A stretch of DNA of 64,000 nucleotides, taken from the NCBI GenBank assembly GCA_964619725.1, contig CAZUFC010000038.1:1-64000 (forward strand), in the 5' to 3' direction. The DNA comes from an uncultured bacterium (GTDB lineage Bacteria > CSSED10-310 > CAZUFC01). The notes beneath the pieces were generated by a model. It was given only the letters and a program-made list of their open reading frames with translations. It was not told the DNA's origin and ran no database searches. This document shows, one piece after another, positions 1 through 64,000 of the stretch (positions within the stretch are counted from its first letter, which is position 1; every line of letters begins with the position of its first letter). Made by a program: the position numbers and the translations under genes.

Positions 1-2
1 AA

Positions 3-710
3 ATAAAGGGACGTGCGCTTCTTCAGGCTGCGATAATGATGCTGAAGTATATGAAGCAGCATGATTTGCTTGTCAATACGATACATGGGTTGGATAAAAT
101 TGAAAATTTCGTCAACCAGAGAACTCCCGAATCACCCCAGCTCGTCAGACAGGGCTACCTGCCCCAGCGATAAGTATACATCGCTTCGGACATTGACGAA
201 ATAATGTGGAATGTAACAGACTGGAATGAAGACGGCAAAAAGGACATAGCACGGAATGAAAGACCCGGTTTTTTCTATCATCAGAACCTGCAACCCGGCT
301 TGACCTCTCCTCATGAAGTCAGCGGGTTCGCGGTTTAGGACTCTACGGAAACTTCCGTCAGTCTCATCTGGCAGAACACGAACGATTATGATTTCGCCGG
401 AGTCATCATAGCCCGGTCAAATTCTCCTGTTGACCGGCGTCACTCTGACGGACAGCATTACCATGTCGTGCCCGGCATGCTTGCTGCTCCGGGAGTGGAG
501 ATAGTTTATAAAAGTTCAGCCGGCCATGCTTCAGAGCCGTGGATTTATGAAGGTTTAACGCCGGGACAGGATTATTATTGCAGGTCTTTTACTTTCGATA
601 AGGTCCTGCCGGCCTATTCCGTCGACGGAGTGCAGGTCCACGCTGCAACATAGTCCGATACGCCGACTCCGGGCAGTACGCAATCTGCAAAAGGCCGTGA
701 GATAACATAA
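3..710 (+). pseudogene. Decayed surface-protein gene (FG-GAP/VCBS-like motif, FN3-like domain, start of a Pro/Thr linker)
   Basis: Frame +3 reads protein-like through in-frame stops at 171-173 (TAA), 336-338 (TAG) and 651-653 (TAG): VTDWNEDGKKDI, then VSGFAV*DSTETSVSLIWQNTNDYDFAGVIIAR...EGLTPGQDYYCRSF, then *SDTPTP. The 5' part may extend beyond the window. Confidence 0.7.
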
Positions 711-944
711 ATTCAATACGCATTTGTGTTTCCGTAAGAAGAAAAAAAAACCACGATACGCAAATGGGGATTTCACTCAGTCAATTTTTTGGCCGGCTAA
801 AAATATTATCCCTGTTTGAATAATTGATCGCTGATCATATATAATTTAACTGAAAAGAGGATTTCGTTGAAACATCTCTTCGTAAACAATGACGCTGTTT
901 GTAGCTGAGAATGAAATGAATCTCTAAACGAATTAAGAATCGAA

Positions 945-1277
945 ATGAAATTGGCGAAAAATTCAATTATCTCGGAACAGACAATAAAAGGTTACCTGCT
1001 GATTAAACGCAAAAGGAACGATAAATCCAAATGGTTAGCTCAGGCAGGATACTCGATTTCAAATTGGAAGAGGCTTCGAGATGATTTAAGAAATCAAATT
1101 TTACCGATGGATGCAGAACTTATTGATGATGGTGAATTTGGAAAACTGTTCATGATTAAAGGTATTCTTTCTGGACCTCTCGACAAAAAGCTGGAGGTTT
1201 GCAGTGTTTGGATGATCGAAAAGGAAACGGGCAAAACCAAATTCATTACTGTGTATCCAGATAAAAGGAGAAAATAA
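945..1277 (+). CDS. DUF6883-like protein (putative toxin of a TA-like pair)
   Basis: 110-aa basic protein with KGYLL...DKSKWLAQAGYS..NW..L...V.SVWMIE....KFITVYP; TAAATG coupling to the next gene. Confidence 0.7.
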   Translation: MKLAKNSIISEQTIKGYLLIKRKRNDKSKWLAQAGYSISNWKRLRDDLRNQILPMDAELIDDGEFGKLFMIKGILSGPLDKKLEVCSVWMIEKETGKTKFITVYPDKRRK

Positions 1278-1520
1278 ATGAAATATGAGTTATACAGCGA
1301 AATCGTTTTAAGCAGGGACATTCCGGAAAAAAAATTGAAAAAAGGCGACGTGGCGACGATTGTCGAACACCATCCCCGATCGAAAGGAGAAGATGGATAC
1401 TCCCTTGAAGTATTTAATGCTCTTGGGGAAACCATAGCAGTCATCACAGCGCCGGAATCGGCAATAAAACCTCTAACCGAGAATGAAATTTTCAGCGTAC
1501 GTGATTTTGTCTCTGTCTAA
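1278..1520 (+). CDS. DUF4926-like protein (putative partner/antitoxin)
   Basis: 80 aa, V.L.RDIPE..LKKGDVATIVE...GYSLEVFNALGETIAV pattern. Confidence 0.75.
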   Translation: MKYELYSEIVLSRDIPEKKLKKGDVATIVEHHPRSKGEDGYSLEVFNALGETIAVITAPESAIKPLTENEIFSVRDFVSV

Positions 1521-1525
1521 ATTTA

Positions 1526-1808
1526 GGCAATGATCAAAATATCCTGAGTTTTGTAAGAGTTCGATGCGAATTTGTCCCGATAAGGTCGAAATTCGGCTGG
1601 ACTTATCATTGAATGCTGGTTTTGAAATATTAAATCACGGATATAGAAGGATAAAACGCGAAAAAGAAGACCAGGAAATATGAAATGCACTATAAAACAT
1701 CATCCCGCAACCGTTGAGGTTCATAAAATTTTCGATTGACAGAGATTCACCCGTGTTTTAACCGCAGTAATCCACGGTAAAAACTGATACCCCGGTTTGA
1801 TCAGTCCC
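1526..1808. mobile_element. MITE-like element copy A (family ends, distinct ~250-bp interior)
   Basis: Left end GGCAATGATCAAAA (1526) and right end TTTGATCAGTCCC (1796-1808) match the ends of the copy at 56148-56301. Confidence 0.55.
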
Positions 1809-1914
1809 AAAAAATCAGTAGACGAGGGATGCCGTGCAAGGGGCAGAGCCCTTCGCAAATGACCGGATTTCCTGGGTCAGCCATCCTGTATCAACGCGGG
1901 AAACCAACTGCCTG

Positions 1915-1943
1915 TTGACACAACAGACCGCTTTTCTTAGATT
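1915..1943 (+). promoter_or_regulatory. sigma-70-type promoter candidate for the 2009 ORF
   Basis: TTGACA-N17-TAGATT. Confidence 0.5.
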
Positions 1944-2008
1944 ATGGCCAGAAGATGCCTGTATCTTCTGTGATCATGAAGGCTGAATCAAGGCGGCGAT
2001 AGAGTAAT

Positions 2009-3364
2009 ATGGACAAACCGGAGAGCAGAAAACAATTTTATGAGGAGATTGAAGTTCACAACAAAGGCCGCCAGGTGAATCAGTCAGACGAATTCAACTA
2101 CAGCGACCGTTCTCATCAGCCTCTGAGGATGAAAAAATGGCCTCGCTTCCTGGAATACGTAAAACATATGGACGATCATATCCGTATGACCGGCATTGGG
2201 CTGAGGGCTTTACCCGGTATGATCAAAGCAAACAGGAATCTTAAATCGCGACTTTTTCAACCGATCCGCTTTCCGAAAGGTTTCGGGCTGTCTACCGACA
2301 ATGATCCCGCGTTGCTCGAAAGAGTCCTGCAGGAAATAATTGATTTAAAAGCCCAGAACGTTCTGATCAGAATTCCGGTCTGGAGACTGGGGCGGTTAAG
2401 GCATTCCCGGCGATTTCTGGAAGAGGTTAAGGATAACGGCATAAACGTCATGGCAGCCGTTATACAGGACAGATATGTTGTAAAAGATACATCAATATGG
2501 AAGAAGGATTTGGAGGTTGTTTTCAAGGAATTATCGCCGGTGGCCGGCGATTTTGAAATCGGTCATGCCTGGAACCGCATCAAGTGGGGCGTACACTCGC
2601 TGGATCAGTATCTGACATTGCTGGAGGCTGCAGAAGACGTTCGTGCGGGCGATAAAAGCATCCGTTTCGTCGGCCCCGCGGTTATCGATTTTGAATATCA
2701 TTATACTCTGGGCGCCCTTTTTCATAAAAAAAGAACGCCTGATTTCAGCGCGGTCAGCGCGCTGTTGTATGTGGATCGCCGGGGGGCTCCGGAAAACAGA
2801 CAGTCCGGATTCGACCTTGTGGGCAAACTGAAGTTGCTGCGTGCGATCGTCGATGCCGGCCGTTCTCCCGACATGCCGGTATGGATCACGGAAACGAACT
2901 GGCCGCTGGCCGTCAGAGGCGGGTATTCTCCAACTTCGGTAAAAGAAGGAATATCTGAAGAACTGTATGCCGACTATATGGTGCGTTATTATCTGAATGC
3001 TCTGGCATCGGGAATGACGCAGAGAGTCTACTGGTGGCAGGTGGCGGCCCGTGGATACGGAATAATCGACAATCCGAATGGACAGTGGAGAAGAAGACCG
3101 TCCTGGAAGGCTTTCAGAACCATGTCGACTTTGCTGCATGATTGTTCTTTCATTAAGGCGACCATAGAACCTGAATATCGAAAATTTGAATTCAGAACCG
3201 TTGACGACAGGCATATTACGGCAGCCTGGAGCATTAAGGGCGAGTATCCGTTAACTCTTGGCGGAAAAGTAAAAGCAGTTATTTCAAGGGATGGGGAAGA
3301 ACTGCCCGTACCCGATGATCAAAAAATAGAATTAAATTCATCGCCGGTTTATATCTTATATTAA
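2009..3364 (+). CDS. Glycoside hydrolase-like protein (clan GH-A-like TIM barrel)
   Basis: PVWITETNW nucleophile-like motif, RVYWWQ, RRPSWKAF; the canonical NE acid/base motif is not evident (FEIGHAWN). Confidence 0.6.
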   Translation: MDKPESRKQFYEEIEVHNKGRQVNQSDEFNYSDRSHQPLRMKKWPRFLEYVKHMDDHIRMTGIGLRALPGMIKANRNLKSRLFQPIRFPKGFGLSTDNDPALLERVLQEIIDLKAQNVLIRIPVWRLGRLRHSRRFLEEVKDNGINVMAAVIQDRYVVKDTSIWKKDLEVVFKELSPVAGDFEIGHAWNRIKWGVHSLDQYLTLLEAAEDVRAGDKSIRFVGPAVIDFEYHYTLGALFHKKRTPDFSAVSALLYVDRRGAPENRQSGFDLVGKLKLLRAIVDAGRSPDMPVWITETNWPLAVRGGYSPTSVKEGISEELYADYMVRYYLNALASGMTQRVYWWQVAARGYGIIDNPNGQWRRRPSWKAFRTMSTLLHDCSFIKATIEPEYRKFEFRTVDDRHITAAWSIKGEYPLTLGGKVKAVISRDGEELPVPDDQKIELNSSPVYILY

Positions 3365-3427
3365 TGCGGGATGCCGGCTACTGAACGGCAGACGGCGGAT
3401 ACCATGCAGATGGATTCTCCATTTCCT

Positions 3428-3481
3428 CCGTCCGCTCCATCCGCCAGGTCCGCTCTGTCCGCCGTGTCCGCTCCGTCCGCT
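3428..3481. repeat. Six tandem 9-bp units (nnRTCCGCY) between convergent genes
   Basis: ccgtccgct ccatccgcc aggtccgct ctgtccgcc gtgtccgct ccgtccgct. Confidence 0.75.
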
Positions 3482-3562
3482 TCCGCCTGTTAACCCTGAA
3501 TGTGAAATGAAAAAGGAACGCTCCTAATTCAGTTCACAACCGGGTATAGGATGCGCGTCAAA

Positions 3563-5677
3563 TCACGGTAAAACTGCATATTCCCGTTTATTTATGTAAA
3601 GCAGGTATTTGGCCATTTCGTGATAGCCTTCGGCCAGCCGTATCATGCGCCGGGTCCGTTCGGGATAAATCGATTTAACGTCGTTTTCCTGGTCCTCGAC
3701 GCTTAGTTTATGGAGGGACGGTGTACCGCCGGGGCTGAGTATTGCATAGAAGTGATCTTCGATCAGGCCGATGCTGGGCGGTCTGTCGAAGGGTGTAAAG
3801 GCAAAAGCGCAGTGGGGCATTTCGTTATCCGGGTTGAAGACATCCCGGCCCAGCGTGGTATTGATGTAAGGTTTACCCATGAAAGAGGCGAGAGTGGGCA
3901 TCAGGTCCAGTTCGCTCATGATCAGTTCTATTTTCTGGGGTTCGACATAACCGGGGGAATAAAACAGGAGGGGCACGTGAATGGATGCGAAGGCAAGCCC
4001 TCCGAAACGTCTGTCGCGTGAGCCGCCGCGGGTGCCGTGATCGCCGAGGATAACGAAAAGTGTACGGTCGAAATAGGGTTCTTGTTCGGCAAGTTTGAAG
4101 AAATATCCCAGGCTGTGGTCCAGGAACCTGAAACCGTTGACCTCTTCCAGTGAATAGAAACCGGCCGGTTTATAGTCTTCTTCCGGAATATCGACGGTTT
4201 CGAAGTTTCTGGCGTTATGCGGAATTTCAAACGGGCGGTGATTCCCCGCTGTCATGATTATGGCGGCGAAAGGACCCTCCTTCTTCTTTAACACTTCATT
4301 AGCTTCTATGAAGAGGTCTTCATCGGATATTCCCCATACGTCGTGCACAGGGGAATCATAGGAACCTTCTTCATAAATGGTCAAATCTTCCACATTATGC
4401 GCCAGCATGCCCCGGATATTTCCCCAGTTGGCGCTTCCGCCCAGAAAATACATTTTTTCGTATCCTTCGAAGGCGTTCAGTATAGTATGCTGATTGACCA
4501 CGAGCGGATTCCGGGATGAAGTGCTTTTCGTGCTCACGTCCGGTATGCCGAATAAGGCTGCGAAAAGCGAGCGGGAAGTGTTTTCCATGGGGACGTAGAA
4601 CCTTTTGAAGAGCATGCCGTTTTCCGCTAATGAATCGAAATGAGGACTGCTGTCCATTTCATTACCCATGATGCCCACTTTGAAAGCTGCAAAGGTTTCG
4701 AGAAATATAATCACCAGGTTGAAATCTTCCGGAATCTGGGGACGAGGGTTACCCCGCCTTTTGAGCGTATAGTTTTCCATATCCGTGATCGCTCCGAAAT
4801 GCTCCGCCATTACCGGATAAACCTCTTTGACCTTATCCGGATCGAAATCGCGAGCCTTTATTTTACTCGTATCCCAGTAAAACAGAACAGGATTCAATGA
4901 AAACTGGCACAGGAAAGAATCCTTGTGAACGAATGCATCGCTCCAGCGTAACGGATAACGCTGAAATTTTCCGTAAACAACTCCGATAAGCAGGAATCCG
5001 AAAAGGATATAAATCAGGCTTCGCTTCCACCGGTTCATCGCCGTGGCTGCAGCCGGATTCAGGAGTTTTTCCCCCAGCTTCTTCAATATGAAAAAATAGC
5101 CGGTTAAAGTCGCAACGAAAAGTAATATGAGAAGCGGCCAGGGATATGTGGATAATATCATCTTGAAAGATATTTCAGGATTCTCCGTAAACATCAGCAG
5201 GGAAGGGTTAATGCGGGTTTTAATGTATTTGAACATCCCGAAATCGAAATAATAAAACAGGTTTACTGCGCCCTGAGCGATGATGAAGTAGGCGAACCAG
5301 GCTATTCGGCCGAGTCGGTATTTAACAGGATTTAATCCGTAAATCCACGAGAGAAAAAGAAACGGCAGGCAAATTAATGCGGCCAGTCGCGCATCGAATT
5401 TTACGCCGAGATAAAGCGCCCATAGGAATGATTTTGATGACAGCGTGAGATCGTGAGGTTTAAAATTCAGAATAAAAATTAACCGAAAAAGCAGGAATAA
5501 AAGCAGATTGACGGAAAAAACGGAAATGATGAATTTTATTCTGCCCGGGATAATTCTCAATGTTTTCATCAATAATGGACTCCCCATTGAAATCGTAAGA
5601 TAGAGCGTATAACCGGCGGGTCGCCACGGACCGTTGACTGGATTCTCTAACCAGCAGCCGCAAAAACTCCAGCTCAC
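3563..5677 (-). CDS. LTA synthase / phosphoglycerol transferase (sulfatase-like) family membrane protein
   Basis: About 5 N-terminal TM helices, then IFLETF, NTSRSL (catalytic Thr), GNHRPF and GDHG motifs; real start probably ATG at 5569. Confidence 0.85.
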   Translation of the reverse strand: MSWSFCGCWLENPVNGPWRPAGYTLYLTISMGSPLLMKTLRIIPGRIKFIISVFSVNLLLFLLFRLIFILNFKPHDLTLSSKSFLWALYLGVKFDARLAALICLPFLFLSWIYGLNPVKYRLGRIAWFAYFIIAQGAVNLFYYFDFGMFKYIKTRINPSLLMFTENPEISFKMILSTYPWPLLILLFVATLTGYFFILKKLGEKLLNPAAATAMNRWKRSLIYILFGFLLIGVVYGKFQRYPLRWSDAFVHKDSFLCQFSLNPVLFYWDTSKIKARDFDPDKVKEVYPVMAEHFGAITDMENYTLKRRGNPRPQIPEDFNLVIIFLETFAAFKVGIMGNEMDSSPHFDSLAENGMLFKRFYVPMENTSRSLFAALFGIPDVSTKSTSSRNPLVVNQHTILNAFEGYEKMYFLGGSANWGNIRGMLAHNVEDLTIYEEGSYDSPVHDVWGISDEDLFIEANEVLKKKEGPFAAIIMTAGNHRPFEIPHNARNFETVDIPEEDYKPAGFYSLEEVNGFRFLDHSLGYFFKLAEQEPYFDRTLFVILGDHGTRGGSRDRRFGGLAFASIHVPLLFYSPGYVEPQKIELIMSELDLMPTLASFMGKPYINTTLGRDVFNPDNEMPHCAFAFTPFDRPPSIGLIEDHFYAILSPGGTPSLHKLSVEDQENDVKSIYPERTRRMIRLAEGYHEMAKYLLYINKREYAVLP

Positions 5678-6023
5678 GTCATGTCAATATTCAGCCGAAG
5701 CCGACGAGAAAGACTATCAACAACGAAACTAGACGTCAAATCCGCTGTCTGCTGTTTCATTCGACCGTCGAGAACTCTGAGGGCCAGTCCGCCGCGGCAT
5801 GCCGGGTTAAAATCACTTTGTCAAGAGGCGCTCTCTGTGCCGGTCGTTTTAATTGACAATTGCATAAGAATAAACTTAATTTAGTAAGGGGAGCGAAAAG
5901 CAGGAGCAGTATTTTCATTCTCTAGTAGGTTCCAGAAGGACTATCCTGCTGAGCTTCAAAAGGCGTGAGTAAGGACGCGTCAATCCGTAGGGAAGTTTTG
6001 GATTAATATTTCCCGGATTTAAT

Positions 6024-7118
6024 ATGAATAAAGCGGGGATGCGGAGGAAAATGAAACGAACAGCAGATTTTTTATTCCTGGGGATTTTTTGTATTGTATC
6101 CGTAATTATGACGTCATGCGGCGGAGAAAAGGAGATGAAGGAGGGAGAATTGTTGAGGACGAAGGTATACGGCGGATTTCTGGAGGGGAATTTGCTGGGG
6201 GATTCGCCTGAGCGGGAGGTTTTGATATATTTGCCGCCGGGTTATGATGAAAGCAGGGATGAGCGATATCCCTCGTTGTATCTTCTTCATGGATATGGAG
6301 TTTCCTGCGATGCGTGGCTGGAGAGTGATTTCACTAAGGGATTCAGCGTGAAGGAATCGATGGACAGGCTGATCCGTCATGGAGATGTTGAAGAGATGAT
6401 CGTAGTCATGCCTGACTGCAGAAACCGTTTCGGCGGCTGCTGGCACACGGATTCGCCGGTGACTGGAAACTGGGAGAAGTTTATAACCGAAGATTTGACG
6501 GCCTATGTGGACGCGAATTACCGTACTGTTCCGGATGCCCGGGCGCGTGGAATCGCAGGGCATTCCATGGGGGCTTACGGGGCTTTAAAAAGTGCGATGA
6601 AAAGAGCGGACATGTTCCGTTCGGTTTATGCGATGAGCGCTTCCAATCTGACGCAGGACAAACTCGCCGTGAAACGATTTCTCCATGTTATGGAGCAGGT
6701 TGATGAAGCTGATGAATTTGATGAATTGAAACTGATATCGAAATTAATCATATCCAAATCAGCCGCTTTCGCGCCGGACCCCGATAATCCGCCATTCTAT
6801 TTCGAGCCGTTGTATGAAATGACCGGCGACGAGGTTCAATTCAATGAGGAGGTTTGGGAGAAGTGGCAAAGCGCTTTTCTGGCAAACAACATTGAACGTT
6901 ACAAAGAGAATATGATGCAGTTGAAAATGGTCGTTGACTGCGGAACTGCGGACCCGCTTTTCCAGCAGAATGCGGAATTTTCTGAAGCTTTGCGGCGGGC
7001 CGGCATCGATTGCCGGTTCAATCAGCATGAAGGTAATCACATCAACAGGATTAAAGATATCTTTGAAACGAGTCTTTTGCCGTTTTTCTCTGGGATTTTT
7101 CGGGGAGATGCGCGGTAA
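6024..7118 (+). CDS. Putative lipoprotein esterase (alpha/beta hydrolase)
   Basis: Lipobox-like MTSC; YLPPGY...YPSLYLLHG; GHSMG nucleophile elbow; CGTAD and GNH triad candidates. Confidence 0.85.
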   Translation: MNKAGMRRKMKRTADFLFLGIFCIVSVIMTSCGGEKEMKEGELLRTKVYGGFLEGNLLGDSPEREVLIYLPPGYDESRDERYPSLYLLHGYGVSCDAWLESDFTKGFSVKESMDRLIRHGDVEEMIVVMPDCRNRFGGCWHTDSPVTGNWEKFITEDLTAYVDANYRTVPDARARGIAGHSMGAYGALKSAMKRADMFRSVYAMSASNLTQDKLAVKRFLHVMEQVDEADEFDELKLISKLIISKSAAFAPDPDNPPFYFEPLYEMTGDEVQFNEEVWEKWQSAFLANNIERYKENMMQLKMVVDCGTADPLFQQNAEFSEALRRAGIDCRFNQHEGNHINRIKDIFETSLLPFFSGIFRGDAR

Positions 7119-7121
7119 CGC

Positions 7122-8630
7122 ATGTGTTGTGAGCGCAATGGAACGTCAGAAATGAAAAGAACTCGAATCGTGAGTGGAATGATATTTGTGGTTGGGATCG
7201 TTACGGCGATTTGGCTGGCGGAGTGTGCAATCATGGCGGAGAGCATCAGCCTGGAGGAAGCGGTTCAGACTGCATTGTTGAGGAATCCGGAAATAACGGA
7301 AGCCCGTCGCAATGCGGAAGCGGCTTTCTGGCAGTCGGAAGAAACCAAAGGGGCGTTGGCTCCAAAGATAACCTATGAGTATACCGTTACGCGTTTGGAT
7401 TCGGAATCATTCGATCGTATGAACCTGGGCGAGCAATTCGAAGATTCTCCTGTTCCTATTGATTCCGAAGCTTTCGGAGAATATTATAATCCCTCAGCGT
7501 CTCATCATATCAGCGCATTGGTTCCGTTGTTCAACGGCGGTCAATTATGGAATTCCTACTTTTTAGCCAGGGCTTCAGCCGGGTTGTCCGACAGATTGCT
7601 GGACGACACGGAACAACGGATTGCTTTTCAGGTGAAACAATCCTACATGGATGTTTTGAGGACCGAGAAGCTGCAGGAATTGGCCGAATCGATACTGGAA
7701 GCGGGCCGAGGACATTTGGAAATGACGATATCGATGCTGCGGCAGGGAACGAGAACGAGGTCTGACAAGCTTCGCTGGGAGGCTTACGTAGTTCAGCGTG
7801 AAGCAGAGCTGGAATCGGCCAGACATGCGGTAACATTGGCGCATTCGACTTTTAATCATCTGCTGGGAACAGGCGCCGTGAATTACAAGCCTGTTCCAAT
7901 TGCACTGAAATCGTATGATCCCGAAATAGCTGAAATGGCTCAAGTCAGGACAGAAAAAATTCTGGAGATACAAGGAATGCTGTACCAGGAGGCTTTGAAC
8001 AAGAATGCGCTGGTTTCCGCGAGCCGTAGCCGTCTTTTGATGGCGGAAAAGGAAAAATCGATCGTACGCGGCGATTTTCTGCCGTCCGTTAATTTTGCCG
8101 CGGATTACGGCTACAGGGCTGACGGTTCCGCTTTTCCGGTGGAGGATACTGAATGGAGCATCGCCTTGAATGCTCGTATTTCAATGTTTGAGGGCTTGTC
8201 CAACCGGGCGGCGGTGAGGAAAGCTAAAGCAAAAAAAGAAGCTGTGGAGGCGAGTCTTGAACAGGTGAAACGAGAGCTTCGCGTGCAGATCGAGAAAGCA
8301 TTATCTGATGTTCTCTCGGCAGCCCGATTCGTTTTGGCGGCCAACAGGGCTTCGGAACGCGCCGAGGAAAGTTTACGCGTCGCTCAGGGTCTCTTCAAAA
8401 ATGAACTGATGTCGGTAACTGATTTAACCGATGTAGAAGTATCAGCCGAAACAGCGAGCATTGAACAGATAAACGCTTATTATCATTACTTGACGGCCAG
8501 GGCTGCCCTGGCTTATGCCGTGGGCGAACCGGAAGAAAATGATCTGTTCGTCAGAATATTAACCGAAACAATACGAAGTTCCCCGGACTCTGAAAATGAC
8601 CCTGAAAGAAATGGGCAGGCAATGGAATGA
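7122..8630 (+). CDS. TolC-family outer membrane efflux protein
   Basis: Signal peptide (start probably 7152), ISLEEAVQTALLRNP, PLFNGG, FLPSVNF two-repeat OEP pattern. Confidence 0.9.
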   Translation: MCCERNGTSEMKRTRIVSGMIFVVGIVTAIWLAECAIMAESISLEEAVQTALLRNPEITEARRNAEAAFWQSEETKGALAPKITYEYTVTRLDSESFDRMNLGEQFEDSPVPIDSEAFGEYYNPSASHHISALVPLFNGGQLWNSYFLARASAGLSDRLLDDTEQRIAFQVKQSYMDVLRTEKLQELAESILEAGRGHLEMTISMLRQGTRTRSDKLRWEAYVVQREAELESARHAVTLAHSTFNHLLGTGAVNYKPVPIALKSYDPEIAEMAQVRTEKILEIQGMLYQEALNKNALVSASRSRLLMAEKEKSIVRGDFLPSVNFAADYGYRADGSAFPVEDTEWSIALNARISMFEGLSNRAAVRKAKAKKEAVEASLEQVKRELRVQIEKALSDVLSAARFVLAANRASERAEESLRVAQGLFKNELMSVTDLTDVEVSAETASIEQINAYYHYLTARAALAYAVGEPEENDLFVRILTETIRSSPDSENDPERNGQAME

Positions 8631-8731
8631 AAATTTTAATTTAAAAAAAATGGAGGAGCGAACGGCGGCGCTGAAATCACGTATGACGCTGCTTTGCAAT
8701 CGAAGGTCAGCAGATATTCGGAGAAAATGAA

Positions 8732-9856
8732 ATGCATAAGTCAATAGTGAGTAAGAGTAAAGAGAATAGAGGCTTGACGACGATTATTATTTTTTTGAGT
8801 TTAATGGTAAGTTGCGCTCCCGTTAAGGAGGAGACGGCGGCGCAAAATGATGAAGAACAAAAAGGTATTTCAGTCAGTATTGTTGAAGCGAGGCCGGAGG
8901 ATTTAACGTTAAGTTTTGAAGCGACGGGTACGGTACAAGCTCAGAATGACGTAACTGTGGTATCCGAGACAGCCGGACGTCTGATAGAAGTAAATTTTGA
9001 GCTGGGGGATTATGTTGAAAAGGACCAGGTGCTGGCGATCACGGACGATGAGATGAATGCGTTGGCGGTCGAGCAGGCTCGGGCGTCGGTCCTTCAGGCG
9101 GAAGCGGCTCATGAACAGGCTTTAAGAAATTTGGAGCGGTATGAAGCGTTATACCAGGAGCAGGACATAACGAAATCGCAACTGGAAGAGATACGGCTGG
9201 CTGAAAAAACATCCGCAGCAGGATTAGCGGCATCCCGGGCGCAACTTAAGCAAGCGCAGAGAATTCTAAGAAATACAAGGATAAAAGCGCCGATTTCGGG
9301 TTATATTACCAATAAAATGATCAACAGGGGACAGACTATCGCGCAGGGTTCGCCTGCAGCTCAAATAACCGATAATGAAATTCTGAAAGTGAGGATCGGG
9401 GTATCAGAAGAAGAAGTCGACCACTTAAAAGCAGGTCAGGAGGTTGAAATCATCTCAACATTGAACGAAGAGCGACGCACTGTCGGAACCATCTCCGGCA
9501 TCGGCGTTAAAGCCCTTGAACCCACACGGACTTTTCCTGTGGAAGTGCGATTCGCCGGCAAGGAGAGCGGGATCAGGCCGGGCATGATCGTCCGGGTTAA
9601 AGGCGCTGCCCGAACCTTGGAAAATGTCGTTACAGTTCACGTTGATGATCTTTTTTCTTCTTTCGGTCAGGATAACCTGTGGCTGCTTGAAGAAGGAAAA
9701 GCCGTAATCCGGCGCGTGCAGACTGGACGCCGGGCGGATGAGAAAGTCATTATAGAGTCCGGATTGAAACCGGGCGATAAGGTTATCGTATCAGGAGCGG
9801 AAAACCTGGAAGATGGAATGGAAAACTTGATCGTAACTGAAGAATCGCCCGATTGA
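8732..9856 (+). CDS. RND efflux periplasmic adaptor (MFP)
   Basis: Lipobox-like MVSC, GDYVEKDQVL, IKAPISG, IRPGM, GLKPGDKVIVSG. Confidence 0.9.
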   Translation: MHKSIVSKSKENRGLTTIIIFLSLMVSCAPVKEETAAQNDEEQKGISVSIVEARPEDLTLSFEATGTVQAQNDVTVVSETAGRLIEVNFELGDYVEKDQVLAITDDEMNALAVEQARASVLQAEAAHEQALRNLERYEALYQEQDITKSQLEEIRLAEKTSAAGLAASRAQLKQAQRILRNTRIKAPISGYITNKMINRGQTIAQGSPAAQITDNEILKVRIGVSEEEVDHLKAGQEVEIISTLNEERRTVGTISGIGVKALEPTRTFPVEVRFAGKESGIRPGMIVRVKGAARTLENVVTVHVDDLFSSFGQDNLWLLEEGKAVIRRVQTGRRADEKVIIESGLKPGDKVIVSGAENLEDGMENLIVTEESPD

Positions 9857-12800
9857 GCAGGAATAACATCATGTCGTTGCCTGAATTTTCCGTTAAACAA
9901 CCCGTTCTCGTCAATATGATGATGATCGGCGTATTCATCATGGGCATAAGCATATTGGGCGACATACCCCTGGAAAACTTTCCTGATACTCCGCTGAATG
10001 AGGCCGTCGTTGTCGTAATTTTTCCCGGCGCATCTCCGGAAGAGATGGAGAGGCTTGTCGCTATTCCGCTGGAGGAAGAACTGCAGGACCTGGATGATCT
10101 GGATTATATCGATACGGCGTCGTCTGAAGGGAAAACTCTCGTCAATGTTAAATATCTGCCGGGATTGAGCGATCTCGACGATGCCGTTTTAAAGCTCAAA
10201 TCCGAAGTGGATAAAGTCGATCTGCCGGAGGATGCGGAAAAGCCCTTCGTGCTGAAAATATCGACAGATGAGGTTATGCCGGTGTTGACGATAGCCGTGG
10301 GCGGTGATTTTGAAACGGTCGCTTTAAAGGCTGTGGCTGAAGAGTTAAAAGACAGGCTTATTGAATTGCCCGGCGTTTCCCAGGTAGATATTGAAGGCGC
10401 CAGAGATCGCGAAATATGGATAGAAGTCGACCCAGCCAAGTTGCATGAATACGGCTTGAGCTTCGACCAGGTATCCTCTGTCCTGGCCGCCGCCAACCTT
10501 AATATTCCCGGCGGGACCGTCCGACTCGGGCGAACAGAATATCTGCTCAGAACTATGGGCGCCTTCGATGCGGTAGATCAAATTAATAATGTCGTTCTCT
10601 TTTCGGATCCGAACGGGGGCGTCGTTCGTGTGTCTGACCTGGCTGAAGTGAAGGATACTTTCGAAGAATTGAGAGTCGAACCGAGGTTGGATGGAAAGCC
10701 TACCGTCAACCTTCTGGTCTATAAAAAAAAGGATGCCAACATCATTGATGTGGTGGATGAATCGAAAAAAACGACCGAGATATTTATGAGCCCAATCGAA
10801 AACGCAGATTACGCATTCAGGGCCGACATGTCGATTGATGTGAGAGAAAGCATTTCTATTCTGGGCAACAACGCTTTGCTCGGCATAGCCCTGGTCGCTG
10901 TTCTGCTTTTCATCTTTATCGGATTCAGAAATGCTTTGCTCGCAGCGATCGGCATTCCTTTCACCTTCTTTATGGCCGTCGTTTTCATGTACTTCCTGGG
11001 ATTCACGCTCAATACTTTATCGCTCTTCTGCTTCGTCCTCGTACTCGGAATGATAGTCGATGATGCCATCATCGTCATTGAAAACGTCTATCGCTATATC
11101 GAGGGAGGCATGAACAAAATTAAAGCCGCCGTCATCGGCGCTCAGGAAGTCATGTGGCCCGTCGTCTCCGCAGTTCTCACCACCGTCGCCGCCTTCCTGC
11201 CCCTCCTGCTCATGGAAGGCGTCATGGGCGAATTCCTCTGGACCATGCCCGTCATCGTCTCCATCGCCTTGCTCGCCTCACTCGTGGAAGCTTTAATTAT
11301 CCTTCCCTCTCATATGGCGGAATTCGGTAAAAAAACGAAAAAAAAGTCGGAAACTTCACCCTTCTTCAACTCCCTCCTCGCCTTCTACCGCAATCTGCTC
11401 CGCTTCATCATCAAACACAGATACCGCACCGCTCTGTTCGTATTCCTCTTTTCACTCCTCTCCCTCGCCCTCGTCGTTATCGGTATACAGACCGGATACC
11501 TCCAGGTTCAGATGTTCGGCAAGCTGGATACCTCCACCATTACGATGCATCTAAGATTGCCGGTAAGCGTTAATCTGGATTACACGAAAAAAATAGTCGA
11601 TCAAATAGAAGAAAGAATACTCGCTCTTCCAGGCAAACCCGTCAAATCCGTCATATCCACACCCGGTCAGATCATCGATAACTATCAGTGGATTACTAAT
11701 ACTCACGTCGCTCAATTCGAATTCGACCTGGGCTCCAGGAAAGAACGAAGACGCAAATCAGAAGAAATCAAAGAACTGATCAGAAAAGAAATGGAAAAGG
11801 TCGCCGGTGTCGTCTCTTATAACTTCATACAGCAGCAGGACGGTCCGCCTGTGGGCATGCCGGTGGAAATACGAATTACAGGGCCCGAATTTTCAAAATT
11901 GAAACAATACTCGGAAATAATCAAAACAGCCCTTGCGGACATCCCGGGCGTCAAGGACATCAAGGACGATATGGAACCCGGCAAGCAGGAACTGCGCATT
12001 ATTCCGCACAACGACGTTTTAACGCATTTCAACACCACCGTTTATAGCGTAGCTTCGTCCATAAGGGCCGCATTTGAAGGGGTCACTGCCACAAAACTGC
12101 GGTTCGACGGCGGCGACGAAATCGAAGTCATCGTTAAACTGGAGGAAGATTACCGAACTTCCATGCAGGACCTGCTGAATTACAAAATGATGACGAAACG
12201 GGGACCGGTATCCTTAAAAGAACTGGCCGACGTGAACATAGAACAGGGATGGGCGGAGATAAAACGAAGGAACGACAAGCGCTACATCACGGTTACAGCA
12301 AACGTTGAAGAAGGCGTGACTTCTTCAGATTGGGCCAACAGGACGATTGCCGCTCAGTTCGCTGATTTTTCCTCACGACGCCCGGGATACGCCCTTCATT
12401 TCGGCGGTGAAGCGGAAGAGCAGGCGGAGTCATTTTCATCGTTGTACCGTGCCCTCATGATCGCCGTCATGATTATTTACGTTATTCTGGGCGCTCAGTT
12501 TAAATCATTCACGCAACCGCTGGTCGTTATGTTCGCCGTACCTTTTTCCTTCATCGGCGTTTTCCTGGGACTGTTCATTATGCATCTGCCCTTTTCGCTG
12601 ATTGCGCTGATCTCCGTGGTCGCTCTGGCCGGCGTCGTAGTCAATGATTCACTGGTGCTGGTCGATTTCATCAATCGTTCGAGAGAAAAAGGGATGCCCA
12701 GGGATCAGGCCATGCTGGAAAGCGGCGTTAAAAGACTCAGGCCTGTTCTACTGACCTCCGTCACTACCATAGGGGGATTGCTGCCCATGTCCGTCGGACT

Positions 12801-12984
12801 GGCCGGAGTCAACCCCACCTGGCAACCTATGGCTATCTGCATATCCTGGGGGCTGGCCTTCGCCACGCTCCTTACTCTGCTGGTCATACCCTCATTCTAC
12901 GGCATTGTCGACGATATCGTCACCAGGGTTTTTAAAAAATCCTGGAGAAGAGAAATCCACGACATCAATAAAATTATGGAATAA
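9853..12984 (+). CDS. RND efflux transporter permease (AcrB/MdtB-like)
   Basis: 1043 aa; PGASPEEMERLV, GMIVDDAIIVIEN, GVVVNDSLVLVD, RLRPVLLTS. Confidence 0.95.
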   Translation: MSRNNIMSLPEFSVKQPVLVNMMMIGVFIMGISILGDIPLENFPDTPLNEAVVVVIFPGASPEEMERLVAIPLEEELQDLDDLDYIDTASSEGKTLVNVKYLPGLSDLDDAVLKLKSEVDKVDLPEDAEKPFVLKISTDEVMPVLTIAVGGDFETVALKAVAEELKDRLIELPGVSQVDIEGARDREIWIEVDPAKLHEYGLSFDQVSSVLAAANLNIPGGTVRLGRTEYLLRTMGAFDAVDQINNVVLFSDPNGGVVRVSDLAEVKDTFEELRVEPRLDGKPTVNLLVYKKKDANIIDVVDESKKTTEIFMSPIENADYAFRADMSIDVRESISILGNNALLGIALVAVLLFIFIGFRNALLAAIGIPFTFFMAVVFMYFLGFTLNTLSLFCFVLVLGMIVDDAIIVIENVYRYIEGGMNKIKAAVIGAQEVMWPVVSAVLTTVAAFLPLLLMEGVMGEFLWTMPVIVSIALLASLVEALIILPSHMAEFGKKTKKKSETSPFFNSLLAFYRNLLRFIIKHRYRTALFVFLFSLLSLALVVIGIQTGYLQVQMFGKLDTSTITMHLRLPVSVNLDYTKKIVDQIEERILALPGKPVKSVISTPGQIIDNYQWITNTHVAQFEFDLGSRKERRRKSEEIKELIRKEMEKVAGVVSYNFIQQQDGPPVGMPVEIRITGPEFSKLKQYSEIIKTALADIPGVKDIKDDMEPGKQELRIIPHNDVLTHFNTTVYSVASSIRAAFEGVTATKLRFDGGDEIEVIVKLEEDYRTSMQDLLNYKMMTKRGPVSLKELADVNIEQGWAEIKRRNDKRYITVTANVEEGVTSSDWANRTIAAQFADFSSRRPGYALHFGGEAEEQAESFSSLYRALMIAVMIIYVILGAQFKSFTQPLVVMFAVPFSFIGVFLGLFIMHLPFSLIALISVVALAGVVVNDSLVLVDFINRSREKGMPRDQAMLESGVKRLRPVLLTSVTTIGGLLPMSVGLAGVNPTWQPMAICISWGLAFATLLTLLVIPSFYGIVDDIVTRVFKKSWRREIHDINKIME

Positions 12985-13142
12985 GAACAGCTACGTCCAA
13001 TCCTCAGCATCCGCCATCTATAATCCAGGAAGCGCCGTCCATTCGTTTTTTTGCATTTCGACGATTTTTATGCTAAAAAGAAATGACAATTTATTACGAT
13101 CATTTTCGAATTTGATATTCAGATATATCAAGGGGGGATGAA

Positions 13143-15017
13143 ATGAAGGATTTGATTTTTAAGAAAGGAGCCTTGCCGGTTGCGGCGATCCTTGTTTTTT
13201 TGTTGAGTTTTGCTGTACCGGAAGTTTACGGTGATCAAAGCGTCAGTGAATTTTTATCGGAAACGGATATTCTCAAGCCGTCCCGCAGGACTTACACTGA
13301 TCGAGAAAAGGGATTAATGATCGAAACCGGCGTAGGTCGCTGGGGCGATGACGAGCAGATATCGTTCGATCTGGATTTTCCGTCAGCTCCTGTCGTGGTG
13401 ACGTCAGCGCAGATGTATTGGGAACCTAAAATAGCCTGTCCCGTGGGCATCTCAGGAAATTCTTTTCAGTTGGCGCTGTATGATCATGACGGAAACGAGG
13501 AAGATGATGCCTGGGTGATGTGGATTGCGGTCTATCCGGAGGAATACCAGGACCCGTCGACAGGTTTGGCGATTGAAGCGAAGAATATATTCGGGGCGAA
13601 TCACGGCGATCAGATAACGTACAACGTGAATTTTCCCGGGACGCCGAAAGTGGTGACATGCGGCGTAAGGAATATAACGGGCTGGCCGTCCTTTATGAAC
13701 AGCATCACGTGTCCCGTCAACATAACGAGCGACGGATTCTCGTTGGCGATGTATGACTGGGACGGCAACCAGGAGACGAATGACTGGACTGATTTGTATT
13801 ACATAGCGATATATCCTGATGAGTATACGGATGCGTCGACGGGACTGAGAATAGAGACGGGTTTGAGTCAGATGGGGGATCATGATGCGGTCAGTTATGA
13901 TGTGAGTTTTCCGGCGAATCCATGCGCAATAACGTGCGCTCAGTGGGGATGGGAGCCGATGATCACCAGTCCGGTGAACCTGGCTGACGACGGATTCGAA
14001 TATGCGATGATCGACCATAGCGGCAATACGGAAGATAATGCGTGGAGTTTTTTTATATCCATATATCCGAGTGAATACAGCGAACCTGCAACGGGGACGG
14101 CGACTCCGACGGCAACGGGGACTCAGCCGTCAAGCACTGCCACGCCGACAGGAACGCAACCGACGGGAACGGCCACTCCTACGGGAACGCAGCCCACAGG
14201 GACGGCGACGCCGACGGGAAGCGCACCGACGGGCACGCCGACGCCGACCGGCAGTCAACCGACAGGAACCGCGACGCCGACCGGCAGTCAACCGACAGGA
14301 ACGGCGACACCGACGGGAAGCGCGCCGACGGGTACGCCGACGCCGACCGGCAGTCAACCGACAGGAACGGCGACACCGACGGGAAGCGCGCCGACAGGCA
14401 CGCCGACGCCGACCGGCAGTCAACCGACAGGAACCGCAACTCCAACGGGAAGCGCACCGACGGGCACGCCGACGCCCACCGGTTCGCAACCGACAGGAAC
14501 CGTCACGCCGACAGGAACCTCACCCACGGCAACGGCCACTTTCACGCCGACGCAGTCACCCTACACCCGAACGCCCACAAGAACCCCCACAAACACGGGC
14601 GGACCAATGCCTACTTTTACTCCAACCAACACGATAGCGCCGATTCCGACATTCACTCCAACCAATACGCCGCCTCCGCTCAACACCTTCACCCCAACCA
14701 GGACCCCGACCAATACCGAAGGTCCCATGCCCACCTTCACGCCGACAAACACTATAGCTCCTATACCGACGTTTACTCCCACCAACACCATAGCGCCCAT
14801 TCCAACTTTCACGCCGACAATGAGTCCCACCAATACCACAGGGCCGCTTCCGACTTTTACGCCGACCAGGACCCCGACGCAGATGTTCTCTGTCAGTCCT
14901 TCTCCTTCAATGACTCCAACGCCGCCAGACATACCGGCTTTCGGGTATGCGGGAATACTCATATTGCTGGCCGGCCTGGGCGCCTTGTTGGCCAGGGCAA
15001 GAGAAACTTTCAAATAA
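13143..15017 (+). CDS. Secreted surface protein: 3 tandem H-type-lectin-like domains, Thr/Pro linker and IPTL-CTERM-like tail
   Basis: Signal peptide; three ~85-aa repeats GL.IE...[FY]...FP..P...T....PV.....F....YD.DGN.E..W...IA.YP; C-terminus DIPAFGYAG-hydrophobic helix-RARETFK. Confidence 0.8.
14085..14925 (+). repeat. Coding tandem repeats forming a Thr/Pro-rich linker
   Basis: Alternating 11-aa units [22 protein letters not shown] (66-bp near-identical DNA period), followed by [12 protein letters not shown]-type 12-aa units. Confidence 0.9.
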
Positions 15018-15029
15018 GACAGCAGTTAT

Positions 15030-15098
15030 ATAAGCCGGCGCCTGTCCAGCATTAGAATTTGAATCGGTAATCGAATTTATGGGCAAGCGGCGGCTTAT
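15030..15098 (+). terminator. Imperfect inverted repeat after the 13143 gene (terminator-like)
   Basis: ATAAGCCGGCGCCTGTCCA (15030-48) pairs with TGGGCAAGCGGCGGCTTAT (15080-98), followed by CTTTT. Confidence 0.5.
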
Positions 15099-15119
15099 CT
15101 TTTCCTATAATTTCTCTGT

Positions 15120-15227
15120 CGCGATCCCGATTACCGAAACAAACTGTCATCGAATCAAAAAGAAGCAGTGAAATTCGATATCCCGATTTTTTGTTGAGAA
15201 AAATGTAATCAGAGTCCGGACAGTCCC
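15120..15227. mobile_element. Degenerate partial MITE-like element (right half)
   Basis: GCGATCCCGATTACCGAAACAAACTGTCA and AAATGTAATC...CAGTCCC resemble the right arm of copies at 17255, 56148 and 57863. Confidence 0.45.
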
Positions 15228-15324
15228 AAATGTATCCTTTTGATTGGTCTGAAATAAGAATCGGAGGCGCTGAAAAGCGCCCCCGACAGAAGAAAGTAGC
15301 GTGTATGGAGATAATGGAGGATAA

Positions 15325-16743
15325 TTAATTCCTGACGGAAATTTCCTCCTTTTTTTCACTATCGGCAGAATGGGAATTCGGTGAAGATGAATCGCTGTCC
15401 GGTTTGGGAAGATGAGCTATCGCCGCTTTAATTTTGGCTTCGGGATATTCGTAGTTGAACAGTTCACCCTTGAAATATGCGTCGTAAGCGGTCATATCGA
15501 AATGACCATGCCCGGAAAAGTTGAAAACGATGGTTCTTTTTTTACCTTCCTCTTTGGCTTTCATCGCTTCGTTGATAGCCGCCCGTATGGCGTGAGACGT
15601 TTCAGGGGCCGGAACTATGCCTTCGGTCCGGGCGAAAATGAGAGCGGCTTCAAAACAGGGCATCTGGTTGAATGCTTCTGCTTCGATTACGCCCTCATGG
15701 ACGAATTTGCACAGAAGAGGCGCGTCGCCGTGATAGCGCAGACCTCCGGCGTGGATGGACGGCGGGATGAAATCATGACCGAGAGTATGCATTTTAACGA
15801 CGGGAGCCAATTTTGCCGTATCTCCGTAATCATAGGCATAGAGACCTTTTGTCAGTGTCGGACAACAGGTGGGCTCCGCGCCTAGGAGTTTTATCTTCCT
15901 TCCGGCTATTTTATCGGGAATAAACGGAAACGCTATGCCGGCGAAATTTGATCCGCCTCCGACGCAGCCGATGACCACATCAGGATAATCTCCGATTTGT
16001 TCCATCTGTTTTTTCGTCTCTTCTCCAACTACAGTTTGATGCAGACAGACATGGCTGAGCACGCTGCCCAGGCTGTAATGAGCATCCGGATCGGATGCCG
16101 CTCGTTCTACTGCTTCGCTTATTGCTATGCCCAGACTGCCCGGAGAATCAGCATCTTTTGCGAGAATAGACCGTCCCGCCCGCGTTCTGTCCGAAGGACT
16201 GGGAAAAACGTCAGCTCCCCAGGTCTGCATGAGTGAGCGACGATAAGGTTTTTGCTCGTAGCTTACCTTCACCATGTAAACTTCCGTATCTAATCCGAAA
16301 AAATTGCACGCCATCGATAAAGCGCTTCCCCATTGACCGGCTCCCGTCTCCGTTACCAGCCGCTTCGTTCCTTCGCGCTTGTTGTAATAAGCCTGCGCCA
16401 CGGCCGTATTGGGCTTATGACTCCCCGGCGGAGAGACGCTTTCGTTTTTAAAATATATGTGAGCCGGAGTATCCAAATACTTCTCCAGCCTGTCTGCCCT
16501 CACCAGCGGCGTCGGTCTCCATATGCTCAATACCTCCAATATCTCTTCCGGTATCTTGATATATCTTTCGCAGCTTACTTCCTGTTCGATCAGTCCCATA
16601 GGAAACAAGGGCGCCAGGTCGGCAGGGCCGATAGGTTGCAATGTTCCCGGATGCAAAACCGGCGGCAATTCGCCGGATATCTCTGATGCAGCGTTAAACC
16701 AGTGAGTAGGTATCATTTTTTCGCCTAATGTAATCTTTTTCAT
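15325..16743 (-). CDS. trpB2: TrpB-like PLP enzyme (tryptophan synthase beta type 2)
   Basis: [62 protein letters not shown]. Confidence 0.95.
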
Positions 16744-17254
16744 TCTATTCTCCTTATTTTCAATGAAATATATCGGTCATCTCAAGGGATATGATGTATA
16801 ATTGATCCTCAAGAGAAGTAGTCTTAATCGATTATTTTTTCTTTTGGCAGGGAAATAAAAAGTCGATCAGGCCCACACCCTCCGGGACAACTTGTCGAGT
16901 ATCCCGGTGAAATCCTCCAGTTTGGCGTTTAACATCTTCATTCGTTTCTCCATAAGAGGTCGAAGGACCTGTTTCTTATTTCATAAATAGTGATTTTGAA
17001 AGGAATGTCAAGAGGAAAAATGATATTTTTAACGACAGTCCTGAGAAATTGTGGGAGTAGTCAGATGCGAGTTATGCGGTTAATGACTGATTCAAGTATT
17101 TCGCATATTTGATCTATCAGCACAGAATTGTATATGTGATAATATTTTACGCTGATACTGACAACAGGATTACCGTATAGTTCGTTTCTGTCCGCTGTGC
17201 GAATTTTACTCAATGCTGCGTCAGGCCGTGAATTCGCTCAGTCAGCGTACAGGC

Positions 17255-17403
17255 GGCGCTGAACGTAAATGCGTCTTTTGAGGTTACAATTTTTCTGAAC
17301 ATCCCATCATTTTGTTTCGCTTTCGAGCCCGATACCGACCCCGATTACAGAAACAAAATGTCGAAAGTTTTGCTGGAAGTGTAACCCCCGTATGATCAGT
17401 CCC
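17255..17403. mobile_element. MITE-like palindromic element copy B
   Basis: TCTTTTGAGGTTACAATT...CATTTTGTTTC-(CCGATA/CCGACC loop)-GAAACAAAATG...AAGTGTAACCC...TGATCAGTCCC; flanks gtacaggc / gtccaggc. Confidence 0.7.
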
Positions 17404-17537
17404 GTCCAGGCAATATGCCTCCATCGCAAATCCAAGCCATCTTTGCCTTAAGAAAAATTCAGTCTTTTGTGGAACAGAAACCGAAGCTTCTGTCAACCGC
17501 TAAATTTTAAATCTCGGATCGAATGTACGGACAGGCG

Positions 17538-20156
17538 CTAATTCGCATAAAATTCACTTTCAAAGTGTGCTATTATTGATTCTAACTCTTTTATTCTGGA
17601 TTCCTGCTTGGCTATTCTGGATTCTTGCTTTTTAATTAATTCCAACAGATAAAGGCTGATTTTTTCGTATTTTACTCCGTCCGGTCGTCCATCGGCATTG
17701 TAAATGACCAGGTTTTGCAGGTTCAAAGCGTCCAACTCTTCGGCAATATATCCGACTTCATATTGGCCGCTTCTTTTGTCGATGTAAGCGCGAGGTTGCA
17801 CTTTAAGTATGTCCCGGAAACGCGTATCGAGCGGTTGAATATCGTCTTTGTAGCGTTCCGAAGAGCCGTCGTAGTAAAAATTTCCTGTGGCGGTATCAAC
17901 GCGGACAAAATTATAACTGGATGTTGCCGACAGACCGGCGACGGCTAGCGGAGTTCCGGGAGCATTGGTTCCGATACCCACGTTCATCGGGTAGGTCGCG
18001 TTGCCGATAATGAACTGGTTTGAATTTCCGGAAACAGTCTCTCTTCCGAAAACAAAAGAATAGTTATGTCCGGAATTAGTGATTTTCGCCTTATGTCCGA
18101 ATGCTGCAGAATAGGCGCTGCTGACGTCCGCATCGCAGCCCATTCCAATGGAATAGTCTCCTGTAACGTTGCTGCCCGTACCGATGGCGACGGTTCTATA
18201 AGCGCCGGAAGTGGCTGGTCCATAATATATATACCCGTCGTGACCTCCTATGGCGATCGATCCCCAACCGCTTGCTGAACTCTGATTGCCTATTGCTATG
18301 GTTCCATCCCTTGTCGCTCTGGCATTTGAACCTATCGCTGTCGGTCCGTAATTCCAGCCATTGGCCTGAGCAGATGCCCCGACAGCGACCGCATAACGGG
18401 GACCGGCATAAGCGCTGTGACCGATTGCCACGGCTGCCGGGCCGGTCATCCCGCCGGTTGAGCCTCCCGAACTGCTTGTTGCGCTGTGGCCAATAGCGAC
18501 GCTCTGATTTGCTCCCGAAATAGTGGCATTATAGCCTATAGCCAAGCGACCGGCTGTTCCAATTACAGTTTCAGATCCGTCACCCGAAATTTCAATATTA
18601 CCCTGAACATGCAGTTTTTCTGCGGGACTTGCCGTGCCTATGCCCATATATTCAGAAGAATTAATATAGTACACCTCAGCGCCATCCGCTATGCCTCCGT
18701 TATTATAAATCATTTGAGCGTCAAATCCACCTACTGAACCAGAAGGTCCCTCCGGACCGGTATCGCCCTGCGGCCCAGCAGGTCCTGTTCCGCCCTGAGG
18801 TCCCATCGGACCCGTCGCGCCTTGCTGTCCCGTCAGCCCCGTGTCGCCTTGCGGCCCACCAGGTCCCGTTGCGCCCTGAAGTCCCATCGGACCCGTCGCT
18901 CCTTGCGGTCCCGTGAGCCCGGTATCGCCTTGCGTCCCAGCAGTTCCCGTTCCGCCCTGAGGTCCCATCGGACCCGTCGCTCCTTGCGGTCCCGTGAGCC
19001 CGGTATCGCCCTGCGGCCCAGCAGTTCCCGTTCCGCCCTGAGGTCCCATCGGACCCGTCGCTCCTTGCGGTCCCGTGAGCCCGGTATCGCCCTGCTGCCC
19101 AGCAGGTCCCGTTCCGCCCTGAAGTCCCATCGGCCCCGTCGCTCCTTGCGGTCCCGTCAACCCCGTATCGCCCTGCGGCCCTGCGGGTCCCGTTCCGCCC
19201 TGAGGTCCCATCGGACCCGTCGCTCCTTGCGGTCCCGTCAACCCCGTGTCGCCCTGCGGCCCCAACAGACCCGTTTCTCCTTGCGGTCCCATCGGACCAG
19301 TGTCGCCCTGCGGTCCTGTCAGGCCCGTGTCGCCCTGCGGTCCTGTCATACCAGTTTCACCCTGCGGTCCCAACGGACCCGTATCGCCCTGCGGCCCCAA
19401 CAGACCCGTTTCTCCTTGCGGTCCCATCGGACCAGTGTCGCCCTGCGGTCCTGTCAGGCCCGTGTCGCCCTGCGGTCCTGTCATACCAGTTTCACCCTGC
19501 GGTCCCAACGGACCCGTGTCGCCCTGCGGTCCCAACAGACCCGTTTCTCCTTGCGGTCCCATCGGACCAGTGTCGCCCTGCGGTCCTGTCAGGCCCGTGT
19601 CGCCCTGCGGTCCTGTCATACCAGTTTCACCCTGCGGTCCCAACGGACCCGTGTCGCCCTGCGGTCCTGTCGGACCCGTTAAACCCGCAGGGTCGCCGAC
19701 CCATTGACCCGTTTCATCAATCACTTCTCCGTATCCGGTTATACTTAGGCTATGGGGATGAATAGCCCGATCATATACATCTTCCGCCTGTTCCGCATAA
19801 TAAGCCTGACCGGAGCTGCTCAGTTTTAATCTCGGATAGAGCGTTTCATTTTCAACCATTACTTCCAACCAAAAATTTCCGTTGAAATCAATGTCTACAG
19901 GATCAACCGCGCCTAGTAATACATTAAAAAGTCCCTCATTAACCGGAACGTCCGATTGGGTCTCCGTCCAGAGCAGGTTTCCCTGAGACGCTGCATCGAA
20001 GATGCTGAAAGTGAACTCGTAATTACCGTTCATGGGCAATCCCGATTCATCAGTCAATTGTCCCTGATAATTCAATTGATATGGGATCATGGAGTCTACC
20101 GGCGCCGATAGTATGAAAATGCCCAATACGACTGCTAAAAATCCTTTACAATACAT
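17538..20156 (-). CDS. Secreted collagen-like fibre protein with YadA-head-like repeats and a C-terminal peptidase S74 chaperone domain
   Basis: Signal peptide; [14 protein letters not shown]-domain; 106 Gly-X-Y triplets; (S/A)VAIG..A repeats; VGIGT motifs; SSERYKDDI...GYIAEEL...GVKYEK plus coiled coil. Confidence 0.9.
18732..19685 (-). repeat. Collagen Gly-X-Y array
   Basis: 318 aa uninterrupted: three 45-aa (135-bp) units and six 27-aa (81-bp) units plus short ends. Confidence 0.95.
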
Positions 20157-20388
20157 TTTTTTCCTCCTCCACTTTTGAAAGTTTCAGTTTGTGCCTTTCA
20201 CAAAATTCGCTTTCACGAAACTCTCATTAAATAATTAATGAAAAAAAAGGAAAAATCAAATTCAAATATTTATTTTTCTATTAACTCAATGATAACGGTT
20301 GATTGCAGTACTGACTTTAAAAGAGGCAGAACCCTTCAGAAAACTATGCAAAACGGTTTGTATAAAGCCGAACCGTGGACTTCGACGC

Positions 20389-23300
20389 TTATTTGTTTAA
20401 TTCGCTTCGCAACCTCCTGTATCCAAGAATAATCAATCCCAGAGTAAGAATAAGCGTAAGGGCGCCGTATCCGCCCAGAACGGGAATAGGTGGAGCAGTC
20501 GGGGTCGGGGATTGAGTGGGAGTGGGCGAAGTGGGCGTCATGGTCGGTATTTCCGTGGGCGTGTCTGTGGGGACTTCTGTGGGGGAAGATGTCGCAGTGG
20601 GAGATATTGTGGGAGTTGAGGAAAGCGTGGGAGTAGGGGAGAGCGTTGGCGTAGCGGAAAGCGTGGGAGTGGTTGTGACTGTGGGAGTGGGGGTAACCGT
20701 CAGGGTCGGTGTGACTGTGGGAGTGGTGAGATCGAAATTAATGCCGCTGAGGATGCTTCCGTTCACCGTTATGCCGCTTACGGTTTGTGGTGCGAAACCT
20801 TCGGCACCGGCTGTGACGTCGTAATCGCGGTTGGGCAGCCTGAGTATTTCATAATAACCGTTTTCATCCGTACCGTCCTGGTCAGCGTATCCGTCGTTGG
20901 TGGAGACGGAGGCTCCTTCGATGGGGTCTGAGTTTCCGGCTTCTCTGACGTAACCGGTGATGCCGCCTCCCACGTCGAAGTTCCAGTTCCAGCCCGGACA
21001 ATCCCAGCAATTGGCGTAATCGGCCGTTTCGTGGGCTTCCACGGTAAACTGTATTGACGGGGCTCCCGCAGGAACAGTGTAATGCCAGGTGTGGAAATGG
21101 TCCGTATTATGTTCCATGGTCGTGATCCAGTCTTCGCCGGTGACATGCGTATCATATTCGGCCGTTCCCGTATCGCCGTCGGTGTCTACTTTAAGAGTAT
21201 AGGTGATGTTGTAACTGTAGAACGGATGGGGATTCTCGCCTCTGATCCTGATTTTGGCCGTTTCGCCGGGATAAAAGACGCTTGTGGGTTCTTCGTCCAT
21301 ATTCAACACGGTCACGGACTGCACGCGGGGGTCGAGATCGAAGGTGTATCCCGCGCACATGCTGGGCAGGTCCGGCGCCAGGGCGTCGGCTTCGGTCTGA
21401 CTGTGAGCGCATACGTTCAGGGTCATATCCTCCAGCGTCAATACCACCAGTGAGTTCGTGCTCACCACGTAATGGCCGCCGTTGAAGTGCTGCGTAACCA
21501 TGGACAGCGTATTGGAGGCCGAACCTCCCGGACTGACGTTCAGATATCCCGGATCGAAGGCGAATCCGTATGTGCCGCTGGGCACTATGTCGTCCAGTTC
21601 GCCTATGAGGTTGCCGTTCATCAGAATGTCAACGTAATGAGGCCGCACGCCGCTTCGAGGTTGAAACGTGGTATAGACGACAGCGGTATCGATTTCGGCC
21701 AGGGCGTTCACGGAAACCTCGAAAGACATGGATATGGAGGGCCGGTTTGTGCAGAACCAGTTGGCCATGGGATAACACAGTTCCGGAGCTGCCACGACGA
21801 CTTCCCAGAGAGACCGGGGCGAAGCGCAGTCGAAATTCAAAGGAAGCAGGACCTCTTCTCCGGCTGCGGTTGCGGCTATCTGCCCTGATAGCGAGGGCTG
21901 ACCCGATTCAAAAAGAGGTTCCACGTCGAAGTCTATCTGGTCTTCATTTTCCAGTCGATAATGATCGATCCGGGGTATGAACAGGACTCGGCCGGTCAGA
22001 TCGTCTGTCGCGTTAACCGAAAGATCGGTCAAGGCATCGCCGGAATTGGACACACGGCAGTATTTTACTTCCGTCACCGGGTCGGAGCCTTCTTCGGTCA
22101 AGGAAAAGGCGATGTAAGGCCAGGTGACGCACACCGTCGTCGGCGCCGCATCCGTGATGGGAGCTCCCGCTTCGTCCGCTGTCAGTGAAATCATCAGGTC
22201 GTCGAAGCACACTTCAACCTTGCTTCCGCCTTCGCCCTGGACGTCCTGGGCGTGAATCACCAGTTCCACGTCGCGCGTTTCTCCCGGAGAAACGTTGACG
22301 GTTTCGTCTTCGCTTCCCGGTCCCACGAAATTGACGATCAGCTCGTCATTGGGATTGTCTATGTGAAGTTCGACCGTATGGGCGACATCATCTTCATTGT
22401 GCACGCCGACCCATACGTGTTGGTCGTAATCCCTTTCCACGGTGAAGGTATAACTGTCTTCAGTGAAGACCACTCCGTTGCCGATGGTGAAGGTCCACGT
22501 ATCCGTCGTCGTATTGCCGCATACTGATTCCAGCTCAGCGTACCATTCGTATGTCGCGTTGCGTTCGAGCCCTCCGATTTCCGTCTGGTGCGTCATGACG
22601 TCGACGCCGACAGAAGCTTCGGTCCAGGCCGGCGCGCCCAGTTCACGGTAAAACAGCGTCGAATCGGCCGGTACGGAGGAATGCCAGTTGAATGTGACGT
22701 CGTTGCTTCCCGTGGTGGTCCCGTTTGCGGGATTTCGTTGCGTTACGGCTATGTCCGTGCTGACGGTCAGATATCCGTCGTCCGTATATTCGTCGCCCAT
22801 CTGCAGGGACGTCGCCGCCGCCTGGAATGAATAATCGCCGACCGACGAGCATTCATCCGGCACGTTGACCGTCATGGTCGCGCCGTTCGTCTGTCCAGCA
22901 TTCAATACCAGCGGATCGGGAGAAACTTCATACCATCCCGAAGGCAGCGAGCCTGTTATCTCTATGTCGAACGTGTCGATTCCCAGGTTGCCGTTGCTTA
23001 TCTGTATCTGATATTCGACTTCCTCGCCGATGTCGGCCTCTGTCGTTTCGGGAATAACGCTCATAGTCACGCTTCCCGGACAATACATGATCGGCGCGTT
23101 CCGGGAACCCGCATTATTGCTTTCGTTTGATTCGGTCACTTCATCGAAGATGTCGGCTTCAGCGGATATCACGGCGCCGCAGGCGGCCGTCCAAGTCTCC
23201 GATACCATGTCCGATTCGCCCGGATTCAAAGGTCCGGCGGTATGATCGCTGCCGATCTGCACCGGTCCGGCTCCGTAATCAGCGTAAATCCTTACCGTGA

Positions 23301-26300
23301 AAGTCCCGCATGCAGCATCGCCGTAATTCCATACGGTCGCCGTGACCGTAGTCGCTTCGCCTTCATCTGGATACGAAGGATCGAAGTCTATGTCCTGGCT
23401 TCTCACTTTCAGGTCAGGAACAGGCGTAGGGGTATCCGTGGGAGTCGGCGTAGGCGTTGACGTGCCGATGGCTGTGGGCGTGGGCGAGTGAGTGAACGTC
23501 GGAGTTTCCGTCGGCGTACCGGTCGGTTCCGGGGAAGGTTCTGTCGTCGGTTCGGCCGTCGGTTCCTGGGTGGGAATATCCGTCGGTTCAGGACTAGGTT
23601 CCTGAGTCGGTATTTCCGTCGGCGCCTCAGTAGGAATGTTTGTCGGTTCCTGAGTCGGTATTTCCGTCGGCTCCGCAGTAGGAATGTCCGTCGGTTCCTG
23701 TGTCGGTACATCCGTCGGCTCTGCAGTGGGTATATCCGTGGGTTCGGGACTCGGTTCCTGCGTCGGCGCCGTGGTCGGCGGAGGCGTCGGTTGAGTCGTC
23801 GTGCCCTGGGTTACGAAAGGCGTCCGGGTTGCAGTCGGTTGCGGACTGGTTATCGGTGACCTGGTGGGAGAGGCGAGAGGCGTCGGTTGAAGGCATTTGA
23901 AATAGGAAACCCTGCCTGAAGAGCTATAATTGTCGTAACCGTAAGCGCCCACTATGACTTCGTCAAAGTCGTCTTCGTCGACATCTGCGCTGTCGACTGC
24001 TGCGCCTAAATATTCTTTATTCGAACCGTAAACAAAACAGTATGGAGACGTTTCCGGTCCTGTCGATGAACCGTAATAGACGAAAACGGCTCCATTATTG
24101 TTGTCGTAGCCCTGCATGCCGACAATAATATCGTCATAAGCATCGTTGTTCATATTTCCTGACGAAACGCTGTATCCGTAATCATACCATTCGTCCCCTT
24201 CATCCTGCCAGACAGGCGTCGAGTTTAATCCTGAACTCGAACCCAAATATGCGAAAGCTCCGCCGTAATTGTCATAATTCTTCGCTCCGACGACGACATC
24301 GTCATAACCGTCGGCATTAACGTCTCCAGCCGTTGAAACGGAATTACCGAAAAAGCAGTGACCCTGAGGATCGTCACCGGATACTCTCCAGGAATAAGAC
24401 GATTCCAGTCCAGAATTCGTTCCGTGAAATACATAAGCATGACCGCATTCGACCTGACCGCAACCGCAACTGTCATAATCAGGCGCACCGACTATAACAT
24501 CGGCGTACCCGTCGGCGTTGACGTCGCCGGCATCCGAAACCGACCAGCCGAATCTTTCCTGGCTTTCAAAATTTCCCGCTTCCCAGGCAGGTGAATAACT
24601 CAATCCTGAAGAAGAACCATGATATCCGTAAGCGTACCCCGCATCACTGTTGCCCCCGTACCTGGCGCCCACTACCACATCGGCATACCCGTCATTGTTG
24701 ACGTCGCCTGCTGTGGACACGGAACAACCATAATCCGCATCATAAGAATCAGACCAACCTATCCAGTAAGCCATTCCATCCAGCCCGGTTGATCTCCCGT
24801 GATACACATAGGCTGCTCCGCCCTGATGCTCATTAGTCGAACCGCTGGCGCCGATAATCACATCGTCATATCCGTCATTGTCTACATCTCCGGCCGTTCC
24901 GACGGAGTAACCGAAATTGGCGTGACCTTCAATGCCGTTTTCCGACCAGGAAGGATTCCAATTCAGACCCCATCGGCGTCCGTGAAATACGAAAGCGCGT
25001 CCTACATTCCATCCGCAGATATCATAATAAGGCGCGCCCACAACTATATCTTCGTATCCGTCAGCATTCACATCTCCTGCAGACCCTATGGAGAATCCAA
25101 GCATTTCTCCCTCCTGAGGACCTTCATAATGCCAATTGTCGATCGGTTTCATCCAGACCTGCGAAAAATTCGATGCATTATAAACCGTTGCCTTGCCTTC
25201 ATTATCGTTGCCGTTTACGCTGTGAAGCCGAGACCCTGCTATGATATCGTCCAGTCCGTCTCCGTTGAAATCGCCCGCTCCTACAGACCATCCCAGCTCT
25301 TCCAAAACACCTCTTTTACCGTAAGCCACACAATCAGGATTAAAATAATACTCCAGCCCGAAAGTCGCTCCGTAAAATACGAATACAGCCCCCTCATTTT
25401 CATTGTAAGCCTTCATTCCCACTATTATATCGTCATAATTATCGTCGTTTATTCTTCCATAGGAGAGACTCGATCCGAATTCGCCGTACCGGGGACCGTT
25501 GAATCCGCGATTCGGGTAAATTCCTGTCGGTCTCCCGTTATAATAGAAAACGCGACCCACAGCATGACAACCGTAGCTTTTCGCTCCAACGATTATATCC
25601 GAGCAACCGTCGCCCCGGAAATCACCCGCAGAAGAAACCGCTGTTCCATATTCGCTGCCCTGTTCATCGCATGATTCCGTCCAGAAAGGAGTTGAATATA
25701 AACCTGATGCGGAACCTTTATAAACATAAACACGACCGTATTCTCCGCAATTGGAATATCCGGGCGCTCCCACGATTACATCCGCATAACCGTCACCGTC
25801 GACGTCACCCGCTGAACTCACCGCTTCGCCGAATCGCTCGCCATATTGTCCGCCTTCCGCGTCCCAATTGTACGATGACTCAAGCCCTGATGCAGAGCCG
25901 TGGAATACGTAAACACGTCCCGAATTGTCGTTGTCGTATAAAGGCGCTCCCACGATGACGTCGGCATAGTCGTCCTGGTTGACGTCGCCCGCAGAAGCCA
26001 GAGAATACCCGAATTCAGCGCTCCAGTGGCTGCAGGCATAATTCCATCCGGCCGTCGTGTTCAACCCGCTCGCCGATCCGTGATAAACATACGCTTCGCC
26101 TCCGGGTGCGCAGCAGGAGGCTGAAATGGAACCTATTATTACGTCGTCGTAACCGTCATTATTGACGTCGCCGGCTGAGTTCACAGAATGACCTAATCTG
26201 CTTCCTGATCTCGGTCCGTATTTAGTCCACGAGGGTGACTGTTCAGGCCCCGCAGACGAACCGTGAAATACGAAAACCCGCCCTACATTGCTGGAGCAGG

Positions 26301-27180
26301 TATCATAGTTTGGAGCGCCAACGATGACGTCGGCATATCCGTCCGCATTCACATCACCCGCCGATGCCGTCGAATAACCCAAATATTCATTATTCTGTTC
26401 TCCCTCGTATTCCCACAAAGGCGTCATTATCGGCGCCGTGTAACTCGGATCGATGAAAACCGGGTATTCGGCAGCCTGGTCCTCCAGCATGATCCTCAGC
26501 CGGTCCCTTTCAGCCCCGTAATCAAACCTGCATTCCAGTTCCGCACCGCCTGAATCAATTGTATAAAGATCGCTCGCCTGAAGAACGAGCCTCCCCCCGG
26601 TTTCATAAAAATTTATCGAATCGCCGGCCGGCGCTATTTCAAAAGTTAGATCGCCGGAAACCTTCATTTCAATCCAGAATGATTCCCCGGACGCTCCGGC
26701 AAGTCGCTCAACTATCGTGAATCCCTGCTCTAAACCGGAGTCGCTGTTTAAATACCACTCGGTCAACCCCGAACAATCATACTCCACACGATTGTCAAAC
26801 ACTGCAGGCGCTCCGCGAGTCAACGCATGAAATGACTTTCCCCGTCCGTATCCTTCAGGCGTCAATACGCATTTCCAGTCTTCCTCGCTTTTTCGTGACG
26901 TTATTACGATCCTGTCATCCATAAAATATGTCCGAAAATTATAAGCCCGGTTCGGCGCCTGGTAACTGGATTCAACTCCCTCAACAGGCGACCTGTCGCT
27001 CATGGTCACATTGTATTCGGATTCCACCAGATGCTTCTTCGCCATGCTCCACCATCCGTCGTTCAATGTCGCTGCTCCGTAATCTTTATTACTGTCGACC
27101 GTATCACCTGCGGCATGAACTGCTGACGCCAAACATGACGTTATCGCCAATAAGATTATTAAAAACTGAAATTTCCTCAT
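20389..27180 (-). CDS. Giant secreted protein: 14 FG-GAP repeats, Pro/Thr/Glu linker, CARDB and Ig/FN3-like domains, carboxypeptidase-regulatory-like domain, IPTL-CTERM-like tail
   Basis: Signal peptide; N-domain ending YPVFIDP; 14 G.SV..AGD.N.DGY.D..VGA repeats; PDL.V...V.ESNESNN (CARDB); C-terminus PIPVLGGYG-hydrophobic helix-YRRLR. Confidence 0.9.
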   Translation of the reverse strand: MRKFQFLIILLAITSCLASAVHAAGDTVDSNKDYGAATLNDGWWSMAKKHLVESEYNVTMSDRSPVEGVESSYQAPNRAYNFRTYFMDDRIVITSRKSEEDWKCVLTPEGYGRGKSFHALTRGAPAVFDNRVEYDCSGLTEWYLNSDSGLEQGFTIVERLAGASGESFWIEMKVSGDLTFEIAPAGDSINFYETGGRLVLQASDLYTIDSGGAELECRFDYGAERDRLRIMLEDQAAEYPVFIDPSYTAPIMTPLWEYEGEQNNEYLGYSTASAGDVNADGYADVIVGAPNYDTCSSNVGRVFVFHGSSAGPEQSPSWTKYGPRSGSRLGHSVNSAGDVNNDGYDDVIIGSISASCCAPGGEAYVYHGSASGLNTTAGWNYACSHWSAEFGYSLASAGDVNQDDYADVIVGAPLYDNDNSGRVYVFHGSASGLESSYNWDAEGGQYGERFGEAVSSAGDVDGDGYADVIVGAPGYSNCGEYGRVYVYKGSASGLYSTPFWTESCDEQGSEYGTAVSSAGDFRGDGCSDIIVGAKSYGCHAVGRVFYYNGRPTGIYPNRGFNGPRYGEFGSSLSYGRINDDNYDDIIVGMKAYNENEGAVFVFYGATFGLEYYFNPDCVAYGKRGVLEELGWSVGAGDFNGDGLDDIIAGSRLHSVNGNDNEGKATVYNASNFSQVWMKPIDNWHYEGPQEGEMLGFSIGSAGDVNADGYEDIVVGAPYYDICGWNVGRAFVFHGRRWGLNWNPSWSENGIEGHANFGYSVGTAGDVDNDGYDDVIIGASGSTNEHQGGAAYVYHGRSTGLDGMAYWIGWSDSYDADYGCSVSTAGDVNNDGYADVVVGARYGGNSDAGYAYGYHGSSSGLSYSPAWEAGNFESQERFGWSVSDAGDVNADGYADVIVGAPDYDSCGCGQVECGHAYVFHGTNSGLESSYSWRVSGDDPQGHCFFGNSVSTAGDVNADGYDDVVVGAKNYDNYGGAFAYLGSSSGLNSTPVWQDEGDEWYDYGYSVSSGNMNNDAYDDIIVGMQGYDNNNGAVFVYYGSSTGPETSPYCFVYGSNKEYLGAAVDSADVDEDDFDEVIVGAYGYDNYSSSGRVSYFKCLQPTPLASPTRSPITSPQPTATRTPFVTQGTTTQPTPPPTTAPTQEPSPEPTDIPTAEPTDVPTQEPTDIPTAEPTEIPTQEPTNIPTEAPTEIPTQEPSPEPTDIPTQEPTAEPTTEPSPEPTGTPTETPTFTHSPTPTAIGTSTPTPTPTDTPTPVPDLKVRSQDIDFDPSYPDEGEATTVTATVWNYGDAACGTFTVRIYADYGAGPVQIGSDHTAGPLNPGESDMVSETWTAACGAVISAEADIFDEVTESNESNNAGSRNAPIMYCPGSVTMSVIPETTEADIGEEVEYQIQISNGNLGIDTFDIEITGSLPSGWYEVSPDPLVLNAGQTNGATMTVNVPDECSSVGDYSFQAAATSLQMGDEYTDDGYLTVSTDIAVTQRNPANGTTTGSNDVTFNWHSSVPADSTLFYRELGAPAWTEASVGVDVMTHQTEIGGLERNATYEWYAELESVCGNTTTDTWTFTIGNGVVFTEDSYTFTVERDYDQHVWVGVHNEDDVAHTVELHIDNPNDELIVNFVGPGSEDETVNVSPGETRDVELVIHAQDVQGEGGSKVEVCFDDLMISLTADEAGAPITDAAPTTVCVTWPYIAFSLTEEGSDPVTEVKYCRVSNSGDALTDLSVNATDDLTGRVLFIPRIDHYRLENEDQIDFDVEPLFESGQPSLSGQIAATAAGEEVLLPLNFDCASPRSLWEVVVAAPELCYPMANWFCTNRPSISMSFEVSVNALAEIDTAVVYTTFQPRSGVRPHYVDILMNGNLIGELDDIVPSGTYGFAFDPGYLNVSPGGSASNTLSMVTQHFNGGHYVVSTNSLVVLTLEDMTLNVCAHSQTEADALAPDLPSMCAGYTFDLDPRVQSVTVLNMDEEPTSVFYPGETAKIRIRGENPHPFYSYNITYTLKVDTDGDTGTAEYDTHVTGEDWITTMEHNTDHFHTWHYTVPAGAPSIQFTVEAHETADYANCWDCPGWNWNFDVGGGITGYVREAGNSDPIEGASVSTNDGYADQDGTDENGYYEILRLPNRDYDVTAGAEGFAPQTVSGITVNGSILSGINFDLTTPTVTPTLTVTPTPTVTTTPTLSATPTLSPTPTLSSTPTISPTATSSPTEVPTDTPTEIPTMTPTSPTPTQSPTPTAPPIPVLGGYGALTLILTLGLIILGYRRLRSELNK

Positions 27181-27550
27181 TTAATTGACCCTCCCGCTAA
27201 ATCCATGGAAAATAATTCGCTGCTTATATTTTTCACCGTAGTCATGAAGAATCTGAAAATATCAGCGAAGGCTTCACCCTTCCATTCTTCACGACTGACG
27301 TTCAAAAAATCACTGATAATAAAAGAAAAGGAAACCATAAAATCCATTCAGCAAAAAAAATCAAGATTCAAAGGTCACAAACGACCCTATCATTCCATTA
27401 TAAAAATGGATTTATGGAATGCAAATGACCAGTAAAATATTTTTCCCGCAGCAAAGTTAAAAATACGCTCATTTACGAATTCTTATATTTATCGCTTCTC
27501 TTTGAAGGGATCAGGAATTATACTGAACAAAGGGGGTAAAGCCGTCGCAG

Positions 27551-29647
27551 ATGGAGGCGAGTCGCCGTAAGGCGTTTCAACCGGTTCGATTGCAAATGCG
27601 GAAAATAAAGAAAAAAATAGAGTCCTCACTTTCCATGCAGGAAATTGTTCTGACGGTTTTGCTCTATTTGCCGGTGATATTGGTCATGACCTGGCCCCTG
27701 ATCGTCAATGTCTGCGATCATATTCCCGCAGGGAGCGAACCGTCGACGGTATCGCTTCATCAGCTATTCCTGATGGAGTGGAATGCGGAATATTACCGCG
27801 GGGAGGTTTCTTACTGGGATGCGCCGTTTTTTTATCCTCATGAAGGAGTGTTCGCCTGGTCGGAACCTCAACCCTTATCCGGTTTGATTTTCACTTTATT
27901 GACATTTGCCGGCGCGGGAAACGCTCTGGCTTATAATTTACTGGTTCTGTTTTATTTATCAGCAGCAGCCTTAACCACGTATTGCCTGGCGCGTCAGGTT
28001 ACTCCGGACAGGGCTGCCGCGTGGATCGCCGGCTTCTGGGCGGCTTGCGGCGCTTACGTCATGCAGCAATTCGCTGTGCTTCACCTTTTAGCGGTTATTT
28101 TTCCTCTCCTGGTTATCTATATGATCGTGGATATGCGTCGAAACGGAGGAAGGCTGGCCAAATTATTTACGCTTGCCGCAGCTTATACAGGAACCTGGCT
28201 GACATGCGCTCAGTTCGGTCTTATGCTTACGATCCTTCTGCCCGTTATGACCGCGGCTTTTTTACCAAAAACTAAGGCCGGCTGGAAAAGCGCTGCCGGC
28301 GTTTTTCTTATTGTCGCTGTTTGCCTGCTCAGTTTGAGTCCGTACCTGATCACTCAAAAATCCCGTCTGGAAGTCATGGGGATGGAAAGGACCCTGAGTG
28401 AAATCCAGGGAAATCTCTACTGGCAGGACCTGGTATTGCCCCCCAAAGGTCACTGGCTTACGGGAAAAATATTCGGTTTTGACCAGAGGACCGACGTTTA
28501 TTCCTGGGATATTGGAATAGTCAATTTGCTCATTATAACCGCCGCGCTGGTTTTGGGGATTCGCCGGACGTTTCGCTATGATTATGTCGCCGGCGGCATA
28601 GTCAAAGGCTACTTTGTACTGGCTGCAGCAGCCCTGTTTCTGGGTTTCGGACCCAGAATAAGCCTTCTCTTAGACCGCAAATTAGTCGGACCCTACGTGG
28701 GTTTGACGAAAATAATACCCGGACTGGTCGGTATAAGATCACCCGCTCGTTTTTCCGTTTTCGCTTATATCAGCCTGGCTGTCATAGCCGCCTGGGCCAT
28801 CGCCTGGATGCGCCGAGTCGCAGGCGGCAAGCGGAAGCGTCTCACTTTGACTATAGGAATAATTGCAGCTTTTATCGCCGAAGCCTGGTCTCTTCCCATT
28901 CCTCTTGCCGATACGGGCGAACAATCCCGTGCCTATGGAGATTTTGTCCGGCATATCAGCAGCATAAAAGATAATAGTCCCGTACTGGAGTTGCCGCTTC
29001 CCGCAGGCGGAAGGCCCGCGGATTTGGAAAACGAGGTTAAAGCCATGCGACGCGCGTTGAAGCATAATCATCCCATTATAAACGGTTATGCCGGATATTT
29101 TCCTGAACCTTACTGGCAGCTCGATCAGGCCCTTATCCGGGACCCCCAGGGAAAAGGATTGCGCTTCATACAGGCTATGAACGTCAGGTATGTCGTCCTT
29201 AATGAAAAAACTACGCCCCCGTTTATCAAAAAAACTCTGCAGGAAATCGCCGAACTGAATTGTCGCTATAACCATTTATCTCTGCTCGAAATCAAATCCA
29301 GGCTGCACAAAAAAGCGCCTCCTGAATTGCCGGCGCAGAGCAAACTCAAGATAAAACCCTATCCCGGAGATATACTCCGCATCCAATTGGATAAACCGGC
29401 AGAGACTCCTTTCCTGATGTTGCCGGTTACCTCCAGAAGCATTGACGTTAAATATAAAACCCAAAGCGAAAACAATCGGGTGTATGACAAGCTCAAAATA
29501 TCCGGGTCTCTTTTGCTGGATGAAAATCAGAAATTCATTTACCTGCTTCTCCTGAACAAACCCCTGTGGGAACCAACCGGGCAGACAAGACTGATAGCGG
29601 AATCAGAAGCCAGAAGAAGAAGCGAATTGCCATGGCCTTTTGACTGA
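27551..29647 (+). CDS. Multi-pass membrane protein, GT-C/YfhO-like glycosyltransferase candidate
   Basis: Many TM helices; WDAPFFYP...WSE, IRSPARF, PVLELP, PIINGYAGYFP motifs; start may be 27596 or 27635. Confidence 0.65.
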   Translation: MEASRRKAFQPVRLQMRKIKKKIESSLSMQEIVLTVLLYLPVILVMTWPLIVNVCDHIPAGSEPSTVSLHQLFLMEWNAEYYRGEVSYWDAPFFYPHEGVFAWSEPQPLSGLIFTLLTFAGAGNALAYNLLVLFYLSAAALTTYCLARQVTPDRAAAWIAGFWAACGAYVMQQFAVLHLLAVIFPLLVIYMIVDMRRNGGRLAKLFTLAAAYTGTWLTCAQFGLMLTILLPVMTAAFLPKTKAGWKSAAGVFLIVAVCLLSLSPYLITQKSRLEVMGMERTLSEIQGNLYWQDLVLPPKGHWLTGKIFGFDQRTDVYSWDIGIVNLLIITAALVLGIRRTFRYDYVAGGIVKGYFVLAAAALFLGFGPRISLLLDRKLVGPYVGLTKIIPGLVGIRSPARFSVFAYISLAVIAAWAIAWMRRVAGGKRKRLTLTIGIIAAFIAEAWSLPIPLADTGEQSRAYGDFVRHISSIKDNSPVLELPLPAGGRPADLENEVKAMRRALKHNHPIINGYAGYFPEPYWQLDQALIRDPQGKGLRFIQAMNVRYVVLNEKTTPPFIKKTLQEIAELNCRYNHLSLLEIKSRLHKKAPPELPAQSKLKIKPYPGDILRIQLDKPAETPFLMLPVTSRSIDVKYKTQSENNRVYDKLKISGSLLLDENQKFIYLLLLNKPLWEPTGQTRLIAESEARRRSELPWPFD

Positions 29648-29969
29648 CGGGTTTCGACGCCATTCCAGCTCGTTTATGCATTAGAAAATGCGGCGCCTTG
29701 CCGGCATCAAAATTTGGGTTGTGGTTTGAGCTTGCGATAGGTACCGGTTCTTGTCAATGCGTGATGTTTCGTTGATGAAAAAACAAATCCGGCATCTGCG
29801 CATGATCAAACTGCTTTTGAAAAAAATATTATCGCGTAATCGCGTGAATTTACGCCAAAATTGGAGAGAAGAAGGATTAGTTTTTTCTTTTGAAAACTTG
29901 ACAGGGCACTGATAGTAGGTTAAACTGACCAAGTTACAATCACCAGTACTTACCCTTTCAACAGGAGTC

Positions 29970-30227
29970 ATGATGTTCAGGGGAGAAGGAAACGAATCTA
30001 TTCTGAAAAGATTCACGCTGCGGAACAGTGCGGCTGCTTGCGGAATGGCCGATGCATTTAAATGCCGGGAATTTTCCGATCCCAGGATAACCGAATGCAA
30101 TATCGCTGAAAATATCGCTCAGCGCTGCCGAAGGGTCCGCACTTTTACTGCCGCTCCGCATATGATCGATGCATCATTGTTGCGTAAACAAAAGGAGACA
30201 GTCATTAAAAGGATTTGTCCCGGATGA
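29970..30227 (+). pseudogene. Degenerate fragment paralogous to the C-terminal beta-helix of the adjacent 30347 gene
   Basis: FRGEGNESILKRFTLRN / CREFSDPRITECNIAEN / AAPHMID vs FRGEGNDSIISGLTVQN / CRDFSNPTITNTDITLN / ASPHLIE at ~36470-36820, with an internal deletion. Confidence 0.65.
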
Positions 30228-30346
30228 CGTTTCGCCTATATTTTTATTGAGTTCTTTTCAGGATGTTTGTTGTTTATTGAGAGAAAGAGGAACATTTTTT
30301 GTTTTTAATATTATGCAATAAAACCAGTAAATGGAGGAGGATTAAG

Positions 30347-33300
30347 ATGAAGGATTCGAAGGTAGTAATTTTTCTGATGTATCTGGCCGTCGGCTGTTTA
30401 TTATCGGCGTCCGTGCAAGCTGCGACGGAAGTGACAGGGGACATAACAGGCAACACGAATTGGTCTTTAGGCGGCAGTCCCTATTGGGTCAGGGCAGTAG
30501 TGACCATTCAAAGCGGGGTGACGTTGACGATCGATCCGGGTGTAGTAGTGAAAATGGAAACGACGAACCCGTATAGCGGCGACAAGCGTCAATTGATCGT
30601 GAATGGAACGCTGAGTTTGCCTTCATCGGGATCACCGGTAATTTTCACGTCGGACCAGGACGATGACGCTGACGGAATCGACGTCACGGGAAACGGTTAT
30701 ACTGCGGGCAGTCCCGGTGAATGGGGTTATATTAAGTATAACTCATCAGGCAATTTTCTCCAGAACGCCGAGATTCGATATGGAGGCATAGGGAGAAAAA
30801 ATCACAATAATCCATATGATCTTTATCAGGTATGGGTCAACGGAGTAACGGTCCATATCCAGGACTGCGAATTAAGAGATTGCTATCAGACGGCAATATA
30901 TTATGTCGCTCCAGCGGGCCCCTCATCCCCTCTGATTGCTGATAACGTGATTACTGACTCTCCACAGGGAATAAATTTTGTAGCGCATGCCAACTTCCTG
31001 GCATCTCCGGATTTTAATGACAATAATGTAACTGCTGCGACGTTCGGCATAAAGGTTCAAGGGACGTCGAACGTCCCGCCTGTTGTAGACATGAACGGAA
31101 ACATAGTAACGAGTCCTGACGGAACGGGGATCGGAATTCATCTGATATATCCCGATGCTTCTTCTACTTTAATAAACAACAGCATAACGGGCGTTCAGTA
31201 TGGACTGGTGAACGACAACGGGTCTCCCACGGTAAACAACAACTCTTTTACGGCCAATACGGAGTTTCCTCTATCCCAGTTGAATACATCGTTTCCTAAT
31301 TACAGCGGCAATACGATAACGGGGAACGAAAAACAGGCGATAAGAGTCAACGGCACAATTTCTACTAACGGCGTATGGTCCATCATTCAGGGACTAGGCA
31401 TTCCCTACCACGTGGAAGACGGCAGTATAACGATTGAAAGCGGGGCAACGTTGACCGTCAATCCTGGCGTGGTTGTAAAATTCGAAACCACAAATCCTTA
31501 TACAGACGACAAGAATTCCATTCACATTCAAGGAACATTAGCGCTTCCGGCTTCGGGAAACCGCGTATACTTCACGTCTGACCGGGACGACTGGGTAGGG
31601 GGCGATTCCAACGGCGACGGAGCCCAGACAGCGCCGGCGCCCGGCGATTGGGGATATCTCAGGTATTATTCCGCCAATGTGTTGAGGAATTCGGAGGTCC
31701 GTTACGGCGGTATTGGAAGGAATAATCACAATAATCCGTATGACAGATATCTGGTTTGGATGGACAATGTAATAGTGAATATCGACAATTGTACGATTAA
31801 AGAGGCGTATGAAACCGGCGTTTATTATAACGTCTATCTGACGCCGGATTCATCGCCCGTCATATCGAACAATACCATCAGCGACACTCCTTACGGGATC
31901 GATATGATTTCTTCACAGAATTTTCATACGAATCCTACGTTGTCGAACAACACGATATCGTCGGAAACGATATGTTTTCGTCTGACCGGCGATGTCGACA
32001 TTCCGCCTGTTTTGACTTATACTGGGAATACGACCACCAGTGCGGCAGGAACGGGAACCGGCGTTTACCTGATATATCCGCACGCGAATTCAGCTTTGTC
32101 GGGCAACACCTTCGACGACAATCAATATGGTTTGATTGTGGACGACGGGTCTCCATCAGTAACGAATAATTCCTTCATCAATCAGACGGAATTTCCTTTA
32201 ACCCAGATTGATACTTCTTTCCCGTCGTATAGCGGAAATACGTTCACCGGTAATTACAAACAGGCCATTCGGGTCAATGGAACCATTTCGGAAAACGGAA
32301 CATGGCCTGATGTACAGAACTTGGGTTTACCCTATCATGTTGAGGACGGCTGCGTAACCATAGACGATGGAGTGACTTTGACCGTCAACAACGGCGTCGT
32401 CATAAAATTCGAACAAACTTATCCATATACAGGGGAATTAAATTCGATGCATATTTACGGAACTCTGGAATTGCCGGCATCTGGCGCATCCGTCTTCTTT
32501 ACTTCCGACAGGGACGATACGGTGGGCGGGGATTCCAACGGCGACGGCATGACTACGCTGCCGGCTGCAGGCGATTGGGGTTACTTGAGATATTACTCCG
32601 CTAATATCCTGATAAATTCAAAACTGCGCTACGGGGGCATTGGCAGGACCAATCATAATAATGCGTATGATAAATACATGGTATGGGCGGATAACGCAGA
32701 CGTCGACATCATCGACTGCGAATTGAAGCACGCATATTTAACCAGTATCTACTATTACGCGAGACTAACCCCTGCCCTGACGCCCCAAATCCTGAACAAC
32801 GACATATCTTTAACGCCCAACGGTATTTATATGACTACTTCGGAAGGTTACCTGACCGCTCCCAACATTGTTGAGAATACAATATCCGCGACTGATTTCG
32901 GCTTCAAGATGGAAGGCGACGTCGATATCCCGCCGCTGTTGTCTTTTACCGACAACTACATCACAAGTCCCGAAGGCACGGGAACAGGCGCGTGGCTGAT
33001 TTATCCGGATGACGGCACGACGCTCACCGACAATACATTCTATTTCGTCCATTATGGATTAGTCGTAGACAACGGTTCACCGACCCTGGGAGGCAACAGT
33101 TTCATTGAGAATCAGGAATTTCCGGTTTCTCAGATTAATACAAGTTTTCCGACATACAGCGACAATTTTTTCGTGGATAACGTGAAACAGGCGATTCGGG
33201 TAACGGGAACCATCTCATCCAGCGGAACCTGGCCTGACGTTCAGGGGCTGGGACTTCCCTATCACGTGGAAGACGGCAGCTTGACCATAGCGTCGGGAGC

Positions 33301-36300
33301 CGTCCTCAACGTGAATGCCGGCATAATAATAAAATGTGAAGCCACCTACCCTTATACCGGAAACAAAAATTCTATTTTAGTAGACGGCGTGTTCAACTCG
33401 CTCGGAACCGCCTGGGATAAGGTCTATATTACCTCCGACAGGGACGATACGATCGGCGGCGATTCCAACGGCGACGGAACTGCGACGAGTCCGGTCGGCG
33501 GCGACTGGGGTTACCTGAAAATCAATAATGGAAATAATGAACTGACGCATCTGCACATTCGTTACGGCGGCGTAGGACGTAATAATCACAATAATCCGTA
33601 TGATAGATACATGGTATGGATCGATAAAGAATCAATCGACATCAGGCATTGCACGATAAGCAACGCTTATGACAGGGGACTGTACTACGTGGCGGACGAT
33701 ACCGACGATTCGACCGTTAATTTGTATCACAATAAATTTTTGAATTCTCCATACGCTGTATATTTTTACGGTTGCTCTGTTTTTGAAACGGACACTCATA
33801 TAATCTACAATTACTTTGAAGCAGGACCAGGCAACACCAATCTTTATATAACGGAGGTTGCGGGCACGTCGACCGTGAATTACAATTCTTTCTTCAATAG
33901 CGCATACGGAATCTATGCAGATGGAGGAGTTGGAGCTTTTCACTTCGATAATTGCAACATAAGCAATAATTCGACTAACGGGGTCCGTAATGCAGAAGCG
34001 CCCTGCATAGTCGGCGACTATTGCTGGTGGGGACATTCGACGGGACCTTTCGACAACCAGACCGGGGCCGGCGCCTGCGACGGTACGAACGGCGGATCGG
34101 GAGACTCGGTTACCGAATATGTGGATTATCACGACTGGGTTTCGACGCCTATCCCTATCGGACTGCTGGATTGTTCGAATATGGCGAATATTCCGTGCAA
34201 TTCCGGTCTTCAATTCCAGACCAACGACGCCGGTCAGTCGGATGTCGACACATACGGATGTCATACTGAGGATTATTCAGGCAAAGAAATGGTCTACTAC
34301 GTAGATACGACTTCAACGGGAAGTCTCGTCGCTCACCTGAACCCAATTTACGGCGATCCGGACGTATTCATTCTCGATGCCTGCAGCGAAGAAAACTGCC
34401 TGGCTTACGGCGATTACGATGCCATATTGGCAAGCGTTACTCCGGGGAGGTACTACATCGTTGTTGACTGCGCTCAGGACCCGGCTTATTACGATATTTA
34501 CGTCTATTGCGGAGGCGCTACGCCGACTCATACAGCCACACCCTCTCCCCTTCCGACGAATACGCCGATTCCCCAACTGGATTGCTCATCACCTGTCCAT
34601 TTAAACTGCTGGACGCCCTATGCCGGAGACACAACAGGCGGCGATACGAACGTCTCGCAATATAATTGCGTAGGATTCGACTTTTCGGGTCCTGAAGTAG
34701 TCCATACTATAGATATCAGCGAGGATTATATGGATATTTCGTTAAGTTCAAGCGCCGCCTTATTCGTTATGGTTCTGGATGCTTGTAATGAGAACGCATG
34801 TATCGCTTTCGGCAATGGTAATTTCTCTGTGGAAGAGCTGACTGCAGGAATGTATTATTTAGTCGTCGACGGTATTATGGGCGCTGCAGGGACATATACG
34901 CTGGATGTACACTGCAATCCCGGGGGAACGCCTGCAGCGACGGCGACGCCCACGGCTACACCCACATTGTCGCCGACGACCGCAAGCACGTACACGCCGA
35001 CGCCGACGCCGACCTTGAGTCCCACTTCGACAATCAGTCATTCGCCCACCATAACGCCTACGTTTACGGCCATTCCAACGGAAACGCCTATACCTCAGAC
35101 CAACTGCGGTTGGAACGACGACTGGCAGGATTACGCCTGCGGACCTACGGGACTCAACGGCGAAGACTTCATCACCTTTTTCGTCGTTCATCAGACCTGC
35201 GACGTCACCATTTCAATCAATAACGTCACTCCGCAAAACTATGATCCCGTTCTGCTGCTGATGGACGGTCCCGGACCGGAATACTGCATAGCCTATGCCG
35301 ACGATCACGGTGAAGCCGAAGGTGAAACAATAACTATGGAGGCCATGGAGCCTGGATTCTACTACGCAGCAGTCGATTCTTACCAGGATTGCGGATTCTG
35401 GTACATTTCGCTTACTATGGACAATTGCCTGACTCCAACGCCGATACCGACTGAAACGCCGATACCGCAAACCAATTGCGGATGGTATGATGACTGGCAG
35501 AATTACGCCTGCGGTATGTTCGATCTTTTCGGTGAGGATTTTATCACGTTTTTCGTCGTCCAGCAGGTATGCGACGTAACCATCGCCATCGAGAACGTCA
35601 CTCCCGGCGATTACGATCCCGTTCTGCTCCTCCTTGACGGCCCTGATCCGCTCTATTGTTTCGCTTATGCCGATGACAACGGCGCGGGAGCAGGAGAAAG
35701 CATTACCGTCCCAGGCATGGAACCGGGCAACTACTATGCTGTGGTAGACTCGGAAGAGGATTGCGGATACTGGAATCTTTCTTATTCCCTCAATAATTGC
35801 CTGACCCCTACACCGTCACCGACGCCCCCCGACACCCCCACGCCGAATCCTCAAACCAACTGCGGATGGCTCGATGATTACCAGGATTACGGATGCGGCA
35901 TCTCCGGACTCAATGGAGAAGACCTGGGTATAGTTTTTAATAACTACCAGTACTGCGACATTACCATCGAGATCGAAAACGTCACTCCTGGAGATTACGA
36001 TCCCATACTGCTCATCATGGACGGGCCGGGACCTGAAGACTGCTTCATCTACGCCGACGAAAACGGCGATGCCCAGGGCGAAACCATTATGATTACCGGT
36101 CTGGAACCCGGAACTTACTATGCAGTCGTTGATTCCTATGAAAGTTGCGGATATTTTAACTTCCGAGTCACCTATGACAACTGTCAACCCTACTCGCCTA
36201 CGCCGACACTAACGCCGACACAGGTCCTTACGCCGACCAGCGTCCCCACTCATGTCTGCTCCACAATTCTGGTCCCGCAGGATCACCAGACGATACAGGA

Positions 36301-37558
36301 AGCCATTCATGCCGCGCTCGATTGCGATACTGTGCTGATAGACGATGGAACCTACACAGGCGATAGGAATAAAAACCTTGATCTCATGGGCAAGGCGATA
36401 ACCCTCACGTCGGTCAACGGACGGGAAAACTGCATCATAGATTGTGAGAATGACGGCAGAGGCTTCATTATATTCAGGGGGGAAGGGAACGATTCAATCA
36501 TCAGCGGTCTCACTGTCCAAAACTGCAACGCCACATACGGAGCAGGCATTTACATTCAGAATTCATCCCCTGCCATTCTGGAATGTACAGTGAAATCGTG
36601 CACTTGCGATTCCGACGGCAGCGGTATTTACTGCTCCAATACATCCTCGCCGGTCATCACGGATTGCATCATCACGGAAAATTCTGCCGGCGGTATGGGC
36701 GGAGGGCTCTACTGCAGGGATTTCTCCAATCCGACCATTACGAATACCGACATAACCTTGAACTCAGCCGAATTCGGCGGCGGCATCGAGAGCTACAGCG
36801 CTTCCCCGCACCTGATCGAATGCAATATAAGCGAAAACTACGGCGTTCACAACGGCGGCATCTTTTTCGACATCGGAGCCGGCTGCGTACTGGAAAATTG
36901 CACCATCGCTTATAACTCCTCCATTGATCAGGGCGGAGGATTGCACATCATAAGCGATAACCCCGAAGCCCTCATTAAAAATTGCCTCATTATCGGCAAC
37001 GAAACCCAAAACTACGGAGGCGGCGTCGAGTGTTGGTATTCCTCTCCCACTTTCCTCAATTGCACTTTTACTGAAAATAGCGCACAGTTGAACGCAGGTG
37101 CCCTTAATTGCATGAATGCATCCCCGACAGTCAAAAATTGCATTTTCTGGAACAATTTTCCCAATGAAGTCGAAACTTCAGGGCAATCCGACATTGATAT
37201 GACTTATTCTAACGTGCAGGGAGGATTCGAAGGCGAAGGAAATATGAATCAGGACCCCATGTTCGTAGACCCGGTAAACGGTGATTATCATCTTCAGTCC
37301 ACTGTAGGAAGTTATCACAACGGGACATGGGAAACGGACGAAAACTGCTCCCCCTGCATAGACGCCGGAAACCCCGGGGATGCCTGCGACTGCGAACCAC
37401 TGCCGAATGGAGGCATCATCAATATAGGCGCTTACGGTAATACCGAACAGGCCTCAAATGCTTGTTCCAGAGATATCCCGACTCTTTCCCTGTTCGGTAT
37501 CCTTTTGCTTGTCCTGACGATCGGATTCCTGACCATGAAAAAAGGCAACAAAATGTAA
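30347..37558 (+). CDS. Giant secreted right-handed beta-helix repeat protein with PPC-like Cys-containing domains, a Pmp-like beta-helix and an IPTL-CTERM tail
   Basis: GGAGGAGG before ATG 30347; signal peptide; four modules with TSD.DD..GGDSNGDG...GDWGY and YGG.GR.NHNN.YD; Thr/Pro linkers; TIQEAI...GTY.G..N, SPCIDAG, INIGAYG; C-terminus DIPTLSLFG-hydrophobic helix-KKGNKM. Confidence 0.9.
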   Translation: MKDSKVVIFLMYLAVGCLLSASVQAATEVTGDITGNTNWSLGGSPYWVRAVVTIQSGVTLTIDPGVVVKMETTNPYSGDKRQLIVNGTLSLPSSGSPVIFTSDQDDDADGIDVTGNGYTAGSPGEWGYIKYNSSGNFLQNAEIRYGGIGRKNHNNPYDLYQVWVNGVTVHIQDCELRDCYQTAIYYVAPAGPSSPLIADNVITDSPQGINFVAHANFLASPDFNDNNVTAATFGIKVQGTSNVPPVVDMNGNIVTSPDGTGIGIHLIYPDASSTLINNSITGVQYGLVNDNGSPTVNNNSFTANTEFPLSQLNTSFPNYSGNTITGNEKQAIRVNGTISTNGVWSIIQGLGIPYHVEDGSITIESGATLTVNPGVVVKFETTNPYTDDKNSIHIQGTLALPASGNRVYFTSDRDDWVGGDSNGDGAQTAPAPGDWGYLRYYSANVLRNSEVRYGGIGRNNHNNPYDRYLVWMDNVIVNIDNCTIKEAYETGVYYNVYLTPDSSPVISNNTISDTPYGIDMISSQNFHTNPTLSNNTISSETICFRLTGDVDIPPVLTYTGNTTTSAAGTGTGVYLIYPHANSALSGNTFDDNQYGLIVDDGSPSVTNNSFINQTEFPLTQIDTSFPSYSGNTFTGNYKQAIRVNGTISENGTWPDVQNLGLPYHVEDGCVTIDDGVTLTVNNGVVIKFEQTYPYTGELNSMHIYGTLELPASGASVFFTSDRDDTVGGDSNGDGMTTLPAAGDWGYLRYYSANILINSKLRYGGIGRTNHNNAYDKYMVWADNADVDIIDCELKHAYLTSIYYYARLTPALTPQILNNDISLTPNGIYMTTSEGYLTAPNIVENTISATDFGFKMEGDVDIPPLLSFTDNYITSPEGTGTGAWLIYPDDGTTLTDNTFYFVHYGLVVDNGSPTLGGNSFIENQEFPVSQINTSFPTYSDNFFVDNVKQAIRVTGTISSSGTWPDVQGLGLPYHVEDGSLTIASGAVLNVNAGIIIKCEATYPYTGNKNSILVDGVFNSLGTAWDKVYITSDRDDTIGGDSNGDGTATSPVGGDWGYLKINNGNNELTHLHIRYGGVGRNNHNNPYDRYMVWIDKESIDIRHCTISNAYDRGLYYVADDTDDSTVNLYHNKFLNSPYAVYFYGCSVFETDTHIIYNYFEAGPGNTNLYITEVAGTSTVNYNSFFNSAYGIYADGGVGAFHFDNCNISNNSTNGVRNAEAPCIVGDYCWWGHSTGPFDNQTGAGACDGTNGGSGDSVTEYVDYHDWVSTPIPIGLLDCSNMANIPCNSGLQFQTNDAGQSDVDTYGCHTEDYSGKEMVYYVDTTSTGSLVAHLNPIYGDPDVFILDACSEENCLAYGDYDAILASVTPGRYYIVVDCAQDPAYYDIYVYCGGATPTHTATPSPLPTNTPIPQLDCSSPVHLNCWTPYAGDTTGGDTNVSQYNCVGFDFSGPEVVHTIDISEDYMDISLSSSAALFVMVLDACNENACIAFGNGNFSVEELTAGMYYLVVDGIMGAAGTYTLDVHCNPGGTPAATATPTATPTLSPTTASTYTPTPTPTLSPTSTISHSPTITPTFTAIPTETPIPQTNCGWNDDWQDYACGPTGLNGEDFITFFVVHQTCDVTISINNVTPQNYDPVLLLMDGPGPEYCIAYADDHGEAEGETITMEAMEPGFYYAAVDSYQDCGFWYISLTMDNCLTPTPIPTETPIPQTNCGWYDDWQNYACGMFDLFGEDFITFFVVQQVCDVTIAIENVTPGDYDPVLLLLDGPDPLYCFAYADDNGAGAGESITVPGMEPGNYYAVVDSEEDCGYWNLSYSLNNCLTPTPSPTPPDTPTPNPQTNCGWLDDYQDYGCGISGLNGEDLGIVFNNYQYCDITIEIENVTPGDYDPILLIMDGPGPEDCFIYADENGDAQGETIMITGLEPGTYYAVVDSYESCGYFNFRVTYDNCQPYSPTPTLTPTQVLTPTSVPTHVCSTILVPQDHQTIQEAIHAALDCDTVLIDDGTYTGDRNKNLDLMGKAITLTSVNGRENCIIDCENDGRGFIIFRGEGNDSIISGLTVQNCNATYGAGIYIQNSSPAILECTVKSCTCDSDGSGIYCSNTSSPVITDCIITENSAGGMGGGLYCRDFSNPTITNTDITLNSAEFGGGIESYSASPHLIECNISENYGVHNGGIFFDIGAGCVLENCTIAYNSSIDQGGGLHIISDNPEALIKNCLIIGNETQNYGGGVECWYSSPTFLNCTFTENSAQLNAGALNCMNASPTVKNCIFWNNFPNEVETSGQSDIDMTYSNVQGGFEGEGNMNQDPMFVDPVNGDYHLQSTVGSYHNGTWETDENCSPCIDAGNPGDACDCEPLPNGGIINIGAYGNTEQASNACSRDIPTLSLFGILLLVLTIGFLTMKKGNKM

Positions 37559-37680
37559 GATTGAATTACTTTTTGGACATAAACCCGCTCATATTAATGC
37601 GCCCGTTATTCCACCCATGGGAGGAAAAGGAGAGCTTCCTACGATTTTTGTGATCGTTTTCCGTGTTAAATAAAAAAACA

Positions 37681-38937
37681 TTACGGCGTCAGTTTAATAT
37701 CATCGAGCCGGACAAAAGGCAAAAAAATATATTCAACGCCCTCTTTTACTAGACTTTCATGAAAATTACGGTTGATGATATAAACTCTCTCAGGTCGGTA
37801 TTTCGACGCAAAACTGCGCATGGAACGGCTGATCCTGGGACGCCGGTATTCAGAATACTTTACCTCAACAGGAATGAACCGACTCCCGAAATCAAGCACA
37901 AAATCGACTTCCGCTCCCTCTGTCGTCCTCCAGTAACTTATTTTTCCACCTCCGTAACTCATCGATTCCTTCAGCTTGTGGAAAACTAAATTCTCAAATA
38001 AAAAACCGAACATCCCCGGCGTTTCTATATGACCGAATAATCCTAATGCATGGTTTCGCAATCCCAGATCGTAAAAATAATAAACAGGAGATTTCCGGAT
38101 TTCCTTGCGGACGTTCCTGAAAAAAGGCCTTATTTTATGCAGGATAAATGTTTTTTGAGCATACCACAGATACTTTCTGACTGTTTGAAGAGATAGCCCT
38201 GAAGTTCGCGACAACTCTGAATAATTCACCGGATTGCCCGCCTGATCCGCAGTTATCCTTATTAAATCACTGAAAATGTAACTCTTTTCTGCTCCCAGGA
38301 AATATCCTATATCCTTCTCCAGATAACTCGAAAATATCTCATCGATTATTTTCCTCTTCTCTTCCGCCTTCTCTTCCGTTATGACTCTGGGATATCCCCC
38401 GAAATTCATATATTTCCGTATGAGCGACACGGTCTTTTCTCGCTCAATTTGAAAAAATTCATCAAGACGTCCCTCATAGCGATATCCGGTACAATAATCA
38501 ATGAATTCTTCAAACGATACAGGAGCAAGACGAAATATCCTCTTCCGGCCCACAAGCGATTCATGAAGATTCTCCTTTAACTCCAGGCTGCCGGAACCGG
38601 AAACGATAAACTTATAAGGCAATTCCAGATCAAATAATCCCTTAAAAAATAACCCCGCATCTTTTTTCCTCTGCACCTCGTCAATAAAAACAAATCCCGA
38701 ATGACTACCCAATTCGAGGCGCAGCTTATCGATCAAAGCCTCCTGAGATCGAAAAAACGGTCGATCTCTTTCAAAATCAAGGCTGAGGAAAACGCAACCT
38801 TCGTTTCGCTTTTCCAGATAATCCTTCAGTTGCTTCATCAACGTGGTTTTGCCGACCTGCCGGGGACCCATCACCATGGATATTTCTTTTTGCTTCAGAT
38901 GTTTTTTTATTTCTTGGAAAAGTTGTCTCTTAATCAT
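37681..38937 (-). CDS. AAA_14 ATPase with C-terminal DUF4143-like domain
   Basis: GPRQVGKTT, FIDEVQ, VSGS, ESLVGR, GGYP, YFYDLGL, FEN, YWRT..GAEVDF, PVEVK. Confidence 0.9.
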   Translation of the reverse strand: MIKRQLFQEIKKHLKQKEISMVMGPRQVGKTTLMKQLKDYLEKRNEGCVFLSLDFERDRPFFRSQEALIDKLRLELGSHSGFVFIDEVQRKKDAGLFFKGLFDLELPYKFIVSGSGSLELKENLHESLVGRKRIFRLAPVSFEEFIDYCTGYRYEGRLDEFFQIEREKTVSLIRKYMNFGGYPRVITEEKAEEKRKIIDEIFSSYLEKDIGYFLGAEKSYIFSDLIRITADQAGNPVNYSELSRTSGLSLQTVRKYLWYAQKTFILHKIRPFFRNVRKEIRKSPVYYFYDLGLRNHALGLFGHIETPGMFGFLFENLVFHKLKESMSYGGGKISYWRTTEGAEVDFVLDFGSRFIPVEVKYSEYRRPRISRSMRSFASKYRPERVYIINRNFHESLVKEGVEYIFLPFVRLDDIKLTP

Positions 38938-39052
38938 ATTTTCATTTTAAACCGATTATTTTCAAAGTCAAGTTAAAAAATTATCGGAATTTCCTTTAAT
39001 ATCTGGTGTGAAATGAAGTGGGTCATTAACTTTTGGCAATAAACCGTGAGTT

Positions 39053-40804
39053 TCACCTAAGCAGCATCAGTTTTTTCCTTACATCTTCCAGCATTCGTCT
39101 TGCTTTCTGGTCGTCAGGGTTGATTTTCAGGGCCCAGTTCAATTCGAATTCCGCATTGGGATAGTCTTCCAGCGCGATGTATGCGGCGGCCAAATGAACA
39201 TGAAATTGCGGTATGTATGCTTTAGTCGACAGGAGTAATCTGAAGTTTTCAACGGCTCTCCGGAAATGGATCACGGCTTTTTCGTGATTTCCTTGTAATT
39301 TTGTGCGTTCGCCCAGTTCGAGAAACAGCATGCCTTCATGGAGAGCGGCTTTCCATTCGTGATGGGGCAGTCCGTTTTCTTTGCAGAATTCATAGGCTTC
39401 GATCGCTTTTTCAATGTTGCCGTCACGATAATAAATCGGCGCCAGGGCGAGATGGGCATCGAAAACGTTTTTTTCCAGCCTGACTGCCTTTTCAAGATAA
39501 TGTTTCGCTCGATCCAGTTTGCCGCTCTTATATAGCTCCAGCCCTATCAACATGTTGGCTTCAGCGCTTTCCGGGTTTGTTGCTGCTTCTTTCCGTTTCA
39601 GTATTAAATCGTTTTTCCAGTCGAAGTTACGGATATAAGTTCTGTATCCGAAGAGAATTGCGATGATCAGGACAACGCTGAACCATATTTGCCGTCGCTT
39701 GAATAATTTCTTCAAAAGTATCGGCAGCATGGCGGCAAAAGAGAATGAAGGAATAAACAGAAATCGTTCAGAAAACTGGTCTCTCAGGGTGATAAGTCCG
39801 CTTACCAGGAGTATGTTCATCAGGAAAAAGGTTAAAAGAAAAAACAACTTGCGCTCACGCCGGAAAGTCCGCCAAATCGAAAAGAAAAAAAGTCCGGAGA
39901 GGATAACCGCGAAGGCTCCCTGAGCTGAGAAAGGATAAGACAGGTCTGGGAGTTTCCATCTGATTTTCAAGTTAAGAGGTAAAAACAGAAGATCGATATA
40001 TTGGGCAATGGAATAAAGGACGTTCATTACGGGCGCTGTAAAGTGTCCCTGAGCGAATGAGTCTATGATTGTTGCGGAGGTTACGAAGTTGTTGTTGAAT
40101 TCCAGGGCCCAGTATCTTAGGGCATAGAAAACGGGTAGAGTTGAGAAGAAGAAAGTATAATTACGATAATTTTTTTGCAGAGCGTCCGGGAGATTTTTTT
40201 CGCGGCAGGACCAATCGTAGAGGATGACGGCAAAGGGTAGAGTTACGGCAGATTCCTTGGAAAGCAATGCCAGGAAGGCCGCGGCGATGGAGGAATAGAA
40301 AAATGTTTGTTTATCTGTTTTTTTGAATTTTATATAAAAGTAAAGGGATAAAAAATAAAATATGCCGCAGGCTACATCCGTCCGTCCGGCTATCCAGGTA
40401 ACGTTTTCGGTGTGAACGGGATGCACCGCGAAGATCAGCGCGGCCGAAAGAGGAATCAATGCCCCCTTAAAAAGAACCCCAGTCAGAAAAAAGAGGGTGA
40501 CGGATGCAGCGCTCATCAGGATTAAGTTAGTGAGATGAAAACCGAAGGGATTCAAATTCCATAAACGATAATCGATAATGTAAAGTATTGAAATAACAGG
40601 GCGGAAGTAAGGAGAGCCTTTTTCCGCGGGGGTGATCCACCAGAAATCCCTTATGAAATTTATATTTTTCTGCGGATCGTGCAGGTTCATGTTGCGGACT
40701 ATCAGGTCATTATCGTCCCAGACGAAATCGTTCTGCAAGGCGTTGAAGTAAACCGCGAAAACCGTCGCAATAATAAGCAAGACAGCAGCTTTTGAAAAAT
40801 TCAT
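39053..40804 (-). CDS. TMTC-like GT-C glycosyltransferase (putative protein O-glycosyltransferase) with C-terminal TPRs
   Basis: FVWDD, YFRP, GFHLTN, HPVHTENVTWIAGRTD, LLSKES, ERFLFIPS, RNFDWKN, then TPR helices. Confidence 0.85.
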   Translation of the reverse strand: MNFSKAAVLLIIATVFAVYFNALQNDFVWDDNDLIVRNMNLHDPQKNINFIRDFWWITPAEKGSPYFRPVISILYIIDYRLWNLNPFGFHLTNLILMSAASVTLFFLTGVLFKGALIPLSAALIFAVHPVHTENVTWIAGRTDVACGIFYFLSLYFYIKFKKTDKQTFFYSSIAAAFLALLSKESAVTLPFAVILYDWSCREKNLPDALQKNYRNYTFFFSTLPVFYALRYWALEFNNNFVTSATIIDSFAQGHFTAPVMNVLYSIAQYIDLLFLPLNLKIRWKLPDLSYPFSAQGAFAVILSGLFFFSIWRTFRRERKLFFLLTFFLMNILLVSGLITLRDQFSERFLFIPSFSFAAMLPILLKKLFKRRQIWFSVVLIIAILFGYRTYIRNFDWKNDLILKRKEAATNPESAEANMLIGLELYKSGKLDRAKHYLEKAVRLEKNVFDAHLALAPIYYRDGNIEKAIEAYEFCKENGLPHHEWKAALHEGMLFLELGERTKLQGNHEKAVIHFRRAVENFRLLLSTKAYIPQFHVHLAAAYIALEDYPNAEFELNWALKINPDDQKARRMLEDVRKKLMLLR

Positions 40805-40906
40805 AATCCCATCCGTTAATGATTTGAGGATTCCGCTGGTATGTTATTTCATATAAGTTCAGAATCACGCGTTATTTTTTTCGATTCCTTCATTAGAAGG
40901 CTCCCC

Positions 40907-43282
40907 TCAGAGAAGTATATTATCAGAGTCAATTCTCTTTTTTAAGCCGGCATAAATCATCCAGACGATGAAGAGAATCAGGGAAGCAGTTGAGACATAT
41001 TTACCGATCTGAAAGGAGAGGGGGCGATATTCCAATTTGATTCTATGGTTTCCGGCAGCAAGGGGTACGGCGCGCAGCGCGTAGTTTGCCGGCATTACCC
41101 TGTAAAAAGATTGAGGACCGTTTATAAGCGAAGAAGCTTTCCATCCTTGGCTGTAGGCGTCTGTGATGAGCAGGATGGCAGGCGCATCCAGTTCGGCGGC
41201 TATGGTTAGAACATCCGTCGACTCACTCAGCAATTTAACCTTACCCGGATTAACCGACGGGTAAGGTTCGGGGTCTGGTCGGTTTTCGAGGATAACGGTC
41301 TGGTTTGGATCGAAGTTCGGATCGGACATGGCCGCAAAAATGGCGTCCCTGTGTTTTATTATTTGGTATTCCCGGATCAGTTTCAGATGAGGCATGACGT
41401 TTTGCGTTTCATGCACGTCTATATCGTTCCTTCCGGCCGGCGTGACGAGAAAGCGGCAACGCAGCATGGCGTATAGCGGATTATAGCGAGTAAATATCTG
41501 GTAATGACCGGGAATATCCGGGTCTGTGCCTTGACTAAACTTAATGAATTCAGTGTAACGTTTCGTCGCCAGGGGGTCATACCCCCATACTTTTCTTATG
41601 CCTGTGGGGACCGGCGCCGGCGGCAGATGCATTTCCAGCATTCGATCGTTTCCGGGGGGTCTGCCTTGAAGATATTCAGCGGGCGAAAAGGCCAGAGCCG
41701 TTTTTTCCAGGTTAAAGCTGAGAGTATACTTCTGAGCGAATACAGCAATATCCATTACTGCCAGGAGCAGAATCAAACAGGCGAAATTTTTTGAATATCG
41801 GAGGGCAAACGTCAATAAGGCGAAGATGAAAAAGACTGCAGCGGCGTTCATGACTGTTTCTGCCGCCAGAAGTCCGCTTTGTTTAATGAAATCGGGATCG
41901 GATAGCCGTTCTTCTGCCGTATCGATGAATAGAATGTAATCTGATTCTTTTACATGTTGAATTATTACGGACCACACGCCTGTTCGATCGAAACTCATCG
42001 CCGACTGTTTTATCTTAAGTCCTGAAATGACAAATACGCATGCGGTAAAAACTGAAAATATGGATATACGGTTAAAAGAACGTTTTAACTTCACAAGAGA
42101 ATCAAAGCCTGCTCCTGCGAGCAGCGCCAGATAAACGACGGCAAAGAAGGAGAACTTGGCCGCGCCGCGAAATTTTTCGAATCCGGGAAGCGTTATGTAA
42201 AACAATTTAAACAGAGGCGTATACGATCCCATTGCCAGGAGGATCAATAAAAAAAATAAAACGAGGTAGGATTTTTTGAATTTTAACCTGCTGAAGAACG
42301 CACCGGCGCCGGCCAGAACGAAATTGGCCGCTCCGATAAAAAGGCAGGTTTCCCACTGATAAAAGCGTCCCCAATACTGAAGCCTGATGTCGTCACCGAA
42401 AAACGTCGGGAGAACCAGGCTGATCAGCGATTCCGGAGAGAGAGAATATTTTCCGGCATCGGGTGAAGCGACTGAGGAGCTTCTGACGCTTTCACTCACC
42501 GCTTCCAGACCCGTCAATATCTGGACGGCCGTCAACAGTAAAGAAGCAGCATAAATAATGCCCCAGTAAAGAAATACCTTTTTGCGTTTCTTCTCGATTA
42601 GCACGAGCGAGCCTGCATGCATGAATGATACTATCATCGTATAATACATCAATTGAGGATGACCGGCCAGAATCTGCATAGCCGCAGCCGCAATCCCGAT
42701 AAATATCCAGTATAATCTGGCTCTGACGGCAAGAGATTCTATGCTTAAAAGAATAAGCGGCGTCCAGGCCAGAGTGCATGCATTGGGCAGGTGCCCGGCA
42801 TATATTCTCAGGAAATATGGACCTGAAAACATGAGAACGACGGCCGAAAGCCCTGCTGCGGGGGAGCTTATTCCTTTTTTCACAGCCCAGACGAACATGA
42901 AAAGTCCTGTGAGCAGGACATGAAAGGAGAAGCTGACGTTGATCGCTTTAGCTACGGGAAGAAAAAGGAAAACAATATTGAAGGGATAAAGAAGGGCTGA
43001 CTGAAAATTGCCGAAAAAGGGCATGCCGGAAAAACTATAGGGATTCCAAAGCGGAAAATTGCCTTGTTTCATTTCTCCGAATCCGAACTCCCGCATAGTA
43101 ATGAATTGCCTGTAAAGGTCCTGACCGAACCTGGAAAGAACGAGTTCTTTTGAAGTGAAAATAACATCAAAGAATGTCAGCATCACCAGTAAGGTAACGG
43201 CTGCAGCGGCAAACAGATTATATCTACGGAAAGCGGTCATTTCGGATTCATTCGCTGAAATAAGTGTGAACATGAAACGCAA
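40907..43282 (-). CDS. YfhO-family membrane glycosyltransferase (GT-C)
   Basis: PLWNPYSFSGMPF...ALLYP, AGHPQ, PGFEKFR, GWKA...NYALRAVPLAAGNH.I.LEYRP. Confidence 0.85.
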   Translation of the reverse strand: MRFMFTLISANESEMTAFRRYNLFAAAAVTLLVMLTFFDVIFTSKELVLSRFGQDLYRQFITMREFGFGEMKQGNFPLWNPYSFSGMPFFGNFQSALLYPFNIVFLFLPVAKAINVSFSFHVLLTGLFMFVWAVKKGISSPAAGLSAVVLMFSGPYFLRIYAGHLPNACTLAWTPLILLSIESLAVRARLYWIFIGIAAAAMQILAGHPQLMYYTMIVSFMHAGSLVLIEKKRKKVFLYWGIIYAASLLLTAVQILTGLEAVSESVRSSSVASPDAGKYSLSPESLISLVLPTFFGDDIRLQYWGRFYQWETCLFIGAANFVLAGAGAFFSRLKFKKSYLVLFFLLILLAMGSYTPLFKLFYITLPGFEKFRGAAKFSFFAVVYLALLAGAGFDSLVKLKRSFNRISIFSVFTACVFVISGLKIKQSAMSFDRTGVWSVIIQHVKESDYILFIDTAEERLSDPDFIKQSGLLAAETVMNAAAVFFIFALLTFALRYSKNFACLILLLAVMDIAVFAQKYTLSFNLEKTALAFSPAEYLQGRPPGNDRMLEMHLPPAPVPTGIRKVWGYDPLATKRYTEFIKFSQGTDPDIPGHYQIFTRYNPLYAMLRCRFLVTPAGRNDIDVHETQNVMPHLKLIREYQIIKHRDAIFAAMSDPNFDPNQTVILENRPDPEPYPSVNPGKVKLLSESTDVLTIAAELDAPAILLITDAYSQGWKASSLINGPQSFYRVMPANYALRAVPLAAGNHRIKLEYRPLSFQIGKYVSTASLILFIVWMIYAGLKKRIDSDNILL

Positions 43283-43638
43283 GGAACCGGGCGGTTGATT
43301 AAAAGAGCGGAAACTGCCCGGTTCACGGATGTAATATTAGGGACTCGGCCCATAGGCTGTCAATCCGAGGACTGATGAGCGGTATGAAGGCGTCGATTAG
43401 TATCCTCCGTCTGATCAGTTCCAGATTAATGGAGATCATTGTTGCGTCGAAGCTGAAATTGCGCATTTGAAGGGCAGGGGAAATTGTTGTATAAGAAAAT
43501 TGGGAAGAGATTCGCTGAAGCGGGTCATTTGGATGCGTGAATGTATGATAGGGAGGAAGGCCGACGTTCTGGTCCGTAATCCGCGGGTTTGGGCATAATC
43601 AAGAACGGCAGGATAGTTTCGCCGGCTGGGAGGTAAAG

Positions 43639-44682
43639 ATGCAATATACTCAATTTGGGGACACGGGAATGGTCGTTTCAAGAATGGCTCTGGGTACGAT
43701 GACTTTCGGCAATTACAATTATCAGGGATTCAAGTCAAATGTGGGAGAGAAAGAGGCGCGCGACATCGTAGCGATGGCGCTTAACAGGGGGATAAATTTT
43801 TTCGATACCGCGGATATGTATGCAGGAGGACAGTCGGAGGAGTTATTGGGAAGGACTTTAGGGGTAAGAAGGCACGATGTGTTCGTATGCACGAAAGCCT
43901 TTTTCCGTACAGGACCTGCGATATTACATGCGGGTCTTTCCAGAAGGCACATTATCGAAGCTTGCGAAGAGAGTTTAGGGCGGCTGAAAACCGATTATAT
44001 CGATCTGTTTTTATTGCACAATTATGATCGAATAACGCCTTTTGAGGAAACGGCCAGGGCGTTGGACGATCTTCAGAGGCAGGGAAAGGTCAGATATGTA
44101 GGGGAGAGTAATTTTTTTGGGTGGCAGGCGGAGAAGATGATTGCGACGCAAAAACGACTGGGTTTCGCTCCCCTGGTTGCCGCTCAGGTTTACTACTCTC
44201 TGCTCACACGAGACATTGAATGGGAAATCGTCCCGCAGGCGAAAAGCGCCGGCATGGGAATAATGGCCTGGGGTCCTCTGGCAGGAGGATTTCTCACGGG
44301 TAAATACAAGAAAGGAAGCACGGAAGCAGTTGAAGGGCGCAGAAAAACTTTTGATTTTCCTCCGGTGGACGGTGAAGCAGCCAATAAAATAGTGGATAAG
44401 CTGGCAGCGATAGCGAAAAAAAATGATGCAACGCCCGCAGAGACGGCTCTCGCCTGGATGCTCTCCAAGCCCTTCCTTGACACGGTTATTGTGGGGGTCA
44501 GCAAGTTGGAACAGTTGGAAAGCAATCTCAAAGCTGAAAAACTGGAACTCCCCAAGGAAATATACAGTGAACTCGACGACTTGACCAAACCGCCTGCACC
44601 CTATCCTCAATGGATGCAATGGGGGGAAGCGGAAACGCAGAAAGCCCTGGAAAAGGGATGGGAGCCGGAACAGACGAATTGA
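43639..44682 (+). CDS. Aldo/keto reductase
   Basis: LGTMTFG, GINFFDTADMY..G.SEE.LG, SL.RL.TDYIDL..LH, GKVRYVG.SN, WGPLAGG.LTGKY. Confidence 0.95.
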   Translation: MQYTQFGDTGMVVSRMALGTMTFGNYNYQGFKSNVGEKEARDIVAMALNRGINFFDTADMYAGGQSEELLGRTLGVRRHDVFVCTKAFFRTGPAILHAGLSRRHIIEACEESLGRLKTDYIDLFLLHNYDRITPFEETARALDDLQRQGKVRYVGESNFFGWQAEKMIATQKRLGFAPLVAAQVYYSLLTRDIEWEIVPQAKSAGMGIMAWGPLAGGFLTGKYKKGSTEAVEGRRKTFDFPPVDGEAANKIVDKLAAIAKKNDATPAETALAWMLSKPFLDTVIVGVSKLEQLESNLKAEKLELPKEIYSELDDLTKPPAPYPQWMQWGEAETQKALEKGWEPEQTN

Positions 44683-44836
44683 GTATCATTATTAATCCGG
44701 GAAAAAGATGAGGAAGCGATTGAAAGCCAATTCCTGACTTCTTGCAACGGGACGATTTTCAGGCAAGGGTTTCAGGAAAGAGCAGGGCGGCATCAGGGAA
44801 ATCCGTTCTGATTTAAAATGGGCTGATCAGGATATT

Positions 44837-45553
44837 ATGAACAAACAGAAGCAGGAAGAAGATATTTTAAAAATAGCATCTTACAATATCCATTCATGTA
44901 AGGGCATTGATGGCGTATATGATACTTCGAGAACTTCAGATGTGATATTGGAAATCGGCGCCAGGATAGTCGGTTTGCAGGAAGTCGATACCGGGTATTG
45001 TTTTATTCACACTTCAAAGCAACTGATTGAAATACAGGAAAAAACGGGATTCGAGGCGGTGTCGGGAGTTACTTTAAAGAATAAAAACGGAAGTTATGGA
45101 AACGCATTGCTGACGGATTTGCCGATTGGAGAAGTGAAATTATACAATATAAGCATTCGAAAGCGGGAACCTCGCGGAGTCATTGATGCAGAAATCAATT
45201 ACAAGGGAGCTTCGATCAGGGTTCTGGTCACTCATTTAGGATTAAAAATAAGAGAAAGGAAAGAGCAGACAGCGGCTGTAATGAATATTCTGGATAAGAA
45301 GCCGGAGATGCCGACAGTACTCATGGGGGATGTGAATGAATGGAATCCTTTCGGATATGCCGTCAGGAAGTTTAACAGAAAAATGGGGAGAACTCCTTTG
45401 AACCGGACTTTTCATACTTTATTGCCTTTGTTTGCGCTGGATCGCATTTGGGCTGCGCCGCGGAAAATTATCATCGGGCCTGCCGTTCATAGAAGCCGGG
45501 TTGCAGCTAAGGCTTCCGATCATTTTCCCGTCAAGGCAGAGTTGAAACTTTAA
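44837..45553 (+). CDS. Endonuclease/exonuclease/phosphatase family protein
   Basis: SYNIH, LQEVD, YGNA, THL, MGDVNEW, LDRI, ASDHFP. Confidence 0.9.
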   Translation: MNKQKQEEDILKIASYNIHSCKGIDGVYDTSRTSDVILEIGARIVGLQEVDTGYCFIHTSKQLIEIQEKTGFEAVSGVTLKNKNGSYGNALLTDLPIGEVKLYNISIRKREPRGVIDAEINYKGASIRVLVTHLGLKIRERKEQTAAVMNILDKKPEMPTVLMGDVNEWNPFGYAVRKFNRKMGRTPLNRTFHTLLPLFALDRIWAAPRKIIIGPAVHRSRVAAKASDHFPVKAELKL

Positions 45554-45637
45554 GACGACTGTTTATGCGTCAACCGGTTTTCGCATCCCCGGAGATAATC
45601 AGTTCTTCAGAATCGTTAAATCATAGGAGGAATCATC

Positions 45638-47077
45638 ATGAGTGAAGATAAAGGCGGTTTTCGTCGAACCAATATCGTATGTACGTTAGGTCCCGCTTCG
45701 GATGCGCCGGGAGTATTGGAGAATATGATACTTGCGGGCATGAATATCGCCAGGTTGAATTTTTCTCATGGCACGCACGAAGAGCATGCCCGGAGGATAA
45801 AGCGGATTCGCGCAGCAGCGGAGCAACTGGGCAGGCCGGTTTCTATTCTACAGGACCTGGCGGGACCGAAAATCCGGCTGGGTGATTTACCGGGCGAAGG
45901 CGTCGTCACTCTGGATGCTCACGAAAAAGTTTTACTGACTTCAGGGAAGATGACGGAGAAAAAAACGAAAGTATTGCCTGTAGCTTATGAGGGATTTGAT
46001 GAGGCGGTAAAGCTGGGCGATCAGATACTGCTTTCGGACGGCGCGTTGGAGCTGAAAGTGCTGGAAAAAACTTCCGACGGCATATTATGTGAAGTAATGA
46101 CGAGAGGCGTGGTTTCTTCTAGGAAGGGGATCAATCTACCGAGTAAAAAGATTTGCATTTCCTGCGTCACGGAAAAGGACATTGAGGATTTAAAGTTCGG
46201 CATTGAGCAGGGAGTGGATATGGCAGCGCTTTCTTTCGTTATGCGGGCGAGTGATATAGAGCCTGTTAAGCGGCAAATTGAAGCTTCAGGCAGGAGAATT
46301 CCGACTGTCGCCAAGATAGAGAAACCGGCTGCTGTAGAGAACCTGAAAGAAATAATCGAGGCGACGGACGGCGTTATGGCGGCGAGAGGAGACCTCGGCG
46401 TTGAAACGCCTCTGGAGGGAGTACCCAGATTACAGAAAAAAATCATCCGTGAAGCGAACGATCAGGCCAAACCCGTTATACTGGCTACGCAAATGCTTAA
46501 ATCAATGGTCGATAACCCCAGACCTACCAGGGCTGAAGCCGCTGACGTCGCTAACGGAGTCCTCGACGGCGCTGACGCTCTTATGCTTTCTGAAGAAAGC
46601 GCTGTGGGTCGCTTTCCGGCTCAGGCTGTGGCAATAATGGACAGAATCATAAGAGACATTGAGAAAACTTTTCCTCATAAAGCGTTCCTGGAGAGGGACG
46701 TTCCGAATGCCGACGATCCTGTGAAAGCCTTGACCCTTTCAGCATGCAGACTGGCGGAAACGCTTAACGTTAAAGCCATCATCGTTCCGACAGAATCAGG
46801 CAGCACAGCCCTGCAGGTCGCTTCCCGCAGGCCGCGGCAGCCCATTATCGCATTGAGTCCCAATCAAAGTACTGTCAGCTTTCTGCAGCTTGTTTGGGGC
46901 GTTAAAGCCTACCTGGTTCCACGCCCCAGGAACGCCGACGACGTCATTCGGAAATCCATGGAGGCCGCTAAAAAATTCGAATATCTGAAATCGGGCGAAA
47001 AGGTCATTTTCGTCGCTGGACTGCCCATAGAACAACCGGGCCTCACGAATCTGATAAAGGTTGCCGAGAGTCCCTGA
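45638..47077 (+). CDS. pyk: Pyruvate kinase
   Basis: IVCTLGPAS, ARLNFSHG, DLAGPKIR, AKIE, ARGDLGVE, ATQML.SM, DALMLSEESA.G. Confidence 0.97.
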   Translation: MSEDKGGFRRTNIVCTLGPASDAPGVLENMILAGMNIARLNFSHGTHEEHARRIKRIRAAAEQLGRPVSILQDLAGPKIRLGDLPGEGVVTLDAHEKVLLTSGKMTEKKTKVLPVAYEGFDEAVKLGDQILLSDGALELKVLEKTSDGILCEVMTRGVVSSRKGINLPSKKICISCVTEKDIEDLKFGIEQGVDMAALSFVMRASDIEPVKRQIEASGRRIPTVAKIEKPAAVENLKEIIEATDGVMAARGDLGVETPLEGVPRLQKKIIREANDQAKPVILATQMLKSMVDNPRPTRAEAADVANGVLDGADALMLSEESAVGRFPAQAVAIMDRIIRDIEKTFPHKAFLERDVPNADDPVKALTLSACRLAETLNVKAIIVPTESGSTALQVASRRPRQPIIALSPNQSTVSFLQLVWGVKAYLVPRPRNADDVIRKSMEAAKKFEYLKSGEKVIFVAGLPIEQPGLTNLIKVAESP

Positions 47078-47318
47078 TTCTCAGTAGGCACCTTCATTTC
47101 TATGATCGTATGACTGAATTTTACCTCTATCTTCACTCAGTGCAACGGCTGAATATTTTCCAACGCCTCTCCGCCCCGGTATGCCTATCGGAAAATGCGT
47201 TTGCTCACAGGCGCTGTCGAATACAGGCAATACAGTTCGGATAGCGGGCAGTTTTCATCATTGACATTGATCCCCGAATTATGATAATTCCACTGGTAAG
47301 TCACTGGGATGAATTATC

Positions 47319-48065
47319 ATGAGTTTGAATCCGCAATTAAAGTGTTTCTTTGAAGAAAAATTTTACGAGCGCTATTGGGGGAGTCGGTTCGACGAAAGCG
47401 TCAACCGGAAGGAAGCTGTGAACGTTTTGCGGCTCCTGGGCGCCCGTGAAGGGCATATACTTGATTGGCGAAGCGGATGGGGAAGACACGCCTACTATTT
47501 CGCTAAACAGGGATTCAAAGTTACTCTGCTGGATTTCATCGAGAGATACTTAAAAGATGCTGAAAAGCGATTTAAAAAAGAAGGTCTCAAATTGAACGTC
47601 ATAAATGAGGATTCCCGCAATACGCCTTCAGAAATTCAGGCGGATTATGCGGTATGTCTGATGAATTCAGTGGGTTTCATGACGCTGAAGGAAGAAGTTA
47701 AAGCCTTTCGCAGCCTTTATAAAGCGTTAAAGCCGGGAGCCAAGATCGTTATCGATTGTGAGAACCTCTTTTACATCGCCAGGAATTTCCAGAAGATTTT
47801 TAAGATGACGGACGACGACAAGACCGTCTACAGGTCTGAGGCTTTTTTTGATTTAAAAACGAATGTGCTGCACAAGAGTTTTCAGATTATTCGTCCGGAA
47901 GGGCCGAATGAGAGAAGGGAATTCAATCAGATCATGTATACGCCGCGTGATCTGGCGGCGCTCGTGAAACTCGGAGGGTTCGAAGTCGACGAGCTTTACG
48001 GCAGTTACGAAGGCGAACCTTTGACTTTTGAATCTCCCAGGATTGTGATTTCAGCTTATAAATGA
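47319..48065 (+). CDS. Class I SAM-dependent methyltransferase
   Basis: ILDWRSGWGRHA (variant motif I), NSVGF, LKPGA, GFEV..LYGSY. Confidence 0.8.
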   Translation: MSLNPQLKCFFEEKFYERYWGSRFDESVNRKEAVNVLRLLGAREGHILDWRSGWGRHAYYFAKQGFKVTLLDFIERYLKDAEKRFKKEGLKLNVINEDSRNTPSEIQADYAVCLMNSVGFMTLKEEVKAFRSLYKALKPGAKIVIDCENLFYIARNFQKIFKMTDDDKTVYRSEAFFDLKTNVLHKSFQIIRPEGPNERREFNQIMYTPRDLAALVKLGGFEVDELYGSYEGEPLTFESPRIVISAYK

Positions 48066-48151
48066 AAGACAGGGGCCGGCTTACTTTCAATAGGTAAGTT
48101 GAGGATGAGAAAGGGTCATCCCGTTGATGAAGGATAAACAGGAATGCCGGC

Positions 48152-49030
48152 ATGATAAAAGAAATTGAAGCCAAAGTCCTGTTGTCTCACGTAAAGCAAC
48201 CTGACGTCTGGTTCGGTTTGAAATACAACATGAATCTCTATAGAGGCTGTCAGCATCAGTGCATTTACTGCGATTCAAGAAGCGAATGTTACGGAATCGA
48301 AAACTTCCGGGATGTCCTGGTGAAGTCTAACGCCGTGGAGCTGCTTGGAAGCGAGCTAAGCAGGAAGCGAGTTCGAGGGACCATCGGATTCGGCGCCATG
48401 AGCGATACTTACATGCCCCTTGAAAAGGAATTTAAGCTGACGCAGAAGTCGTTGAAGGTTATCAGCGAATTCCGGTTTCCCGTTCACATCATTACGAAAA
48501 GCTCGCTTGTTTTACGTGATATTGAGCTGTTGAAGAAAATTAGCGACGTCTATGCTGCAGTCAGTTTTTCAATAACTGCCGCGGACGACGCGCTGGGACG
48601 TAGAGTGGAGCCCAATGCCTCTCCGGTTTCAGAGCGGTTTTTCGCCCTCAGCGAATTATCCAAACGGGGAATATATTCCGGTATAGTTTTGATGCCCGTT
48701 CTGCCATTTATCGAAGATAATTGGAATAATATACGAAGCATTGTCGAAAAAGCGCACGCCTCAGGAGCTCATTACATCATTCCTGCTTTCGGAATGACCC
48801 TGCGTGACAGGCAGCGTAATTATTACTATGATAAACTGGACGAATCATTTCCGGGAATCAGAAAGAAATATGAAGAAAGGTATGGAAATCAATACTGTTG
48901 CGATGCTGTGAATGCTCAAAAACTGACGACAAAATTTTCAGTCCTGTGCGACAGGCTCAGCATTGATAGGAGAATAAAAGTCTACGATCTTTCGCGAGGA
49001 AGACAGTTGAGTTTGTTTGATGATCAATGA
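48152..49030 (+). CDS. Radical SAM protein (spore-photoproduct-lyase-like, putative DNA repair)
   Basis: YRGCQHQCIYC, SD.Y.P.E, ITKS, EP.A...ER, PVLP; C-terminal QLSLF. Confidence 0.9.
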   Translation: MIKEIEAKVLLSHVKQPDVWFGLKYNMNLYRGCQHQCIYCDSRSECYGIENFRDVLVKSNAVELLGSELSRKRVRGTIGFGAMSDTYMPLEKEFKLTQKSLKVISEFRFPVHIITKSSLVLRDIELLKKISDVYAAVSFSITAADDALGRRVEPNASPVSERFFALSELSKRGIYSGIVLMPVLPFIEDNWNNIRSIVEKAHASGAHYIIPAFGMTLRDRQRNYYYDKLDESFPGIRKKYEERYGNQYCCDAVNAQKLTTKFSVLCDRLSIDRRIKVYDLSRGRQLSLFDDQ

Positions 49031-49251
49031 AACGACATTCAGACGCCAATAAAGCTTAAGGCGAATCCGACTCTTCAAAAAGATGCCATGGTCCTCAAAC
49101 GTTTATATCAACCGATTCCCTTTCGCACCCTTTTGTTTTCGAGTGAACTCGGAAAGGTTCGCAAATGGTTTTTCCTACCCATAAAATGAGTGCAAGCCCG
49201 GGCAGGATTTGAATTGATCAAAAACGTAAGAGTTAAAAAAACAAATGAAAA

Positions 49252-49335
49252 GCTCGTTCCTCAAGCAATAGCGGGAATTGAGCCTCAAGAGAGATTTCTC
49301 CTTATGTTGCGATTCCCGCTTTGCTGAGGACGAGC
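49252..49335. terminator. Long imperfect hairpin between convergent genes
   Basis: GCTCGTTCCTCAAGCAATAGCGGGAATTG pairs with CGATTCCCGCTTTGCTGAGGACGAGC; bracketed by TTGATCAAAA (49214) and TGATCAGCCC (49341). Confidence 0.55.
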
Positions 49336-49387
49336 AGGACTGATCAGCCCTTTTCTAAGCTTATTCTGGTTGATGCCTGGTTTCCAA

Positions 49388-49807
49388 TCACAGACAGTCG
49401 CAGGGCGGCGTGCTGAAAAGACTCAACTTGATCGGAAGATATCGTTCCTCTGCATTGACCTGCAATCCGCATTTCTGAAAGTGAAAAGTCATATCGTCCA
49501 CATCAAAATCAACATAAATGTGATAGCAGCCCGGAGAAAGCCATAAAGAATAGTATCCCTCTTCGTCGCACCAAACCTCTTTTTTCTTTATGCAAAAAAT
49601 ATCTTCCACCGTTACCTTGACCTTGACGTCCTGAAGAGGATTGCCGTTGGGCCAGAATATATACCCTACTATATTGCTCGATCCGGGATCGGTATAGGAA
49701 TCGAATGATTCTCCGCCCGCTTCGACCATTGCGCCGCTCAACAGGAACAAAACGACCGCCGTCGTTAATATGCTGAAAATTGAATTCAGCCGTTTGCACG
49801 TTTTCAT
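49388..49807 (-). CDS. Small secreted Cys-rich protein (carboxypeptidase-regulatory/transthyretin-like fold candidate)
   Basis: AAGGAGG before ATG 49807; signal peptide; I.G.I...NG.PL..V.V...DEEGYY.L.L.PG.Y; ends PPCDCL. Confidence 0.75.
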   Translation of the reverse strand: MKTCKRLNSIFSILTTAVVLFLLSGAMVEAGGESFDSYTDPGSSNIVGYIFWPNGNPLQDVKVKVTVEDIFCIKKKEVWCDEEGYYSLWLSPGCYHIYVDFDVDDMTFHFQKCGLQVNAEERYLPIKLSLFSTPPCDCL

Positions 49808-49872
49808 GTTTGCCTCCTTTGATGAAACGTCTTGAATGGTGAGAATTGCGTCGACGCCCGATGCAAAGAAGG

Positions 49873-49887
49873 GCAATTTTTGTGCCA
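49873..49887 (-). promoter_or_regulatory. sigma-54 -24/-12 promoter for the 49807 gene
   Basis: Minus strand TGGCAC-AAAAA-TTGC, exact consensus spacing. Confidence 0.85.
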
Positions 49888-49978
49888 TATTCAGGATGAT
49901 GCTGTGTTTCCGCTCTCAAATTGAACCTTTAAAAGGAAAGGCGGAACCCGCGTCATGCCGTCAATCTATACCCGCGTC

Positions 49979-50029
49979 TCGCCGGAAACGGCGAAAATTA
50001 TTCGTCTTTTTCGCTGGAATCGGCGAAAA
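49979..50029. promoter_or_regulatory. Two palindromic candidate upstream activator sites
   Basis: TCGCCG-GAAA-CGGCGAAAA (49979-97) and TTTTCGCTG-GAAT-CGGCGAAAA (50008-29), centres 32 bp apart. Confidence 0.6.
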
Positions 50030-51668
50030 GATTGAGGGCTTTTACAAGATATCTGATCCTGTTTTCGGGAACGTTCAGCAGTCTGGCGGCTTTACTTTTG
50101 TTTCCGTTGGAATGGTTGAGGGCTTGAAGAAGGAGTTCAGTTTTAAATTGTCTTATTTTTTCATCGAAGGAGCAGGGTAAGTCGAAGTGAGGAGCCGGTG
50201 ATTGTGGTGGAGTGTTCGTAGATTGATCGTTCGTGAGTTGTCTGGGGAAGTCGGCGGGTTCGATGGGGCCGGATTGTTTTTGTGAGAGGATGACTATTTC
50301 ATCGACGAAGTGCTGTAGTTCTCTGACGTTTCCGGGCCAGGGGTATCGGATGAGTGAGTAGAGAGTCTGGTGCGAGAAGGGTCCGAGATTTTTCCCGAAT
50401 TTAATATTGGCTTTATTGAGGAAGTAGACGGCGAGGAGAGGTATATCGTCTGTTCTGTGTCTGAGCGGTGGTATTTTAATGGTAACCTGGTTCAGTCGGT
50501 AGAGGAGGTCTTCTCTGAAGGAAGAATCATTGCAGGCAATTTTAAGGTTGACGTTGGCGGCGGCGATGATCTGGACATCGACGTTTACGTCATTAAGGCT
50601 GCCGATGGGACGGAATTTGCCTTCCTGCAGGCATCGCAGGAGTTTAGCCTGTGCCGGGAGGGTCATGCTTGCTATTTCATCCAGGAAGAGGACGCCTTTA
50701 TCGGCCTGTTCGAAGACGCCTTTGTGATTGGAGAAGGCGCCGGTGAAAGCGCCTCTGGCATATCCGAAGAGGGCGCTGTCGATGAGAGTATCGGGATAGG
50801 AAGCGCAGTTTATGGGGACGAAGGGGCCGGAGCGTCTTGAACCTTTCTGGTGGATCATGGCTGCGACGATTTCCTTGCCGGTACCTGTTTCTCCTTCAAT
50901 GAGAACATTAGCCTGGGCCTGGGCGACCTGGTCGATTTTTCGGCGAACTTCGCATAAAGCCTGTGAATTGCCGATCAGGTCATAAGTCTGCTCTTTTGCT
51001 GAAGCTTTTTCCTTGAGCGCTGCATTTTCACGGTCCAGAATGTCGTAAATTCTGCTGTTTTGGATAGCCAGAGAAGATTGAGCCGCGATTTTTCTGATCA
51101 GGCGCAGGTGTTTCTCATTAAGGACCGGTTTGCTATGATCGAGGTAAATAACGCCAATAGGGCGTTCGCCGGAATACAAGGGAAAACAAACGATGCTGAG
51201 CGCTCCAATATTTCTCAGGCTTCTGGAGCTCCAATCGCTTTCGAGTATATTTTTCATCAGCAGACCGTCGGGAGACTGGAGCGCTCTCCTGACGGCTCTG
51301 CGGCTGATCCTGTTGTCGGGATATTCGATGATTTCGCCTTCTCCCGTTTTGGCGAAACGAAAATCGTATTCGCCGTCTGCGCCCAGAAGCAGGATGAAAC
51401 CTCGTTCCGCTCCGGTATATTTCAAGGCGACATCCAGAATATCCGATAATTTTTTATCCAGGGGAGACAGCTCGCCCAGCGACAGCAGAATGTCGTTGAA
51501 CTGATCGTCTGTCTCATCGTGCAAATCTTTTCTTTCAACCTTTACCTCATCCGGAATGCCTTCCGGATCGCGAAGCCGCCGGTTGTCTTCTTCGAGCTGA
51601 TCGACTTTATCGATCAACATACGAATCAGGCTCTCGATCTCTTCCGGACTACGGGTTGAATAATTCAT
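49998..51668 (-). CDS. GAF-domain sigma-54-dependent transcriptional activator (EBP, Fis-type HTH)
   Basis: AERGFI...SIVCFPL...IGVIYLD (GAF); GETGTGKE, GAFTGA, LFLDEI, FREDLLYRL, WPGNVREL, GNKSKAARLL. Confidence 0.95.
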   Translation of the reverse strand: MNYSTRSPEEIESLIRMLIDKVDQLEEDNRRLRDPEGIPDEVKVERKDLHDETDDQFNDILLSLGELSPLDKKLSDILDVALKYTGAERGFILLLGADGEYDFRFAKTGEGEIIEYPDNRISRRAVRRALQSPDGLLMKNILESDWSSRSLRNIGALSIVCFPLYSGERPIGVIYLDHSKPVLNEKHLRLIRKIAAQSSLAIQNSRIYDILDRENAALKEKASAKEQTYDLIGNSQALCEVRRKIDQVAQAQANVLIEGETGTGKEIVAAMIHQKGSRRSGPFVPINCASYPDTLIDSALFGYARGAFTGAFSNHKGVFEQADKGVLFLDEIASMTLPAQAKLLRCLQEGKFRPIGSLNDVNVDVQIIAAANVNLKIACNDSSFREDLLYRLNQVTIKIPPLRHRTDDIPLLAVYFLNKANIKFGKNLGPFSHQTLYSLIRYPWPGNVRELQHFVDEIVILSQKQSGPIEPADFPRQLTNDQSTNTPPQSPAPHFDLPCSFDEKIRQFKTELLLQALNHSNGNKSKAARLLNVPENRIRYLVKALNLFADSSEKDE

Positions 51669-52098
51669 TGTCGAAAGACTGCTCAGTCTGATCGCAGATT
51701 AAAAAACCATAGTCTTCGTCATAGCATATCTGAATATCGGAATAGTCCCGGACGGCCATTTCAATAATCCATTCTCCGACGATCCGGCCGTCCAACTGCA
51801 AACCTACTGTCAATTCATATTCTCCCAATTTCCCCATCGGCTCGGAAAGCAACCAACGCCTGCATGAAAAAGGATCGCTTCCGCCCGGTCCCGATGCCGC
51901 TATGATGATGATCGGGTCTTCCTGCTGCTTGGTTATCAGCTCGCAGCGACTGTATTCGGGCGTTGAGAAAGGATTCTCAATCACCAGTCGATACTGGGGA
52001 TAATCGTTCCCGCCGTGTGCTGTCGACCAGGACATAACGATCATTCCAACTGCGAAAATGCAGCAAATCACCTTAAGGCTCGCTTTGTCGTACCTCAT
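51649..52098 (-). CDS. Small secreted acidic Cys-containing hypothetical protein
   Basis: AGGAGG before ATG; signal peptide ending STAHG; 3' end overlaps the EBP start by 20 nt. Confidence 0.7.
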   Translation of the reverse strand: MRYDKASLKVICCIFAVGMIVMSWSTAHGGNDYPQYRLVIENPFSTPEYSRCELITKQQEDPIIIIAASGPGGSDPFSCRRWLLSEPMGKLGEYELTVGLQLDGRIVGEWIIEMAVRDYSDIQICYDEDYGFLICDQTEQSFDNELFNP

Positions 52099-52153
52099 TG
52101 TTTAACCTCCTGTGTTGAATTTCTCATTTAAAATCAATTCCACAGAACTAAAA

Positions 52154-52168
52154 GCAATTTCAGGGCCA
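52154..52168 (-). promoter_or_regulatory. sigma-54 -24/-12 promoter for the 52098 gene (and probably the EBP)
   Basis: Minus strand TGGC-CCTGAAA-TTGC with correct spacing; AT-rich tract upstream. Confidence 0.7.
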
Positions 52169-52194
52169 ATTTGTTTTTTTGTTAATAGTCTCAA

Positions 52195-55100
52195 TCATTT
52201 GTCCGTTTTATCGGTTCGACATTTTTCAGAATCATTCCCGGCGTTCGCTGAATTCGGCGAAAAATCCGGCCCCGGACTTATGCCCGCTATCTCCTCCATG
52301 CGCTCTATCAAACCGCGGTCCAAAGATTCGTATAAGCTGCTCAGCCTGGAGGAAGAGGAAGCATCCAGCCAGGATTTCAGTTCATCACCGCATATCTCTG
52401 ATGTTTTTATAATATCTTCCAGTCGCTTCGTCAACTTTATGAAATGAGCGTTATGCAGTCGGCGGGCTGTTTTTAAGGCATGAACGAGAAATTGGGCTGC
52501 TTCTAAACGTTCTTGAGCGAAAAGAAGGATTTTCGCGGCGGTAAGATCATGCCAGAACAAGACATAAGGGTCTCTGGAATTGGTTTTTAAAGAATGAGCC
52601 CTGGAGAATTCTTTAAGACTGCCGGTAATGTTGCCGGTTTTCAGCAGAATCAGGCGATTCAGAATACTGAGCATCAAGAGTGGTGATTGATCCAGCTCAT
52701 TGAAATCGTTTGCCCCAAGATAGTTTTTTAAGAGTTTCAGGGCATCTTTTATTTCTTGCAAGGAATCGAGTTGGACAGACATGAGTCCCTGGAAAGTCGA
52801 AGCTTTAATGAGAAAATTCAGTGAATAGCAATGGGATGGAATCCAGGGTATTTTTTTATTAAGAACGGCCTTCAGGAGGGCGGCTGCCGGTTTGTTTTTT
52901 CTCTGGGCGTGGAGTGATCGAGCCTGCAGCAGGAGGTTTTCCAGCGCGACGGAGAAATTACCGAGTCTTTTGGAAGAGCGGAAGCCCCACCGTGAGTAGA
53001 GAAGGGCCTGATCTGTTCGTCCCAGGAAGAGGGCGCAATATCCTGTATTGCAGGCGCAACTGCCCAGGTCCATGGAGGTCCCGGAGAAGTGAATAACTTT
53101 TAAAGCTCTTCGATAGTATTTCAGGGCTTCGGCAAAATTTCCCCTGTTTTGCATGACGGCTCCGATATTTATTAAAGCCTTGCCTTGAAGAGAAAAACTG
53201 CCGACTTTTTTCGCCATTCCGTAGGCTTTCCGGTACAATGGAAGCGCTTTTTCAATATCGCCTTCAAACAGGCGGCAACTGCCGCGATTCAAAGTAGGAG
53301 CGAATTGCAATTTAAAGCTTCCATGTTCTTTGTGCGAATTCAAAGCTGCGGCATAGGCTTTTTCCGCTGAATGAAAATCGGAATTAGAAAGGTAAAAGTT
53401 GCCCAGGAGTTCCAGGAGCATTCCTTTCGTTTCAGGAGGACAGGGATCGGAGCGATTTTGATTTTTTAAGAGCCTCAAACCTTTGAGTGCGAAATATTTA
53501 ACTCTTTTTGCCCGGGGATTGCGGTTCCATTTCCGGCGCGCCATTTCCTTGTAAAACAAAGGCGCGGTTTTTTTGAATCCGGGGTCGCGTTTATATTGAA
53601 GCAAAGTTTTTTCAGCCTTGTCCGCTTCGCCGTTCAACTCAAGGATATAAGCGGCCTGGGAGTATGCTTCAAAACGGTCCCAGCTTGATAAAGAGCGAAT
53701 ATTACTGCTTCGCAGGAGCGACAAAAAAACATTTTTTGCCGCTTCGAGACGTCCGGTCTGCTTCAGCGTTTCTCCGTATTTCAACGAGATATAAGCCTGA
53801 GCTTTTTTCTTTTCTTCGGCGCTTTCCAGGTATTGCACAATATGCTGAAGCCTGAGAAAAACCTCTTTTATGCGCCGCGGATTCGCTGTCCTGTTCATCC
53901 GCTGCATGAGACCGGCGCCTTCTTTGACCGCTTCCCGGATTCTCCCGGCCCCGCTCAGCAGCCGGAAACGCATATCTTCCGGAAAATCATCATGGAGATT
54001 CCACTTATCCCATAAATTCAGTTTTTCATTGAACCATTTATGAAGATGCTCCTGGTCGAAGCTCTGACGAATTAACATATCGAGTTCGGGAGGCCAGGCT
54101 TGAATGTAATGTCCGGAAACAGAAACAAACGGTGTTTTCGAAAGCACAGACAGCGTTTTTTCAATAAATTCATCGGAAAAGGATAGAAAAGCATTCATGG
54201 CGGATATGTCGATTTTGACTGAAAACAATGAGAGTGTCAGGAGAATTTCCATTTCAACTTCCGTGAAATCCCGGAGTCTTTCCAGGAGAATATCGTAAAA
54301 AGGAAATGAAACGACGCCGGCGGGCGATGCCTTTGAGTTTCCCGGCAGGCGGCTGTGAACAGCGGAGGCCGGCTCAAGGAATTCGACGGCGTTGGCATCA
54401 GTTGCCGGCCGTTTCTTTTTCTCCGTGTATTTTCTTTCGATCATCGCTTTCTGCAGAGATAGAGGCGCTAATGCGCAACAGCTTTTAAAGGGGATCAACA
54501 GATGATGCTGAAATAAGGAGTATAGAAGCAGCATCAGGTTTTTCTTTCGTCCGGCGGCGATTGAGTTTAGAAAATTACGCAATTCGCCGGGCATGGATCG
54601 AACATTAAGAATATCGTCAATGGAACTTTGTGAAGGATCAAACCCGGTTTCTTGCATTTCATGGGTCTGAATATGGAACCTGGCATTATTTTTCATGGTG
54701 GTTAGAGGATTACTGTCGATTATGTTTTCCATCTTTGATTCTGAAGGTATTGATAAAATGAGCCACAGGCGTTTTTTAACGGACTGCGGAAGCGTCAGGT
54801 GTCCGATCAGCATGTTGAAAAGTCGTCGATCCCTTTCAATCTCATAATTAAGCTCGATAACGACAGTCTTTTCGGAAGCCATATCCAGCAGGCGCCGACA
54901 TTGTTGCTCCAGTTCATTGTCGTTCTGTGATACATTTTTTCGCAATTTGAAGTACTTGAAACCTTCGGAAGCGTCCAATCGACTGAAAAATATACGGTGC
55001 AGCGTCAGCTCAGGAGGAGATGCGTTGACTGAGTTTCGGATAATGAAAATCGAAGGTATTCCATCCTCCACTCTAAGAAGTCCGGCGTTCAATTTACTCT

Positions 55101-55998
55101 GCAGCTCTGAAGTCTGCTTTTCGGAAAGTTCGGCATATTCCGGATCGCTTTTTGAACTCGTCAGAGCATACAACAAGCGGCGATAATCGTCCCGGGAATG
55201 AAGTTCATGCTCGCTCAGCGTTCCGCTGCTCTGAAAATTAAGTATATGCCATTTCAATAATCCGGAGACCCTGCCGGCGATTTCTTCCAATGTGATGCTT
55301 CTTCTGGTTTTGTCAGGCATGATCATCTTTTCGATTAACCCATGCACTACTCCACGAGCTTTTTCATCAGCAATGTCTATCTCACTGACAAGGTTCTTCA
55401 GCGTGATCCCCAGGCTGTATATGTCCGCTGACTCATCCGGGGTTTCGCCTGCCGATATCTCGGGCGCTACGTATCCGGGTGTGCCTCTGATGACGGGCGG
55501 AAAGTTTTTGAACGCTGAAAAACCGAAGTCGACGAGCTTTAATCCAAATATGTCGCCTGACTTTTTGATCAACATGTTTGCGGGTGTGACGTCGAGGTGA
55601 AGGATATTCTCTGAATGCAGCAGAGTCAGCGCAGAACAGATTTGAAGTAGTAATTGGTAAAGGGTTTTCGGAGAGATGATGTTATTCGCTGCGGCTTTAT
55701 CCAGGCTCATCGAGTCATAGTATTCCATCAGCAGCCAGGCGTTCCTGTCTTCGTCCTGAACAAATTCGTATACCCGGATAATGTTCGGATGATTAATGTC
55801 GACGAGTGACCTGTAAAGCAGCGACATATTTGCAACGTGACCGGACAGCTCTTTATTGCTGAAAGTGAGACGCTTAAGGACGGCAGGCCGCTTGAATTTC
55901 CGGTCATGAACACGCAATATCCCGCCTTCTCCGCCTTGTTTCAGTTTGCGTATCAGGCGGAACCGCTCGCAGATGCCGTATTTGTCGTTTAGTTTCAT
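52195..55998 (-). CDS. Ser/Thr protein kinase with long helical middle region and TPR repeats
   Basis: GGEG, AVLKR, HPNII, HLDVTPAN, VDFG, GTPGYVAPE, DIYSLG; TPRs such as ALINIGAVMQNRGNFAEALKYYRRAL; no clear Walker A in the middle region. Confidence 0.85.
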   Translation of the reverse strand: MKLNDKYGICERFRLIRKLKQGGEGGILRVHDRKFKRPAVLKRLTFSNKELSGHVANMSLLYRSLVDINHPNIIRVYEFVQDEDRNAWLLMEYYDSMSLDKAAANNIISPKTLYQLLLQICSALTLLHSENILHLDVTPANMLIKKSGDIFGLKLVDFGFSAFKNFPPVIRGTPGYVAPEISAGETPDESADIYSLGITLKNLVSEIDIADEKARGVVHGLIEKMIMPDKTRRSITLEEIAGRVSGLLKWHILNFQSSGTLSEHELHSRDDYRRLLYALTSSKSDPEYAELSEKQTSELQSKLNAGLLRVEDGIPSIFIIRNSVNASPPELTLHRIFFSRLDASEGFKYFKLRKNVSQNDNELEQQCRRLLDMASEKTVVIELNYEIERDRRLFNMLIGHLTLPQSVKKRLWLILSIPSESKMENIIDSNPLTTMKNNARFHIQTHEMQETGFDPSQSSIDDILNVRSMPGELRNFLNSIAAGRKKNLMLLLYSLFQHHLLIPFKSCCALAPLSLQKAMIERKYTEKKKRPATDANAVEFLEPASAVHSRLPGNSKASPAGVVSFPFYDILLERLRDFTEVEMEILLTLSLFSVKIDISAMNAFLSFSDEFIEKTLSVLSKTPFVSVSGHYIQAWPPELDMLIRQSFDQEHLHKWFNEKLNLWDKWNLHDDFPEDMRFRLLSGAGRIREAVKEGAGLMQRMNRTANPRRIKEVFLRLQHIVQYLESAEEKKKAQAYISLKYGETLKQTGRLEAAKNVFLSLLRSSNIRSLSSWDRFEAYSQAAYILELNGEADKAEKTLLQYKRDPGFKKTAPLFYKEMARRKWNRNPRAKRVKYFALKGLRLLKNQNRSDPCPPETKGMLLELLGNFYLSNSDFHSAEKAYAAALNSHKEHGSFKLQFAPTLNRGSCRLFEGDIEKALPLYRKAYGMAKKVGSFSLQGKALINIGAVMQNRGNFAEALKYYRRALKVIHFSGTSMDLGSCACNTGYCALFLGRTDQALLYSRWGFRSSKRLGNFSVALENLLLQARSLHAQRKNKPAAALLKAVLNKKIPWIPSHCYSLNFLIKASTFQGLMSVQLDSLQEIKDALKLLKNYLGANDFNELDQSPLLMLSILNRLILLKTGNITGSLKEFSRAHSLKTNSRDPYVLFWHDLTAAKILLFAQERLEAAQFLVHALKTARRLHNAHFIKLTKRLEDIIKTSEICGDELKSWLDASSSSRLSSLYESLDRGLIERMEEIAGISPGPDFSPNSANAGNDSEKCRTDKTDK
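52244..52264. promoter_or_regulatory. Palindromic candidate upstream activator site
   Basis: TTCGCTG-AATT-CGGCGAAAAA, same motif as 49979/50008, inside the kinase 3' end. Confidence 0.55.
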
Positions 55999-56147
55999 AG
56001 AACTTTCTGCAGAAGAAGAAGGAGGAGGAATCCCGGAAAAATAATTTTATAGGAATTCCCGCCCGTCTGCAATGTGCAAATCTTACTTCACGGTCCTTCG
56101 TTACCCCTGGTAAATAAAATTTTTCCGGACCGGTTTAATTTTCTTTC

Positions 56148-56301
56148 GGCATTGATCAAAAAAGAATCTTTTGAGGTTACAATTCGAAAGAACCTCCCGT
56201 CATTTTGTTTCGACCCCGACCCCGATTCCGATACCGCTTCCGATACTGAAACAAAATGTAAAAAGTTATGGAAGAAGTGTAATCCGGGTTTGATCAGTCC
56301 C
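56148..56301. mobile_element. MITE-like palindromic element copy D (best preserved)
   Basis: GGCATTGATCAAA...GAGGTTACAATT...CATTTTGTTTC-(CCGAYH hexamers)-GAAACAAAATG...AAGTGTAATCC...TTTGATCAGTCCC; flanks tttctttc / cttctttc. Confidence 0.75.
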
Positions 56302-56619
56302 CTTCTTTCTGTCAGCATGAGTAGAATGGTGATAAGTCAGCGCCTGTCCAAAAACTCATTTTTTATCGGGATGCCGTAGCGGAAAGGCGCTGCGAGTTTT
56401 TTGGACAAAAACAAGTTTAAGGATGTTGTGTGTTCATCCTGCAGGATGTGATGTGATAGTATAAACGAGGGGTCAAGAGGGAACAGGCTTGCCGGTCAGA
56501 TTCCCAGGGTTCGTCCGGGAGAGACTGACTCCCTAAATGAGAGTCCGGCGCCATGATTACAGCAGAGATCATCTCGATCAGCGATTAATTTTTTTTTTGA
56601 AGACGGAAGGAGCAACGGA

Positions 56620-57756
56620 ATGAGTATGATTAAAGTTAACGGCGAATATTTACGCAAGAGTTTTCTGGAGCTGGTAAATATCCCTTCTCCATCGGGAGAA
56701 GAGGGGAAGATACAGGCATACTTGAAGAATGAACTGGGAAAGTCCGGGGTTCATTTTGAGGAAGACCGTGCGGGAGCGGAACATAATTATCCGTTCAATA
56801 ACATATTGGTTCGATTCCGGGGCCGGGGGAAAGAAGGTTTGAAATTAGGTTTTTTTTCGCATTTGGATACGGTCAGGCCGGTGAGGCAAGGCGCTGTGAA
56901 GGTCGAAGGCGATCTGGTCAGGACTGACGGGACCTCTGTTCTGGGCGGCGATGATAAGAGCGGAGTAGCTGTGATGTTGGAGCTGATTCGAATTTTCGTC
57001 GAAGGATACGAGGCTCCTTGTGATGTGACGTTCGTTTTCACGGTGGGGGAAGAGGTCGGATTGATAGGATCGAAAGGACTGGATGCATCAAAGTTTATAG
57101 GGTATTCCGGGGTCGTTCTGGACTGTTCCCGGCCGGTGGGGCAGTTTGTCGCAGCAGGACCGGGATTCGAGTCTGCCGTCGCAAGATTTATCGGAAGGGC
57201 TTCTCATGCGGGCACTAAACCTGAAGAGGGCATTCATGCGCACCAGATAGCGGCTCACGCGTTGAGTTCTCTGCTTATCGGGCGGTTGGACGAGGAATCC
57301 ACGAGAAATTTCATTTTTGCGACATGCGCAGCAGAAACGAATGTGATCCCGGAAACGGTCGAGTTGAAAGGCGAGATCAGGAGTCTTGATTCTTTTAAAA
57401 TAGATGGTTTAACTGAAGAAACTTTTCAACTGTTCAATAGAACGGCTGAAGAACACGGCGGAAAGCTGGAGTGGCGTTCGCACCGCAGTTTTCAACCATT
57501 CAGGCTTGATGAAAATTTACCGGTTATGCGTTTATGTGCTGAAGCATACAGGAAAGAGGGCATTGAACCCGAACCGTGCGCTCATACCGGAGGAAGCGAC
57601 GCCAATCATCTGAACGAAAAAGGCATCCCATCCGTGAATCTGGGAATGGCGACGACAAACTGCCATTCGACAAGAGAGCAATATGATATGAAGAATCTGG
57701 AAATAATTGCCAGGATTGCTCTGAATATTATCGATTCCGCGGCTGATTACAGTTGA
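56620..57756 (+). CDS. M20 family metallopeptidase (peptidase T-like)
   Basis: SPSGEE, SHLDTV, LGGDDKSG, GEEVGL.GS, SHAG..PE.G, GGSDAN, HSTRE. Confidence 0.92.
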   Translation: MSMIKVNGEYLRKSFLELVNIPSPSGEEGKIQAYLKNELGKSGVHFEEDRAGAEHNYPFNNILVRFRGRGKEGLKLGFFSHLDTVRPVRQGAVKVEGDLVRTDGTSVLGGDDKSGVAVMLELIRIFVEGYEAPCDVTFVFTVGEEVGLIGSKGLDASKFIGYSGVVLDCSRPVGQFVAAGPGFESAVARFIGRASHAGTKPEEGIHAHQIAAHALSSLLIGRLDEESTRNFIFATCAAETNVIPETVELKGEIRSLDSFKIDGLTEETFQLFNRTAEEHGGKLEWRSHRSFQPFRLDENLPVMRLCAEAYRKEGIEPEPCAHTGGSDANHLNEKGIPSVNLGMATTNCHSTREQYDMKNLEIIARIALNIIDSAADYS

Positions 57757-57800
57757 GAATAGGGTAACAGGTTGCATTAGAGAAACTGAATGGTTTTTTC

Positions 57801-58026
57801 GGCATTGATCAAAAATGGGACTTTTGAGTTTACGAATTTCGCCGCCTGCAATAATTAAAAAGTGCATTGATCAAAAATTACATCTTTTAAGTTTACAATT
57901 CGACAGGATAGCCCGTCAATATTGTTTCGATTGCGATCCCGATACCGATACCGATATCGACCCCGATTAATGAAACGAACTGTCAAAAGTTTTGAAAGAG
58001 GTGTAACCCCCCGGTTGATCTGTCCC
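57801..58026. mobile_element. MITE-like palindromic element copy E with duplicated left end
   Basis: GGCATTGATCAAAA at 57801 and TGCATTGATCAAAA at 57863; CGATCCCGATACCGATACCGATATCGACCCCGATT loop; right end TTGATCTGTCCC. Confidence 0.7.
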
Positions 58027-58035
58027 CATTTTTCA

Positions 58036-58710
58036 CTACTCAAACTGTTTCGTAAACTCGGCGAAGCGGTTTTTTAACTCATTCAGTTCGGCGCTCAATG
58101 CATCGACCTTACGCTCCAGTTCGGCAATTTTTTCATCATCTGCCCTGACCTGCATGATAAGCGGATCGGAATCCGCCTGAACTTCGGCCTGTTCGTCCAG
58201 GTCAATTTCTCCGGAAAACAGATGTGCATAACGAGTTTCGCGCTGTCCCGCTCTTCTGGGCAATGAGACGACAAAAGGTCCGTTTTCTCTTTGCGAGAGG
58301 AAAGTCAGCAGTTTTTCGACTTCGGCGGTATCAGCGAATCTGCACATTCTCGCGCTGCGTGATTTTAGTTCGCCGCTGGTTTGAGGACCCCGCAGGAATA
58401 GAAGACAGATCACGGCAGCCTCTTTCGGAGACAAATTAAAAGTTTCGCGCATCCTGTGAGCGTATTTCAGAACCCGGCTGCCGGCCATTGATTTTTCCCA
58501 GACGAGTTCTTTTCGGCACAACCTGTCAAGAGCCTTGGCGACTGTTTTTTTATCCAAATCCATGACAGGATGACGGTTCGATTTCTGATTGCAGGCGCTT
58601 ACCAGGGCATTCAGCGTTAGAGGGTAATAATCAGGCGTAGTCATCTCTTTTTCCATCAGCGCACCGATAACACGAATTTCTATTTCATTGAGGTTAATGT
58701 CCATAATCAT
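58036..58710 (-). CDS. yceH: YceH family protein (DUF480)
   Basis: E.RV.G.L.EK..TTPDYYPLTLNALV.ACNQKSNR.PVM, LRGPQT.GEL..R..R, RYAHLF. Confidence 0.92.
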   Translation of the reverse strand: MIMDINLNEIEIRVIGALMEKEMTTPDYYPLTLNALVSACNQKSNRHPVMDLDKKTVAKALDRLCRKELVWEKSMAGSRVLKYAHRMRETFNLSPKEAAVICLLFLRGPQTSGELKSRSARMCRFADTAEVEKLLTFLSQRENGPFVVSLPRRAGQRETRYAHLFSGEIDLDEQAEVQADSDPLIMQVRADDEKIAELERKVDALSAELNELKNRFAEFTKQFE

Positions 58711-58809
58711 TCCTCCCGTTCTCAGGCGATTATAGAAAATGACGGGGATGATTACAATGTTGCGGAGTCTTTGTTTTTGCTTCCGAAATTCCGGGTATTT
58801 TGATTGCCG

Positions 58810-58867
58810 CCGTTCTCTGTATCGAATCTCCGATTGCGATACCTATACCGGCCCCGATTACAGGAAC
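58810..58867. repeat. Degenerate hexamer-loop fragment of the MITE-like family
   Basis: CCGATTGCGATACCTATACCGGCCCCGATTACAGGAAC resembles the copy B loop; overlaps the stop codon of the 58858 gene. Confidence 0.5.
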
Positions 58868-59736
58868 GGATTCGTTTCCACAGGATTAACTTTGAACTTT
58901 CTAAATTTTCTTATGCGGGTTAAGTCTATCTGCGGAACGTGTTCTTCGACCAGGGACAGGATTTCTTCCGTCAAATTTTCCAGTATTTCTGCCGCTTGCG
59001 GGCCTTCGGCATTGATGATCGAATTGATTTTCTCCACGCAGTCCACAGGTTTGACGGGCATGCGGGAGAGCTCGTACTGAATCCAACGCGGTTCCGCGAT
59101 GGAAAAGTAGACTTTATTGATGCCGCTGAGAACGGCAAGGAGATTTTTGAGCATCATGCAGATGCCGTCATAATAGAACAGAATGTCGTTTCTTTTCCAG
59201 CCTTGGTTATGCAGCGACCCCGGCATGTAAAAACGCAGGTGTCTTCTTATGACGTTCTGCGCCAGTTCATCAGGATAATCTGAAATTACTTTTTTCCATT
59301 CATCAACCAGCGTTTGGCCGTGAAGAGCGATGGAATCGAGGAAGCCTCCCAGAGATTTGATCAGGTTCTGATCCGGTTCATGCTTTTTTAGAATCCTGTC
59401 GGTCCATTCTTCCCATAGGCGGAGTGATGTATGACCGAAATCAACCTTCAGATTCTTGAAGTAATATTCTTCCAGATAAATGTCTGCCTGACCCATTTTC
59501 TGAAGCATTGTCCGGTTGCTGTTCAGGCTCCTCAGAGGCATGCCTTCCAGAAATTCCATATCCATTTTATCCCAATAGATAACGATATCCAGGTCCGAAT
59601 ATAGATCGGACAGCCCTCTCGACGGCGATCCCCCAAGAACGATCATTTTGACCTCGGGATGAGAAGAATAATATTCAGAAAGCTTGATCGCCGCATCAAT
59701 TCTCCATTGACTTTCATAAGCCGGGTCTTTTTTCAT
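58858..59736 (-). CDS. Nucleotidyltransferase-fold protein (DUF4037-like)
   Basis: LGGS.SRG.SD.YSDLDI pol-beta motif; W....YP..LA; L.GIN..Y. Confidence 0.7.
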   Translation of the reverse strand: MKKDPAYESQWRIDAAIKLSEYYSSHPEVKMIVLGGSPSRGLSDLYSDLDIVIYWDKMDMEFLEGMPLRSLNSNRTMLQKMGQADIYLEEYYFKNLKVDFGHTSLRLWEEWTDRILKKHEPDQNLIKSLGGFLDSIALHGQTLVDEWKKVISDYPDELAQNVIRRHLRFYMPGSLHNQGWKRNDILFYYDGICMMLKNLLAVLSGINKVYFSIAEPRWIQYELSRMPVKPVDCVEKINSIINAEGPQAAEILENLTEEILSLVEEHVPQIDLTRIRKFRKFKVNPVETNPFL

Positions 59737-59947
59737 TTTTTATCATTTTCCTTTTTAGCGTGTGATGATGATGTTATGCCGCACCGCAACGAAGACTCTT
59801 CATGGATAACCACAAGCGAAGCGTTAAAATGTTTCAAAAGGCGGTCGATGTCTATTATAAAATTTTTGTTGCAGAAAATAAAATTGGTGGAGAAGAGAGA
59901 AATGGTGTAGAATAGAATGAGGATTAAGTGAAGAAGGAGGTTCGATC

Positions 59948-61435
59948 ATGGCAGGCGGAAAAAAAGTAATCGTTATCGGCGCCGGACTGGGCGGAATAGC
60001 TGCGGCTATAACGCTCAGGGCGGCGGGTTTTGATGTTGAAATGTATGAAAAAAACGATAAGGTCGGCGGCAAACTCAATGTATTGAAAAAAGAAGGTTTT
60101 TCTTTCGACCTGGGTCCGTCCATATTAATTTTGCCTCAATTTTTCCGCAGTATTTTCGAGCGCGCAGGGAAAAATATGGATGATTATGTTGAGTTGCAGG
60201 AGGTTGTGCCTCAGTGGAGGACCTTTTTTGAAGATGGAACGGTAATCGATTTGTATTCGGATATACGTCTTATCGAGAAGGAGCTTGCCAAATTCGGCGA
60301 AGAGAACGTAAAAGGTTTTTATAAATTCCTGGAGTATTCCAAGCGTCTGTATCATTTTACGGATGAGACATATTTCCGCGGAGCGGCCGATTCGATTAAG
60401 GATATGTCCGGAGCGGGCGGTTTCTGGAGAATTCAGCGGGGCACCGATTATCCGTTCTCGGTCGCTCAGGGCGTAGCCGCACGGGTGAAAGAACCTCATT
60501 GGAGAGTTCTCCTGGATTATTTCATCAAGTATGTCGGTTCTTCCGCATATGATGCTCCGGCAGTGTTGAACCTGATGCTTTATTCTCAGTTGGCCTACGG
60601 ACTCTGGTATGTCAAGGGAGGGATGTATAATTTAGCGGAAGGATTCAGGCGATGCATGGATGAGATAGGCGTGAAAGTGCATTTGAACAGTGAAGTGGAG
60701 GCCATTGAGTCCCGGGGACGACAGGTTAAAGCGATCAGGTTGAAGGATGAAACTGAAGAAATCGAGGCTGATATAATCGTATCCAACATGGAGGTTATCC
60801 CGACATACAAGAGACTGATGAAGAAGGATTCCGGTTTCATGAAGAATTATGAAAAATACGAGCCGGCGTGTTCAGGACTGGTTGTTCATGTGGGCGTTGA
60901 CTGTGAGTATCCTCAATTAAGGCATCACGATTTTTATTTTTCAGGTGATGAGAAAAAACTGTTCAAAACGATTTTCAGGCACAAACGGCTTCCGGATGAC
61001 CCCTCGGTTTACATGGTGGCTCCTACGAAGTCCGACAAAAGCCTGGCTCCCCCCGGACATGAAATTATCAAGATGCTTCCTCATATTCCCTACATCCAGG
61101 ATGATCCTTTCACGGCTTCGGATTACGACAGGTTCAAGGAGCGCCTTTACGACAAATTGGAGAGAATGGGGCTTGAGGATTTGAGGAAGCACATCGTAGT
61201 GGAGGATGTTTTAACGCCTGAAGACATACGGAGAATGTATTATACGAACCGCGGCGCTATTTACGGCGTCGTATCGCACAGATTCAAAAACATGGGTTTC
61301 AAGGCGCCGAAGGAAAGCGAAGAGTATGAGAATTTATATTTTGCCGGAGGCAGCGTTAATCCGGGGCCGGGTATGCCTATGGTGTTGCTGTCCGGCCGGC
61401 AGACGGCCGACAAGATAATAAAGGAATACAGCTAG
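59948..61435 (+). CDS. Phytoene desaturase-family FAD enzyme, CrtP/CrtNb (C30 oxidase)-like
   Basis: GAGLGG, FDLGPSIL, YFIKYVGSS.YDAPAV, WYVKGGMY, GAIYGVV, GGSVNPG.GMPMV.LSG. Confidence 0.8.
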   Translation: MAGGKKVIVIGAGLGGIAAAITLRAAGFDVEMYEKNDKVGGKLNVLKKEGFSFDLGPSILILPQFFRSIFERAGKNMDDYVELQEVVPQWRTFFEDGTVIDLYSDIRLIEKELAKFGEENVKGFYKFLEYSKRLYHFTDETYFRGAADSIKDMSGAGGFWRIQRGTDYPFSVAQGVAARVKEPHWRVLLDYFIKYVGSSAYDAPAVLNLMLYSQLAYGLWYVKGGMYNLAEGFRRCMDEIGVKVHLNSEVEAIESRGRQVKAIRLKDETEEIEADIIVSNMEVIPTYKRLMKKDSGFMKNYEKYEPACSGLVVHVGVDCEYPQLRHHDFYFSGDEKKLFKTIFRHKRLPDDPSVYMVAPTKSDKSLAPPGHEIIKMLPHIPYIQDDPFTASDYDRFKERLYDKLERMGLEDLRKHIVVEDVLTPEDIRRMYYTNRGAIYGVVSHRFKNMGFKAPKESEEYENLYFAGGSVNPGPGMPMVLLSGRQTADKIIKEYS

Positions 61436-61505
61436 CGCCTGTCCATGAACTGGCCGGGGCTGAAATCTGAGGTAACCAGGCTATGGAAAAACAAAGAAGG
61501 GGGCG

Positions 61506-62999
61506 ATGAATTTGAAGAGAAAAAAGGTTGTCGTTATTGGAGCGGGTCCGGGAGGATTATCCGCTGCCATGCTTCTTGCCGGGAGAGGCTATAATGTTGA
61601 AGTTTACGAGAAACACGATTCCGTCGGAGGGCGCACATCTTCATTTTCCGAAAATGGGTATACTTTCGATGTCGGTCCGACGTTTCTCATGATGAATTAT
61701 ATCCTGGAGGAAATTTTCGAATTATCGGGACGAAAGCTTGAGGATTATCTGGATTTGAAATGTCTTGACCCGATGTACCGGCTTGTTTTCGCCGACGGAA
61801 AAGAATTTTTCCCCAGTATGGACAGGGACAAAACGCGCGAGCAGGTCAGAAAATTGTTTCCCGGTCGGGAAGAGGGCTACGACAAGTTTTTCCGATACGA
61901 AGAGAAAAAGTATAAAAGATTGATCCCCTGCCTGCAGGTTCCTTACGACTCCTATCGCGATCTTTTCGCAAAACACATTTTAAAGGCTGTGCCGTATGTC
62001 GATATTCACAAGAGTCTCTATCGGCATTTGGAGAGTTATTTTCAAGACCCCCAGTTGACCATAGCTTTCACTTTTCAGGCCAAATACCTGGGGATGTCGC
62101 CCTGGAGCTGCCCGGCGCTGTTCAGCATTATACCTTACATTGAACATGCCATGGGGGTTTATCATCCCATAGGAGGATTAAATCAGATAACGAAGGCGAT
62201 GACTAAAGCGTTGGAAGAGGAGAACGGCAAAGTATTTTTAAGTACCCCGGTGAAGAAAATTTTAATTGAAAACGGAACGGCCGTCGGCGTCTTGCTGGAG
62301 AACGGGGAAAAAGTTGAGGCGGACCATTTCATCATAAACGCTGATTTTGCCTATGCCATGGCTAACCTGGTTGATGAAGCGGACCGGCCCCGGTATACGA
62401 ATGCAGCCCTGGCGAATAAAGGTTATTCCTGTTCTACCTTCATGCTCTATTTAGGGCTCGATAAAAAATACGATCTCCCGCATCACAGCATCATATTCGC
62501 TGAAGATTACAAGAGGAATGTCGATGAAATCAGCGATTCGCTGGTCCTTTCGGCTGATCCCTCAGTATATGTTCAGAATGCTTCAGTGACTGATCCCACA
62601 TTAGCCCCCGAAGGCAAATCCACCATCTATGTCCTGGTTCCGGTCCCCAACAATAAAAGCGGTATAGACTGGAAGAAGGAAAAACCCGCTTTCCGGGAAA
62701 AAGTTTTGGACATCATTGAAACCAGGGGCGGCTTCGAAGGATTGCGGAATCATATCGAATACGAGAAAATAGTGACTCCGCAGTGGTGGCAGGATGAAAA
62801 AAACATATATATCGGCGCCACTTTCAATTTAGCGCACAACATCAGGCAGATGCTGATGTGGAGACCTCACAATAAATTCGAGGAATTCAAAAATTGCTAT
62901 ATCGTGGGCGGCGGGACGCATCCCGGAAGCGGACTTCCCACTATTTTCGAATCGGGAAGAATATCTTCCGGTCTCATTCTGCGCGAAGACCTTTGGTAG
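61506..62999 (+). CDS. crtN: Phytoene desaturase-family enzyme, CrtN (4,4'-diapophytoene desaturase)-like
   Basis: GAGPGG, FDVGPTFLMM, FTFQAKYLGMSPW.CP.LF, SCSTFMLYLG, GATFNLAH, GGGTHPGSGLPTIFESGRI. Confidence 0.75.
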   Translation: MNLKRKKVVVIGAGPGGLSAAMLLAGRGYNVEVYEKHDSVGGRTSSFSENGYTFDVGPTFLMMNYILEEIFELSGRKLEDYLDLKCLDPMYRLVFADGKEFFPSMDRDKTREQVRKLFPGREEGYDKFFRYEEKKYKRLIPCLQVPYDSYRDLFAKHILKAVPYVDIHKSLYRHLESYFQDPQLTIAFTFQAKYLGMSPWSCPALFSIIPYIEHAMGVYHPIGGLNQITKAMTKALEEENGKVFLSTPVKKILIENGTAVGVLLENGEKVEADHFIINADFAYAMANLVDEADRPRYTNAALANKGYSCSTFMLYLGLDKKYDLPHHSIIFAEDYKRNVDEISDSLVLSADPSVYVQNASVTDPTLAPEGKSTIYVLVPVPNNKSGIDWKKEKPAFREKVLDIIETRGGFEGLRNHIEYEKIVTPQWWQDEKNIYIGATFNLAHNIRQMLMWRPHNKFEEFKNCYIVGGGTHPGSGLPTIFESGRISSGLILREDLW

Positions 63000-63021
63000 G
63001 AGAATATTAAAGCGGAAAGGT

Positions 63022-63714
63022 TTATTGTTGCCCTGAGGAATTGAAGTCTGATTCGTCGAGCCAGAGCGGGACCTCACGCTTTCCCCGGGGAGAGAGTTCA
63101 TATATGCCGCGCGACACCCTGTCAAACCAACCGTAAACGTTTCTATACAGAATATTCCGGGCTTTGGGTTCGTTGAGGGTTTCGGCAATGTGTGAAGCCT
63201 TTGACGCTCCTTCTTTCTGAAGAAAACGGGCGATGGCCAGGGCTCTCTGCCGGTAGGCCGTCATTATGCCTTTTCTTTTTTGTTTACCGCCGAGGTTCGG
63301 GTCGCCTACCCGGTTCATGAACTCGCCGAGAAGCCGTTCACGGCGAAATTTAGATCGGCGGGGTTTGTACTCGCCGGGATCAATAATCACGTCGACGCTG
63401 CCGGTATCCAGCGCCGGGTCAATAACCAGGAGCCCCAGCCCAAGCATCCGAAACAGTTTGACGATCTGCTTCCGTCGCCTTTTCATGATATTGCATTGCC
63501 TGGGGATGCCGATATAGACTTTGGGCGTCATGGCTATTCTGTCCACAGCCTGAAGGATCACGTTAAGGTTGAGAGATAGTTTGAGCTCAACGACGACTGG
63601 CTCTTCATCGCCCCGTACAGCTATGGCGTCGCAGTCCTGGACTTCCCCTTTTACCGTATAATTCTGAGATTCCAGGAACCTTTTCAGGGGCGAATACAGA
63701 TCAGATTCTTTCAT
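63022..63714 (-). CDS. DUF2161-family putative PD-(D/E)xK protein
   Basis: E.DLY.P.K.FL....Y.VKGEV..CD...VELK, LGLGL, R.GDPN.GG, TAYRQ.AL, N.YGWF.RV.RG.Y.L; start probably ATG 63714. Confidence 0.85.
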   Translation of the reverse strand: MKESDLYSPLKRFLESQNYTVKGEVQDCDAIAVRGDEEPVVVELKLSLNLNVILQAVDRIAMTPKVYIGIPRQCNIMKRRRKQIVKLFRMLGLGLLVIDPALDTGSVDVIIDPGEYKPRRSKFRRERLLGEFMNRVGDPNLGGKQKRKGIMTAYRQRALAIARFLQKEGASKASHIAETLNEPKARNILYRNVYGWFDRVSRGIYELSPRGKREVPLWLDESDFNSSGQQ

Positions 63715-64000
63715 GATCGTTCTTTCTTCACTGAAACCGGACCGCCAAGACTCACATTCAGCCGTAGCCATTTTCTGGGTTTCTTTGCATTAAACCCGGC
63801 AGTATGGTTAATGGCGGAATTACCATTGTCGTTCTTTGAAGTCGCTTCATCCGCTGCATTGATGCCGCCGCTTCGGCAGAGTTGGACTTCAGAATTCAAT
63901 CTATCAGTTTTTTGCTTTCAGGCAAAGATGCACCGAGAGTAATCAAATGCCGGCGAAAATAACCTCCTAACCCGGATTTCTCATACAAAATCGTAGTGAG

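Follow-up and report, generated by a model that had tools for sequence, protein, structure and literature searches.

A minus-strand block of genes (49388 to 55998) in the analysed window, which is the whole 64-kb stretch of DNA, appears to be a lineage-specific, two-gene version of the Pkinase-STAND-TPR-GAF-sigma54 AAA+-HTH regulators with a candidate activator circuit of its own (probability about 0.62). The source is an uncultured microbial-mat bacterium with a genome of 9.17 Mb; the genome is a bin (91% complete, 6.5% contamination), and statements that something occurs only here hold for the assembled part. In minus-strand order, the block consists of a kinase-TPR gene, promoter A, ORF A, the overlapping gene of a sigma-54 activator (EBP), promoter B, and ORF B. 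Every element that an earlier note on this DNA had listed was found in its place by ORF, Pfam, and motif scans. Among sequencing runs, the locus is found in DNA runs only, and it is from the sequence that we infer the wiring of the circuit (palindrome binding, sigma-54 dependence, autoactivation, and coupling of the kinase-TPR protein to the EBP).

Promoters and palindromes around the activator gene

The EBP (49998..51668, 556 aa) matches Sigma54_activat (217.5 bits), AAA_lid_14 (76.5), GAF_2 (45.4), and HTH_8 (29.9) in Pfam, and its Walker A (GETGTGKE at 259) and GAFTGA (at 306) motifs are intact. The genome also carries rpoN (C28:648-2075, 453.9 bits against a cut-off of 277). The pattern TGGC-N7-TTGC has two matches in the window, both on the minus strand. 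Promoter A (TGGCCC-tgaaa-TTGCt, 52154..52168) lies 27 nt past the kinase-TPR stop codon and 56 nt ahead of the ORF A ATG, with one mismatch to the 16-mer TGGCAC-N5-TTGCW, and promoter B (TGGCAC-aaaaa-TTGCc, 49873..49887) lies 66 nt ahead of the ORF B ATG. The number of matches is what chance would give (mean of 2.1, with at least 2 in 61 of 100 shuffles). Their placement, unlike their number, is not chance, as the two correctly oriented sites flank the EBP gene, each approximately 55-66 nt 5' of a start codon preceded by a Shine-Dalgarno (SD) sequence. Among the 37 EBP AAA+ loci of the genome, a strong sigma-54 16-mer occurs within 3 kb at seven, and two such 16-mers only here.

An 18-bp palindrome, TTCGC-N8-GCGAA, lies 85-132 bp upstream of each promoter. 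Palindrome A (TTCGCCGAATTCAGCGAA in minus-strand reading, 52244..52261), an exact match also found in the palindrome search, falls within the 3'-terminal part of the kinase-TPR gene, and its center precedes the -12 GC of promoter A by approximately 98 bp. Palindrome B1 (TTCGCCGATTCCAGCGAA in minus-strand reading, 50010..50027; exact, and one arm of a detected inverted repeat) falls just within the EBP gene at its 3' end, and Palindrome B2 (TTCGCCGTTTCCGGCGAG in minus-strand reading, 49978..49995; one mismatch) begins 3 nt past the EBP stop codon; their centers are 32 bp apart and lie approximately 145 and 113 bp, respectively, upstream of the promoter B -12. All three contain TTTTCGCCG, which has five copies in the window versus 1.5 expected (1 of 100 shuffles reaches 5). 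Similarity between regions A and B is limited to approximately 38 nt around Palindrome A, and the extended palindrome is identical at 18/20 positions between the two promoter regions.

The whole genome has 173 promoter patterns and 27 exact palindromes, counts from which approximately 0.19 pairings are expected by arithmetic; a palindrome 30-400 nt upstream of a correctly oriented promoter pattern occurs in only these two places in 9.17 Mb. A relaxed scan (76 promoter 16-mers and 544 palindromes, at most one mismatch) gives three pairs, all at this locus, versus approximately 1.7 expected anywhere, and this relaxed pairing is convincing only through the location of the pairs. Since both scans confine the pairing to this locus, "self-contained", the earlier note's term for the circuit, is fair.

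ORF A (51649..52098, 149 aa) has AGGAGG 8 nt upstream of its ATG. The likely true start of ORF B (49388..49807, 139 aa) is the ATG at 49807, with AGGAGG 5-6 nt upstream; the mechanical start at 49888 falls inside the promoter. The codon scores, 0.234 bits/codon for A (off-frame 95th percentile, 0.226) and 0.289 for B, are within the real-gene range and the best of six frames. ORF A and ORF B begin with a hydrophobic signal-like N-terminus (KD19 of 2.0 and 2.3, respectively), with predicted cleavage, read by eye, after AHG and VEA, and have four and six Cys in the mature parts, which bears out the description of two small, putatively secreted Cys proteins; their export is inferred from these N-termini. 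ORF A belongs to no family of Pfam or NCBIfam and has no paralog in the genome and no homolog in 5.8e9 proteins or 1.84e9 representatives (HMMER), and ORF B matches only itself in the 5.8e9 proteins. A and B are thus ORFans with gene-like codon usage. ORF B may be a CarboxypepD_reg-like (transthyretin-like) beta-sandwich: it matches PF13620 below the cut-off (E of 0.019; 15.7 bits versus 32.3) and has atlas feature matches of 0.92-0.93 to CarboxypepD_reg and NOMO1-like clusters, while in the PDB its sequence matches carboxypeptidase M and NOMO2 only at non-significant E values (0.8-1.1). The AF2 models of A and B are unusable (pLDDT of 35 and 44).

Palindrome A is proposed to be the EBP binding site, and an alternative role for Palindrome B2 is that of an RNA hairpin at the end of the EBP message. 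More broadly, the whole regulatory picture could be a coincidence, with -24/-12 matches and palindromes arising by chance or serving other uses and with A and/or B not being genes. The chance-level promoter count, the lack of homologs of A and B in all databases searched, and the low confidence of their structure models are consistent with coincidence, but it is very improbable given the orientation and spacing of both promoters, a palindrome so placed nowhere else in the genome, the codon scores of A and B, and the recurrence of the same layout alongside related regulators (see below).

In the preferred reading, the GAF-AAA+-HTH half would bind TTCGC-N8-GCGAA as dimers, at one site for promoter A and two for promoter B, and would use ATP to open sigma-54 holoenzyme complexes at both -24/-12 promoters. 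Promoter B would drive secreted protein B. Promoter A would drive secreted protein A and, by translational coupling, the activator, as the EBP start overlaps the last 20 nt of ORF A and lacks its own SD; the result would be positive autoregulation. No minus-strand terminator-like site was found between the four genes in the scan for such sites. Because the EBP gene overlaps ORF A behind promoter A with no terminator-like site, autoactivation is the natural reading; the arrangement behind the earlier proposal that the EBP is made from a promoter it activates is thus in place and would give the proposed feedback. Basal activator would probably come from kinase-TPR read-through because no terminator is seen there. 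A weak hairpin with a T-run (49252..49266, minus strand), 122 nt past the ORF B stop codon, is a possible end of the block; the scan returned 14 sites versus 9.2 expected, so this single site is a consensus match only.

A degenerate kinase-TPR half

The kinase-TPR gene (52195..55998) encodes a 1267-aa protein with Pfam matches to Pkinase (113 bits) and TPR_12 (52 bits). It comprises a degenerate Hanks-type kinase domain (residues 15-211), a unique middle region (approximately 230-850), TPR repeats (approximately 860-1045), and a low-complexity tail, and is predicted to be cytoplasmic (maximum KD19 of 1.44). In an alignment with nine relatives, all of which keep the alpha-C Glu, the protein has Leu in its place and Thr in place of the catalytic-loop Lys, and a deletion leaves the C-lobe approximately 24 aa shorter. 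Pfam finds no AAA_16 domain, although the paralogs have one, and a search of the whole protein for Walker A (G....GK[ST]) found none. By hhalign, a relationship of the middle region to the STAND region of the paralogs is not detectable (probability of 0.25, E of 0.24), and no homolog of the non-kinase part was found in any database searched. In correction of the picture in the earlier note, this half has no detectable ATPase, and with alpha-C Glu, catalytic-loop Lys, part of the C-lobe, and Walker A missing, phosphorylation of the EBP is doubtful. Without the STAND P-loop and key kinase residues, the kinase-TPR half, if active at all, would most likely influence the activator through protein contact, as a TPR scaffold or sensor, and not by phosphorylation.

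The same losses raise the question of whether A and B are controlled by the activator alone, as an ordinary one-component sigma-54 regulator that senses through its GAF domain, with the kinase-TPR gene a decaying relic or an unrelated neighbor. Relatives do possess GAF-EBPs (520-640 aa) that have no large ORF upstream, and the kinase-TPR gene has the poorest codon score among the four (0.171), approximately 1 sd under the gene mean. However, this score is above the real-gene 5th percentile (0.135), the reading frame is unbroken over all 1267 aa, Pfam still recognizes the TPR region, and the gene contains Palindrome A and ends close to promoter A. Together with the gene order and a second split pair described below, this makes an activator acting alone somewhat unlikely.

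Fused and split relatives

Fused kinase-ATPase-TPR-GAF-EBP polypeptides, which the earlier note had mentioned, do exist. The same genome encodes a 1769-aa Pkinase-AAA_16-TPR-GAF-Sigma54_activat-HTH_8 protein (C3:101017-106326), and fused ORFs of 1500-1800 aa, one confirmed by Pfam, are listed in 7 of 13 same-phylum genomes; such regulators are common in this phylum. The proposal that the module here is split in two is favored by a gene order equal to the fused domain order, by a second, plainly split pair in the same genome (on contig C47, with a gap of 17 nt), and by alignment of the EBP N-terminus with the last-TPR/linker/GAF portion of fused proteins. The EBP tree gives this EBP a long branch (1.52), in no supported set and in no fused clade, and origin by fission is therefore not established.

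A sigma-54-like promoter, an SD, and a signal-peptide ORF lie directly 3' on the same strand at 6 of the 14 fused loci that have flanking sequence (L008, L010, L011, L036, L025, and L030), or at 4 of 12 when two congeneric pairs count once each. A downstream sigma-54-type promoter is absent at the other eight fused loci examined and at the second split pair. The intergenic regions of L010 and L011 are identical at 248/383 positions, with a perfect 19-nt block across the promoter, and ATTACA-N5-TGTAAT stands directly past the stop codon in L036, L025, and L030 (two families). Promoter B would have the usual layout of the family, namely activator stop codon, palindrome, sigma-54 promoter, and secreted-protein gene. 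A literature search found no paper on this layout, in keeping with the earlier remark that no such system is described, but its recurrence beside fused relatives means that the layout is not peculiar to this locus. New here are the split, the decay of the kinase half, and a secreted-protein gene that lies between the halves and would share a transcript with the activator, which would give autoactivation.

Comparison with known systems

The closest systems are the uncharacterised fused Pkinase-AAA_16(STAND)-TPR-GAF-Sigma54_activat-HTH_8 regulators known from databases (the C3 protein, G003:C54, and metagenome P0012). The genes here follow their domain order, the GAF-AAA+-HTH output is preserved, and a palindrome, a sigma-54-type promoter, and a signal-peptide ORF adjoin. 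In contrast to these regulators, the chain here is interrupted at the TPR/GAF linker, with a promoter and a secreted-protein gene between the halves and the activator apparently co-transcribed with that gene, and it has lost the STAND P-loop and key kinase residues.

NifA, NorR, and FhlA share with this EBP the GAF domain, AAA+ with GAFTGA, and HTH_8. GAF-type EBPs have palindromic sites approximately 100-150 bp upstream of a -24/-12 promoter, which matches the spacing here. However, the EBP falls below the NCBIfam equivalog cut-offs for all three (NorR, 323 versus 476; NifA, 317 versus 529; and FhlA), its putative targets are two ORFan secreted proteins rather than metabolic operons, and TTCGC-N8-GCGAA is not a known NifA, NorR, or FhlA site. 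MalT and AfsR are STAND-TPR transcription factors and PknK is a kinase-STAND fusion. The kinase-TPR protein resembles them in its MalT-type TPR region (TPR_MalT at 33 bits, below the cut-off of 45; paralogs score 61-116 bits), whereas its NTPase is not detectable and the output would be a sigma-54 AAA+ activator from a separate gene.

In the NifL-NifA and PspA-PspF systems, a partner protein controls the EBP. Here too a GAF or AAA+ activator could be under contact control by a separate neighbor protein that does not bind DNA, but there is no sequence relation, and the candidate partner is a kinase-like TPR protein. In the ZraPSR system of enterobacteria, one set of upstream sites serves a sigma-54 EBP in activating both its own operon and the promoter for a small exported protein; this EBP, ZraR, is a response regulator controlled by a histidine kinase in the membrane, with feedback from ZraP in the periplasm. 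By analogy, the EBP here would act on its own operon and on the promoter of a small exported protein, whereas its outputs bear no relation to those of ZraR and its candidate sensor is predicted to lie in the cytoplasm.

The four-gene block and its activator

Four minus-strand genes occupy 49388-55998, and the opposite strand carries no gene in between. They encode the 1267-aa kinase-TPR protein (55998..52195), with TPR repeats and a Pkinase match of 113 bits, above the cut-off; ORF A of 149 aa (52098..51649, an ORF call); the 556-aa sigma-54 activator, here called the EBP (51668..49998); and ORF B of 139 aa. The start of ORF B was placed at the ATG at 49807, which has AGGAGG just upstream and opens a signal-like N-terminal segment; the mechanical start at 49888 falls within the predicted promoter B. 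The neighboring genes, all on the other strand, are a radical-SAM gene with a methyltransferase at one end and an M20 peptidase at the other, so the block is physically self-contained; the earlier note on this DNA had called the circuit self-contained. A terminator scan of the minus strand found no terminator-like sites between the four genes, and a weak one lies 3' of ORF B. Since a sigma-70 scan gave matches at chance level (7 versus 8.6 expected), the promoter of the kinase-TPR gene was not located. No Rfam family matched in the window. Among sequencing runs the locus was found in four of DNA and none of RNA, the four being from one study and labeled microbial mat metagenome. Contigs from these runs show no difference from the window over the positions they span, thus offering no variants with which to probe selection.

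In the intergenic region upstream of the kinase-TPR gene (56180-56300) lies a repeat, roughly 120 nt long and dispersed in the source genome, that looks like a REP/MITE-like element. Its 207 HSPs (blastn-short, 80-95% identical) are spread over many contigs, and it links this contig with the remainder of the bin. A similar stretch coding for Asp, Pro and Thr was seen by eye in ORF translations near 57930-57990. The window also holds two giant ORFs, 20389-27180 (minus strand, 2263 aa) and 30299-37558 (plus strand, 2419 aa).

Judged by its domains and motifs, the EBP is a bona fide GAF-type bEBP. Besides the GAF domain and AAA_lid_14, it contains the sigma-54 interaction AAA+ domain (Sigma54_activat, PF00158; 217.5 bits, cut-off 20.2) with Walker A GETGTGKE at residue 259, GAFTGA at 306 and a Walker B, LFLDEI, visible in the translation, followed by a C-terminal Fis-type HTH (HTH_8; 29.9 bits, cut-off 22). 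Its gene overlaps ORF A by 20 nt, the overlap that the earlier note had read from the sequence. The source genome encodes RpoN (C28:648-2075; TIGR02395, 453.9 bits, cut-off 277.35). The EBP is not an equivalog of NorR, NifA or FhlA, scoring below the NCBIfam equivalog cut-off for each (322.9 versus 476, 316.9 versus 528.85 and 260.6 versus 830, respectively).

Putative promoters and palindromes around the activator gene

The motif TGGC-N7-TTGC, proposed earlier to mark sigma-54-type promoters, is present at 52154-52168 (promoter A) and 49873-49887 (promoter B). These are the only two matches in the 64-kb window, both on the minus strand, and the chance mean is 2.1; the count of matches alone is no evidence, and the evidence for promoters is their placement. 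Promoters A and B lie 56 and 66 nt before SD-preceded starts, and the pair brackets the EBP gene. Each differs by one mismatch from the 16-mer TGGCAC-N5-TTGCW, the sigma-54 promoter consensus. No further sigma-54-like site (up to two mismatches) was found on the minus strand of the regulatory region, and no IHF consensus was found between the palindromes and the promoters.

Palindromes lie upstream of both promoters, one at A and two at B, as the earlier note had it, and they have the form TTCGC-N8-GCGAA. Sites A (52244-52261) and B1 (50010-50027) are exact matches, and site B2 (49978-49995) has one mismatch. All three share TTTTCGCCG, which occurs five times in the window versus 1.5 expected, a count reached by one of 100 shuffles. 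The two regulatory regions are alike only over about 38 nt around the palindrome. The site centers are about 98 bp (A), 145 bp (B1) and 113 bp (B2) upstream of the -12 element, with B1 and B2 spaced 32 bp apart, and distances of about 98-145 bp are within the usual range for enhancers.

The combination of palindrome and promoter is confined to this locus. Across the whole 9.17-Mb assembly the promoter pattern was counted 173 times and the exact palindrome 27 times. Only at these two sites does a correctly oriented promoter pattern have a palindrome 30-400 nt upstream, and simple arithmetic from the genome-wide counts predicts about 0.19 pairs. A relaxed scan, with 76 promoter 16-mers and 544 palindromes at up to one mismatch each, yielded three pairs, all at the present locus, versus a genome-wide expectation of about 1.7. 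Strong sigma-54 16-mers occur within 3 kb of 7 of the 37 EBP AAA+ loci in the genome, and only the present locus has two. The bin as a whole carries 37 sigma-54 activator loci and at least 29 kinase-domain HSPs.

The kinase-TPR protein and its single-chain relatives

The earlier note regarded the kinase-TPR and EBP genes as the two halves of a regulator that elsewhere is a single polypeptide. Such single chains do exist, in the source genome (a 1769-aa protein on contig C3 with Pkinase, AAA_16, TPR, GAF, Sigma54_activat and HTH_8 domains) and outside it, in the same-phylum genome G003 (contig C54) and as P0012, a fused metagenome protein of 1874 aa. Frames of fused size (1500-1800 aa) with an EBP match occur in 7 of 13 same-phylum genomes (G001, G003, G004, G005, G007, G008 and G011), and one of them was confirmed with Pfam; the set searched included just these 13 other genomes of the phylum, none closer to the source genome. 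The source genome also has a second split pair, on contig C47, in which a 1191-aa Pkinase-AAA_16-TPR gene is followed after a 17-nt gap by a 546-aa GAF-EBP gene, and a solitary Pkinase-AAA_16-TPR gene on contig C108. The C108 gene (1185 aa) has no fused or adjacent GAF-EBP, with a response-regulator EBP 3.4 kb distant, and a sigma-54-like 16-mer, TGGCGCTTATTTTGCT, lies divergent from it (L006, about 6760, plus strand).

At its N-terminus each of the two split EBPs can be aligned with the stretch of the fused proteins that runs from the last TPR through the linker into the GAF domain. This indicates that the gene order equals the fused domain order, with the cut at the TPR/GAF linker, in line with the split-module idea, except that the kinase half has no detectable ATPase domain (AAA_16). 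The pair resembles the fused family yet fails two of its defining features. Fused proteins have all domains on one polypeptide, whereas here two genes are parted by promoter A and ORF A, and fused proteins have an AAA_16/STAND NTPase with Walker A, whereas the kinase-TPR protein has no Walker A and no detectable AAA_16. An origin of the pair by fission of a fused protein is plausible. When 69 EBP cores were placed in a tree, the EBP had a long branch (1.52) and shared an unresolved fork with the other split EBP, and no supported set, a fused clade or any other, contains it. No paper on kinase-EBP fusions or splits was found among the full texts searched, and passages of PMC3696898 and PMC11032199 contain nothing on them.

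Despite its match to the Hanks-type Pkinase family, the kinase half appears degenerate from its alignment with the kinase domains of nine relatives. The alpha-C Glu, present in all nine, is Leu in the kinase-TPR protein; the catalytic-loop Lys (Lys in seven relatives, Asn in two) is Thr; and a C-lobe deletion of about 24 residues is unique to it among the aligned kinases. The protein retains the beta-3 Lys as well as DFG and APE. Pfam detected no AAA_16, and Walker A (G....GK[ST]) is absent along the whole length of the protein, while its paralogs carry GxGKT/S. With hhalign, no relation could be detected between its middle 620 residues and the STAND region of the paralogs (probability 0.25), and the part outside the kinase domain gave only generic TPR matches and no ortholog among 5.8e9 proteins. 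The protein has no membrane segment. Its frame is intact, with a codon score that is gene-like but low (0.171). Phosphorylation of the EBP by this protein, which the earlier note had put forward for testing, is made doubtful by the altered kinase residues, the C-lobe deletion and the missing Walker A, and the remaining option would be that the TPR part serves as a scaffold or sensor. A fused 1729-aa protein of G003 (L022, contig C98) also has a kinase domain without the beta-3 Lys, with NAG in place of DFG, so kinase decay is not limited to the split form.

Putative small secreted products and a possible feedback circuit

Fused loci with a downstream flank (n=14, one phylum) were scanned for the joint presence of three features: a sigma-54-like 16-mer (GG and GC fixed, up to two mismatches), an ORF of 40 aa or more that has an SD and begins 15-220 nt past the 16-mer, and a hydrophobic N-terminus on that ORF. 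All three features occur directly downstream, on the same strand, at 6 of the 14 loci, or 4 of 12 when the pairs from the congeneric genomes G003 and G008 are counted once. The downstream products are of 85 aa at the C3 locus of the source genome, 66 aa at G008:C59 and G003:C54, 344 and 346 aa at G003:C34 and G008:C174, and 359 aa at G007:C20, the last a homolog of the 344-aa protein; none of them belongs to a Pfam family. Five of the six downstream sites have at most one mismatch, and the source genome has 76 such sites in 18.3 Mb of strand. The congeneric 66-aa loci agree at 248 of 383 intergenic positions, and 19 consecutive nt over the promoter are free of mismatches. Members of the 344/359-aa group, from genomes of two families, have the palindrome ATTACA-N5-TGTAAT directly after the activator stop codon. 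The other eight fused loci and the C47 split pair have no such downstream promoter-ORF set.

The plan of the 344/359-aa group is that of the present locus, where the EBP stop codon is followed by palindromes B1 and B2, promoter B and ORF B. ORF B therefore looks like the ordinary output of the family, and the position of promoter A and ORF A between the two halves, before the EBP gene, is a peculiarity of this locus. Downstream of the fused regulator and the 85-aa ORF on C3 lies a 293-aa AAA+ protein (L004:6463-7344, minus strand). It resembles EBPs, matching the EBP core at 24% identity in tblastn, and has a Walker A; by eye, its translation has no GAFTGA string, N-terminal sensor domain or HTH. 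It may be a shortened activator or an anti-activator co-transcribed with the secreted peptide. Another sigma-54-like 16-mer on C3, TGGTACATATTTTGCT (L004, about 16141, plus strand), lies some 2.8 kb before the gene for the fused regulator and upstream of a 191-aa Cys-rich, cytoplasmic-looking ORF, and a palindrome, ACGAAATTTCGT, just precedes it.

ORFs A and B are taken as real, lineage-restricted genes. Their codon scores (0.234 and 0.289 bits/codon) are each the best among six frames, exceed the off-frame 95th percentile (0.226) and are within the range of 668 long-gene windows (mean 0.275, sd 0.098), and both have strong SD sites. Hydrophobic N-terminal segments follow basic residues in both (KD19 2.0 for A and 2.3 for B), suggesting cleavable Sec-type signal peptides and export of the products; with cleavage sites assigned by eye, the mature parts contain four Cys in A and six in B. 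Neither has a Pfam or NCBIfam family or a paralog in the source genome, and they resemble neither each other nor the secreted ORFs downstream of the relatives' regulators. A word-indexed search of 5.8e9 proteins returned only A and B themselves, and a HMMER search of 1.84e9 representatives with A returned only A. Among 60 other genomes A had no match and B one doubtful match (41 aa, E 9.8e-4) within a 904-aa frame.

Three concordant pointers, none significant, weakly suggest that B is a carboxypeptidase-regulatory-like beta-sandwich: a match to CarboxypepD_reg (PF13620) of 15.7 bits, under the gathering cut-off of 32.3 (E 0.019); Atlas clusters scoring 0.92-0.93 toward carboxypeptidase-regulatory-like proteins, a lead only; and PDB sequence matches to carboxypeptidase M and NOMO2 at a non-significant E of about 1. 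The best Atlas match of A (DUF5300, 0.88) is a mere lead. A plant-type ferredoxin was considered for A and rejected, as its PDB matches had E values of 0.14-1.1 and its Cys spacing appears not to fit the 2Fe-2S motif. AF2 single-sequence models of B and A (pLDDT 43.7 and 35.4) were too poor for use.

These features are consistent with a circuit in which the EBP would bind the palindromes and activate promoters A and B. A single message from promoter A would carry both ORF A and the EBP gene and so create positive feedback, while read-through of the kinase-TPR gene would supply basal EBP. The TPR protein would modulate the EBP via contact, and A and B would be exported. It is possible, if improbable (roughly one chance in eight), that the block is an autoinduction loop driven by sigma-54, of the type that pairs a receptor with a secreted signal. 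Exported A, or a fragment of it, may be sensed again by the cytoplasmic TPR protein, which may then release or assemble the GAF activator, leading to transcription of A and the activator. Such a loop would be a bistable switch for cell-cell or self-signaling with B as its effector, and the small, fast-evolving secreted peptides encoded beside the fused relatives would be the signals to which a large and so far unstudied TPR receptor family responds.

Several little-studied phyla have many giant kinase-STAND-TPR-GAF-sigma54 regulators, and no paper on their targets was found among the full texts searched. The locus described here amounts to a compact natural dissection of one such regulator, with its activator half separate and of 556 aa, the predicted EBP sites and both target promoters within 2.4 kb, and a predicted regulon limited to the locus. 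The wiring of the family is thus directly testable in a heterologous host, including which sites are bound, which promoters are opened and whether the TPR part controls the activator. The locus also allows one to ask whether co-transcription of an activator with a secreted product leads to switch-like behavior, and it suggests that a sensor half can lose its catalytic modules to decay and still keep an intact frame and its TPR part. The locus is of value as a compact model in which an unstudied regulator family can be tested. Known systems offer functional likenesses to it. NifL-NifA is a partner-controlled EBP, and ZraPSR has an EBP that turns on a small exported protein as well as the operon it belongs to; both are functional likenesses of the kinase-TPR/EBP pair. 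The functional likeness of the autoinduction loop, in turn, is the RNPP peptide signaling of Firmicutes.
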